Source: Amphiscolops sp. MND2022
Lineage: Eukaryota
Direction of reading: 5' to 3'
Assembly (NCBI GenBank): GCA_964187785.1
Contig: OZ076409.1
Location: 78,866,001-78,930,000 of the forward strand
DNA: 64,000 bases
The translations under genes were made by a program, and so were the position numbers. Position 1 is the stretch's first letter; each line of letters starts with the position of its first letter. The notes beneath the pieces were generated by a model. The model was not told the origin of the DNA. It made no database searches and was given only the letters and a program-made list of their open reading frames with translations. Positions 1 through 64,000 of this stretch are shown in pieces.

Positions 1-154
1 CAGGTGTCAAACAGTGTTTTTGTTCTGAAACTCTCATGTCTCCAAAGCCATTTGTCCGTGGGAAACACCACATCTTTTAAATTTTGGGTTTCCGATAACT
101 TTAGAAAACATTATGCACTCATCGTTTGCTAGCGAAACATCTCGGACTACTAAC

Positions 155-418
155 ATTTTTCCACAGCCGATGTACATAACTGTTTCATCAGGATAAGAAG
201 TAATCTGCTTCTGGGCAATTTCTTTGCGTCTGCACTTCTGTTGCAAATCGCCTATCTGCTGGTCAGCCAAATTCACTCGGTTCTGAGTTTCAACTACTTT
301 CATTTGCAAATCATTGAAGGCCTGCGAGCAGAGAATCAAATTAATTCCATTTTTACATTTTCTTTACAAAATTTGATATCTCATCTTTTTTTACCTTTTT
401 CAATTCAGGGTCTGCCAT
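155..418 (-). CDS. PFDN1: Prefoldin subunit 1, coding exons 1 (418-395) and 2 (321-155); gene continues beyond window start
   Basis: Spliced translation MADPELKK|AFNDLQMKVVETQNRVNLADQQI...DETVMYIGCGKM resembles the PFDN1 N-terminus. GT-AG intron at 394-322, and a gttagt donor after 155. Confidence 0.88.
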
Positions 419-2218
419 TCCAGCTGAGCTCATTTTTCTCTGAAAAAATCATTTGTCTCATCCCGGTAAAATCCAATCGTTTCCATATTAACTTCTATGC
501 ACAGATGAAAACAAGCGCGTGTTCAAGAGATGCGCCCCGCTGACAATTTATTTTTGTTGAAATTTCACCGTAACTTCTACTGAAGAGGATTCCAACTTTT
601 TAAATGAAAAACTAACAGTTTTTTCTCATCTCCAGCAAACTTAAGGAAAAATTCAATTTTTCAGGAGCTAACCAATATTCGATTATTTTACTAGTTCTGT
701 GAAAAATTTGTTCGTCAATTCATGAAAATGTTATTGGACTAATTCGACAACTCGGCTCATTTATGATGGAAAAAATGAAAGAAAATAAGTTTTCTTTAAT
801 TCGATGTACGACCAGTAAGCTAAAATTAGAATTAAATCGAATTGATCAATATTTGGTGATTCTATTATCTATACAATATGGATAAGGACCACTAATAGAC
901 TAGAACGGAGGCAGGGCGACGTCAGTAAGGACGAGAGGGCTGAGATGATTAGCCTCAGCGCATGAACCCATCCTCCCAGACCACGTCAGGGTTCGCTGTG
1001 ATCTAGCATCTACCATTCAGTAAATATTCAGTAACTCTGGTATGAAAAAGTAGCGTAAAGAATAGCATCGTCAAGCAATGAGCAGACTTAGAGGGTGGCT
1101 TCAGAAGAAGGGGTCTAGCAAAAATTAGCAGGGGTGAAAAAAGGGTTGGATCAGGAGGCGGGACAGAGCAAGTTGATCTAAGTTTCATCACCGTAGTTTG
1201 GTTTCTATTTCAGTGATAAGTGCATCATTACACAATTATCAAGCTTCTCAAATTACTACCGTAAATATTTCTTCACTCAATATCAAATCATGAAAACAAT
1301 CAACGATGGACCTACGAAATTCATCAGATTCCAACCAAAATTCTCGTGAACAAAATTGATAGTTTCACGCAAAAGACGTTTGATGCCAATTCTTCTAACT
1401 GCTTTAAAGTAAAATTTGGATTAGGACTTGCTTCGGCCTGCAACCAAATTTAATATAGCTTTTTTACGGACTCGAGCGAAATATGAAAACAACATAAGTA
1501 CAAAATGAAAAATTCTCTAATACGCATTACTCGAGTATCATCAGCATACATTAAATACACCCTTGCTACGACTTTTCCAAGGATTTTTTGATAAGCATCT
1601 ACAAACACTTTCAATAACTTCCAATAAAAGAAAAACCAAACCAATTCCATTCAGAGAGGCCTTTAATCTAAGCAAGGATGCTAATATTGGCTGCCATATT
1701 CAATCCACATCATACTTGAAAATTTTGAGCAACAAGCTGGAAATATGTCAATAGGAAGAAAGAATACATGAGACAATATAATAGATTAGGGTAAAAGAGT
1801 TCAGTTGTAAAACTATGTTCCAGGCGTTCAAAGGTAGCACCGATTACATTCAGTAAACTGAAGAAGAAAACAATTCTTTTGGCACCTGGAAAGTCTTACT
1901 CAATTTACTTAATTTTTAAAATAAAGCGTCCAATTTCGGAATTTGATACTTCGTGCAAAAACCAATCAGCTGAATTCTTGTTCATCTCATTTCCAACAAC
2001 TTAGTACTTAGTTTGTCAAGAAGCTTGAATGAGCTAAGTGAAAGCCAAAAAAGTGGATGACAAATTGAGAAGGAAAACATACATATTCAAGTTTCATTCA
2101 CTTAATCCTTTCGGAACACATGAGGATCAGTAACAATAGCACATCAAAGAAGGGAACATGAGATGAGAATAGGTGACAAAGTGGGGGATTGTCAGCGGCG
2201 TCAAAAGCATTGGTGTCA

Positions 2219-2509
2219 TCATTGGATGAAGCAGTTCTTGCGATTGTCAGATGAGGAGCTCAGAAAAGAAACAGGGTTGGATTGAAACTCCGAAGGGTTT
2301 ATGATTGGCTGTTTCATCTCGACACTGGGCAGGAAACGGTCGAAGTTCATGTTGGTTAGCTCGTAGAACAGAAGGTACGTCGTGTCCAGGGGCACACTGC
2401 TGACTGGGACTTCCTTGCACGTGTTGTCATCGAAACAAAACCACTTCTGATTCAGGGGGTTGCGACACACCGACACGTAATGCCCGTTTGATAAATTACC
2501 AGAGTGACA
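2219..2509 (-). CDS. USP32: USP32 exon 21 (His box, CaaX, stop)
   Basis: [11 protein letters not shown]...WFCFDD...YLLFYE...CFIQ*. Confidence 0.95.
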   Translation of the reverse strand, partial: CHSGNLSNGHYVSVCRNPLNQKWFCFDDNTCKEVPVSSVPLDTTYLLFYELTNMNFDRFLPSVEMKQPIINPSEFQSNPVSFLSSSSDNRKNCFIQ

Positions 2510-5500
2510 CTAAAATATCGCTTGTTTCAAACGGAATGAGTGCTTAACATTCGATTTATTCCTTTATAAACGTCTTCAATGCAAAATTTGAGGATTAAAG
2601 AATAAAATTACTGGCAATGACAAGAATTTCAGGATGTCCAAATAAGAAACAATTATTTTCTCATATTTTTCGATTAGATGGTCGCATTTGATCACGTTAG
2701 GTAATTGTAAATTGCGATTTGTAATTCAGTTTGTCAGCGAAAACTTTTTGATTGTGTGTGCATCAATCGAAGACATACCGAGATAAAATCTTTACTTTAG
2801 GAATTGTCGATTGGCACTGAACTGTAAATCAAGTCACCAGGAAGTTCTTTTTCATAAGCCAAACCCTCAGCATAATTCATTGTTGGTTCAACGACAAATA
2901 TTTCAATATCAACTCAATTAGATTGGGGAAAGTTCAATGAAACAAGTTGCGAAGTCACTTACAAAACGCGGCTTGTATACCAACCCATGCGACACGAGAT
3001 ACCAAACTATAGATGAAATGTAGATGATTTAACCTAAATAGCCTAGCGGTACTTAAAAGCAGCCTTTTTTCAACTTCTAATCCGTTTTGCCAGTAGCCCA
3101 CATTCTCCAGCGCATATTTTATTCAACAATTTCTTGGTACCGTGTTTGGTCTGATGAACGGCACAAACATTAACAAAAGTGATTTTTTCGAAAGCTACGA
3201 AAAAATGGTTATACATTTCGAAAATTACATTTTTGGCAAAATCCAGTTTCTCAAACGTCCTTGGCTCATGAAGAAAAGCAACCAAATACCCACCCTTCCA
3301 CAACAAGACCTTGTGCAGTAAAACCAAATGGTATGCTGTTGATACAGCCCCGTACGTACCGAAAAAAAACTAAAATTCTGGAATGGGGCGCGCGGCGACA
3401 GGGGCTCACCTGACCAAAATGAAAGCCCAGTACTATGCCTTTCAAACGCGCTATAGTTCATTTAATGGTATGCGTAGTTGTGGAGATATTAATGATTGAA
3501 ACTTTTAAATCCAATTTTTCGAAATTGCAAAAACGCCCAGGTCAATTAGGCTTAACGTGAACTAACAGAGACACTGAATAGTTTGTAATTGAAGTACTCG
3601 TCCAATTCGAACTTCTCTGTCTCAGAAACAGTCATGTCTTCAGAACTACTTAGCTCGGATGATGAACAACCATTAGCCAGTGAACCGTTTCCGGCTACGT
3701 TCTCCGCTTCCGAAAAATTAGATACGTCGACTGGATGCATTCCTGAATTGATTCTGGCAAACTCTTTGTTCAGCTGATGCGCCCCACGAGAAACAAAAGG
3801 CAAAAGGTTGAGGTTTTCAAAAGGGAAATTGATTTTTCTGTGACACTTGATCCAACGTAAGGTTCCGTTCAACGTTGGCTGTTCGTAGCGTTTCAGGTGA
3901 ATGATAAGGGTGGGAGGCGCTCTCCAGATATGATGGCTTAAAGTGATTTTTGTGGACTTGCATTTGGGGCACGGACTGAAATCTGTAATGATTTGCTCTT
4001 TGACCAACAAACTAAGACAGTCGTCCAAACTCAAGTTCTGCTTCTGAGCTCTTTCACACTCAGCTACACTTTTGTGCTCTTGACACTCCTGAAAATTACG
4101 GAAGTATAAACAAACAAATACTGGGTAACTAGCATACAATTTCCGTCTAGTGACTTTTTCCGTCATGAACACTGACGATTACCGGGTAACTCGAAATAGG
4201 TCCTTGTGGGGCTCAGTGATGTTTCTGCGTTAAGCTACAATCACCAATAGGTGCAATGTTCGATAAATACATCTAAACTAACTCAATAACTATATACCAT
4301 ACTGTAATAAATGAAATGGACCTCTGATTGTAAAAAAAATTTAGACTCTATTAAAGGATAGCAAAATCAATCTTCTGAACGAAAAAGTACTTTCGAAAAC
4401 GGTTAAACTAAAAGTTTAATAATTTTTAATGTAGATTACAAACATTTTTGTTTGAAAATTCTGAGATCAAAATACAAAAACTTAGAAACTATGCATTTTA
4501 CAAATGATTTCGTTTCTAACTTTTACATTTAAATTTAGAAAGCCTTGAGAGTTGAAAAAAATAGATTTTAAAATCTTTCAGACACCTTTTCAACAAAAGT
4601 GTACACTGAGATAATTTTCACTGCAATATTTTGAAAAGAAACCTTGAACAGGGTACACCAGAAATTTGGCAAACCAAACCAATTTTTTCAATCAGGGGTC
4701 CAATTCATTTATTAGAGTACAATAGTGAAGAACTGAATTCTTGTTTGAAAGAAATAATTTGGTATAATAGGTTAAAGAAACAGGAGATTAATACACTGAA
4801 CTAAAACAGTGTAAGGATGAGTTAACTATTCGTATGGCTAGGTTGTATCATCAACGTTTACACATCAACTGTATCTATGTAAGTAGTTTACATGACTTCA
4901 TGAGAATGGCAGGTACTAGAATGTTCTTTTTAATGAAGTTATTCTTTTCATGCCATGCCACATTCCCCCTTCTTTGGACTTTTAAGGGAACCATTGTTGG
5001 GTTGGCATTTCTTTCTTTATCCGCGGGAAGGGCGGGAACGGAAATCGGCTCGGGGTGGTGAAGGTGTAGGCGTCTCCTAAATGTGAAAGGTTTTAAAAAC
5101 TATTCTACTCCGCCTAGCTTCACTACTCTTTGTGCAGACCTTATCCTTTCGGATCTTCGCGGCTCTGATTCAAATTTTATTTGATTTTTTCCAATATTAA
5201 TTTTTTGTTCCGCCCTAAGTTTACCTGCCGGTTCCTCTCCCGGCTCGGTAGTATCGTCAACCTCTTGACGGTGTATTGGCGTACCAGAGTGGTCGGGCTG
5301 TGGCGGATTGTTGGCCAGTTCGGTGCTACACCCGATCGGCGCTGTGAGTGTCGGTGTTTGGTCCCGTAATCTCTCCATCTCGCGTCCGATCTCGGCTCTT
5401 AGATTCGTCTCTTCCGGGTCTTCTTCGGTATCTGAGCTGTCTTCACCCAGGCTGGCGTCGGTTAGATTAAATCCACGGCTAGATGAATCGTATATAACCA

Positions 5501-8500
5501 CACGGTTATGTTTCTTCTTCGCGGGCATTGTTGGTAGGGCGTGGCTAGTGCTCGGTTCATTGTCGGCGGCGTTGTTGTTTGGGTCCTGGCGTTGGTGAGT
5601 CTCACATAGTTCGCCACTGCTGAACTTTCCACACTTTCTGCATCTGGTGATAGCTCTTCTCTGTTCATCAGTCTTTCTTGAAGTCTGAAATTTTAACGGT
5701 TTAGAAGCTAGTTTTTTGTGTATTACTCTTCCTTCAGAAGTAGTGATGGTGTGGTCGGTCTCTTTTACCGCTGTTAAAATTTTGTTTGTTTTAAAACCGC
5801 ATTTCATTTAGTTGGGTTTGTTCTCTTTTTCATAAAATTGATACTTTTCAAAATTCCGGCTTACCGAACGGTCTTTCTTCCGTGTATCGTTCAGCACCAG
5901 GTAGTCCACCATTTCCCCTTCGGAGTCGTTGATGGTGACTACTTGTAATTCTGTCAGCTGTGCTGAAATGTAATTGGTTAATGTTCTCTTCCAATTAGAT
6001 AGTAGACATTCTGGTTTACCAATTAAATTGATGAGCGCGGTACGTGGTTTTCTGCCTAAAGGCATTTGGAAAGGTGTCATGTTTAGTCTACTGTGTGGAG
6101 TTTGTCTAATTGTTTTGATTGCTAATTGGACACTGTCTTCGAATTTTAATCCGTCTGCCATGTTGGCTCTGGTCAATGACTTAATTGTCCGTATCATTCG
6201 CTCGACTAAGCCGGTACCGGTATGTAAATTCGGAGTGCATCTAATGGGTTTTATGTTTTCGCCGTTGCAGAATTTTTTGAATTCGTTGCTTTTGAAACAA
6301 CTGCCGTTATCGGTTCTAATACACTGTGGTGTTCCGTTATCCGTAAAATATTTAGTTGAAAATTTTAGGACGGTCCGAGTCTCCGTATTTTTGCACACTT
6401 GTGCGGTAGGCCATTTACTAAAACGGTCAACTGCCACCAATATGTATACATCGCCGCGCGTCTTTGATTTAATTGGACCGGCGAAATCCAATTGGATTTC
6501 CTGATTCGGTTCAGTTAAAATTTCTAGATTATTTTTCCCCGTTGACGGACTAAGCCGGTACCGGTATGTAAATTCGGAGTGCATCTAATGGGTTTTATGT
6601 TTTCGCCGTTGCAGAATTTTTTGAATTCGTTGCTTTTGAAACAACTGCCGTTATCGGTTCTAATACACTGTGGTGTTCCGTTATCCGTAAAATATTTAGT
6701 TGAAAATTTTAGGACGGTCCGAGTCTCCGTATTTTTGCACACTTGTGCGGTAGGCCATTTACTAAAACGGTCAACTGCCACCAATATGTATACATCGCCG
6801 CGCGTCTTTGATTTAATTGGACCGGCGAAATCCAATTGGATTTCCTGATTCGGTTCAGTTAAAATTTCTAGATTATTTTTCCCCGTTGACGGGATTTGTG
6901 TGATAATATTCTTACCTGCGGCTCTGCAGCTCGGACATGTCTCTGCTTTTTTCTGTATTTCCCGGTGCATGCCGGGCCACCAGAAGGCTTCAGCCAATTG
7001 GTCCATCTTGGCTGTGGAGGTATGTCCTTGATGCAGCATAGCAATGATGGTCGACCGCATGTTCTCGGGGATGACTATTTTGTCGTTGTAGAACAACAAT
7101 CCAAATCTAGTTGAAAGGTGTAGCCGGTGCGGGCGGTATGGGTAAAAAATGGTCTCCAACTGTTGTTTCTCAATTGCAGCTATCGTGTTTAAGATTTTGA
7201 CGTCACGGGCTGTCTCATCTACTAGCAGGGGTAAGTCTAGTGCGAAGTCCTTTTCTGCCTTCTTTATTACGTCAGCTGTCTTTTCGTTCTGTTCGGAGAC
7301 CAGAGTGTTCGTTTTTGCTGTTTGTTTGAGCCTGACCAAATTTACCGTCTCGTGCTTTCGGAACCTTCTCAGGGCGTTTGTTGGACACTTGTCTTGTTTA
7401 GCCCGGCTAGTTTGGCTCTCTCCGTCCGACTGGTTGTTGTTGATCCAGCACTCGTTGTTGTTTTGCTGGAACTTTTGCAGTGGTGTTGTTTCTAATGTCT
7501 CGCAGTAATGAAAGAATCGGTTGTATATCTCGATGTTTAACTCCGCGATTCGCTCGCGGCCCGCTTGGTTAGGTCGGTACTCTTGAATTCTTTCACTTTC
7601 TTTTCCCCTTCCCACGATTCGGGTTTTATCTGGCTTCAAAATGTGGTTTCTTTCGATCCACAAGCGTTTAGTTCCGGGGGAGTGACCCCTCTTTTTGTAG
7701 ATGAATTCCATGTGTATACCTTTTACTTTGTCCATTTTGCTGTTCGATGACGGTAAAGTTTTAAACGATTTCGGAACAATGCTGTTTGGTAACGGTGAGG
7801 CTTTAAGCAAATGAGTATTTTGATTTCGTTCGTGCGTGTTGTTCTCGCTTTGTGATTGCTCGAAATTTTCTTTCGTGACGTTTTGTTCGGTGAATCGCGT
7901 TATGCTTCCGCGCATGAATTCTAAGAGGCCGTATATTTGATTAATGACGAACTCCTCTTCGGCTTCCGCTTCGTTTTATCCGTCCGCTTTGTTTTCTAGC
8001 TCGGTAACTTCGGTCGGTACGATCGGATGGCGGCTCAAATAGTCCGTCAACGGAATGTTTTTGCCGGCCGTGTATTGGACATTAACATCAAAATGGCTAT
8101 CTATCCAACCAACGTGTTAATCTTGCACTATATTGTTTATGTGCGCGGTTCTTTTTTAGTAACGGTTGAAGCGCTTGGTGGTCTGTTAAAAGGTTTACTC
8201 TTTTTCCGTATACAAAATACCTGAAGTATTCTAACCCCCATAATGCCCCCAGTAGTTCCAATTCGTTTATCGCATATTTCTTTTCACAATCAGTTAGAAA
8301 TCTACTCGCAAAGGCAAAGGGTCTAAAAATTTCACATTCTTTTTGCTACAAGGTTGCGCCTAGTCCAGTATTACACGCGTCTGTGGTGATGTAGTTCTCC
8401 CTTTTTGGGTCGAAGTGGGCTAGACATGGGGCTTCCGTGATTTCCTTCTTCAAGTTCTTGAAATCCTCGTCTATCTCCGGTGTCCAGTCCCATTTAACGT

Positions 8501-11500
8501 CTTTCTTCAAAAGTTTTCTCATTCTGTCGGTTTTTTTTCGATAAATTGTTGATGAACTTCGACAGATGTTGTATTGATCCCAGGAAGGATTTCAATTCTT
8601 TTACATTTTTCGGTGCTTCTAGCTTGGTTATCGCTTGTTTTGTCTTTAATTGGTTTGACACCGTTCTGATTAATGTAGTAGCCGAGCCAGGTTAGCTCTT
8701 TCTTGAACAGTTCCGTTTTCTTTCCGCTGGCCCGACATCCGGCGTTCTGCAGTTTTGTAAGATCTTCTCGTAACTCTTTTTCGTGGTCTTCGATACTACC
8801 ATTTGTCACGCATATAATATCATCCAACCAAACCGGTGTTTTGAATTCTAACACGGCGTCGATGAGTTCTTGAAACACCGTAGGAAGGTCCGATAGGCCG
8901 TAAAAACCCTTTTTAAAACGGTAATGTCCGGTAAAATCTCCTCCGATGATGGAGAATACACAGTATTTGGCGGCTTCTTTTGATAGTTTTGCCTGGCCGT
9001 ATGCGTAATCCAAGTCAATCTTTGACATCCAAATTTCCCCATCGCCTTTGGCAATTTTGGCGGAAATTTTGCTGATTAGCTCTTCCATGTTCGGCATCGC
9101 GGCTTTTCTTTTTATACACGCTTCGTTTAATTTTCTTGAATCCAGTGCTATTTTGACAGACTTGTCTTTTTTGATAGTAATGACTGCAGGCGATATAAAG
9201 CAATTTTCGGTTGTTTTGTCAGCTTTTTCTAGGTGTCCTTTCCCAATTAATTTCTCTAGTTCTTCGCGAACAATTTTTTGAAAGTGAATGGGGACCGGCC
9301 GTCCCTTCTGTTGTATAGGCTTGACATCTTTTTTCAGCTGCATATCGATGGTAAGATCTTTGATAGTGTGGTTGTTTTTGAATAGATCTTCGTGTTCATC
9401 AATAATTTTCTTTCTTCTTTCTTCTTCCACGTAACGGATGACATTTGTTTTCTTGCTGCCCTGTAATCCAATTTCTAGTTTATCAAGCCAGTCTGGGCCC
9501 AATAGTGGTTTGGTGTTTTTTTCCTGTTACGAGAATTGGTAATATCTCTTTGCTTTTTTCTGTTTTCACTTCGACCATCGCTTCACCCTTGAATTTTATT
9601 GGGTTCTTGTTTACATCTACAAAAGTTTTTGTTGTCTTCTTCATCTCGACTGGATTAATTATCGGCGGGATAAGTGTCACCGGTGAGCCAGTGTCAATGA
9701 ATTCTATTGGCTGCCCGTGGACCAATAGGATTGTTTTGTAAAAGTCCACTCGGTTAATACCGTTGACGGATTGAATATGATCAATTTCCGGCCATGGCTC
9801 GGTATTACTATCCGACGTTACTGCTTCGGTTACCCGGCTGACGGTCTTGGATTTGCAAACTTTGGCGAAGTGTCCCATCTTTTTGCAGTTGTTGCCTTGA
9901 GCTCTCCGTGCTGGGCAAATATGTTCCATGGACCCGTTTGGTTTCCCGCAGAAGCGGCAATTTCTGTTTGAAATTTTTCTTCCTTAGTTGAATTGTGTTT
10001 TTCGCTTCCGTGTTTGGTTTGTATGACCGATCAGTTCGGAGCTTGTTGAACTACTTGTGGAGTCTTTTCTGGCCTTCTTGATCTTGGGTTTCTTGTCTCC
10101 GTATTTTTGGTTGTAGTTGTCATGTTCTATGGTTTCCAATACCAATTGTATTTTCAGGGGGCCTTTTATGAATTTATCACGGGCTCTTTTGTCCTTAATG
10201 GTGGCTGCGAAAAAGTATGTGATAAATTCTTCCGCTGTGATATTGCTGAAGTCACATTTTCTTTCAATGTCCACAAGTCTTTTCCAATATTCATCCAAGG
10301 TTTCGTTGTCATCTTGTTTCATATTGAAGGAATACATCCTACTGTGGAATACATTTCTCGCTGGAAAAGTTTTCTTGAATAATGTCAATAGTTCTGGTAA
10401 TATGACATCTTTTAGCTCTCGACCCCATTGACCTCTCATAATTTCGTGTTTGGCCTTTGGGCCCAATGCCCAAATGACGTTACCCTTTATGTGGTACACC
10501 GTGTGTGGGTTCATGTATTCAATTCCCTCGTCGATAATTTCATCGAGGTTTCGGTTGTATGTCAGGTGAATATACTCCGATATTTGCTCCCACCACATCT
10601 CGGGGTTGGTCTTTGTGAGATCGGTCTCCCTGTCCGACAGGATCGGAATTTTGTACTTACTTTTCTCCCCTCTTTCGGATGTTGTTTGATTGTTCTTGTT
10701 GACTGTTCCGATGACATCGGTCCACCCTCCGTTGAATTGGGGTCAGTGTTGTTGTTTTCCATGATTTTTTTTCTGTTCAAATTGCTGACTGCGCCATATA
10801 ATAGGTTAAAGAAACAGGAGATTAATACAATGAACTAAAACAATGTAAGGATGAGTTAACTATTCGTATGGCTAGGTTGTATCATCAACGTTTACACATC
10901 AACTGTATCTATGTAAGTAGTTTACATGACTTCATGAGAATGGCAGGTACTAGAGTGTTCTTTTTAATGAAGTTATCCTTTTCATGCCATGTCACATTTG
11001 GACTGCATATAAACAAAGCTAGCATTGAACATGGTTGGTGATTTGTTTCAATCTCTATTTTCTCATGAAGTTAAGAGTCTGGAAAAACAACGTGAATGTA
11101 TAAGATAATGGGTGCGGTGCAATCGCTTTAATTAGCAGATTCTCCCGATATTATTTTTATCGTTGCAAAATCTCAAACCCAGAACAATCACAATCTTTGC
11201 GAAAAATAGCTGTCTCACGCATTAAGATAGTAAATGAAATAGAAAACCCTTATCAAAAACTATATAATAGTTATATTGATGTAAAGCAGTTGAATGTCTT
11301 CAGGAAATGAAGTACCTCCCAAATAAACAAACGTTACAAATTAGGTGCCAAATGTTACAAAATTGTCTAAAATACTGTCATATATGCCAATTCAGTAGTA
11401 AATAATCAACGAAAAATGAAATTAGGATTTTTTCATCATTTACAAACCTACATTTCAAGTGCCCAACCAAACTTTACAATGTTTGTTCATTTAACTTCCA

Positions 11501-14500
11501 AATAACTTGGATGATAGTAGAAATCAAAGCTAGTTTTGTTTTGGTCCAATTCTTTTTTTAACAAATTAAGGTTCAGTTTATTTCTTACACTATTGTATGG
11601 TACTATTAATTCATTTTATAGCGCACAGTGAGCGTATTCGCGGTAAAGCACCGTTGCGCATTGAGTGTGCGCCATGTGTGAAAAAAGTATTCCAGTAAGA
11701 CGCCCCAGGTGACGTTTCATAGGAACTCGGGTAAGAAACGCTAAATGTCCACAGCGTCGAACGTGCATAGCGTCGAAACTAAGAAACAGGTCCGTAGCGT
11801 CGAATTATTTTAAACGGCCACCTTATTGGCTGATTAAATATTCAGTTTTGGCATAGCATTGGCAACCAATTTTCAAAAAATAGCACACTATCATTTCTGC
11901 TTTATTCTTCCAATAATGATAGAATCATATCTAGAATACCAGTACACTCCTGTTTAATCATTATTTAGTGCACAACCAATCACTGTACCAGTTTATGCCG
12001 CCTTTAAATCTCCGACTAAAGCAAATATAACTACTAAGAGTAGACAAAGTTTCGCATTCGCATTTGAATGCAGGCGAGGCTCTCGGCAAACGAATAATTA
12101 ACACAGGTGATGAATTAACACACTCAATGAATTCGGTGTACGAATGAATAATTCACACTCGCTCGCTTCATCGCACGAGAATTGTCGTCGACAGCTTGAG
12201 AAATTTAAATCTTACGCTTAAACTCACTGCCGAACAAAAAAATCTGAATTTGGTTCTTTTCTGTTAAAGCCCCCCACCACCCATTTTTAAAAAAAAATTG
12301 TGAAAAAATTAAAACAAATACTTAGATCTAAATTAGAAACCTTTACTTTTATATTCATTCTCAGTATGAAAGTTTAGATTTCAGATACAAACTTTGTTCA
12401 CGCTATATTTAGTTGAAGTCACGCATTCTTGTTGAAAACTCAACAGCTTCCTGTTTTAAGTCACAAAAAACTTTAATAATTTTCAACATTTTTACAGTCA
12501 AAATGTGTGAAAAATGTTTTGTTCAAATGAAAACTGTTCCAATAGAAGTTAACTTCCTGGTATGGGAAAAACTTCACTTCGAATTCAACCAGTTTCATTT
12601 AAAAAAAAATCAATCAACAGAAAGAGCCCTGAATTTTTCAGTAGGCACTCGGATTACGAACAGGGTCGTCTGAAAAAAGTTGCACCTTTCAGATTTTTAT
12701 AGTATTCCTGCTATCGCAAATATGATACAAAAGACGACCACCGATAGAGCCTCTATTTAATCGCGTTAACCATAACGCAATGCTTTACGTGAAATTTGAC
12801 CATTTTCATTATTTACGCATTTTCTGGTTTTAACGCAAAATTGGGCAGAATCCTTAAAGGCCATAGAACGGAGACAAAAGAAGAAACGACTAGTTCAATT
12901 TCGTTCAATTGCAGTTTCACTTTTTACCAAGACAAAACTTTTATTTCCGTTTCAATTCAGTATTCAGTTTTTTAAAAAAACCCCTGCGGGGCACAGTATT
13001 ATTTCTGCTTTAGGCATTCATATTCAAAAATAGGCCCCTCCGGGGCTCAGTACTATTTCTGCTTTAATCTTTATTTTTTTTGTTTACTATTTATTCTTTA
13101 ACAAAAAAATCATTAATAAAAGAATCATATCTGGAATACCAATACACTCCTGTTTAATCATTACTTAGAGCACCATTAATCACTGTACAAGTTTACACCG
13201 CCTTTAATTCTTCTCGGACTAAAGAAAATATAACTACTAAGCGTAGACGAAGTTTCGCATTCGCATTTGAATGCAGGCGAAGCTCTCAACGAACGAATAA
13301 TTAACACTCATTCGCTTCATTTCAATAACTCGGGGCAACGAAAGCACAATTACGAACATTCGCTCGCTTCATCTCAATGACGTCAGCATACGAATGGATA
13401 ATTACCACTCGCTCGTTCCATCGCACTAGAATTGAATTGTCTTCGGCAGCTCTCTCGCTTACACTCACTGCCGAACAAAATATCTGAATTATTCAGATCG
13501 TCCGAAAAATTGTTCTGAAAAAAAGTAGACGTTTCCAGATTTCAATAATATTCCTGCTAAAGCAGAAATATTAATAATAGAAGCATATCTAGAACAACCG
13601 AATTTCCTGTTTTATCACTATATAGCGCACAATTAATCACTGTATCAGTTCACACCGCCTTTAATTCTTCTCGGTCTAAAGAAAATATAACTACTAAGCG
13701 TAGACGAATTTTCGCATTCGCATTTGAATGCAGGCGAAGCTTTCAATGAACGAATAATTAACACTCATTTGCTTCATCTCAATGACGTCAGCGTACGAAT
13801 GCATAATTACCACTCGCTCGTTCCATCGCACGAGTATTGATATGTCGTCGGCCGGCAGCTTTAGAAATTTAATTCTCATGCTTACAGTCAATGCCGAACA
13901 AATATCTGCATTTTTCAGTATCACAAGAATTTTACTGAAAAAAAGTTGGACATCTTGAGGTTTCAATAATATTCTGCTATCGCAGAAATAATAAGGAAAC
14001 ACATTTACGGCTTCTATAACATTTCAACTTACGTAGAAGTGTTTAAAAAGTAATTACTTAAGCGAGGCACTTGGTACCAACTTTTTCAGCGGAGAACTTG
14101 TATCTCAAGTGCAAGGTGGTGATGTCCCATTCAATGGCTAGAAAATAAAGCGTGTTTTGAGCAGCAGGTGCAGTGGTTGCAGAATTGACAGTGGAGGCCA
14201 CAGTTGAAACAGGAGGAAGCGTTTCACTGTTGATTGTAGTCGGAGGTGAGTTGGGTTTGGGTGGCAATTCGAAGGGATCATCATTGGGCTCAACAATGCA
14301 CCCTTTGCAGACTTTATTCCAGGGGCAGTTCCAGCATTTGAGGGAGTTGGATGAAGCTTGGTTGTAGGACGGACTTCCGAAGGTGTTAGTACTGCTATAT
14401 GCACTTGCAGGGTAAGCGACTCTGCGGAGAGAAAAAGGATGACATCCGCTGCCAAGGAGTTTCTCGTCGCTAAAAATAGAAGCATGTTTTAGATAAGGTA

Positions 14501-17500
14501 TTCAACTCAATTTGAACCACACCAGCAAGCAATGTTCAAGAAACAAACACCGGACGGTAACACACTTCGCGAAACTAATGTCAGAAAGCTTGTGGTACGG
14601 CGGAAAGAATGAACAGAGAACCAAGAACAAGGAGGATAAACAAGCCTAAAGCAGATGAAATACAAACCTCGTTTCGATGTAATAACTAATGAAGAAAATT
14701 CATTGATTGAACATCAATCTGATATTTCAATCGCAATAATCGGTGACAGCAATATCGCCAATTTCAAAACAAGTCAAAAAGAGTATTTGAAATACGTTCG
14801 AAATGAAAAATACCCTAACGCAACATGAAATACCATTTCAAATACAGAATAATCCGGATATATCGACAGCCTCAAGCGGGTCGAAATATTGACGTTATAA
14901 CCAAAGGATTGGATTTTAAACAGGACATTTCAATAGCGTCTCAGAGGACAAATCAACTTTCGAACTTGAGCCGGCAAAAAACCCTACTATTACTAAATGA
15001 TGCAACTATTTCGAAAAGCCATCTAGAGCACCGAAAGGACAATTGAAGGTGCTAACCAATCTTTGGCATGGTTACTGTACTGCTCCATCGGGGAAGCTGT
15101 GATGAGACGAGAGATTTGGTTCTCTACCACGTTATACACGTCAGCATTGGTGGTCCCGGAGGGTAAAGGCACCAACACAGGACACCCAAATATTGTGGCC
15201 TTGCTTCTATTCTCCCACAGAAAGTACACTGAGTTGGGAGTCTACAAACAAAAATATTTGTTTCTAGTATGTATGTAATCTTCACTTTCACAACATATCC
15301 CTTGAACATCAGATCATTTGCTGACAATTTTAGACAATTTCAAAGCGATAAAAACTAAAGACGAAAATCGACAAGACCCAAATCATTCTGAGCATAATTA
15401 TCATCCAGGAAAAACCTTGACTGAAAAAGCAGGAAATGTTATTCTTGTTTGAAAGCAGAAACTTCAATAACTTTCAATAAATTAAGTTCACACTGGAAAA
15501 ACGAAAACTTGCCGAAAGTTTTTCTTTGCCAATTTCAAACATTAGCGTATAAATTACAACAAGCCGTTAACGGCTCAAGTCGGCACCAAACAGAGTTAAG
15601 TGTTATAACTATGCAAAGGATCACTATTTTGAAATTTTTAATCAAACTTACAGTGCCAAAAAATACCTGAAAGGATACTCATAAGCTAGGGTCGGCGATT
15701 AGGGACCGCAGCACCGTAGACCGTGCCTTGGGACCGTGGACCGTAGACAGTACGTTGAGACCGTAAAACGCATTTCTGAGAAAAGGCAAGCCCACATTTC
15801 TCAGAAAAGGACACTTTACATGTAATTTCAGTTCTAATTCAAGCTTAACGTTAATTTTGTATATTTTTTTCATTCGTTACAATGCTTCACGAGTCTGCAC
15901 CACACTGCCTATATTCGCCGAAAAAAACTGCTATGTTGCAAACTTGTTTGATTTTGATAGAGGAATTGAATTTTGAATAATTTGAATAAACCAGAGCCGC
16001 ATATGCGGTAAAGGAGTCGGCTTGGGTCTTTTTCCTTCTGACTCGCTCCAATCCCAGTCATACTAATTTATTGAAATTGCACACATAGAACCATATTATG
16101 GTGTAGATGACTGTAGAAAATTTCGTTTGAATCGTATGGAGTTTTTGAGAAAATCGAAAGTCGAAAAATGACTCTTTTGGGTGTAGGATGACTGTGCAAA
16201 ATTTTATGAAAACCGTACGGACAGTTTTTGAGAAATTTAAAATTTTCATAGAAGGTCGGGAGAAAAAAAAACAAAAAAAACGACACGATTGCATGAGTAG
16301 TCGAAAATTTTTTCCGACTCCTAAAAATTGGTTCAGTGTGGGACAGACCCACTTACTTCTCAGCCGTCGCCACCAGGCTTGGTAATCCGCGTTAACAAAA
16401 TTTTAAAACTTTGAACCCTTAAAAAGAGACGACATTACAGGGTGACTGAAAAAAACTTGTCATTGTGAGAGCCGTGCACTTTTCTTCGAAAAGCGCCGAG
16501 TAAAATCAAGAAGCGTGATAAGAGAGGAGCTATGGCGTCACAAGAGAAATTTCAAAATTTTTTCTATTCACTGAATTTCATTCAAGCGAAATCTTTACTA
16601 TCTAAACGGACTATTCTGAGACGCCAAAAGAATGTTGAATACGGAGTAAGACTATTGGCATTGAGAAGCAGTGGTTGGGAGAATGAGTTTTCAAACTATT
16701 TTGAGTGAAAAAAGGAGACCGTAAACTCACAGGTTTTGAATGTATGGCGAAAATAAAAACTGGTTCCGCGGTGCTTTTCCAGGTTTCGGAAGCATATCCA
16801 CTGGAACTAGGTGTGAGAGGGACACCATTTATGTTATTCGGAATGAGGAGATTGGATTGCCCCGTCTCTTTAGGAACTGGGCCATTTTCTTGATTGACCA
16901 CCAGCAATTCATCCTCGTGAGCATGTCCGTTCATAACCGGTGACGTCATCGTCTGTGTAATAGGGCCAGCGTCGTCAGTGTGGATGTCATCGGGTAATGA
17001 CTCACTTCCAACTTTTGCAGCATTTTCAGTTTTAGCTTTAGGGGTGATTGAGTAGTGATTTGATGAGTTAGATTGCGGACTTTCAGGAACGCATACCTTG
17101 TCTTGATACCTTCAAAATAGACGTTAACGTTAACAAGAACATTTACATGAAAACTGAAGTTTAGTTTTAGCAAAAATTTTGACACCGGTAATTAGAAAAC
17201 TAGCTGCAGCGCGCTTATTTTTTCAGCGATTTCACTAGCGATTAACAAGACGGGAACGTCTAAAATCGGCGCTATATCTAAGGCTCAAAAAGCGCAAATT
17301 TTTTAAAACTGTAAAAGGGGGACCCTTCGGGCTTTTTGAAAATCAAGTTTGTTGCAGAATATCAAAAAAAATTGAAGCGGGACCTTTGGAGACTAAAAAA
17401 ATTTCAAAAATTTTTTAATTTCGAAAAAAAAACGAAAAATGAGAATTTTGAACAGTCTCATAGTGCCGAAATACTTGAAAGGGGAGACCCTTCGGGCTTT

Positions 17501-20500
17501 TTGGCACTTTAGTTTGCTGCAAAATATCAAAAAAACTTGAAGGTGGGACCCTTTGAAGGCAAAAATATTCGAAAAGTCGCACAGTGCCGAAAAAAATTGA
17601 AGGAGGGGATCCTTCAGTCTCGTCCCTTTCGCAAATGCTCGAAGAAGCTTTTGGCTAAAGAAAGGACTCGAAGCCGTGACCGCTGGGTTCACCGTAAACC
17701 GAGTAAAGTCTGTACTAAAAAGTGGTACATACGCGATGAGGTCTGTGGTCTGACGAAAAAAAAAGAAACAAGACGAGAACGTCTAAAGTCGGCGCTATAT
17801 CTAAGGCTCGAAAAGCGCAGAACATTTTTTTTGGGAAAAAACTTTTTTTCGAAGCTTTCGAAAATTTTTTTTCTTTCGGAAAATGTCGCAGTGCCGAAAA
17901 ATGTAAAAGGGGGGACCCTTTGGGCTTTATTAACATATATTCTGTTGCAAAATATCAAAAAACTTGAAAGGGGGACTCTTTTGAGACATTAAAAAACTTT
18001 CGAAAAGTCGCACAATGCCGAAAAAAATATCCAATGGGGGGCCTTTAGTCTCGTCCGGTTTTGTAGGTTACGTTAAAAAAGTAAAAAAAGAAACATTAAA
18101 AAAGTAAAAAATGAAAGGGGGAACCCTTTCCACTAATTTCCGCTGTCCGGACTTGGCCTTACGGCCTTAGTAGTTTTAGTAGTTTCTGTTGTAAGAAAAG
18201 TGGACCAATCAGAGTGAGATTGTAGTCTGACGAAAAAAAGAAAACGAGACGGGAACGTCCCAAGTAAGCGCCATATCTTAGGCTCAAAAATATTCAAGGA
18301 ACAAATATTGGAAATATTTGGAAAAAAAATTTTTTCAAAAAAAGTATTTTGTAAAAAAGTCGCACAATGCCTAAAAACTTAAAAAGAGGTCATTTAGGCT
18401 CATTAAACGTTTTCTACAAACCGAAAACTTCGAAAAAATGCAAGGGGGTACCCTTTGATAAAATTCAAAAATTTTCGAAAAAAGTCGCATAGTGCCGAAA
18501 AAAAACCCAAAGGGGGGACCCTTTGGTCTCATCTGTACTTTTGGAAGCATTAAAAAATTTATGGTTTAGTGCGAGAATCGAACCCACGCTCTCCGGCTTG
18601 GTCGAAGATGAACAAATATGAAAGATGAACAAATTGTAAGAAAAGTGGACCACTCAGAGTGAGATTGTCAACAGAAAAAAAACTACTCACTGTAAGAGTC
18701 GGACTTTTTTCCTTAAGGGAAAAGGCGCCGACTAAAAAAACTAGCCACTGTAATAGTCGGGCACTTTTTACTAGAAAAGCGCCGACTAAAAACTAGCCAC
18801 TGTAATAGTCGGGCTCTTTTCACTAGAAAAGGGCCGACTAAAAAAATAGCGATGTCAAAACCCTTGTTTTAGCTCAACTTGAATTAAAATACAGTCAATG
18901 AACTGAAATCTAACAACCAAATGGAAACCATAAAGGTTGCATAAAATTGTTGAACAGAAAAGATGTTCAGCTTTTTTGATTCAAACGACTCTTTCAACTA
19001 AAACGTATGTTTAAACCCATTTTACAACAGACTGATGTATAGTTTTTAGTTGGCGCTTCATGAAGTGAAACGCGACTATTATAGTGACTCCTTTTTTCAA
19101 TCCACACGAACTGACCAAAATAGTTCTTCAAAAGTTCTACGAAATATTATGGTGTCAAACTGAACCATTTCGCCTAGCGAACTGAACCAAAAAGGTTTTT
19201 CCGCGTAACTTACAGTACCGGGCGAGACTGAAGGGTCCCCCCTTTCAGTTTTTTTCGGAGACTTTTTTTCGAAAAACTTTCCTCAAAGGATCCCCCTCCA
19301 ATTTTTTTGATGCTTGTCGACATAAAGGATGTTGAAAAATCCTCATCCAATTTTTTTATGCTTGTCGACATAAAGGATGTTGAAAAAACTCAAATGGTCC
19401 CTTTTAGTTTTTTCGCCATTGTGAGACTTTTCCGAAAAATTCCCCAATTCAATTTTTTGATGTTTTGCAACAATGGATGTTACAAAACCCGAAAGGGTCT
19501 CCCTTTTAGCGCGCCAATTCGCTTGATACTTTGAGTCCTTTTGCTAATTTTGAGCCCTAGATATGGCGCCGACTTACGCCGTTCCCGGCTTGTTCTAACC
19601 TCTTTGGCATTTGAATTTCTAGTTACAATTTAAGTGAGTACCAACTTGGAATGGGACGAGCTGTCGTTGGCAAGTGGGCGAGAGTCGACGGTAGTGAGAC
19701 TATCGTTGGACACTGAAGGCGTTTCCATCAGGGGTGTTTGAGGAAGGGAGGTGCCACTCATTTGAGGGGAAGTGCACTGGAACGCGAGCAAAGAGTTGGG
19801 GATAGAGCAGTGGTTCTTTAATTTCACATTGTCTTCCAGAATGGCACCAGGCATACTTGGCATTACTTTGTTGTACTCCACGAAAACCAGCTCCGTGTTC
19901 TCCAGGTTACAAATGAGAGAGAAGTCTTTCTTCAAAGCACCGTAAGTCATAGTCCTTCTGGCTACGCGCATGGCGTATCTTAAACATAATATGTGATATC
20001 ATTACCAACACCTCAGGTGCATGTTTTCACTTGCACTAAAAATCCATGAAACTTTTGATTGAAGAAAAATAACGCCAACATCCAACTTGAATGGGATGGC
20101 CGAAGATCACAAAAATTCACAGCCAAAATAGTTGGTTTCATCGGAGCTAATAACACCGAGTAAATTCAGTCAACAAACGCTTTGTCATTGAAGACAAAAA
20201 ACTTGCTATTGTAAGAGTCGTGCACTTTTTCTAAAAAGCGCTGACTAGCAAGATGTCCGCGTCCATTAAATGTACACTTCATTTTAAAAAATAAATCGGA
20301 TATTTTGATGAAAAACAACTATCTTTGAAAGAAAACCGTTCAACTTTTTTTGGTGAGAATGAGCAATGACTAACCTCGTTGGAGGATTTCCATCCAACTT
20401 TTGCAGCAGAATATAGACAAGACTCATTTGATCAGAAGGGATAGAGAGAGATAAGACATTGAACACGTCGAACTTGGAAGTAGAGCGTGAACATTCAGCA

Positions 20501-23500
20501 CATGTCATTTTGGACTGCATTTGGCCGGAGAAGAGGTCGCAGATGATTGAATTGTTGTTCTTCAGGTGCGCCGTCCACTGTTCGTCGGCAACATCTCTGT
20601 CTTCGCGACCATCTGCCTCGCCTGAATCAGACTAAAGTGTCCACGGAAAATTAAACTCTTTACTTATTCAATCCCATTCAAAAAATGTCAAGTTTAACGG
20701 GATGTTTCACTTTCAGGTGCTAGAATCAAACGTCAAACCAGCCATTCGTTAGATTTGTACTTGAGACCTAATGCTTCGTGTGTATGTGTTTTGTACTTTT
20801 AGTGTTTCATTTAAAACTAGTATTAGTTAAATTAGTATTAGTAAAATTAGTATTTAACCTATCACATTCGAAATATCTAAATTGCACCATTGGAATAATG
20901 CTAACCTAGAGTTTGATAGGATTTGTTGTGAGTGACCCGGTTGAGGTCTTCGTGCAGCAAGTCAAGAATGGCCTCCAGCATTTCCTGGGCGTCGTGCTGA
21001 CTGGAGTTGTTGAATTGGGATCTGTGTTTGATTATTGCATCTCGGATGATAGAGGGTCTCACCACTGAATTGTTACTTGACCACAACTGTTGAACTAAAT
21101 GTCCGTAACACAGAGCAACCTGTCCTTTCGACCCGTCAACGTTCTTCCTGTTAATAGAAAAATCCAGTGTAACCAAATAAAAATGTTTGAGTGGAAAAAG
21201 CATATCATCAAGATGAAATTTGAGTTTTTAGTATCTATTTAAAACATGTGTTTCAGGAAGCAATTTTGAATAAGACATCCGACATCGCGTTTTCTTCTCA
21301 TTTTTTCATTCAGAGTACATTTAATTCGGAAGATGAATGTCCCTTTGACGAATGTCATCTTTCAGAAAAATATTTATTCAGAAAAACAATAGGTTTAATT
21401 GATAATTATTCATCTTATCTGCTCTAAGGCTGAATTCGGATTTCATTTCAAGATAATAAAGATGCTCAATCAAGAAAATCAACTGAATCGAAAACATCGT
21501 TGCCGCGATAATTGAACGTAAAATGGCATTAAACAGACTTTTTGTCTTCACCTGAATTTTTTTGGGACTACCTCCTGCCCGGGTTCATAAAGGCCATAGA
21601 ATGGAGACAAAAGAAACGACAAAGTTTAATTTCGTTGAATTGCAGTTTCACTTTTTACCAAGACAAAATTTTTATTTCCGTTTCGAATCAGAATTCAGTT
21701 TTCAAAAATAGGCCCCTGCGGGGCACATTATTATTTCTGCTTTTGGGCTTTCGTGTTCAATAATAGAAGCATATCTGGAATAACCAACACTCCTGTTTAA
21801 TCACTATATAGCGCACAATTAATCACTGTATCAGTTTACACTGCCTTTAATTCTTCTCGGGCTAAGAAAATATAACTACTAAGCTACTAAGCATATACGC
21901 AGTTTCGCATTCGGATTTGAATCCAGGCGAAGCTCTCAGCGAACGAATAATTAACACTCATTCGCTTCATCTCAATCAATTCGGTGTACGAATGCATAAT
22001 TCACACTCGCTCGCTTCATCGCACGAGAATTGAATTGTCGTCGGCAGCTTGAGAAATTTCAATCTCACGCTTATACTCACTGTCGAACAAAATATCTGAA
22101 TTTTTCAGTAGGTACTCGGATCACGAACAGAGTCGACTAAAAAAAGTTACATCTTTGAGTAAAAGACGACCACTGAACACCGGGATATATTGATGTCGAA
22201 GTAATGAATGACGGAAAAAGACGATACCTTATACTCCTTCAGAAAAATTATTCCTCGGTCGTAAAAAGGAATTCAAATTGATCAATGCTAAAAAGTTCTG
22301 TTTCATACTTTCACGAACTACGGTGTGACATCAAGGCAGTTCAGCTCACGAGAAACCATCCAAGCCAAGAGCGTTTGCAACGTATCACGAATGTTCACGC
22401 CAAAGAACTTTGTTGGCAACCAACAAAAAAATTGAAATAATCTTTGTTTCAACTTCAGCGTCGTTTCAATTTCAATTTATACCTCTAGAAATGAAAACGA
22501 AGATTTATTTCTTACAGCATCAATGAAAAAGCCGACATTGTGAATCATTAAGAATCAATGATTCGTGTAACTGTTACAACATTGGTCTTGGTTGTTAGAT
22601 ACTTCATTTTCGGAAGCGTTTTTGTTCATACTGTAAAATCACAGAACGCACACTCACTTCCCACAATTTCAATTTTCAATTTCTTTATGTCGAAACTTTC
22701 AGCAATGAAGTAATGTGTAACAAGCTAAGTAGAACTTACATGTTGATTTCGTAGAAGTGTTTGTTGTTTAAGAAGTAAGTGGTAAGGGCGTAAGTGTGAC
22801 TGAGACATTGCAAAGCAGAATTCATGAAACAAGTGTTGCCAATGTTGTGCAGACCGGCTTGGCCTGCTCGAGACTCTAGCTGGGCCCCGTTAGGGGATGA
22901 CGTGTTGCCTTCTTCGTTGTCGGTGCCACTGGAACTGTTGGTCTGGAGCAACACTTCGGGCCAACCCAGGTTGTGCCGCAGCTCGACCAGAAGCGAATCT
23001 CCACTCTGGATGCCAGCCTCGTAGAGCGTAGTAGACTCGTCCCGGAGCAGAATCAGACAATCCTGAAAGAACTGAGGTATACTTTTTTCAAGTTTGGTAT
23101 TCAGTCGTACCGGGGGCACACTTATGGCCAAGATAACCAAACCGAACAAAAAAATTTGAGCAAAAAATCAGCTAACTTATATAATGGAGAACTGCAATTT
23201 TTCGCACATGAAATTCTAACACACGCTTGTCGAAGTCAAATATGATGAAAACTTTGAATTATCAAAATGTAGATACTCAAGTCATCAATTTCATTGAATT
23301 ATTGCATTGCATGATCAATTGAAGAAGCATGAAGTTTTTCCCAAAAAAATTCATCTCGAATTGTCCTCGCACATTATAGCAGACTCACCCTCTAACGCAG
23401 TCCAATTTTAGTTAAGATATAAAGGTTTTTGCGTACCACACAAAAAAACGAGTTCAAATGACGAAGTACATTTAGGTCAGTGTGCATATTTTCTTGAACT

Positions 23501-26500
23501 TCAAAGCAAAAAATTATCGAAACAAGGAAAACAAAGAATGGGCGTTACACTGACCTCTGTTCTGAAATGCCACAATCTGATATCTTCACTGCGAATGTTC
23601 ATTTTGGACATGAACAAGTTTCTGACTTTGTCAATGGTTGAAGCTTGAGATAAGACTACAGTTTTAGATAGAACGCGTTTGAAAGACGGCGTGCTTCCGG
23701 GCTGAGGATTGAACAGATTGCCTGAATTCTGCGGCTGGGAGAACACATTGGTGACAGGAATGGGCAAGGAGTTGATGGTGGCTGATACCTATAATATGAA
23801 ACATTCACTAACAAAACTACTCTAAGAGAGCACCAGACGAATAGTGAAACGCAGAAAATCAGTGACGATTCCTAAAAGGGTTTTCCGTAGTCTTTAGAGC
23901 GAATAATCTATAGGTAGTAGTATCACAGAAAATTTGAAATATAGGAAATATATAGTACCACAAAATTTACCTTGCGAACCTAATTCTCTAGCATGAAGCA
24001 ATCAGACCTACACCAGGGTACCAAAAAGCTAAAGACACTCGATTTCGCGGACAAAAAGTTTCAAATCGCAATAATTTTCTACATATTCAATAAACAGTGA
24101 AGTCCAAAGAGCACAACGTTACCACATTTCGATCAAAATTACTGGGGTAATTTTTGTTTTGAAATCAAACAAAATTTACGAAAGTTATAACACTCAGACT
24201 ATTTGTGACTTTTGGCATTTTCTGAATTTTATCATGCATTGTCTCGAAAACCACTGTTGGTAACAACAATGCAAACGTCAAACGTTGTAACTTTGATTCA
24301 GATCTCCAACTACCTCCTCTTAACTCTTCGACCTACTCTAACCTTTTCTTACTCAATGATAAAAGGACCGCGCGTACTGAAACCGGGATTTGGTGTAGAG
24401 AGAAAATTTTGTGCCCTTATAACAAGGAGGACGTGTCAGTGAAAAGAGTTTGCGTGTCAGTACGCTGCAAGCTGCAGAGCATCCTTAGTGTCAATAACGG
24501 TCCTATAAAAATAATTTGGAAAGCATCGGTAAGTGGAGGGTAAATTATAAATTAGGACAATGTATCAAATTCTATCGATCGTCGGAAATTATTTGGTTTC
24601 ATGGGAAACATCCAAGGGATTGGCAGATTTATGACAGCCTTTTTCAGATCTCTAACTTATGACTATGAGACTTTTTCTGAAAATCTCAAGAACCTAAACC
24701 ACAAAAAGCACATTTTTCAGCTTTTCTTCCGTGAAAATAATGTTTCGGCGGAACTACAACTGTTTTTAGCTGTTCATTTTTCAAGAAAGCGTTTTACGAA
24801 AAGTGTTTAAAGAAGAAAGTTGAAGAACGGTGTTAAGGCTACAAAAATGAACAAGGGAGGTTTTACTTCCGATCAGTCATTTTAAAAATGACTCATTTTT
24901 GTGATATTGCGTAATGAAGTTCGAAAAATAGAAAAACTCCTTAAAATACGCGAAATAACTTTCTGATGTCATATAAATTCGACAAAACCGTTGTAATACT
25001 GATCAAAACGAAACTTTTGCTCTAGAAACTTTTTGTCTAACGAATAAATTAAAAGATATTGCGCTTTGAAAATTTTCTTTAGCCAAATCGAGTGGCTTTA
25101 GCTTTTTGGTACCCTAGTGTATTTCAAGTTTTCCTTCCTACCGAAAGCATGCTTGAGAGAAAAACATGCTCAACATTACTTGGAGACAAGAAGTCCCAAA
25201 ACAGTTTGAAAGTCTTGAATGGTAATCATTTACATCAACGAGATGTTTGTTTGTTACATGATTAATTCTCTTTTTGGATACGATACCCTATAAAAGGGAA
25301 GTTTTATACGATCCTTTAATAGGATTGCCTACCTAGAGAAACCTCATAATAGAAATCTATATTTAACGGGTCATCTCTGCAAAAAAAAACATTTTGGATA
25401 ATTTTACCCGGCCAGTGGACATAACTTCTATGTATATTTCGAACAAAAAAAATCATTCGACGTGTCAGAGTATTGCTCTAAAGCGAGACTGTTCATTCGA
25501 ATGTCAATCACCCAAAAATCTATATATGAAAAAAAATCAAGATTCCAATTTTGAAATTTAATCAAAGTCTACAAACTATTTTTACGGGAGGGGCGGACAG
25601 TTATAGTGTTGATCAGGGTGTTGAAATCTACATTCGGCAGCCAGATTTTTAGAGATCATTGTTACAGTCTCGCAAGTTTGACTTGCTTCACAAACCAAAG
25701 ATTCCTTTACATTGATTACACAAACAATAAAGCTATACTTGTTGAGAGATGAGACTGTGGATGCTGGGCGACTTGGGTGCGTGTTGATATATGTTGAGAA
25801 GCAGGGGATGTGTCTCTATTTTGACACCCTTCTGGCGAGACGGGTCTCTTATTGCAACCCTCTGGATGGCGGGCCCGCTGCTGCCATACCACGTGATGAG
25901 GCACTTCCACACGGCGGCCGGAACACACTCTATCTTTCCCTCAGACTCGCTTCGAAGGATCTCTTCAGAGGTCAATTGAGGAGCCTGTGACATGATAAGA
26001 AAGATGCTATCACAGAATTTTGATATCGCTAAACCGCTAATTTCAAAATCGCTATTTCGTTGAAACACTTTTTATTCTAACTATTAAATGTTTGAACTCA
26101 AGAATGTTCTAAAATTATTTAATTTATAATTCGTTTTTGAAAAAAACGAGAATTTTTCATACTGTGTGGGTTTTACAAATGTAAAAGTTGAATTTTTGAG
26201 GAAATTTTGAACTTAAACAGTATATTGATTGGTGCTAATTTGACTCGCTAAAAATTGCTGAAAAAATTCTGCGCGGCCGCTAATTAGCGGTGTCAAAACC
26301 TGTGCTATCCACAAACGAATCACGATAAATCCAACAAAACATGTCAATGAGATCGAAATCATGTCCATTCCATGGAAATTCACACTTCATTTGTGATCTA
26401 TTCACTTAAATGCTACTGCAAAAATGAACGAAAAGCGGTTTAATTTTGGAGAAGCTATAAATTAAATGAGAATTTTGAGCGAAAAATCCCAATTTTCAAG

Positions 26501-29500
26501 TGACAGCGTACAAAGCAGGCCAACAAAAAGCGATGTAGAATTGTAAACAGTTGAATAATTAGTCTGCATTAGGACTCCTTAAACCGGACGATAATTCTAC
26601 GGTTTGCTGCTACCATACCTCATCTCTGAAAGAACTAACAAAATGTAACCTTCAACTTTTCTTTGGTGAGCAGCTTCGTAGTATCGATTGCACCCAAAAC
26701 ACTCTGGCGATTGAGATCAGTTGGCAAGGGATTCACTGTGTACATGTGTTCTTTCCTCCTCAAACTTGGAACAATCTGTCAAACAATTTATTCACTGACG
26801 CCAAATTATCCTCAATGCCACACAGAAACCTTTTTTGAATAAAAAGCTCTGAATATCTACCTGTCCAGGCTACCTTGGTAACACTATTTCAGAGAACGAA
26901 CAATTAGCTAAGAAAAACGTAACACGAAGAGTGAACAATGAATTTTTTTACTCATGCTTCAAATATCAATGGTAGTCTTACTTTTTGATTTTTGCGAGAA
27001 GCGAGTGGCGAGCTGGATGCACTGGCTGACTTGTACTTGGGGAATGTGGTATTGCTGTTTTTGGCAGATGGAGGCGAGGTTCCGTTGAAGACCCCGAAGT
27101 GAGGCGAGACCTCATCCGAACACGTGGTGTGTTCAATCCAACTCAGCCACCAACTCTGCGGAATTATGAACCATTTAGAGCCCACAATCAAAAGACTCTT
27201 CTCACGTTTGATGAAACGCCTGAAATGTTACACAATTTTTCAATGCTCCTCTAAAACATTTACTTTCTGTAACAATTGAGTGGATCAACTTAAAGTTGAC
27301 GGAAAATCGAACTAATTTACTTTTACTCGTTCAAAACTAGGGCAACACAGTTGCATGAAAGCCTGATAGGTTAGTTTTTGGTTTAAATTCGGAGAAGCTG
27401 GAACTGAACCGCAGGATTGTTTCTTTTTCCAAATCCACAAAAAGCTATCAGAGACTACCTAAATAATGCAAAACTTGATATACGGTGACACTTCAGAATT
27501 TTGTTGAATTTAATCATAGAATAATTCAAAGAATGATTAGTGAACTACCTATCCCAGCTTGAATTGTTTCTTAATCTCAAATAAAATAGGATTAGTTTGA
27601 AACCAAAATGAACTGTCGACAATTTCAACTGCGATTTTCAAAAACTTTTTAGCTCTGATTTAGCTCAATGTTACAGTATGACTGACTATGTTGCAGAATA
27701 ACTTGCATTTTGTCTTTCTTCGAAACAATTATTCGCTGACTTTAAACGGGATTATGTATTGTCCGACAGGAAGGACGCATCCTAATTGAAATGGCCATGT
27801 GAATGTGGTGCTTGCGAGTTAGTTAGTTTATGTAAAACATACATCGTATTCATTGTTTGATATATTGTTTATGTACAAATACCCATATTGTACTGTCAAT
27901 TTGAGAATGAGTCTCATCAACCTAAAATTCTGAGAAAAATCTAGCAAGCTCAAGGCAGACGTAATTTTGGGACATAAGAAATGAACCTGAGAAGCTGTCC
28001 TTCCTCTTCGGGGGACGTGGGTTTAAGTCCAAAAACAATGTGACATATTTGTTCCAACAGATCACAAAACACATTCAGCACTTCTGTCTTTTCACTCCAA
28101 ATTAGGAAGTCGTCCAATTGAATGAAAGAATCCTGAAACATGCTCCTATTCAGCAAAAATCAATCCTTTTCACATCGTGCGAAGTATAGTAACTTCAGCA
28201 TGTTGAAAAGACCATCAAATTCTGAATTGAATCCATTAGAAAGTCCACAAAATAAAATGACGGCCAATCGTCCTCAACGTAACCTGTGAAAATCTAAAAA
28301 TGCATCCAACTCAAAGTAACGTGTGATGGAGTTCTTGAATTCGGATAAGGCATGTAACTAATACATTGGCCTCTATTAGTTCCATTTTACTATCTAAATT
28401 CAAAACTGCTGTTTTGAACTCTAGTTTTATTTTACTATCTAAATTCAAAACGTTTTTGAAGATGCTAATTCTTTTTAGTCGGCGCTTTTCTAGTGAAAAG
28501 TGCCCGACTCTTACAGTGGCTAGTTTTTGTTTTTCGTCAGACTACAATTTCACTCTGATTGGTCCACTTTTCTTACAATCGAAACTACTAAAACTACTAC
28601 CATAAGGCCAAGTCCGGTCAGCGGAAACTAGTGCAAAAGGGTCCCCTCTTTCATTTTTTACTTTTTTAACGTAACCTACAAAACCAGACGAGACTAAAGG
28701 GTCCCCCTTTCAATTTTTTTTTCGGCATTGTGCGACTTTTTTCCGAAAATTTTTTAATGTCTCAAAAGAGTCCCCCCTTCGAGTTTTTTGATATTTTGCA
28801 ACAGAATATATGTTAATAAAGCCCAAAGTGTCCCCCTTTTACATTTTTCGGCACTATGCGACATTTTCTGAAAGAAAAAAATTCGAAAACTTCGAAAAAA
28901 AAGTTTTTTTCCAAAAGAAATGTTCTGCGCTTTTCGAGCCTTAGATAACGCCGACTTTAGACGTTCTCGTCTTGTTACTGATTACGTTTCTCTGATCAAT
29001 TCTATTCAAATATGAACATATAATGTATTTATAGCTGTAATTGTATTCAAGTAAGGCAAAACGGAACAGTGTTTCATCCATAAAAGTTCAACAAGCTATC
29101 TGAAAATCTACATACGGTACGGAAATCGACAAATTAATTACTCTCTGCGTTACCGATAAGTTACTTTAAAACATTTTTGTATAATAAACAGGCTCATATT
29201 CCCTTTCCTTTTAAAATTAAAGTGGTATGGTAATTGGTAATACTAGAACAACTGAAAAGTTCAATGGAAACATTTCTGATTATAGAAGTTGAATTATAAA
29301 AAGCTATGTAAACTTTCTTCTCGTCAACTAGATCCAATTACGCCTTAATAAGGGATAAGTACGAAACTTAATAAGGGTAAAAGTAACACTTGATAACTTA
29401 CAAATGGAACTTACAAAGGAAACGTACAAATGTCAGCAATCCAACTTAGATTTGATGGTTGAAATTTGTTGCCTAATGTTAGAATATAGTGAACGAAAGA

Positions 29501-32500
29501 TCAGATAAATTTCAAGTTCATCGGTCAACGGTTTGCAAAAATTCGAAAATATACTTCTTCAATTCATGAACAAGAGAAAGATTCCAAAGACGAGAACAAA
29601 ACTTGGTCACGAAAACAAAATGATAGCAATGGTCACAATTTGATGCTAGGAATCTATTTTTAGACAGAAAAGACTATATTCGGTGAAATACCACGCTGAA
29701 AAAATCGTTCGCATTGCCTACATTTTGCGGTAACTGATAATCCACGTGCGAACAAAATTAGCGGCCTCAGCAGCATTCGAAACATAAGGAAAACAAGCAA
29801 ATTGAATTCCATTAGGCAACCAATGGAATTGTCTTACCCATAATCTCTACAGTCAACCCGCTACAGGTGCAAAACAATTTTTGAGAAGCATTTTCCCTTC
29901 AGTTTTATATGCTTTTCAGGTGGTAAGATCACCAAATTTTTGAAAATTCATTCTCATGCATCAATATTCGAAATTTGGCTTCATTGCAATGGCATATTTG
30001 AAAATCAATTCTTCAAATGAATTCGAACTTCTCGATGTAATTTCTATAAATTTAGCGGCCGAATTCAGAGAAAAAAAAACAGAATTCAAACATCTAATAT
30101 TGAAAGAAATATTTGAAAGGCTGAAGCCTTAAAAAATATAAGCTGTCACAAAAGGGACTACGAAAAACTTCGAGGATGCCTCCCACAGTTGCAGGATATC
30201 ACACTTACGAAGTAACGTGAACATTTAATTCTGTCTTTGAATGTTCAGTTGCCAAAATGCTTTATGAACAAACAAATGAATTGAATTATTTTCATTAGCA
30301 CTTACAAAGTCGGGGTCATGCAGACTCATGATTTCATTGACGACATCGGGTGACTCTCTAGTGTTGATGGACCCTGCACGTGACTTGCAGGGCGGGGAAA
30401 AATGGGAGAACTGAAACTGGATTCTAATGCAGATGTCCACCAGGTTGAACACTTCTGCCCGAGACAGCAAGCCATCATTGTCGAAGTCAAACATGCGGAA
30501 TAAAACTAAACAAGCATACCAAGAGCACAATGTGAGATATTCACGAAGATGGCATAATGGACCCGTGTTCGTTATGACCTAAATTCACCTCTTTTCACTC
30601 ACTAGAATAGAAGTTTCCTTCTTAGAATCTAACCTGATGTAAATCTCAATTATACCTGAATTGATGTTTGAGATCGTGAACAAAAACATTAAGAACAAAT
30701 AAATAGCCCTTCCAAATATTTAAATCTATCAAACACACTATGTATTTATGCAACAATCTTTGCTTCAACATAGGTTACAAACTATGACATTTCTAAAAAT
30801 CTTGTGGTTAACAGAAGACAAAGTCTACTGCACCTCATCAACAAAGACAACTGAAACTTATTTCAAATTGAACGAACATTTTCTTCTCTCTGCCTTGGGA
30901 CCTCGGCAGCAGGCGGAGACCCCGTATGCATACTCCTTGAAGTCTATGATGCCATCGCGATTAGAGTCGAACGAGTTGAAGAAACCTCTGGTGATCTCAT
31001 CCGCGATGGGGGGACAGACCAGACTGTGGAATATCTGGTAGTCCATCGACACCCTGTTTGCTCCACACAGAGTCGCGAACTGCTTCTCCAACAGCTCAAT
31101 CTCGTTCTCCTCAACTACAACAAGCTCGTGCAAAAATTTTGAAAGAGTAGAGCTAACAGAAATACCTCAGAAACTTTACTACTGTTCTAAGGTATGAAAC
31201 GATACGTTTCAGATCTAAAAAGTTATGTATTAGTCTTTTTCCTGGATTAGTCTGTGATATGAATTGTCAGAAGTACATTTTGGAGCAGTTTTTCGATGTT
31301 GAACGGTATTTACATTCTTATGAACACACTCCCAAGTCCGGTTGGGGGCCTCTTTTTCAGAAGATCGCACTTGGAGGGTCTATGCTTCATGAGTTGATAA
31401 TGTTAATTTCCGGTTTCATTCAGCACAAGATTCTCAATCCAAATTAACACTTCAATTGAGGACAAATTAGACTATATTTAATAGCATGCAACAAAGAGAA
31501 CATTTATGAGCTCGGACAATGCTTTTTGCTAAAAATAGGCCCCTCCGGGGCACATTACTATTTCTGCTTTAATCTTTCATTAATATTATTACACTGCTTT
31601 GTTTTAAAACCAAGATGATTTTGTTTTTAATAACAGGTATAATTCAGTGTTTTTAGTCGGCGCATTTTAGTAGAAAATGTGCCCGACTATTACAGTGGGT
31701 AGTTTTTTTTTAGACACGAAAGGTCCACTTTTTGTTCATTTGTTCAACAACCTCCACAACTTCAAACCTCAACAACTCCAACCTCAGAAGCGTCCAAAAC
31801 GAAAATAAAAAACAAAACAGACGTCCAAAACCTCGAAAACACACTAAAGATCCCAACTTTTTTTCGGAACTATGCGACTTTTTGAAACTTTTTGGATTGA
31901 AATTTTTTCCCCAAAGGGTCCCCCCTTCAATTTTTTTGATGTTTTGCAACACAATGGATGTCAAAAAATCGCAAAGGGTCCCCCCTTTTACATTTTTCGG
32001 CACTGTGACACTGTTCAAAAATCTCATTAAAAAAATTTTTCGGAAATTTTTTCATGTCTCCAAAGGGTCCCCCCTTCATTTTTTAAAAAAAATTTTTGCA
32101 ACCAGCTGGAGTTTCAAAAAGCCCGAAGGGTCCCCCTTTTAAAATTTGAGCCTTAGATATGGCGCCGACTTTGGCCGTTCCCGGCTTGTTTTTAAATAAT
32201 ATAATCATATCTGGAATACCAACACAGTGTTTAATCATTATTTAGCGCACAATTAATCACTGTACAAGTTTACACCGCCTTTAATTCTTCTCGGACTAAA
32301 GAAAATATAACTACTAAGCGTAGACGAAGTTTCGCACTCGCATTTGAATGCAGGCGAAGCTCTCAACGAACGAATAATTAACACTCATTTGCTTCATCTC
32401 AATGACGTCAGCGTACGAATGCATAATTACCACTCGCTCGTTCCATCGCACGAGTATTGAAATGTCGTCGGCAGCTTTAGAAATTTAATTCTCACGCTTA

Positions 32501-35500
32501 CAGTCACTGCCGAACAAATATCTGAATTATTCAGTATCGTGCGAAGAATTATACTGAAAAAAAGTAGACATCTTGAGATTTCAATAACATTCCTGCTATC
32601 GCAGAAATAATAAAAATTACTTATAAACAGTACTTATAAAAAATACTGTTTTTTAAATATCTTAGTTCAACCAAACAGCTATTTCGAAGCTCGACGAAGA
32701 TCTCGTGTACAAGGACTGTTCTCCATGTCATGTCCGGTAGGGGGCTATTCTTCCGTAGGGACATTTCCCAGCTATTGTTCATGAGATCCGTATTATAGAC
32801 ATGGTAATATATCAAATGGTTAAGGCGCTGAAGCACACATTTTTATTTGAATGAAGCATGAAATATAAAATACATACGGTGAGTTATTTTGGCAATAGTT
32901 CCGTAGAGCGTGGGCACGGCAAAAGCGTCATTTTTCACAACAGGAGGCAAGTTGAATCCAGGAACTACTTCGGTGAAAAACCATGACGTTAAAGTGTAGC
33001 TCTCACAGTTCAAATTGACCCAAGCATTGAACATGGCGAAATCTATCGCAAGAGACTGAAAACGAAATTAAAGCAATTAATGAACATTGAATTATGGTTT
33101 GACTTTTTAATGCAGGATACCTGGACCAAAACTAAGATTACAACTGGAAGCAGTATTTTATTATATAGCAAATATTTAGAGACAATTTCAAATGAAATGA
33201 GATAAAAATAAAAATCTTCATAATATTGACTAAATATCTACATATTAACGTAAGTTGATTTATTTTGCCGATATTACAACTCATTTTACTTTGATTATAT
33301 AAATATAATGAGTTTGAATTGAGGGGAAAGGATCAATGATATCTTTCGCTTCATAGCCAATTGCGTCATCATCCATCAGGAAAAAATTTCAGGCATAAAA
33401 TCCCGAAATGGAATTTCAGACATCTTTCTTCGCATAAAGCTTCTATCTTCATTTGCACAATGCGGTAGCTCCTAAAGCGTGAAATTTCAAGCATCAGGAG
33501 TTCCAAAATATTTCAAGCATTGGCGGAAACTATGCAATATGATGAAATTCAAGAGAAAACTGACGCAGTCGCATTGCAACATTTTGCAAGTTACTTATAT
33601 ATGAGATTATATTTACTACTGAAAATTTCCTATCGAATAATTTAGTCTCTGATCCTGGATTACCTTGAAAATAAAAATAAATGCAATATTTGCTATTATA
33701 ATGACATTGATTCCGCAGAATTCCAAGAAATTAGGTATTTAACAAAAATTATGTATTGATTTTACTCATTCCGTTTAAAAATACCAACTCATTTAACGCA
33801 TTCGTTTATTGTAGTTTAATTATTAATAATTAATGTCATCGCACACTTTTCACTAACATTATCGAAATATCGCCGGATCTTGTCGAATTTTTCTGGAGAT
33901 TCGGTCAGTTTGAAGAGATTAAAAAGCTTCGATTTGTGCACATATTCTGACGGCGGGTTACTGACAACTCGAAACATCACTAAAACAAAATTTCATCAGA
34001 AACAAAAAAAATCAGAAACATTGCGAGCAAGTCAATAAGATATACATCACCACAGTGAAAACATCTTAAAGGTACAGATTCTGAATGATCATCAGCGGTT
34101 GCAAAAAGAACTGAAAAGACGGGAACGTCTAAAGTCGGCGCCATATCTAAGGCTCAAATGCGCCAGTTTTCGCAAATGCACGAAAAAGTTTGACTGAAGC
34201 AGGGTTCCACCTAAACCGATTAAAGTCTGTACTAAAAAGAGGTACATACAGGGTGAGCTGTGGTCTGACGAAAAAAAACTAGCCACTGTAATATTCGGGC
34301 ACTTTTCTCAAGAAAAGCGCCGACTAAAAACATGCCGAATCCCAGGTCTTAGACTTTAAATACTATAAAAGTGTAAGCAATGATTTTTTTATATCCACCC
34401 ATATTTCATATACGGGAAACAAAAACTCACATCTCAGCCTGCGTTAAAATATTTTGCCATCATATTTTATACGGGTTTTACAACAGAATTTAACGACAAA
34501 AAAAGTTTGTAACATTTTTGATATATTTTCATGTTTTTCGTTCCATTTGTATTTATGGATCGTCTTCGAAAAAAAGTAACTGAAATTCAAAAATACAAAA
34601 GTAACATTGTTTCCAGTTTAGGGCGGAAAATATTCCAATGTTTAACCGGCGCTTTTTCTCAAAGTTTTCAAGAACATTACGCCTAGTTTTAGAACATTAC
34701 GCCTAATTTCAACGTATGCAATTTCAACCGCTCACATTTTCAACGTATTGGAATTGTTACTTAATGTAACTTTGACCTAAATTGTTTCAGCTGATAGCTC
34801 ATTATTCACAAAAACTAAGATTATTACAACTGGAGCCAGTATTTTATTATGTAGCAAATATTTCGAGTCAATTTCATTTGATTGATGATGAACCAAAGCA
34901 TTATAATTATGAGCGATTATACTTTGAAAACAGAATTGTCGCGGTATTCTAGCTGGCACATTTTCGATAACGGGGTGAAAATTGGCGTATTTGGTTTTGA
35001 AAGTTTAAAAGTAATTTTGCATAATAATTCAGGCGAAACAGGATCAATTACGCCGAATTCACTCCAGTCGATGCATCAAGTGGGAAACGGAACAGTTTGA
35101 ACGTGCGAGCGTTGAAATTGCATATGACGAAGGGTCCTGTAACCAGTTTGAATCCTGACGAACCTGTTGGGCAAAAAGTGGTTTCCTAGTCTCAGGCGCA
35201 TTTCTTGAGGTAATTTTTGGCTCGGTAAAAGCTCGGTAAAAAATGGTAAAAGCTTGAAACTAGGTCCTTTGCAAATTCAGGAAAGTTGAGCGATCCCGGT
35301 TTGTTAAATTATTGCACATGGTTTCACCAGAACTGTCAAAAATTGGAAATAGTTTTGACAACTTTGGTCCTGTAAACGAACCAGGGTCCTGACGAACCAG
35401 TCATGTAACCCTTTCGCATCATTCAGAAGATTTTGACATGTAACTCGGACACTTGGTCTGCATCTGCAACAACTGATAAAAATGAAACAACTAACAATGC

Positions 35501-38500
35501 GTGCGAACATTTCGCCAGTCATCTCTTCGCTTGCTGATGCTGACAAGGCCCCTGACTAAATTATCGAAGGATAATCCGTCGTTGCTTCCACCAAACGCGT
35601 AGAAGAGGAACTGGAAAACGAAGCAGTAGGTAATTCATCAAACATATTATGCTAGTTTTCTTTGAACGAATACAAAACTAATATTATCTTGGGTCACATA
35701 TCAAAAAGACGAACAGCTACAAATACATCAATTTCTATTACCAAAAAGCCAAAAAAATGCAAAAAATTAAGCAATTTCCCTCTTGACAGTGACAAGTGAC
35801 TAGGACAAATTATTCTACCCAAACGAATCAAATACTATGCAAAAATTAGCCGTTCGAAAGTTTTGAGCACTGGGGAGCAGTGTTGGTAAAAAAAGTTTAC
35901 AAAACCGTTTGAAACTGTTTTTTAATTTGTGTTTTTTTCTCCATTGAAAACAAAATGAATGAAAAATTCATTTTCATGGAATGAAAAATAGGCCCCTCCG
36001 GGGCTCAGTACTATTTCTGCTTTAATCTTTATTTTTTTAAAACAAAAAATCATTAATAAAAGAATCATATCTGGAATACCAATACACTCCTGTTTAATCA
36101 TTACTTAGAGCACAATTAATCACTGTACAAGTTTACACCGCCTTTAATTCTTCTCGGACTAAAGAAAATATAACTAAGCGTAGACGAAGTTTCGCATTCG
36201 CATTTGAATGCAGGCGAAGCTCTCAACGAACGAATAATTAACACTCATTCGCTTCATCTCAATGACGTCAGCATACGAATGGATAATTACCACTCGCTCG
36301 TTCTATCGCACTAGAATTGAATTGTTGTCGGCAGCTTTCCCACGCTTACACTCACTGCCGAACAAAATATCTGAATTATTCAGTAGGACGAAATTTGACG
36401 ACTGAAAAAAAAAAAGGACCAACTTTGAGGTTACAATAACATTCCTGCTAAAGCAGAAATATTAAAAACAAGACACCCGCTGAGCAGCGAGATATTTTCC
36501 GCCCCAAACTATTCTACAACTACATAAATTTGAGGCTCAAGAATAGCCACTGCACTATATAAACGCAAAGAAGTTCGAAGAAGAGAAAGCTTTGATTCAT
36601 CTTAGCCCTTTTTGAAGAAAACCCCTAATTATTTCTGCGGAAGCTGGCCACTTTTCGTTTTTTCAGCACTATGCGAATTAGCGAGAAAAGAGAAAACTTT
36701 TAATGAATTTTTTAAAAATAATTTTCGAAAAACATTTTTTTCAATTTTTTAGTTTTTTAGGTTTTCTGTAAAGGAAATAGGTTTCCCGAGTCTGGAGGTG
36801 ACTTCTTTGTTACTTTTGATCATATGGACCTGATGAGGTTTCTTATTGATTGCGGAAATTACCTCATTTCAGTTTTTTCGACTCTTTGCGTCTTTCCGAA
36901 ACTTTCATTTGGTCAAAGAGTACCCCCTTGCTTTCATAGCTGATTTCGGCTTAAGAGTACTTTTGGGAGCTGAAACTCGTTTCGCCATCATAGAACTTTA
37001 CTGGGAAGAAATCGAAAAATTGGATTTTTTGTGATTCCTGTTGGGCAAAAAGTGGTTCCTAGTCTCAGGCGTATTTCTTGAGGTACTTTTTGGCACTTAG
37101 AAAAGGGTAAAAGCTTGAAACTAGGTCCTTTGCAAATTCAGGAAAGTTGAGCGATCCCGGTTTGTTAAATTACTGCACATGGTTTCACCAGATCTGTCAA
37201 AAATTGGAAATAGTTTCGACAACTTTGGGGTCAACTTGAGTAACTTTTCTAACATGAATCTACAGAAGTCTCTTCAAAATTGAGCCTACTGTACACCGAG
37301 TTTACCTGTTGTTGAAAGTTTACACCATTCTAACCCACGAAGTAGATCGAAACATATCTTTGGAGGGTGTACTTCGTATCTAGCGAATTTGCTTGAAGGT
37401 TTCTGAACATTAAATATTGGACAAATGAGGTCGAAACTTGCGTTATCAAGAAAAGTTTCTGAAAATTGTGCAAATAAACTTCTCTCATTGGAAGTTCTAC
37501 TCTTCAAAAACATCCGTGGTTTGAACAAAAATTGGGATTAGTTTTTCAAACGCGCTTTTTTCTATCATGGTTTTCGGGTGTTTTTGAGGCCAATTCCGTC
37601 AACAAAATGCAGCTATCTCTTCAATATTGCCTACTGGAGATACACGGATTAGTCATTGAGTTTTCAAAAAGTTTATGCAAGGAAGTAGCTCAAAAACTGT
37701 ACAAAAAACTGCCAAAAATGTAGAAAACTTGAAAATGCTCAGTTTTTCCAATATTTGGGTCATTCTGAGGAAACTTTCGACCATAAATTAGACAATATTT
37801 GGAAAAACGTGCTTCGGAAGAAAAAAAACACTGAAAACGTCAAATGGACAAAAATTTTCGACATTTTCAACTTTTTGCGGTCAATTTTGAGCCAATCTCC
37901 AACCGAAGTCTGCCAATATTCCTTTAAAAGCTTTTTGGATAATGAGTCCAGTCTTTGTTGAACCTTTGCCAAAATTCTGACTACAAAACGATTCAAAAAG
38001 TACAGAATTTGCACGAAAACGAAGATGTCGAAATTTTTCGACTGCTTTGGAGTCATTCTGAAGTGCATTTGAAGCGAAACGCTGCAACGTTCTTTTCAAA
38101 AAATGTAATGCATAGCTCGTTCTTGCGTTGTTGATTTGACTGTGTTGGAACTTTGAACGAAATCTCGGAAAATGTACAGAAATTGCATCAAAAACGAGAA
38201 AAACTTTCAGTTGACAAATTTTTATCGACAATTCAGGGTCAATTTGAGGCACTTTTCTCTCACAAATTGAACTTCTCTCGTGACGAAAGCTCACCGAAAC
38301 AACAAGTCTGCCTATGCCTCACGGGTTTCAACATTCTAGTCCACGAAGTCTATCGATATTTTGAGAAAAATTGGTTAAAAAGTGAAAATCGGAAAATTTT
38401 GTAAAATTTGTCTTTCGACGTCAATTCCGGACTTTCGTTCAAAAAACTACATTTATCTCTTTTCCAAGCATAGTGTACAACACATTCTTTCCTTGTTGAC

Positions 38501-41500
38501 CCTTTTCAACGTTCTAATACGCGAAGTCTGTCGAAAATTAGGAAGAAAATGCAAAAAAAATATTTTTGAAAATTGGAAAATTTTGAGTTTTTTTTGTAAT
38601 TTTCGGTGTCAATTTGAGACATTTTCGTTCAGAAAATTGCAATAAACTCTTCAGAAAAGACTACTGGACAACCAAGCCTTTCCTTGTTGACCCCTTAAAA
38701 CAATCCAATCCACGAAGTCGGTCAAAAATTTGACAAAAAATGCGTAAATACATTGAAAAATGGAAAATTTTGGGATTTTTGTCATATTTCGGTGTCAGTT
38801 TGAGATTTTTTTCAGTTGGAAAACAACAATTATCTCTTCGGAAAAGCGTACTGGACAACGAATTAGTGCCATGTCGAGCGTTTTCAAAATTCTAATGCAC
38901 GAAGTCTATCGAAAACTTGACAAAATTGCATAAAAACGTTAAAAATCGGGAATTTTTTGTCATTTTTGGGTCTTTTTCTTTCCAAAAAACGCTTTTATCT
39001 CTTCATAAACGACTACTGGACAACGAATTTTTGCCTTGTTGAACCTTTTCAACATTCTAGTTCACAACATCTATCGAAAAAGTGACAAAATTGCATTAAA
39101 AAGTAAAAAAAAATGAAACTTTTGCAAATATTCTTTGGGTTATTCTGGGGTCTTCGTGGTCAACAAAAAAGTCCAGAATTCTCCACAAACACAAATCGCA
39201 CGAAGCTAAACCTTTGTGAGTTGAATTCTATGGGTAACACGCTTAAAGTTAAACAATAATTTGGTGCTTGGCAAATTTTGTAAAAAAAACCGTTTAATTT
39301 AAATATTTTCCTTTCCCATATATGAAAGATGGGCGGAAAATAATAAAATTTGAAGGTTCTCTTCACTACTGTGTGCCCCTTTTGGCTTATATGATAGTTT
39401 TGAATAGGAAAAGCGTTTTTAAGTCTGAAGGGTCACCTCTTGGGTTTTTGACACTGTGCGACTTTCATGGCAAAATTTTCATTTCCCAAATGGTTCTCGC
39501 TTCCCTAATATTTTCCCTTCCTATAAGAAATATGGGCGGAAATAACAAATTATTTAATCATTCAACTAGCTCAAACAAAAGGCAAGTTTTGCAACTTTTT
39601 CAGCCAAAAGTCTGTTCCTCAGATCACAATAAACAAAACCCATACAAAATGTGCACTTCTGTCGAAGTCAGCCAATACAGGGTTGAGTTTTCTCCCCCTA
39701 CTTGTCATATATTGTGAATAAAAAACATCTAAATAAAACAGACAAAAAATACAAGTGCTTAAAACAGGCCCTGTTTAAAACATCCCAACCCTCCTGGAGA
39801 ACTCAACAAAATAAAAACAAGCCGGGAATGGCACAAGTCGGCGTCATATCTAATGCTCAAAAATAGCAAAAGGATTTGAAAGTGTCAAGTATTCTCTTCT
39901 ACAATACCCATAAGTTGGACCGCATTTCGGATTTTCGATTTTTTTCAATAATGTATCCGGTAAGTCGCATAGTTTTTAAGATATACAGAAGTCATAGCAT
40001 GTTTCGAAGCTAGAAACAAGTTTTCAATATGTATGAACAACTTCTCCAGTTAGAACAAGTCACGCTTTTTTGTATTTTAGCGGGAGATAACCATTACCTT
40101 CTGATGTTTATTTTGTAAATCACTTTTGTGTTAACTTCTCTGAAGACAGTTGAATTGACACTACCAAATCTTCGTCTCACTCAGCCTCAAAAGTCAAAAG
40201 GTTATGCGGCCTTAACCAATCATCTGAAACTAAGGCTGCTGTCAACTTTCGATGGGAAGTTACTTGCCAAAGATAGACTGAGAAATGAAGCGAATGATGG
40301 CAAGCAGAAGCGAGAAGAAAGAAGTCAAGCAGAAAGAAGCAATCTTTTTCCAGTGAACCACTACGCCATGCAGTCAGAAGTCAACTTTGACAGATGAGAA
40401 GCGAGTGAACTTTTCAAAACAGACTCAAACTTTCTTGACGCTTTTGTAAACTTTCTTGCGGTTTTTCCTAGGCTGAGTAGAGTTGAGTTTGAAGTTAACT
40501 GAGAGTACACATGGGTAAAAAAAGTATTTGAAAAATTTTCTCGGAAGATTCCAAAACACTTCAGTAAAAAATATCTAGGCTCGACAAAAAAATCTTAAAA
40601 GACAATTTTTCTGACAGACGTTTCGATAACATTTCTTTGTTTTGGTTGATTTCCAAAGTGCACGTCGCTATGCACTGCATAGCATGACGAGAAGTAAGAA
40701 TTTTCCGAGCTTAGTTTTTGCTTCAAAACGCCAGTCATTCGAGTTTTTTTGTAAGTTGTTTTTGCGGTCCAGAGATACGTCGTTTTATGTAAAACGATCG
40801 AAGCAACATTCTCAGAAGGTCAGGTTGGAGGGTGTACTTCGTATCTAGCGAATTTGCTTGAAGGTTTCTGAATATTAAATATTGGACAAAAGAGGTCGAA
40901 ACTTGCGTTATCAAGAAAAGTTTCTGAAAGTTGTGCAAATAAACTTCTCTCATTGGAAGTTCTACTCTTCAAAAACATCCGTGGTTTGAACAAAAATTGG
41001 GATTAGTTTTTCAAACGCGCTTTTTTCTATCATGGTTTTCGGGTGTTTTTGAGGCCAATTCCGTCAACAAAATGCAGCTATCTCTTCAATATTGCCTACT
41101 GGAGATACACGGATTAGTCATTGAGTTTTCAAAAAGTTTATGCAAGGAAGTAGCTCAAAAATTGTACAAAAAACTGCCAAAAATGTAGAAAACTTGAAAA
41201 TGCTCAGTTTTTCCAATATTTGGGTCATTCTGAGGAAACTTTCGACCATAAATTAGACAATATTTGGAAAAACGTGCTTCGAAAGAAAAAAAACACTGAA
41301 AACGTCAAATGGACAAAAATTTTCGACATTTTCAACTTTTTGCGGTCAATTTTGAGCCAATCTCCAACCGAAGTCTGCCAATATTCCTTTAAAAGCTTTT
41401 TGGATAATGAGTCCAGTCTTTGTTGAACCTTTGCCAAAATTCTGACTACAAAACGATTCAAAAAGTACAGAATTTGCACGAAAACGAAGATGTCGAAATT

Positions 41501-44500
41501 TTTCGACTGCTTTGGAGTCATTCTGAAGTGCATTTGAAGCGAAACGCTGCAACGTTCTTTTCAAAAAATGTAATGCATAGCTCGTTCTTGCGTTGTTGAT
41601 TTGACTGTGTTGGAACTTTGAACGAAATCTCGGAAAATGTACAGAAATTGCATCAAAAACGAGAAAAACTTTCAGTTGACAAATTTTTATCGACAATTCA
41701 GGGTCAATTTGAGGCACTTTTCTCTCACAAATTGAACTTCTCTCGTGACGAAAGCTCACCGAAACAACAAGTCTGCCTATGCCTCACGGGTTTCAACATT
41801 CTAGTCCACGAAGTCTATCGATATTTTGAGAAAAATTGGTTAAAAAGTGAAAATCGGAAAATTTTCTAAAATTTGTCTTTCGACGTCAATTCCGGACTTT
41901 CGTTCAAAAAACTACATTTATCTCTTTTCCAAGCATAGTTTACAACACATTCTTTCCTTGTTGACCCTTTTCAACGTTCTAATACGCGAAGTCTGTCGAA
42001 AATTAGGAAGAAAATGGAAAAAAAAATATTTTTGAAAATTGGAAAATTTTGAGTTTTTTTTGTCATTTTCGGTGTCAATTTCAGACATTTTCGTTCAGAA
42101 AATTGCAATAAACTCTTCAGAAAAGACTACTGGACAACCAAGCCTTTCCTTGTTGACCCCTTAAATCAATCCAATCCACGAAGTCGGTCAAAAATTTGAC
42201 AAAAAATGCGTAAAAACATTGAAAAATGGAAAATTTTGGGATTTTTGTCAATTTTCGGTGTCAGTTTGAGATTTTTTTCAGTTGGAAAACAACAATTATC
42301 TCTTCGGAAAAGCGTACTGGACAACGAATTAGTGCCATGTCGAGCGTTTTCAAAATTCTAATGCACGAAGTCTATCGAAAACTTGACAAAATTGCATAAA
42401 AACGTTAAAAATCGGGAATTTTTTGTCATTTTTGGGTCTTTTTCTTTCGAAAAAACGCTTTTATCTCTTCATAAACGACTACTGGACAACGAATTTTTGC
42501 CTTGTTGAACCTTTTCAACATTCTAGTTCACAACATCTATCGAAAAAGTGACAAAATTGCATTAAAAAGTAAAAAAAATGAAACTTTTGCAAATATTCTT
42601 TGGGTTATTCTGGGGTCTTCGTGGTCAACAAAAAAGTCCAGAATTCTCCACAAACACAAATCGCACGAAGCTAAACCTTTGTGAGTTGAATTCTATGGGT
42701 AACACGCTTAAAGTTAAACATTAATTTGGTGCTTGGCAAATTTTGTAAAATAAACCGTTTAATTTAAATATTTTCCTTTCCCATATATGAAAGATGGGCG
42801 GAAAATAATAAAATTTGAAGGTTCTCTTCACTACTGTGTGCCCCTTTTGGCTTATATGATAGTTTTGAATAGGAAAAGCGTTTTTAAGGCTGAAGGGTCA
42901 CCTCTTGGGTTTTTGACACTGTGCGACTTTCATGGGAAAATTTTCATTTCCCAAATGGTTCTCGCTTCCCTAATATTTTCCCTTCCCATAAGAAATATGG
43001 GCGGAAATAACAAATTATTTAATCATTCAACTAGCTCAAACAAAAGGCAAGTTTTGCAACTTTTTCAGCCAAAAGTCTGTTCCTCAGATCACAATAAACA
43101 AAACCCATACAAAATGTGCACTTCTGTCGAAGTCAGCCAATACAGGGTTGAGTTTTCTCCCCCTACTTGTCATATATTGTGAATAAAAAACATCTAAATA
43201 AAACAGACAAAAAATACAAGTGCTTAAAACAGGCCCTGTTTAAAACATCCCAACCCTCCTGGAGAACTCAACAAAATAAAAACAAGCCGGGAATGGCACA
43301 AGTCGGCGTCATATCTAATGCTCAAAAATAGCAAAAGGATTTGAAAGTGTCAAGTATTCTCTTCTACAATACCCGAAAACCCAAAAGTTGGACCGCATTT
43401 CGGATTTTCGATTTTTTTTCAATAATGTATCCGGTAAGTCGCATAGTTTTTAAGATATACAGAAGTCATAGCATGTTTCGAAGCTAGAAACAAGTTTTTC
43501 AATATGTATGAACAACTTCTCCAGTTAGAACAAGTCACGCTTTTTTGTATTTTAGCGGGAGATAACCATTACCTTCTGATGTTTATTTTGTAAATCACTT
43601 TTGTGTTAACTTCTCTGAAGACAGTTGAATTGACACTACCAACTCTTCGTCTCACTCAGCCTCAAAAGTCAAAAGGTTATGCGGCCTTAACCAATCATCT
43701 GAAACTAAGGCTGCTGTCAACTTTCGATGGGAAGTTACTTGCCAAAGATAGACTGAGAAATGAAGCGAATGATGGCAAGCAGAAGCGAGAAGAAAGAAGT
43801 CAAGCAGAAAGAAGCAATCTTTTTCCAGTGAACCACTACGCCATGCAGTCAGAAGTCAACTTTGACAGATGAGAAGCGAGTGAACTTTTCAAAACAGACT
43901 CAAACTTTCTTGACGCTTTTGTAAACTTTCTTGCGGTTTTTCCTAGGCTGAGTAGAGTTGAGTTTGAAGTTAACTGAGAATACACATGGGTAAAAAAGGT
44001 ATTTGAAAAATTTTCTCGGAAGATTCCAAAACACTTCAGTGAAAAATATCTAGGCTTGACAAAAAAATCTTAAAAGACAATTTTTCTGACAGACGTTTCG
44101 ATAACATTTCTTTGTTTTGGTTGATTTCCAAAGTGCACGTCGCTATGCACTGCATAGCATGACGAGAAGTAAGAATTTTCTGAGCTTAGTTTTTGCTTCA
44201 AAACGCCAGTCATTCGAGTTTTTTTGTAAGTAAGTTGTTTTTGCGGTCCAGAGATACGTCGTTTTATGTAAAACGATCGAAGCAACATTCTCAGAAGGTC
44301 AGGTTGGAGGGTGTACTTCGTATCTAGCGAATTTGCTTGAAGGTTTCTGAATATTAAATATTGGACAAAAGAGGTCGAAACTTGCGTTATCAAGAAAAGT
44401 TTCTGAAAGTTGTGCAAATAAACTTCTCTCATTGGAAGTTCTACTCTTCAAAAACATCCGTGGTTTGAACAAAAATTGGGATTAGTTTTTCAAACGTGCT

Positions 44501-47500
44501 TTTTTCTATCATGGTTTTCGGGTGTTTTTGAGGCCAATTCCGTCAACAAAATGCAGCTATCTCTTCAATATTGCCTACTGGAGATACACGGATTAGTCAT
44601 TGAGTTTTCAAAAAGTTTATGCAAGGAAGTAGCTCAAAAATTGTACAAAAAACTGCCAAAAATGTAGAAAACTTGAAAATGCTCAGTTTTTCCAATATTT
44701 GGGTCATTCTGAGGAAACTTTCGACCATAAATTAGACAATATTTGGAAAAACGTGCTTCGGAAGAAAAAAAAACACTGAAAACGTCAAATGGACAAAAAT
44801 TTTCGACATTTTCAACTTTTTGCGGTCAATTTTGAGCCAATCTCCAACCGAAGTCTGCCAATATTCCTTTAAAAGCTTTTTGGATAATGAGTCCAGTCTT
44901 TGTTGAACCTTTGCCAAAATTCTGACTACAAAACGATTCAAAAAGTACAGAATTTGCACGAAAACGAAGATGTCGAAATTTTTCGACTGCTTTGGAGTCA
45001 TTCTGAAGTGCATTTGAAGCGAAACGCTGCAACGTTCTTTTCAAAAAATGTAATGCATAGCTCGTTCTTGCGTTGTTGATTTGACTGTGTTGGAACTTTG
45101 AACGAAATCTCGGAAAATGTACAGAAATTGCATCAAAAACGAGAAAAACTTTCAGTTGACAAATTTTTATCGACAATTCAGGGTCAATTTGAGGCACTTT
45201 TCTCTCACAAATTGAACTTCTCTCGTGACGAAAGTTCACCGAAACAACAAGTCTGCCTATGCCTCACGGGTTTCAACATTCTAGTCCACGAAGTCTATCG
45301 ATATTTTGAGAAAAATTGGTTAAAAAGTGAAAATCGGAAAATTTTCTAAAATTTGTCTTTCGACGTCAATTCCGGACTTTCGTTCAAAAAACTACATTTA
45401 TCTCTTTTCCAAGCATAGTGTACAACACATTCTTTCCTTGTTGACCCTTTTCAACGTTCTAATACGCGAAGTCTGTCGAAAATTAGAAAGAAATTGCAAA
45501 AAAATATATTTTTGAAAATTGGAAAATTTTGTCATTTTGTCATTTTCGGTGTCAATTTGAGACATTTTCGTTCAGAAAATTGCAATAAACTCTTCAGAAA
45601 AGACTACTGGACAACCAAGCCTTTCCTTGTTGACCCCTTAAATCAATCCAATCCACGAAGTCGGTCAAAAATTTGACAAAAAATGCGTAAAAACATTGAA
45701 AAATGGAAAATTTTGGGATTTTTGTCAATTTTCGGTGTCAATTTGAGATTTTTTTCAGTTGGAAAACAACAATTATCTCTTCGGAAAAGCGTACTGGACA
45801 ACGAATTAGTGCCATGTCGAGCGTTTTCAAAATTCTAATGCACGAAGTCTATCGAAAACTTGACAAAATTGCATAAAAACGTTAAAAATCGGGAATTTTT
45901 TTTGTCATTTTTGGGTCTTTTTCTTTCCAAAAAACGCTTTTATCTCTTCATAAACGACTACTGGACAACAAATTTTTGCCTTGTTGAACCTTTTCAACAT
46001 TCTAGTTCACAACATCTATCGAAAAAGTGACAAAATTGCATTAAAAAGTAAAAAAATGAAACTTTTGCAAATATTCTTTGGGTTATTCTGGGGTCTTCGT
46101 GGTCAACAAAAAAGTCCAGAATTCTCCACAAACACAAATCGCACGAAGCTAAACCTTTGTGAGTTGAATTCTATGGGTAACAAGCTTAAAGTTAAACATT
46201 AATTTGGTGCTTGGCAAATTTTGTAAAATAAACCGTTTAATTTAAATATTTTCCTTTCCCATATATGAAAGATGGGCGGAAAATAATAAAATTTGAAGGT
46301 TCTCTTCACTACTATGTGCCCCTTTTGGCTTATATGATAGTTTTGAATAGGAAAAGCGTTTTTAAGGCTGAAGGGTCACCTCTTGGGTTTTTGACACTGT
46401 GCGACTTTCATGGGAAAATTTTCATTTCCCAAATGGTTCTCGCTTCCCTAATATTTTCCCTTCCCATAAGAAATATGGGCGGAAATAACAAATTATTTAA
46501 TCATTCAACTAGCTCAAACAAAAGGGAAGTTTTGCAACTTTTTCAGCCAAAAGTCTGTTCCTCAGATCACAATAAACAAAACCCATACAAAATGTGCACT
46601 TCTGTCGAAGTCAGCCAATACAGGGTTGAGTTTTCTCCCCCTACTTGTCATATATTGTGAATAAAAAACATCTAAAAAATAGGCCCCTCCGGGGCTCAGT
46701 ACTATTTCTGCTTTAATCTTTATTTTTTTAAAACAAAAAATCATTAATAAAAGAATCATATCTGGAATACCAATACACTCCTGTTTAATCATTACTTAGA
46801 GCACAATTAATCACTGTACAAGTTTACACCGCCTTTAATTCTTCTCGGACTAAAGAAAATATAACTAAGCGTAGACGAAGTTTCGCATTCGCATTTGAAT
46901 GCAGGCGAAGCTCTCAACGAACGAATAATTAACACTCATTCGCTTCATCTCAGTGACGTCAGCATACGAATGGATAATTACCACTCGCTCGTTCTATCGC
47001 ACTAGAATTGAATTGTTGTCGGCAGCTTTCCCACGCTTACACTCACTGCCGAACAAAATATCTGAATTATTCAGTAGGACGAAATTTGACGACTGAAAAA
47101 AAAAAAAGGACCAACTTTGAGGTTACAATAACATTCCTGCTAAAGCAGAAATATTAATAAAACACAAAAAATACAAGTGCTTAAAACAGGCCCTGTTTAA
47201 AACATCCCAACCCTCCTGGAGAACTCAACAAAATAAAAACAAGCCGGGAATGGCACAAGTCGGCGTCATATCTAATGCTCAAAAATAGCAAAAGGATTTG
47301 AAAGTGTCAAGTATTCTCTTCTACAATACCCGAAAACCCAAAAGTTGGACCGCATTTCGGATTTTCGACTTTTTTCAATAATGTATCCGGTAAGTCGCAT
47401 AGTTTTTAAGATATACAGAAGTCATAGCATGTTTCGAAGCTAGAAACAAGTTTTTCAATATGTATGAACAACTTCTCCAGTTAGAACAAGTCACGCTTTT

Positions 47501-50500
47501 TTGTATTTTAGCGGGAGATAACCATTACCTTCTGATGTTAATTTTGTAAATCACTTTTGTGTTAAGTTCTCTGAATACAGTTGAATTGACACTACCAACT
47601 CTTCGTCTCACTCAGCCTCAAAAGTCAAAAGGTTATGCGGCCTTAACCAATCATCTGAAACTAAGGCTGCTGTCAACTTTCGATGAGAAGTTACTTGCCA
47701 ACGATAGACTGAGAAATGAAGCGAAAGATGGCAAGCAGAAGCGAGAAGAAAGAAGTCAAGCAGAAAGAAGCAATCTTTTTTCCAGTGAACCACTACGCCA
47801 TGCAGTCAGAAGTCAACTTTGACAGATGAGAAGCGAGTGAACTTTTCAAAACTCAGACTCAAACTTTCTTGACGCTTTTGTAAACTTTCTTGCGGTTTTT
47901 CCTAGGCTGAGTAGAGTTGAGTTTGAAGTTAACTGAGAGTACACATGGGTAAAAAAAGTATTTGAAAAATTTTCTCGGAAGATTCCAAAACACTTCAGTG
48001 AAAAATATCTAGGCTTGACAAAAAAATCTTAAAAGACAATTTTTCTGACAGACGTTTCGATAACATTTCTTTGTTTTGGTTGATTTCCAAAGTGCACGTC
48101 GCTATGCACTGCATAGCATGACGAGAAGTAAGAATTTTCTGAGCTTAGTTTTTGCTTCAAAACGCCAGTCATTCGAGTTTTTTTGTAAGTAAGTTGTTTT
48201 TGCGGTCCAGAGATACGTCGTTTTATGTAAAACGATCGAAGCAACATTCTCAGAAGGTCAGGTTGGAGGGTGTACTTCGTATCTAGCAAATTTGCTTGAA
48301 AGTTTCTGAACATTAAATATTGGACAAATGAGGTCGAAACTTGCGTTATCAAGAAAAGTTTCTGAAGTTGTGCAAATAAACTTCTCTCATTGGAAGTTCT
48401 ACTCTTCAAAAACATCCGTGGTTTGAACAGAAATTGGGATTAGTTTTTCAAACGTGCTTTTTTCTTTCATGGTTTTCGGGTGTTTTTGAGGCCAATTCCG
48501 TCAACAAAATGCAGCTATCTCTTCAATATTGCCTACTGGAGATACACGGATTAGTCATTGAGTTTTCAAAAACATTCTCAGAAGGTCAGGTTCGCCAGAC
48601 TTAGTTTTGAGTGTCTTCCCTAATTTGCACAACTCAGACATAAAATGACAAACGTACCGTACAGTCTACGTAGAAACGTTGTTGTTTTCGGGAAAAGACG
48701 AGGACTTTGAATATTTTGCTGAACGTTTTGAAGTTCGGCTTCATTTATTAAAACTGAGAACAGTCCTTCTTGATCAGGAGAATTTGTCTGAGGAAGAAAA
48801 ACAAGTTGAGAGAAAAACGGTTCGAAGTTTGGTGTGAGCTGGTGCAATGTCTAGATAGAAAGTCATTGAGTTTAGTAAAAACAGCGAAACCTAACGGTAC
48901 TAAGACTTGGAAACTTCTGCAAGACTGTTTTGAAAATAGTGAACGTCCTCGTATCCATCAACTGTTGAATAAGTTAACGAACCTTAGATTGAACTCACAA
49001 GAAAGTATGCGCGACTATTTGATGAGAGCTGAAGAACTTCAGCTTAACCTAACCGATGTTGGAGAAAACGTTAGTGATCAAATGCTATGTTCTGTAGTCT
49101 TAAAAGGTTTGCTGAACAGTTTCGCAAGTTTCGCAACTGTTTTCAAGTTTTCGCATGAAGATAAAACATTTGCTGATCTCAAAGGAGACCTTTTGAATTT
49201 CGATAGTGATAGTTGCCGAGGTCAAACCGACGAAGAAACAAGTTCACATTTCACTAAAGACGTGAAATGCTTCAAGTGTGGTAAAATTGACCACCGACAA
49301 AGTGAATGCAGAGCAAAAGTGTCTACCTTAGTGTGTTACGCATGTGGTAAAAAAGGCCACAAGGCGAGTGTACAAAAAAGAAAAATAACTCGAAAACAGG
49401 AGCTCCGCGTTAGACGGCTCAAAACAAACATTTTTACACAAAGCAACATAAGCGTAATCTAACAGCTGAAAAACAAGGTTTTTCGTTTCATACTAGCCAA
49501 GCACATTCGACGGGTAAGTTGCACGAGTCCATGATCAAGGACGCTGAATTGTTCGAAAATGGTTATAGTTCAATGTGCAAACAGAACTGAATCCAGTACT
49601 GAGGGTAGAGGTTTTTAGTTTTTTTGGCAAAAGACAATCAAGGCCAAGACTAATCTTGAGCTTGAAGAATCGTTGTACGTTCCCCAGTAAACAAAAAACT
49701 TAGTTTCGATAAAGAAATAACGAACAAAACACGAGCGTTCATTTTGATGCAAACCCTCGCATAGTTCAGGATGATAGATTTCCGTTAAAGTGCGAAAATA
49801 ACTTTTTTGCTTGCAAGTTGATAGTTTGCATGAGCAAAGCAATGCAGCGACTGCAAGTCTTCAACAATGGCATGAAAGAATTGCTCACAATAACAATATT
49901 GATCGAAATTTGGCAAAAGTTGTAGTCAATATGAAAAAAGTAGATGAAGGAAACGAAGCTTGCGACGTGTGTAACACCGAAAGAGCGAAGAGGTTACTCA
50001 TAAGCCGTGAAGTAGCAACTAGAGCTAAAAAACCTTTAGACATAGTCCACGTGGATATATCGCCAGTGAACACGACGTCGATAGATGATTTCAAGTACGC
50101 TCTAGGATTCGTTGATAGCTTCAGCAGATTCGGTGCAGTTTATCTACTAAGAACACGAGCCAAGGTCGGACCGAAGCTTTTGAGGTTCATAGCTGAGCTT
50201 GGAAAACCTCGCAAGATTGTCACTGATAACGCTAAAGAGTTCAAAATTGGAACGAACGGTCATAAGGACTTTGGAGCAAGTTGGGTAGATGATTTAGTCT
50301 ACTGTAGCGACGATAATAATTTTTATGAAACCTTTGAGAAAACACTGAGCAAAAAAATTTTGATCAGTGAAGTAGATGACTTGAACTGGTTCTTGGGAAT
50401 GCAAATTAGACGTGGAAAAGGCAGACTGTAAATTTCTCAAGAAAACTACATCGAAAAATTACTTGAATATTTTGGAATGAAGGATGCCAAAGGTCTTTTC

Positions 50501-53500
50501 ACGCCTGTTGCTGAAAAGCCACAAATCAGTAAGTCAGATTGTCCTGACAAAGGCAGCCAAGAACAAAAGATGAAAAATTGTAATTTTCGTGGAATGATGG
50601 GTTGCTTGAATTACTTAACGAACACGACAAGACCTGATAAAACTTTCGCTGTGACAGCTCTAAGTCGTTACGTTCAAAATACAGGCCGTGAACATTGGTT
50701 ACAAGGAAAACACATCTTGAGGTATCTAAAGGCCACAAAGTGTAGGAAACTGGCGTATAGAAAATCCGAAAAACTCGAGCTCACAGGTTTCAGTGATGCC
50801 GATTGGGCAGGAAAGTTAGATGATAGGAAGTCCAGCAGTGGCTTTTGCTTCTTTCCAAACTCAGAATCAGGAGCTATCGGTTGGAGTACTAAGTTACAGA
50901 CAACGGTTGCGACTCCAACAGCTGAGGCAGAAGCAATGTCGTTATTTGCAGCTTCTCAAGAACTTGAGTTTCTACGAGGACTAGAATACGGAATAGATAC
51001 GGAAAAGCCTACTAAGATACATGTAGACAATCAGGCGTGTATCGCGATAACCAAAAATACAGTGAACTCTCAGAAAGTGAAGCATTTTGCAATCAAGTTG
51101 AGCTCCATACAAGAAAAAACCGAATTGCGACATTTAGATGTTGAGTTTTGTCCAACCAGTGAAATGAATGCTGACTTGCTAACTAAACCGTTGGCAAAAG
51201 TTAACGTTCAAATGTTCAGCAAAAGACTCTCCGAAGAAAATAACTCGTAATTGAGCTCCAAAAAGGGGGAGTTTCAAGATATATAGAATTCATAGCATGT
51301 TTCGAAGCTAGAAACAAGCTTTTCAATATGTATGAAGTTAGAACAAGTCACACATTTTTGTATTTCAGCGGAAGATAATCATTAAGTTTTGATGTTTATT
51401 TTGTAAATCACTCTTGTGTTTACTTCTCTGAATACAGTTGAATCAATACAACTAACTTTTAGTCTCACTCAGCCTCAAAAGTCAAGAATAGTGCCAAAGG
51501 AAGGGACTCTTGGTGTTTTTTAACATCCATTCTCTTGCGAAATTTCAAAAAAAATTGGAGGAGGGGACCCTTTGGTGAGAAAAAGTTTTGAAAAAGTCTC
51601 ACAATGCCAAAAAAACTAAAAGGGGATCCTTTGGGTTTCTTCAACATTCATTCTGTCGCAAAACTCAAAAAAAAATCGTAAAAACCTCACAAAGCCGGAA
51701 TCACATCCGAACTTTGAAAACGTTATATTCGAAATTTCAAAACGTTATGTCCAAACTTTAAATGTTATATCCGAACTTTGAAAACGTTATATCCGAACTT
51801 TGAAAACGTTATATGCGAACTTTGAAAACGTTATATTCGATCAAAATCTAAATATGCTCAAGTTCTTCAAACAGCTCAGCCTATAAAGCTTATAAAATCT
51901 GTCACTCCATCGCTCTTCAAAAAAGCCGACTAAAGATGAACCGACATTACCAGTAGTTGTTATCTTTGGGCAATAAAGTCTCAGAAAAGCATGAAAAAGA
52001 TCAACTAGAAAATCAAAGTAGGACCATTTTGAAAAATGAAAAGACAAATAGAACCGTCTCAAAACATCAACTTTTCAGCGCTAATTTCTCAGAATAAAAA
52101 GTGACATTGCACTTGCATACAATACACTAAGGATATTCTTTCAACAAGCTGATTATTAACACAAAATCAATTGTTGGCTTAAAATTTCATTTTGGGAATT
52201 ATTGCAAGAATGACTCACCTTTAGGATCAAAAATAGCAGTCAAATTATGTAGAGTCGAATTATTTGGAATCGAATGAAGAAGCGAAAATGATGAATTCAA
52301 TATATATTTAGAAACCAAAATTGGTTGTATGATTCGTCCTTCCTTTTTTCTCTCCTGCATTTAGGGCATTATAGATATAGTGTTTCATTACAGAAACTTA
52401 TCGTTTCATATGCTTGTTTTATATATAAAAATTTTTTACCTCTTTCGATAAAATGAAGTCATAATTGGATCTTAAATAACTTCGCAGATAACTCTGCACA
52501 GCAATTCCGAATAAATATCCAGAATTGCCTGTAATTATGACAACTGTAAAACTGAGTGAAAAGATTGTACTTTATTTATCTCGGTAAAACTGTAACTAAT
52601 CACCTAGCATTCGTCGATGTTCAGTGCTATTGGGATGATTCCTGGTTTTCGGCCAAATATCGAAAACAAAATATCAATATTGATAGATACAACTAAGACG
52701 GGTCTACGTCTAGAAAAGATTTACCAATTATGAAAAATTTGAAAAAAAATAAAATAGCTGTGGGAGTCCTTGAACGCTAATGACTACTGTAATAGATTGG
52801 TACTTACATCTCCAATGGCAGGAGGGAACAGATCGCCCACGACTACATCACTGAAAACGGCCTTTTTCATTTTCGAAGTCAGTTTGTCACAGCATTTGAG
52901 ATACATCTGCCGATAATGTACAGTGTCTATGTCCATTATGGCTAAACACAAAAACTACCATTTTCAGTGAGAATCACACGTTTGTTCTAGCAAAACTAGC
53001 AAATGAAGTAGTGACGTGAAAGATCCTAACTAAATAGTGAGTAATGTTGCACATTCAATAGGCCTATTAAATAAATTCAGCTCGTCAATTTTAGCATCAT
53101 AGTGAGCACGACGTCATGTTCAAAAATGTTGTGAAATAAAATCCATGGTGCGGCGCTAATCCAATAATGTGTAGTCTGTATTTGAGGGTAACAATTCGTT
53201 CATCTACATGTTTCGTTTTTCCTGGAATAAAACAGCAACCTGAACGCTTTTTTCGAGTAATTTTTCTTCGATTCATTTACGATTTACACCCGTTTTTCTG
53301 GCGGTGGGGGGGGGGGGTTCACCTTCCTCTTGGCGTTTCCTGGTGCTGAGACTAATGGAAATTATTCTATCATTTCAAGTGACTTTCTGTTGTTTGTTCG
53401 AATAAAACTCTCGCTCAAATTCAGTCAATTCATTCAATCGAAAACTTTCATTGAGCCAAAGCAGCAAATCTTTTTCAAGTAAAAATTTGCATTGATTCCG

Positions 53501-53797
53501 CAGATCAGGTGATACAATGAACATCCTTTATTAAACAGAAAAGAGTTGGAAAATAGTTGTTCGCCATCATTTAGAGAAGACCTCTGTCGCTCAACTGGGA
53601 TAGTGACTGGCATGAGTATTAGGCTTTCAGTGAAAAAAATGAAGAGACACAATTTTATCGATCTTCAAAGTCTAAATGTAGAAAAAATCAAGCAGAGTAC
53701 GCATATTGGTAAATAATCCCTAGCAATATTTCCCAAAAAACCAACCGCTAGTATCTCCCGCTGACTCATGAGAACCCTTGGAATTTGCCTCACCCAT
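2219..53797 (-). CDS. USP32: Ubiquitin carboxyl-terminal hydrolase 32 (EF-hands, DUSP, UBL, split USP catalytic domain), 21 coding exons, about 1645 aa
   Basis: All 20 introns are GT-AG with compatible phases, and exon lengths sum to 4938 nt. Motifs: EF-hands [13 protein letters not shown] and [17 protein letters not shown] ([28 protein letters not shown]), Cys box [23 protein letters not shown], His box [17 protein letters not shown]-terminal CFIQ. Confidence 0.93.
3033..3551. mobile_element. Probable piggyBac-type MITE
   Basis: TTAA on both sides (3029-3032, 3552-3555). Imperfect TIRs CCTAAATAGCCTAGCG and rc GCCTAATTGACCTGGGCG. Confidence 0.45.
3567..4088 (-). CDS. USP32: USP32 exon 20
   Basis: LSLDDCL...CPKCK...[15 protein letters not shown]...YKLFSVS. 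Confidence 0.94.
4763..4962 (-). repeat. Gypsy 3' LTR
   Basis: Direct repeat of 10797-10996 with 5 substitutions seen. Confidence 0.95.
5100..10780 (-). pseudogene. Gypsy gag-pol, disrupted by frameshifts and stops
   Basis: Gag with zinc-knuckle remnant, protease IDTGS, RT (DLDYAY, WLDD), RNase H, integrase (HQGH/CPSC, LDFAGP, TDNG, ER), spread over several frames. Confidence 0.92.
6204..6891. repeat. 344-bp tandem duplication inside the Gypsy integrase
   Basis: 6204-6547 and 6548-6891 appear identical. The peptide [11 protein letters not shown]...GTGLV appears twice in the ORF track. Confidence 0.95.
10797..10996 (-). repeat. Gypsy 5' LTR (TG...TA ends)
   Basis: Direct repeat of 4763-4962, followed by the PBS. 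Confidence 0.95.
11875..13993 (-). mobile_element. Cluster of Helentron-type non-autonomous elements, family 1 (copies at about 11875-12725, 13028-13574, 13575-13993)
   Basis: Subterminal inverted repeat TATTTCTGCTTTA/TAAAGCAGAAATA, hairpin GCCCCTCCGGGGC, shared core TTCGCATTCGCATTTGAATGCAGGCGAAG. Confidence 0.75.
14082..14469 (-). CDS. USP32: USP32 exon 19
   Basis: HPFSLRRV...[13 protein letters not shown]...[14 protein letters not shown]. Confidence 0.92.
15057..15241 (-). CDS. USP32: USP32 exon 18
   Basis: IFGCPVLVP...[13 protein letters not shown]...SNHAKD. Confidence 0.92.
15988..16327 (-). mobile_element. Helentron-type non-autonomous element, family 4
   Basis: Hairpin CCGCATATGCGG next to subTIR AGGAGTCGG. 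The other end has a stem-loop containing CCGACTCCT followed by an A-run. Confidence 0.6.
16731..17109 (-). CDS. USP32: USP32 exon 17
   Basis: Open S/P/N-rich frame ending FIFAIHSKP at a gtgagt donor. The tgaag acceptor fits phase 2. Confidence 0.8.
17245..18845 (-). mobile_element. Three nested copies of Helentron-type family 2
   Basis: Three left ends (AACAAGACG...AGTCGGCGC at about 17245, 17767, 18243) and three stacked right ends (…AAAAGCGCCGACTAAAA at about 18737, 18791, 18845). Confidence 0.8.
19043..19594 (+). mobile_element. Helentron-type family 2 copy with an internal ~50-bp tandem duplication
   Basis: Ends AGATATGGCGCCGACTTACGCCGTTCCCGGCTTGTT and carries GGGTCCCCC motifs. Confidence 0.7.
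19646..19978 (-). CDS. USP32: USP32 exon 16
   Basis: YAMRV...[14 protein letters not shown]...LLAFQ; phases 2/2. Confidence 0.87.
20375..20621 (-). CDS. USP32: USP32 exon 15
   Basis: [22 protein letters not shown]...[12 protein letters not shown]. Confidence 0.94.
20906..21147 (-). CDS. USP32: USP32 exon 14
   Basis: [22 protein letters not shown]. Confidence 0.95.
21704..22175 (-). mobile_element. Helentron-type family 1 copy
   Basis: TAGGCCCCTGCGGGGC hairpin, TATTTCTGCTTT subTIR and shared core. Confidence 0.72.
22740..23062 (-). CDS. USP32: USP32 exon 13 (Cys box)
   Basis: [21 protein letters not shown]. Confidence 0.95.
23555..23788 (-). CDS. USP32: USP32 exon 12 (UBL)
   Basis: KRVL...[14 protein letters not shown]; tatag acceptor, gtcagt donor. 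Confidence 0.88.
24011..25119. mobile_element. Non-autonomous TIR DNA transposon (TA target, Tc1/mariner-type MITE)
   Basis: About 35-bp TIRs CACCAGGGTACCAAAAAGCTAAAGACACTCGATTT and AAATCGAGTGGCTTTAGCTTTTTGGTACCCTAGTG, each flanked by TA. No transposase ORF. Confidence 0.85.
25739..25984 (-). CDS. USP32: USP32 exon 11 (DUSP end)
   Basis: [14 protein letters not shown]...IETHPL. Confidence 0.9.
26650..26775 (-). CDS. USP32: USP32 exon 10
   Basis: [10 protein letters not shown] (DUSP PGxIDN-like motif); 126 nt, phase 0/0. Confidence 0.78.
26982..27219 (-). CDS. USP32: USP32 exon 9 (DUSP start)
   Basis: [16 protein letters not shown]; ttcag acceptor, gtaaga donor. Confidence 0.9.
27987..28132 (-). 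CDS. USP32: USP32 exon 8
   Basis: [22 protein letters not shown]. Confidence 0.92.
28472..28976 (+). mobile_element. Helentron-type family 2, complete un-nested copy
   Basis: TTTTAGTCGGCGC stem-loop start and CGCCGACTTTAGACGTTCTCGTCTTGTT end. It is the reverse complement of the middle copy at 17767. Confidence 0.8.
30306..30505 (-). CDS. USP32: USP32 exon 7 (EF-hand)
   Basis: [17 protein letters not shown]; tttag acceptor, gtaagt donor. Confidence 0.92.
30878..31114 (-). CDS. USP32: USP32 exon 6 (EF-hand)
   Basis: [25 protein letters not shown]. Confidence 0.92.
31531..32612. mobile_element. Family 1 Helentron-type element interrupted by a family 2 copy (31650-32190)
   Basis: Family 1 hairpin end at 31531 and remaining body at 32195-32612, with both family 2 termini in between. 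Confidence 0.75.
32878..33055 (-). CDS. USP32: USP32 exon 5
   Basis: FNAWVNLN...[12 protein letters not shown]; ttcag acceptor, gtatgt donor. Confidence 0.88.
33858..33979 (-). CDS. USP32: USP32 exon 4
   Basis: [19 protein letters not shown]...RRYFDN; tttag acceptor, gttagt donor; phases fit both neighbours. Confidence 0.8.
34114..34330 (-). mobile_element. Short internally deleted family 2 copy
   Basis: Both family 2 termini lie within about 215 bp. Confidence 0.7.
34713..35127. mobile_element. Probable MITE
   Basis: Imperfect inverted ends TATGCAATTTCAACCGCTC and GAGCGTTGAAATTGCATA. The interior resembles 33125-33200. Confidence 0.45.
35496..35610 (-). CDS. USP32: USP32 exon 3
   Basis: [23 protein letters not shown]; ccag acceptor, gttagt donor. 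Confidence 0.88.
35985..36464 (-). mobile_element. Helentron-type family 1, complete copy
   Basis: Both termini intact; nearly identical to 46676-47156. Confidence 0.82.
36467..39344 (-). mobile_element. Long Helentron-type element, family 3, with internal ~165-190-bp degenerate tandem subrepeats
   Basis: AACAAG, hairpin CGCTGAGCAGCG and subTIR TATTTTCCGCCC at the left end. Stem-loop ending GGGCGGAAAATA at the right end. Recurring GAAGTCTATCGAAAA motif inside. Confidence 0.65.
39974..40199 (+). repeat. Duplicated Copia 5' LTR followed by PBS (array unit 1)
   Basis: Similar to 51272-51487 and followed by GGTTATGCGGCC. Confidence 0.85.
43448..43674 (+). repeat. Duplicated Copia 5' LTR followed by PBS (array unit 2)
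   Basis: Similar to 51272-51487 and followed by GGTTATGCGGCC. Confidence 0.85.
46676..47156 (-). mobile_element. Helentron-type family 1 copy inserted in array unit 3 only
   Basis: Units 1 and 2 show the empty site CATCTAAATAAAAC. The insertion sits in an A-run with no TSD. Confidence 0.88.
47404..51487 (+). mobile_element. Ty1/Copia LTR retrotransposon, decayed and internally deleted
   Basis: LTRs at 47404-47630 and 51272-51487, copia-type PBS GGTTATGCGGCC, PPT AAAAAGGGGGAG, 5-bp TSD ATAGT. It is inserted into a family 2 repeat. Confidence 0.92.
48645..51250 (+). pseudogene. Copia gag-pol remnant
   Basis: Gag with zinc knuckles ([14 protein letters not shown]), WHERIAH/CDVC, integrase VHVD..VDSFSR..TDNAKEF, RT WVDDL, RNase H SDADWAG..EAE..VDNQ. 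Stops and frameshifts are present. Confidence 0.92.
51707..51840. repeat. 22-bp minisatellite, about 6 copies
   Basis: TCCGAACTTTGAAAACGTTATA repeated in tandem with variants. Confidence 0.9.
52808..52941 (-). CDS. USP32: USP32 exon 2
   Basis: tttag acceptor, gtaagt donor. [17 protein letters not shown]...[13 protein letters not shown] aligns with the USP32 N-terminal region. Confidence 0.85.
53746..53797 (-). CDS. USP32: USP32 exon 1 ([17 protein letters not shown])
   Basis: MGxxxSK start resembles USP32 MGAKES. The phase-1 gttggt donor joins exon 2 in frame. Confidence 0.7.
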
Positions 53798-54052
53798 TGA
53801 ATGAAGATCTGATTGCTCACATTTTCAAATCTGAAGAATAAAAATGACCTCAACCATGGCGAGCGTGAATAACGTCAGAGCAATAACATCAAATTGGAAA
53901 ACTTTTTTTCCACTATTAGATATCACGGATCTTCAGCAATCAAGTTCCGTGTCATCGTGTTGGGGGAGAAGACACACACCCGTGGTCTGCACTGAAAGGA
54001 GTATAACAACGGCGTTGTTAGTGATAAGTCGAATGATTGGTGAGATTAAATA

Positions 54053-54133
54053 AGCCATTTGGTCTAAGGGTTAAGGCGCTTGACTGCTAGCTAGATCTGT
54101 CTTGAGATGCAGGTTCGAGTCCTGTAATGGCTA
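54053..54133 (+). tRNA. Class II (Ser/Leu-type) tRNA-like gene in the TRIM 5' LTR, with GCT in a poorly paired anticodon arm
   Basis: Acceptor stem AGCCATT/AATGGCT, D arm GTCT/AGGC, variable arm ATCT/AGAT, T arm GCAGG-TTCGAGT-CCTGT, A and B boxes, TTTT terminator. Confidence 0.75.
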
Positions 54134-54310
54134 TTTTCTCACAATCATGTCGAGCTTGGGTTGTTATACTGGTAGCCATTACATAAGTGGCTTGAATCCC
54201 CAGTTGTGTTGTGTTCAACTGGGAGCTGTGTGGCATCAGCTTCAGTTAGAAGGGGATAATATAACAACGGCGTTGTTAGTGATAGGTCGAATGATTGGTG
54301 AGATTAAATA

Positions 54311-54390
54311 AGCCATTTGGTCTAAGGGTTAAGGAGCTTGACTGCTAGCTAGATCTGTCTTGAGATGCAGGTTCGAGTACTGTAATGGCT
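54311..54390 (+). pseudogene. Second tRNA-like copy in the TRIM 3' LTR, mutated
   Basis: Same sequence with D-stem and T-stem substitutions, and loss of ATTTT (discriminator plus terminator). Confidence 0.7.
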
Positions 54391-54684
54391 CTCACAATCA
54401 TGTCGAGCTTGGGTTGTTATAGGAGGAAACCCCATACCAGCCACTATCCCAGTAGACCAGTAACAACAAAAAACAACCAACCAACTACTCATAGTAGCCA
54501 CTGTCCCAGTCGACGGGTTGAAACAAGTTTCAAAAAAAGCTGCAATTGAAAGAGGTTCCAAATAAGACAATATGTAATAATTTCAAACGCATCTCTTCTG
54601 CTCACAGTTCCTAGAACACAGGCCGCATTGCCGATCTGAAGAGCCAATGAGATCCGTTGCTTCAAAAAGCTGCCAGATCGTTGA

Positions 54685-55034
54685 GGGTGGGCGGAAATAG
54701 GTCGAAGGAACGGGATCGAAAATCAGAGTTAGTCCTCAGGTCGACAATACCAAATTTTTGAATGGGATCGAAACAACTCGGATCGAAATTTTTATAACGT
54801 AGTCAGATATGTTCACATACCCCTAGTGCCCTGAATGCAGGAGCTAAGCGAAGCGGAGCGACGTGCCATATGGCCATGCCTCAATGTTGCTACTTGGCGA
54901 AGGGAGCGAAGCGACCGGGCCATACAATAAATACGATAAAATTCGACCGCATTCCATTCGATCCGTGTAATTCGATCAAAAGGTTCGACCTCAGTCCTTT
55001 CGACCAGAAAAATTCGACCTATTTACAGCCACCC
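54685..55034. mobile_element. MITE with 9-bp TSD (MULE/Merlin-like)
   Basis: TSD GATCGTTGA on both sides; 22-bp TIR GGGTGG..AAATAGGTCGAA (19/22 match). Confidence 0.88.
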
Positions 55035-55265
55035 GATCGTTGATAGTCGTCCGAAAGACAGCATTTTACACAGACGCGTGATGAAAATTTCGCTGCTCTA
55101 GTCTAAAGAACCCGATATTTCCATCCCCACAGGTTGAAAATTGTATCCATTGTCTAGTAATTCGCGATACTTCTCAATCTTATGCGCTTCCGCCTCGGTA
55201 GCGGTGGTTCCCGAGTTGTAAAAGGAGACTTGATTCAGGCAACTGGGAGCAAGAGCATCCACAAC

Positions 55266-58034
55266 TCACACCATTTTGATGAGGCGAAAAAGGGGCAGTA
55301 TGCTCACGTTTGATTCGGTTTGATATACAAAAACTTCGAAAAGACTTGGAAATGTACTCACCCATTATCAGAACGGATCGATCTGGGCGTTTCCACTTGC
55401 GCACTGAATTTATCTAGGCACTCCTCTTTCGATTTGGGGAAATATACCATTGAGTACCTGCTGTAGCTATCCGCAAAAGAAATAGCGTATCGATTACAAG
55501 CGAAGTAGTTGGCATCGGTCCCAAAGTGTCAATGAAAACGAGATCAAGTTTCGAAGATTTTCTTTTCTCCATTTTTCGCGACACTGGTTGCCGTCGTGAC
55601 TTAAAAAATTTTGCAAACTTCACAACAACAAAGTTTATCAAAAGCACTGTGTTTCAAGCTCATTCCCGAAACATGATGAGCCAAACGTTTCACATTTTTG
55701 AAATAGTTGTGACGGCAAACGTGGAATCAGGTCTAATGAAATAGATCTAAGAGAGGGGGCAAAACTGAGATCTAATCAAATTGATCTAAATAATCAGGTC
55801 TAAAAATCTCTTCTAATTTGATCTAATTTGAGGGCGAAAATAACAGAGAGTGGCGAGAAAGTTTTGCCCCCTCTCTTAGATCTACTTCATTGGACCTGAA
55901 TCCACGTAGCCTCTCGGATATGTCCCCATTTTCTCTTGGGGCCGCTTATATTCCCATCTTGCTGAACGAGGTCGAAGAGGAGCAAAGACCTAGCGGGAAC
56001 GGAGATTGCGAAGCGATAGTAGTGGGAGCTGGTCTTTGCGAAGATGAGGGCGAGCATGCATACATCGCATATGCCCCACATTATATTTTCGCTTTCAGAA
56101 GACATAATAGATCATAAAGGGGTTAGACCTAAGTATTTTGTATTTTAGACAAAATTAGATCTGAAAGTTAGACCTAACAGTTAGATCTAATTCCATTAGC
56201 CCCAAGCAATTAGATCAAAGGCGTACACTCCGTTGTGACCAGGGCGATGATGCCACAGCACGGCTTTTTCATTCTCGCCGGAAAAAGAACAACGATCAAA
56301 TGTCTTTCCTTTCAAAACGTAAAGGTTAGCGTGCTCTTCAAAAGGATTAGTTGCTCTTCCATTGAGGAAAATGCTCAGAGATGGACCGAAGTTCACTTGA
56401 GCCTCGTTTTGTCTAAACTTGCTAACGCTGATCACGTAATGAGATTGATCAGGAAGAAAAAGTCGGTCGGAAAATGTCACACAACATTCCATCCCTTCTT
56501 TGTCCAAAAGTAAGGGAGAAACTTTTCGAACACCCTCAACTTGCGAAAAAGTCCATATCGCATTTTTTTACTTTGCGTTGTGTTTATTCGCTGAAGTCGA
56601 AGAACAGAGAAAGGTCAAAAAACATATGGGTGGAAGCACCAGAGTCGATGACCAAAGTTTGCTCCTTCATCTCGCATTTTTCGCTAGTGAGTGCAGCAGC
56701 CTCACTACAATCGCAAAAAAACTAAGTCCTCAGCAAGGTTTGACGCTCCTGTTTCAGCACTTGACCTAGGATTCAAAAGAGGGTTTTTCTTGAAACATTT
56801 ATTCTCTTCATGGCCAAAACGCATGCAAAAGTTGCACTGGGATACTCTACAAGTGGCTTGTTTATGTCCACTTTTACCGCAACGCCTACACTTCCCAGTC
56901 AACTTTTCAGGTTAACACGCGGAACTTTTCGCAACAGTTCTTTGGATAAAAAAGCAACATTTGTTTTGCTAGCTGTCGCAGTTTGTAGGTTACGAGACCT
57001 TTCGAAATTTTTCAATGCTTTCTTTACTTCCGCAAAAGACCCTTTTTTTGGAAAAATTGTGCACAGTTTTGAAATGGTCGTAACCGGAAGGCAAACCCTT
57101 AAGAACTATCGAAGTTTCCATGTTTTCAGAAACTTTCTCAACAGCGAGCTCCAACTGCTTACTCACATACTCCGCTCGAGTCAGGTAGTCAACCATGCTC
57201 TCCCTGGGCACCAATTGCAGGGTTGTGAACTTCTCCAATAGGTTCATCAACCTCGGTGTTTCGGTGCTGTTGAAGTGGTCTCGCAGTAGTTGCCATGCCT
57301 TCGGACCATCACCCTTGCAGTCGTTCGTCAGCATCAGGATACTGCGGCTGTCTAGACACTGTACCAAGTACGCCCGAATTTCGTACTTCTTGTCATTCGT
57401 GCCAGCATCTGTACCATTCAGCACGTTCAGCAGCTTCTTCGTGAAACAGAACCCCTCGAATCGCTCCTGCCACACTACGAAGTTTTCTTCCTTGCCAGAG
57501 AACTGGAGATACTGCAAAGGTCGATCCATTCCTCACAAACTACAACAAAACCCCGAAAGAGAAGGTAGTAACTGAAACAAAAATGGGCAGCAAAACAGGA
57601 ATTCGTACGAAGATAAGCTACAAAGTTAATGGAAGCGAAACGGCGGTAACGGACGGCATAAATAGCAAAAATTGCGCATATCCGAGACGCAAAAAGCAAA
57701 AATGGAGAGCGAAAAATAAGATCAGACGAGCATAGTAAGAGTAAGCAGAAAAAGTTTTTTTTTTAAAAGAAAACAAATTCACCAAATTGCTGGGTCCATA
57801 ACCTATTAGGCCCTGAGCTCCTCCTTTCGTAGATGGGTAGTCGGATTGATGAAGAATGGTTATTGTCAACACTTTATTTTGAGATGTATGTTAAGAAAGT
57901 GATTCGGTCAGGTGAAGATAAAATTAACAGGTACATAATTACAAACAACAAGAATAAACTAAATCAGTTCAGACTGGTATAATCTGAGTTGGTTGACCTT
58001 TAATGGTCCTTTTGACCTTCATTGGTCTCTAACA
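55266..58034 (-). mobile_element. 3'-truncated Ty1/Copia element nested in the CRE LINE
   Basis: 5' LTR at about 58034-57804 starting TGTT, PBS GGTTATGGACCCAG, gag, two zinc knuckles, protease DSGAS, integrase up to APFSPHQNGVS. RT and 3' LTR are missing. Confidence 0.88.
55714..56231. mobile_element. MITE-like insertion in the Copia pre-integrase region
   Basis: 8-bp TSD GTTGTGAC, GG...CC ends, many AGATCTA/AGGTCTA motifs. Removing it restores HHRxGHN|YFKNVKRL. Confidence 0.78.
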
Positions 58035-58111
58035 GTGACATCCCACACCAGCTGCTTACCAATTTCCCAAGGAATCATGGTAACACCGTCTGGGCGTTTG
58101 TACAGTCCACG

Positions 58112-58383
58112 AGTCACGGAAACATCGTTACCAGCCATTTGGCCGACAACAATTCGGACGATCAATCAACTGATTTATTTGAAAAGGATTGTTGTATGGC
58201 TCGGTCGCTTCGTTCCCTTGGCCAAATAGCAACATTGAGGAAAGGCCATATGGCATGTCGCTCCGCTCCGCTTCTGCAATTGAGGCACAAGGATATGTGA
58301 ACATATTTGACCATTTAGTTCACGGGACCTTTATGCAACATAATTGTCCCCGAAATGGCTGGTGACGAAACGTTTCTGTCCCA
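58112..58383. mobile_element. MITE with 8-bp TSD
   Basis: TSD AGTCCACG; imperfect TIRs containing CCAGCCATTT/AAATGGCTGG. Confidence 0.75.
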
Positions 58384-59043
58384 AGTCCACGCAGCTCGAG
58401 CATTGACGGCAATGAATCCGAACGTCGCTTTTTGACAGAAATGAGGAGAGTAGCATGCCGTGAGAAGCGACATGCACTCTTGGTGTAAAAGGAGACCGTG
58501 TAAAGCGTCCCGTTCAACTATTTTACTACAGTGGCACGTATGCCCAACACAGATGCTGGCACCGAGACGTAAACCAAGCAAAGTCCCAAGCTGCTGATCA
58601 GCAAGTTCCAGGTCTAATTTCTCGCGAAAAAAAAACGTTCAGCCACTGAGACCCGATTTCGCCTTCATGAGCGTCGAAAACTTCTGAACGCTTTTGTTCC
58701 ACTCTAGAAACTAAATCTCGAACAGTTTTGGCGTAAACATGGTGGGTCCAATGTTTTTGGGTTCCATCGAGAGGAGTTTCCTGGTCTTTCGTCAAACCCA
58801 GACAATTCTCAAGCGCTTTAGTGAACAAAACATCTTCGAAGGCTTCCGAAAAAATGGTCGTTAGAAAGTTACTTGCACCAAAATCTGAGACCAAAAAAGC
58901 GGTAAGTGCTAAAATGATGCAGATGATTCCCCAAGACCACCCATTTCAGCATGCAGAGCCAGTTTAGTACTGGACATATTGTCGATGTTCACGTTAACTT
59001 TGGAGAGCCAGTCCCGTACGGTTTTGTCATACTTTTCCAAGAG

Positions 59044-59536
59044 GGATTCTGGACGCTTCGGCGACAATATAATGGCGGACGTTTCAGCGACAATACTGTC
59101 GCTGAAACGTCTCTGTCGCCGAAACGTCCTCTAAAAGCTAAAAACCAAAACGAAGTTGGGGGAACAAGAATAACGTCTAAAAGAGGAATAACGTCTAAAA
59201 TAGTTCAAAATCTTTTCATTACTTTCCCCCTCCTAATATGGGGTCACAAACGTTGTATGCACGCTCTCCCTCACCGTCGCAAATACCAGCGCCCATTACA
59301 ATCGCTTCGTGATCTCCGTTCTCGCTAGGTCTTTGCTCCTGTTCCTAGGTTAGCAAGATGGGAAAAAACTGGCCCAAGGGGCCTCAGGGCACTAGAGGAA
59401 ATGGGGGCATATCCGAGGCACTTTTAGTGTAGCAAAGGTATCTATGAACAGATATCTTTGTTTTTAGCATTTTGGAGGACGTTTCGGCGACAAAGACGTT
59501 TCGGCGACAGTGTTGTTGCCGAAACGTCTTGTTCCC
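59044..59536. mobile_element. MITE with 8-bp TSD
   Basis: TSD TCCAAGAG and GACGTTTCGGCGACA subterminal repeats at both ends. Removing it restores YPALLE|KYDKTVRD. Confidence 0.82.
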
Positions 59537-61779
59537 TCCAAGAGAGCTGGATAATTAAAACATGTGCTGGTTCTCAAGAAGTACAACAACTCCGGCAGAC
59601 TGAAGCATTTCTTCAATATAAAAAAACCATAATGGGCATCCAGTTTTTCAACAAATCCATTAACTTCTCCTGACCCAATAATTCTCTTTTCTAATGAGTC
59701 TGCCTGCGGTTTCGGACCGGGCGGTGAACCAACAATAAGAAGTTCACCCTCCATTGGTGTTTTGATCCCGCTGCAGGTTTTTGTATAGATACTGAAACTG
59801 TCGATCGTCGTTTTTCAGTGATGTCACCGAGGAAAATCATCACATTTGTGTGTTTTTTATAATCTCAACATTTTTTCCGCACCAACAATTTTTTCGAGAC
59901 CTTTCAGAACGGTTCTCTAATCATCACTTAAATTACCCTTGCAGAGGTACCAAAAGTTCATTTTCGTCTCCAAATTGTCAATCAGATCCTGATTGGAATC
60001 CGAAAAAAAACTGGAGACCCAGGATCTTCTTGCTGGGTCCCTTCACAAGTTTTATTTACTGGAACACCGTAAAATTGAAACTTTGTTGACTGTAGCCCGA
60101 GTGTGAGTACTTGTAATCATCAGTGTGTATTTCGAAAGTTTTCTGGAGCATGAACCGTCGGTTCATCGAATCGTAAGCGTTTTTAATGTCAATTTTCAAG
60201 ATTGTGTTTTCTTTGGGCTGCGGGGTTTCTATCAAACCACGGAACACTTGTGAGGCCAATTTAGCGCCCTTTTTGGTGCCTACACCTTTTTGTTGTCAAC
60301 TTCCGTATCTTGCTTGACGTGATGCAAAGACATGTTATCCGGCACATTTTGCGGACAAGTGGCAAAACTTATTGTCCACAGCGATAGGACGAAGTCCTCC
60401 ATCGTGTTCTTTAGCGCAACTAATTTCGCACTAAATAAGTACGGTCTTATATCGAAAGGTTCTTTTCGTTCAAAAATCACAATTAGAAGATTCGTTAGGG
60501 CTATGAAAAAATCAGTCTAGTTTGCCCGGTCGACTTGGCAGTCAAATGTTTCAAAATTTGGTGCCAAGTGCCATCCAAACCTGCACTAGTGCTGTTGGCG
60601 AAGAACAAAAGAGCCTTGTGGACGAAGAATTCGGACCCTGAAAAACAATCGAAAACTGTGGCATCCGGAACAGAGCGAATTTCGCTCTGCGGATGGTTCA
60701 GCTTGAAAAACGCGTAGTTTTTGACCGTGAAATCTGCAATCTTTTTGTCCTCTACTGCCATTCTGATTCCGGCCTTAAAATTACCGTCGTCTAATTCAAG
60801 GCAAATGGAACGCAGACGCCGATCTAACTAGTTTTTCTGTTGCAGTTTCTGTCGCGTTTTGGTTTTCACTCAATGCAACCGTCCGGAATGAGCTTGCTGA
60901 TATTTGCACTGAGATTGGACCACTGACGCTTACGTTCTCGAGGTGGGTGTTCCAAAAAACAACTTAGAGATAAGAGCAATAAGCACCACCAGGCAGAATT
61001 TGACGGGGTTTCAGAAATGCAAGTGTTTTGAGTATCAAGTTTTCAGCTGTGGGGATGCGTGAATTTTTAGCAACGTTTTTCAAGTAATCAACGCTTGAAT
61101 TAAGTTGGGTGTCTGGTCTAAAGTTATCATCATAACACTCAGGGATAGTGTTCACTGATGAGAACCTACAACATTCAAATTCAGCAAGGCTCCGGGCTTC
61201 CAATATTAGTAAATTGGCCTGACTCAGGAATTAGGAATGACTCAGGATCTCCTTGCTGGGCCAAATCAAACAAATATTGTGCTGTTGACAGTTGTTCACA
61301 AACTACTTTGTGAAAGATTACTAACAGTGCGAAAAACGTTTGAGGAAAAAGTTGTACTAGTAATTGTTCCTTAGGGGCGCGCATAACAGGGGTTCACAGG
61401 TAGATAGTGACCTGCAGACAACAAATAGTTTTCGTTGATCAGCTTTTTCGTTGTGTCCGTTTTTTAAAAAAATCCGAATGTGTTTGAGTTCTTCTCAATA
61501 CTTGCCTGGTGTGGACTGGAGAACATTCATGCTCTCACTGGTGCCAACACTGTTGGACAATGAATTCCAGTACAATATTGAGTTTAGAAACCAGTCGAGC
61601 CTCCGCAAGTAGGGGGGAAAACTTCCGGCGTTTCAACCATTAAAGAACTGGATAAAAAGATAACAAACGGCATTCTTGTTTGTTCATGAGAATTGCAGCA
61701 CATAGCTGAAAGTTAATGACCCCGGTCGTCATCTTTAGAAAAACTTCCTCTTGTTTCTGCACAAATTGCAATCAAAAAA

Positions 61780-62995
61780 TGGTTTGCAATGTGCAAACGA
61801 ACTTCTCAGAGACTTTTTGTTGACAAAATATCACATCAAGCAGAAAATTTTGCTTTTAATGATCCTTAGATTGGTGTATTTGCTGAGACAATTCAAAACT
61901 TTGCACGTACGAAACGTGAACTCTTCTCTTGCTTTTTTAGTGAGTAATTTGGCCAAAACAAAGATTTTAAAAGATTTCCACCAGGTCTTTGACAAACTGG
62001 CCAACGGGGATCAAATTCGTGGGCGGTAATCTTGGTCATGGTCAGGATATCACCCAGTTGCACAAACATAGTTAGACCTAAAATATTTAGCAGACGAAAA
62101 TGGTTCACATTGCTGGCATCCTCCGTTCCGCTGAACGTTTTCACCACCTTTATCTGAACCCGCTCATGTAAGTGTATGTCTGATCTTGATGCTGATACAC
62201 AGGTGAAACCGTACAGAAGAAATGGCAATCTAACAGTTTTGAGCAGACCGAGTTCCATTACGCTTTTTGTTTGTACAGCAACACTTCGCTAAATCCAATG
62301 AAAAACTTTCTGGGCTTTGTTGAGTGTGAGATCAACATGGTTCTACAAGGAGAGACTTTCTGAACATAAACACGAAATCTGAACAAATTTCGATACTCGT
62401 AGTACTTGGTTGTTTATTCTAAAGCCATGATTTTTCTCTGATTTGCAAATCGCACATTCTTTCAAGTTGAAAAAACTCCGTTTTGCCTTTCTTTAGCCAG
62501 GTTTCAACAGCATGAAGGTCACCTTGATCTTGTTTGTAGGATTTGTTGGTAGATAAGTTTTTTGGTCTTCCGCTAAGAGAAAGCGGAAGCCACTTGTAAT
62601 ATCAAGCTGTTTCGAATTTGTGTTCTCGACTATGACAAACTGCTTTCTGTTTTCCAGGTAACTGATTGGTTTCTCAAGTAGACATCCCCCGACTCTGACG
62701 TTTGCAAGTTTCTGAATCATTTCATACTTCATCAAATGCTTTTGAAAAGGCTGTTTAAAATACAGTGTGTTCAGTTTTGAACCTCGTCCATTGCTGTATA
62801 GATTTTCTCAAAGCTCAGCGTGTTAGTCAGGATTGATCTTCCTTTAACAAAACTATGTTGGCTTTGTGTCAAGTAATTGCAGCAATGGGGAAACAGAGCA
62901 AGGCACATACATTTCTCAAGTACTTTGCTATCAACGTTTAAGAGAGATGATGATGTCACATCCCCGGCTAAGCTGTAAGTGTTGCAACGCAAAGA
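61780..62995 (-). mobile_element. Degenerate L2/CR1-type LINE reverse transcriptase fragment
   Basis: LLNVDSKVLEK..QSQHSFVKGRSILTN, YLENRKQFVIVEN..SKQLDITSG. Heavily frameshifted. Confidence 0.75.
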
Positions 62996-64000
62996 ACCTA
63001 GTCTACGGAGAAAGAAATGGGAAATAAAGGAGAGAAAACAATTAAATGAACCAACATGCAACCGTTTCGTGATATATGTTACTGATTTATGTTGAATAAC
63101 CTAAAATAACGGAGTTAAAATAATATAATAATCAATAAGGATTACATACCAATATTTATATAATTATATACTATTACATACATACATACATAAAGTGTAC
63201 CAACCGAAATGAAGGTATTGTGCAGTTATTAGTATTATTACAGTGCTATATAATTTTTGTCAATCGAATCATACGGCCTAGCAAGCGGCCTGAGAAATTA
63301 ATTGACAGAACCGCGACCTGGCCGCCAGGCTCATATTCCAGCAGCGATACGCCGGCCTGGCAAGCTGCCTCAGAATAAAATGTGCTGTGCGCTATTATCC
63401 TATAATAAACTCGTTATCATTGAGTACATGTAAACCTGTTGATTCATTAGGACGACAATTGAAACGATGCTATACATGTAATTGTTTAAATATGTTAAAA
63501 GTCGAGGTGAACTTTGAAATGTCATATAGTGCGTTCCAGGACGCGGCCTGGAATGAATTTTATTGAAATCTATTGTGGAGATGGAAGACGCTGATGCTAC
63601 TAATAATCCTTCTTTCCCTAATGAATCTAAAGCTTAATACTCATGATTGCGAATGATGATCGATGATTGCATGTAATTTATAATACTATTTTTCATGAAA
63701 ACCACGTTTAATTGTTGAATGGCCTGGCCCTCGGCCGGGGACCATGATCGCACCCCTCGTTGAATTTGTTCGTTTATGCCCTAAAATAACAGCCTTTCCA
63801 AGCAAATGATAACTTTGTGCAGTATTTTTAGAGTTGCTAATTTACACCAAGAGACATTTTGTCCTTTGTAAATCTTGAATGTTATTCCTCTCAAATTGTA
63901 TTTCCCTTCATTGGCTGCAATTTGATGATTCACTCCCCAATTTTCACTGTCAAGTTCAGCTTCGGCGTCTTGAAATGGCGGGAATAAGAGGCGAAGGGAA

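Follow-up and report, generated by a model that had tools for sequence, protein, structure and literature searches.

A 420-bp TRIM lies at positions 54002..54421 of the window, by which we mean the whole 64-kb stretch of Amphiscolops sp. MND2022 contig OZ076409.1 that was analysed. Direct reading of the sequence and alignment of the LTRs bear out the layout given in the initial annotation, in which a target-site duplication (TSD), an LTR, a PBS, an internal region, a polypurine tract (PPT), a second LTR and a matching TSD follow one another. The features, all on the forward strand, are:

53998..54001 (+): 5′ TSD, 4 bp, by direct reading; an exact 4-bp TSD is present in 12 of 24 LTR chains of the family and a 5-bp TSD in none
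54002..54168 (+): 5′ LTR, 167 bp, with a 9-bp terminal inverted repeat and TA...TA ends
54053..54133 (+): tRNA-like gene, 81 nt, by ARAGORN and Rfam; proposed primer gene and R region
54060..54070 (+): putative Pol III A-box-like element, from its position in the tRNA model
54112..54122 (+): Pol III B-box / T loop, by sequence and Rfam model
54134..54137 (+): run of four T (T4) adjoining the discriminator; proposed leaky Pol III terminator
54170..54183 (+): PBS, 14 nt, complementary to the LTR tRNA end plus CCA
54186..54192 (+): 7-nt complement of PBS nt 5–11; predicted local hairpin over the PBS, from folding of copy L003
54248..54259 (+): PPT, by direct reading
54260..54421 (+): 3′ LTR, 162 bp, with a tRNA copy (54311–54390) that lacks the discriminator and T4
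54422..54425 (+): 3′ TSD, 4 bp

The element, its family and its surroundings

The internal part of the TRIM measures 91 bp; it begins with a 1-nt spacer between the 5′ LTR and the PBS, and the PPT ends at 54259. The LTRs are 98–100% identical over two ungapped blocks. The 3′ LTR is missing 5 nt, namely the discriminator and T4, and carries three substitutions, one of them in the T stem. The earlier statement that each LTR holds an intact tRNA end therefore stands for other copies of the family, which are intact in both LTRs, but not for the window copy, which has kept that end only in its 5′ LTR. LTR ends are TA...TA in the family and TG...TA in some older copies, and not TG...CA. Besides the T4 that follows the discriminator, the 258-bp unit has no run of four T, an absence that is weak evidence when taken alone (P = 0.17).

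A search of the 1.07-Gb genome returned at least 75 matches from the best 40 of 644 candidates, the full-length ones mostly 94–97% identical, and the family exceeds 100 copies. Its LTR pairs are 82–99.4% identical, and the TRIM has been recently mobile. The 24 LTR chains examined for TSDs come from 23 loci and include, besides the 12 exact cases, four in which the duplications differ by one base; all 12 exact TSDs start with G or C. Intact LTR–PBS junctions number 114 by pattern count, and the 100 that were listed represent about 70 separate sites by eye. Tandem TRIM arrays share LTRs with a period of 258, as in an array of more than 20 units at G000:C11:55.289-55.296 Mb that has a single flanking 4-bp TSD, and among 12 unpaired full LTRs at least one is a solo LTR bounded by a TSD. 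A search of the genome for a second tRNA-bearing TRIM family yielded none among its 17 matches.

Several other repeats and genes share the window. Broken Copia-like gag/pol fragments, recognized from their translations, flank the TRIM at 48758–51250 (+) and 56196–57532 (−). Just to its right, at 54660–55100, lies a short inverted-end repeat that other TRIM copies (L012, L027 and L114) also adjoin or lie in; by eye, target preference or co-clustering are both possible. About 37800–48500 is occupied by a tandem repeat whose units measure close to 3.5 kb, the same open frames appearing three times. A very divergent USP32-like deubiquitinase is represented by exon-like frames over 3552–23167 (−), the one frame searched having its best match, at 40%, to an insect USP32. 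Between these frames is placed a Gypsy element (4763–10998, −) with 202-bp LTRs that are 98% identical, TG...TA ends and a 5-bp TSD; it contains an exact internal 300-bp duplication, and its pol is broken across several frames.

The tRNA-like gene and its match to the PBS

ARAGORN calls the LTR gene a tRNA of undetermined type, and Rfam model RF00005 scores it at 46.4 bits in the 5′ LTR (cut-off 29) and 26 bits in the 3′ LTR. All 12 of the 12 base pairs in the acceptor and T stems are intact, and the D stem is paired. The anticodon arm, as placed by the Rfam model, is degenerate, with two non-standard pairs and an enlarged loop where a functional host tRNA has a paired stem and a 7-nt loop. 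From what is established of tRNA maturation, paired end arms together with a broken anticodon arm form the pattern to be expected of an RNA kept for the processing of its ends and not for translation.

Alignment to host tRNAs gave 54/84 identical columns for Arg-CCT, 54/86 for Ser-CGA, 53/85 for Ser-AGA and 51/85 for Ser-GCT, and as a comparison of sequences it does not single out an ancestor, Leu-like, Arg(CCT) and Ser(GCT) origins having each been considered. Compared with Arg(CCT), the acceptor and T stems of the LTR tRNA show three double changes and one single change; seven random stem changes would fully keep the pairing in 0.13% of trials (P = 0.0013), a figure to be read with the ancestor uncertain and with descent from a lost functional tRNA giving paired stems as well. 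Variation within the family showed no extra conservation of the stems across 146 LTR copies and 48 sites, a sample biased by the patterns used to fetch it: variants per site-position were 0.109 in the 5′ strand of the acceptor stem, 0.076 in its 3′ strand and 0.072 in U3. A metagenome scan for the LTR tRNA end gave 0 matches. Two loci (L162 and L174) hold a different tRNA-derived, SINE-like repeat that has no second LTR within 1.5 kb.

The PBS is a perfect Watson–Crick complement (14/14) of the last 11 nt of the LTR tRNA followed by CCA. Direct comparison thus upholds the central observation of the initial annotation, including that this CCA is not encoded in the gene. The register is exact, the complement of CCA beginning one base past the LTR. 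By chance, the 11 templated bases would match at a given site with a probability of 5.5e-7 and somewhere in the LTR with one of 1.7e-4, and the duplex has a calculated energy of −23.1 kcal/mol; PBS positions 15–18 mismatch the LTR tRNA. In the genome, the sole 16-mer that joins the tRNA end to CCA sits outside any tRNA, and on the strength of this single match we rejected a genomic CCA-tailed retrocopy of the LTR tRNA.

In one TSD-matched insertion, which is duplicated at two C7 loci, the PBS is extended in register along the tRNA complement to 38 nt, of which 34 match in L118, and a second PBS follows. Such an extension would fit read-through on a CCA-tailed primer and would equally fit fold-back on the LTR, and is suggestive only. 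Fold-back inversions at the PBS are present in two further copies (L112 and L161).

Host tRNAs and Gypsy elements as possible sources of primer and proteins

Host Lys, Arg, Leu and Ser tRNA genes were read directly, and none carries the LTR tRNA end; the isoacceptor types seen, four of Ser and four of Leu, end differently from it. Large tandem arrays, each of a single tRNA type (Lys, Arg, Ser or Leu), occur at G000:C7:5.2-5.3 Mb, C7:48.0 Mb, C9:19.1 Mb, C9:57.6 Mb and C11:6.0 Mb, and include many anticodon variants, stop-reading ones among the Lys-type copies. Three pattern screens covered the genome more broadly. The first, for a T loop joined to the LTR tRNA end with no T after it, returned 13 matches, all 13 of them element copies. 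The second, for any T arm and a wobble-compatible acceptor strand without an A two bases before the T stem, returned 34 matches (12 in the control); the 30 inspected comprise nine element copies, eight Arg(CCT) array genes and otherwise non-tRNA sequences. The third, for tRNAs with a short variable loop and an A two bases before the T stem, returned none. The prediction that no host tRNA shares the LTR tRNA end therefore stood in the layouts screened, which leave a gap for tRNAs with a long variable arm or an intron that have both an A two bases before the T stem and a T after the discriminator, and for tRNAs with unusual T loops.

Arg(CCT) is the host tRNA closest to the PBS. It would pair through G:U wobbles, with three consecutive Watson–Crick pairs and a wobble next to CCA, at −18.4 kcal/mol for the consensus, common form and −22.2 kcal/mol for a variant; it is a real competitor. 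The PBS departs from Arg(CCT) at four positions, and at each of them it agrees with the LTR tRNA. Of the 116 junctions scored at PBS position 4, 114 carry the LTR-type base, two carry other bases and not one carries the Arg-type base, counts that come from two patterns that differ slightly and fix several other positions. One of the 100 junctions listed has the Arg base at position 10 alone. The exact Arg-type 13-mer occurs eight times in the genome, in none of the eight cases inside a TRIM. A search for autonomous elements with an Arg-CCT PBS gave eight matches, five of them in the coding region of one repeat, and was set aside.

Gypsy elements served as controls and as candidate helpers. The PBS of the window Gypsy matches host Ser(AGA) at 14 of 14 positions. 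In a survey in which 14 regions were fetched out of 150 integrase matches, 1 of 13 Gypsy starts had a PBS matching the host tRNA ends that had been read. One family (L225/L226) is autonomous and about 12 kb long, with 780-bp LTRs and with protease, RT, RNase H and integrase domains recognized by Pfam. The six bases at the 5′ end of its LTR and the eight bases just inside the 3′ end are those of the TRIM; it has the same 1-nt spacer, a 4-bp TSD in nine of nine paired copies, and LTR pairs that are 96.5 and 99.0% identical, pointing to an age similar to that of the TRIM. Internal homology to the TRIM is absent, and the PBS is also not shared. Judged from its termini, a Gypsy of this type is the candidate helper. 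Other members of the family (L233-L250) include one at G000:C3:7.62-7.64 Mb, with a weak Macro-domain match (21.9 bits, cut-off 22) before the integrase.

Among the ten closest Gypsy copies, four have a PBS matching Leu(TAG) at 18/18 positions, four match Leu(AAG/CAG) at 18/18 and two match Leu(AAG/CAG) at 17/18, and no intermediates occur at the two Leu-diagnostic PBS sites. Nine of the ten differ by 1.2–2.7% over about 2.1 kb with the PBS excluded. The Leu(TAG) copies are grouped by none of the 12 commonest shared-site patterns and are scattered on a tree that leaves out three more distant copies. Since copies of one family thus carry either Leu PBS, with the TAG copies scattered, primer sequence appears to have entered the PBS at least once, and perhaps repeatedly, in the clade of the probable helper. 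By the accessible account, yeast Ty1 and Ty3 do not inherit their PBS from the primer (PMC5371799); a PBS that follows its primer in an animal Gypsy clade, unlike in yeast Ty3, is of interest in itself.

We also searched for autonomous elements carrying the TRIM PBS. The 19 matches comprised 12 element copies and seven others, none of which held up: L121 and L122 lie inside a 738-bp repeat without an LTR layout, and L106, whose PBS match is 22/24, is at control level (five matches, one in the control). A second search gave nine matches, against ten in its control.

A proposed element-encoded primer and its place among known systems

Taken together, these findings make it probable that the TRIM is a natural LTR retroelement with a gene for its own primer tRNA, and that primer and template both come from this one Pol III gene. 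Counted in favour are the PBS match of the window Gypsy to Ser(AGA), the switching of the PBS among Gypsy copies, the lack of Arg-type TRIM junctions and the paired stems. Nearly as probable is the more specific form of this proposal, in which the primer is a short RNA made from the LTR gene, trimmed and given its CCA tail, and the template arises when transcription runs past the first T4. Pol III would start at the tRNA-like gene in an LTR, and a stop at the first T4 would give a short pre-tRNA that host enzymes could trim and CCA-tail by way of its intact acceptor and T arms. The CCA-tailed RNA, from any 5′, 3′ or solo LTR, would anneal to the PBS and prime the minus strand. Read-through of the first T4 with a stop at the second would produce a template of about 343 nt, in which the tRNA sequence serves as R. 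The TRIM, being non-autonomous and presumably moved in trans by a Gypsy, would thus bring its own promoter and primer, and depend on others only for proteins and for the enzymes of tRNA processing. Counting against an element-encoded primer, RNases P and Z would cut the read-through template too, and some of it must escape.

These data have to be weighed against other origins of the self-match. A host tRNA with an identical 3′ end may have been missed or left unassembled, in which case the TRIM would be an ordinary Helenus element and its LTR copy a captured primer gene acting as a promoter only. The gap in the screens, a possibly incomplete assembly and the restriction of direct reading to the Lys, Arg, Leu and Ser families all leave room for such a tRNA, and the paired stems would call for no selection if a functional tRNA had been captured. 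We nevertheless regard this origin as unlikely, as the three screens span most tRNA layouts and returned, as tRNAs, only element copies and Arg-CCT, the Ser and Leu types seen end differently, and no autonomous element was found with the TRIM PBS, though a normal host primer might attract one. Slightly less probable again is priming by Arg(CCT) through G:U wobbles with the PBS not rewritten, the self-match being a relic of shared ancestry or the product of fold-back conversion. In its favour are the duplex energies of −18.4 to −22.2 kcal/mol; Arg-CCT is the top-scoring host tRNA against the LTR tRNA, fold-back rearrangements at the PBS exist, and non-inheritance of the PBS is documented in the accessible work on yeast (PMC5371799). 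Against it stand a stretch of only three consecutive Watson–Crick pairs with a wobble beside CCA, the exact match of both Gypsy families checked to host primers, and the coincidence of every PBS difference with the LTR tRNA. Moreover, if Arg(CCT) were the sole TRIM primer, Arg bases should have entered the PBS and stayed there, given primer-to-PBS transfer in the probable helper clade, yet Arg-type junctions number 0 of 116; this argument relies on the helper belonging to the L225/L226 clade.

The primer may also be encoded by the element in a different form, as the CCA-tailed 3′ end of the full-length RNA acting in cis or in an RNA dimer, with no free 84-nt RNA. The 3′ end of a read-through RNA would carry the same acceptor stem and T4, an acceptor-like helix closes that RNA in its predicted fold, and co-packaging of the primer would be explained. 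We consider this form improbable: the 3′ R, which the first strand transfer requires, would be unwound during priming, and RNase P should release the tRNA from the longer transcript. The least credible account is that the self-match is kept for a cis fold-back that covers the PBS in the template RNA and has no bearing on the primer. The PBS and the tRNA end are 36 nt apart, as such a fold-back would suit, but in the predicted fold of the 343-nt template (copy L003) the PBS pairs with its local 7-nt complement, at a probability of 0.85–0.99, and the LTR tRNA strand is not its partner; this speaks against a cis fold-back as the cause of the self-match. Such an account also names no primer and gives no reason for the 5′-side changes in the stems.

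LTR elements and retroviruses characteristically depend on a host tRNA for priming, and an element with an encoded primer would be freed from the host tRNA pool. It could also use the proteins of its helper without competing for the helper's primer. The PBS is in addition a control point for the host, 3′ tRNA fragments having been reported to silence LTR elements and retroviruses through it, as far as the accessible text goes (PMC7472051); with a private primer, the PBS would not be fully matched by any host tRNA fragment.

A parallel in origin of the primer is Tf1 of fission yeast, which primes on the first bases of its own transcript without a tRNA fold, CCA or a Pol III gene. Tf1 and, as proposed here, the TRIM thus both draw the primer from the element's own RNA. 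The tRNA independence of Tf1 is stated in the accessible text of PMC5371799. An engineered counterpart is found in MLV vectors, in which, by the published text available, an artificial PBS works with a matching engineered tRNA (PMC3185771). Common to both systems is a PBS without a natural tRNA match, primed in trans by a tRNA-like RNA (in the TRIM, by proposal); in the MLV system the primer gene is engineered and sits on a separate construct, whereas in the TRIM it would be natural and inside the LTR (PMC3185771).

Small-RNA genes in the LTRs of TRIMs have precedents. Cassandra and Ajax are 5S-bearing TRIMs, the LTR gene serving as a Pol III promoter, and transcription of Cassandra begins at the gene in the 5′ LTR and extends into the one in the 3′ LTR, according to the sections of Kojima 2024 available (PMC10886601). 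These elements carry 5S where the TRIM carries a tRNA, and the PBS of Ajax is assigned there to host tRNA-Leu (PMC10886601).

The closest relative in anatomy is Helenus (TRIMp3). The TRIM resembles it in size, LTR tRNA, PBS, PPT and TSD length, the tRNA-like sequence and the 4-bp TSD having been named in the initial annotation: it is a non-coding element of less than 1,000 bp with two LTRs, a tRNA-derived LTR sequence, a PBS and a PPT, and a 4-bp TSD. The paired LTRs, PBS, PPT and fixed-length TSD rule out a tRNA-derived SINE. Shared with Helenus, on the accessible description, are a length below 1 kb, the tRNA-like LTR sequence with a B box and an A-box-like motif, PBS, PPT and the 4-bp animal TSD, as well as tandem arrays, solo LTRs and Gypsy as the presumed helper (PMC10886601). 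Of the box motifs found in most Helenus families, box B GGTTC is exact in the TRIM, and box A (TRGCY...YGG) differs at one position of TRGCY; YGG in box A is present in an older variant (18 of 47 sites) and absent from the window copy. Animal Helenus PBSs were assigned to host tRNAs, and the available text of Kojima 2024 reports that the LTR tRNA-like sequence was not found to be complementary to the PBS (PMC10886601). This property, which is reported but is not part of what defines the name, is where the TRIM departs: unlike in Helenus as described there, its PBS matches its own tRNA at 14/14 positions, no host match was found, and its ends are TA...TA (PMC10886601). A search of the Helenus supplement with four TRIM motifs gave no homologous match, and the portion examined shows no self-match by eye (PMC10886601).

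In the full-text literature searched, which has most subscription journals outside it, no description of an element-encoded primer tRNA was found. Together with the accessible report of no self-match in Helenus, this agrees with the earlier impression that a self-supplied primer is apparently undescribed. If the proposal is correct, tRNA-bearing LTRs gain a second purpose, one that the paper defining Helenus sought but did not find. The TRIM is an element of the Helenus/TRIMp3 kind with what is probably a new mode of priming.
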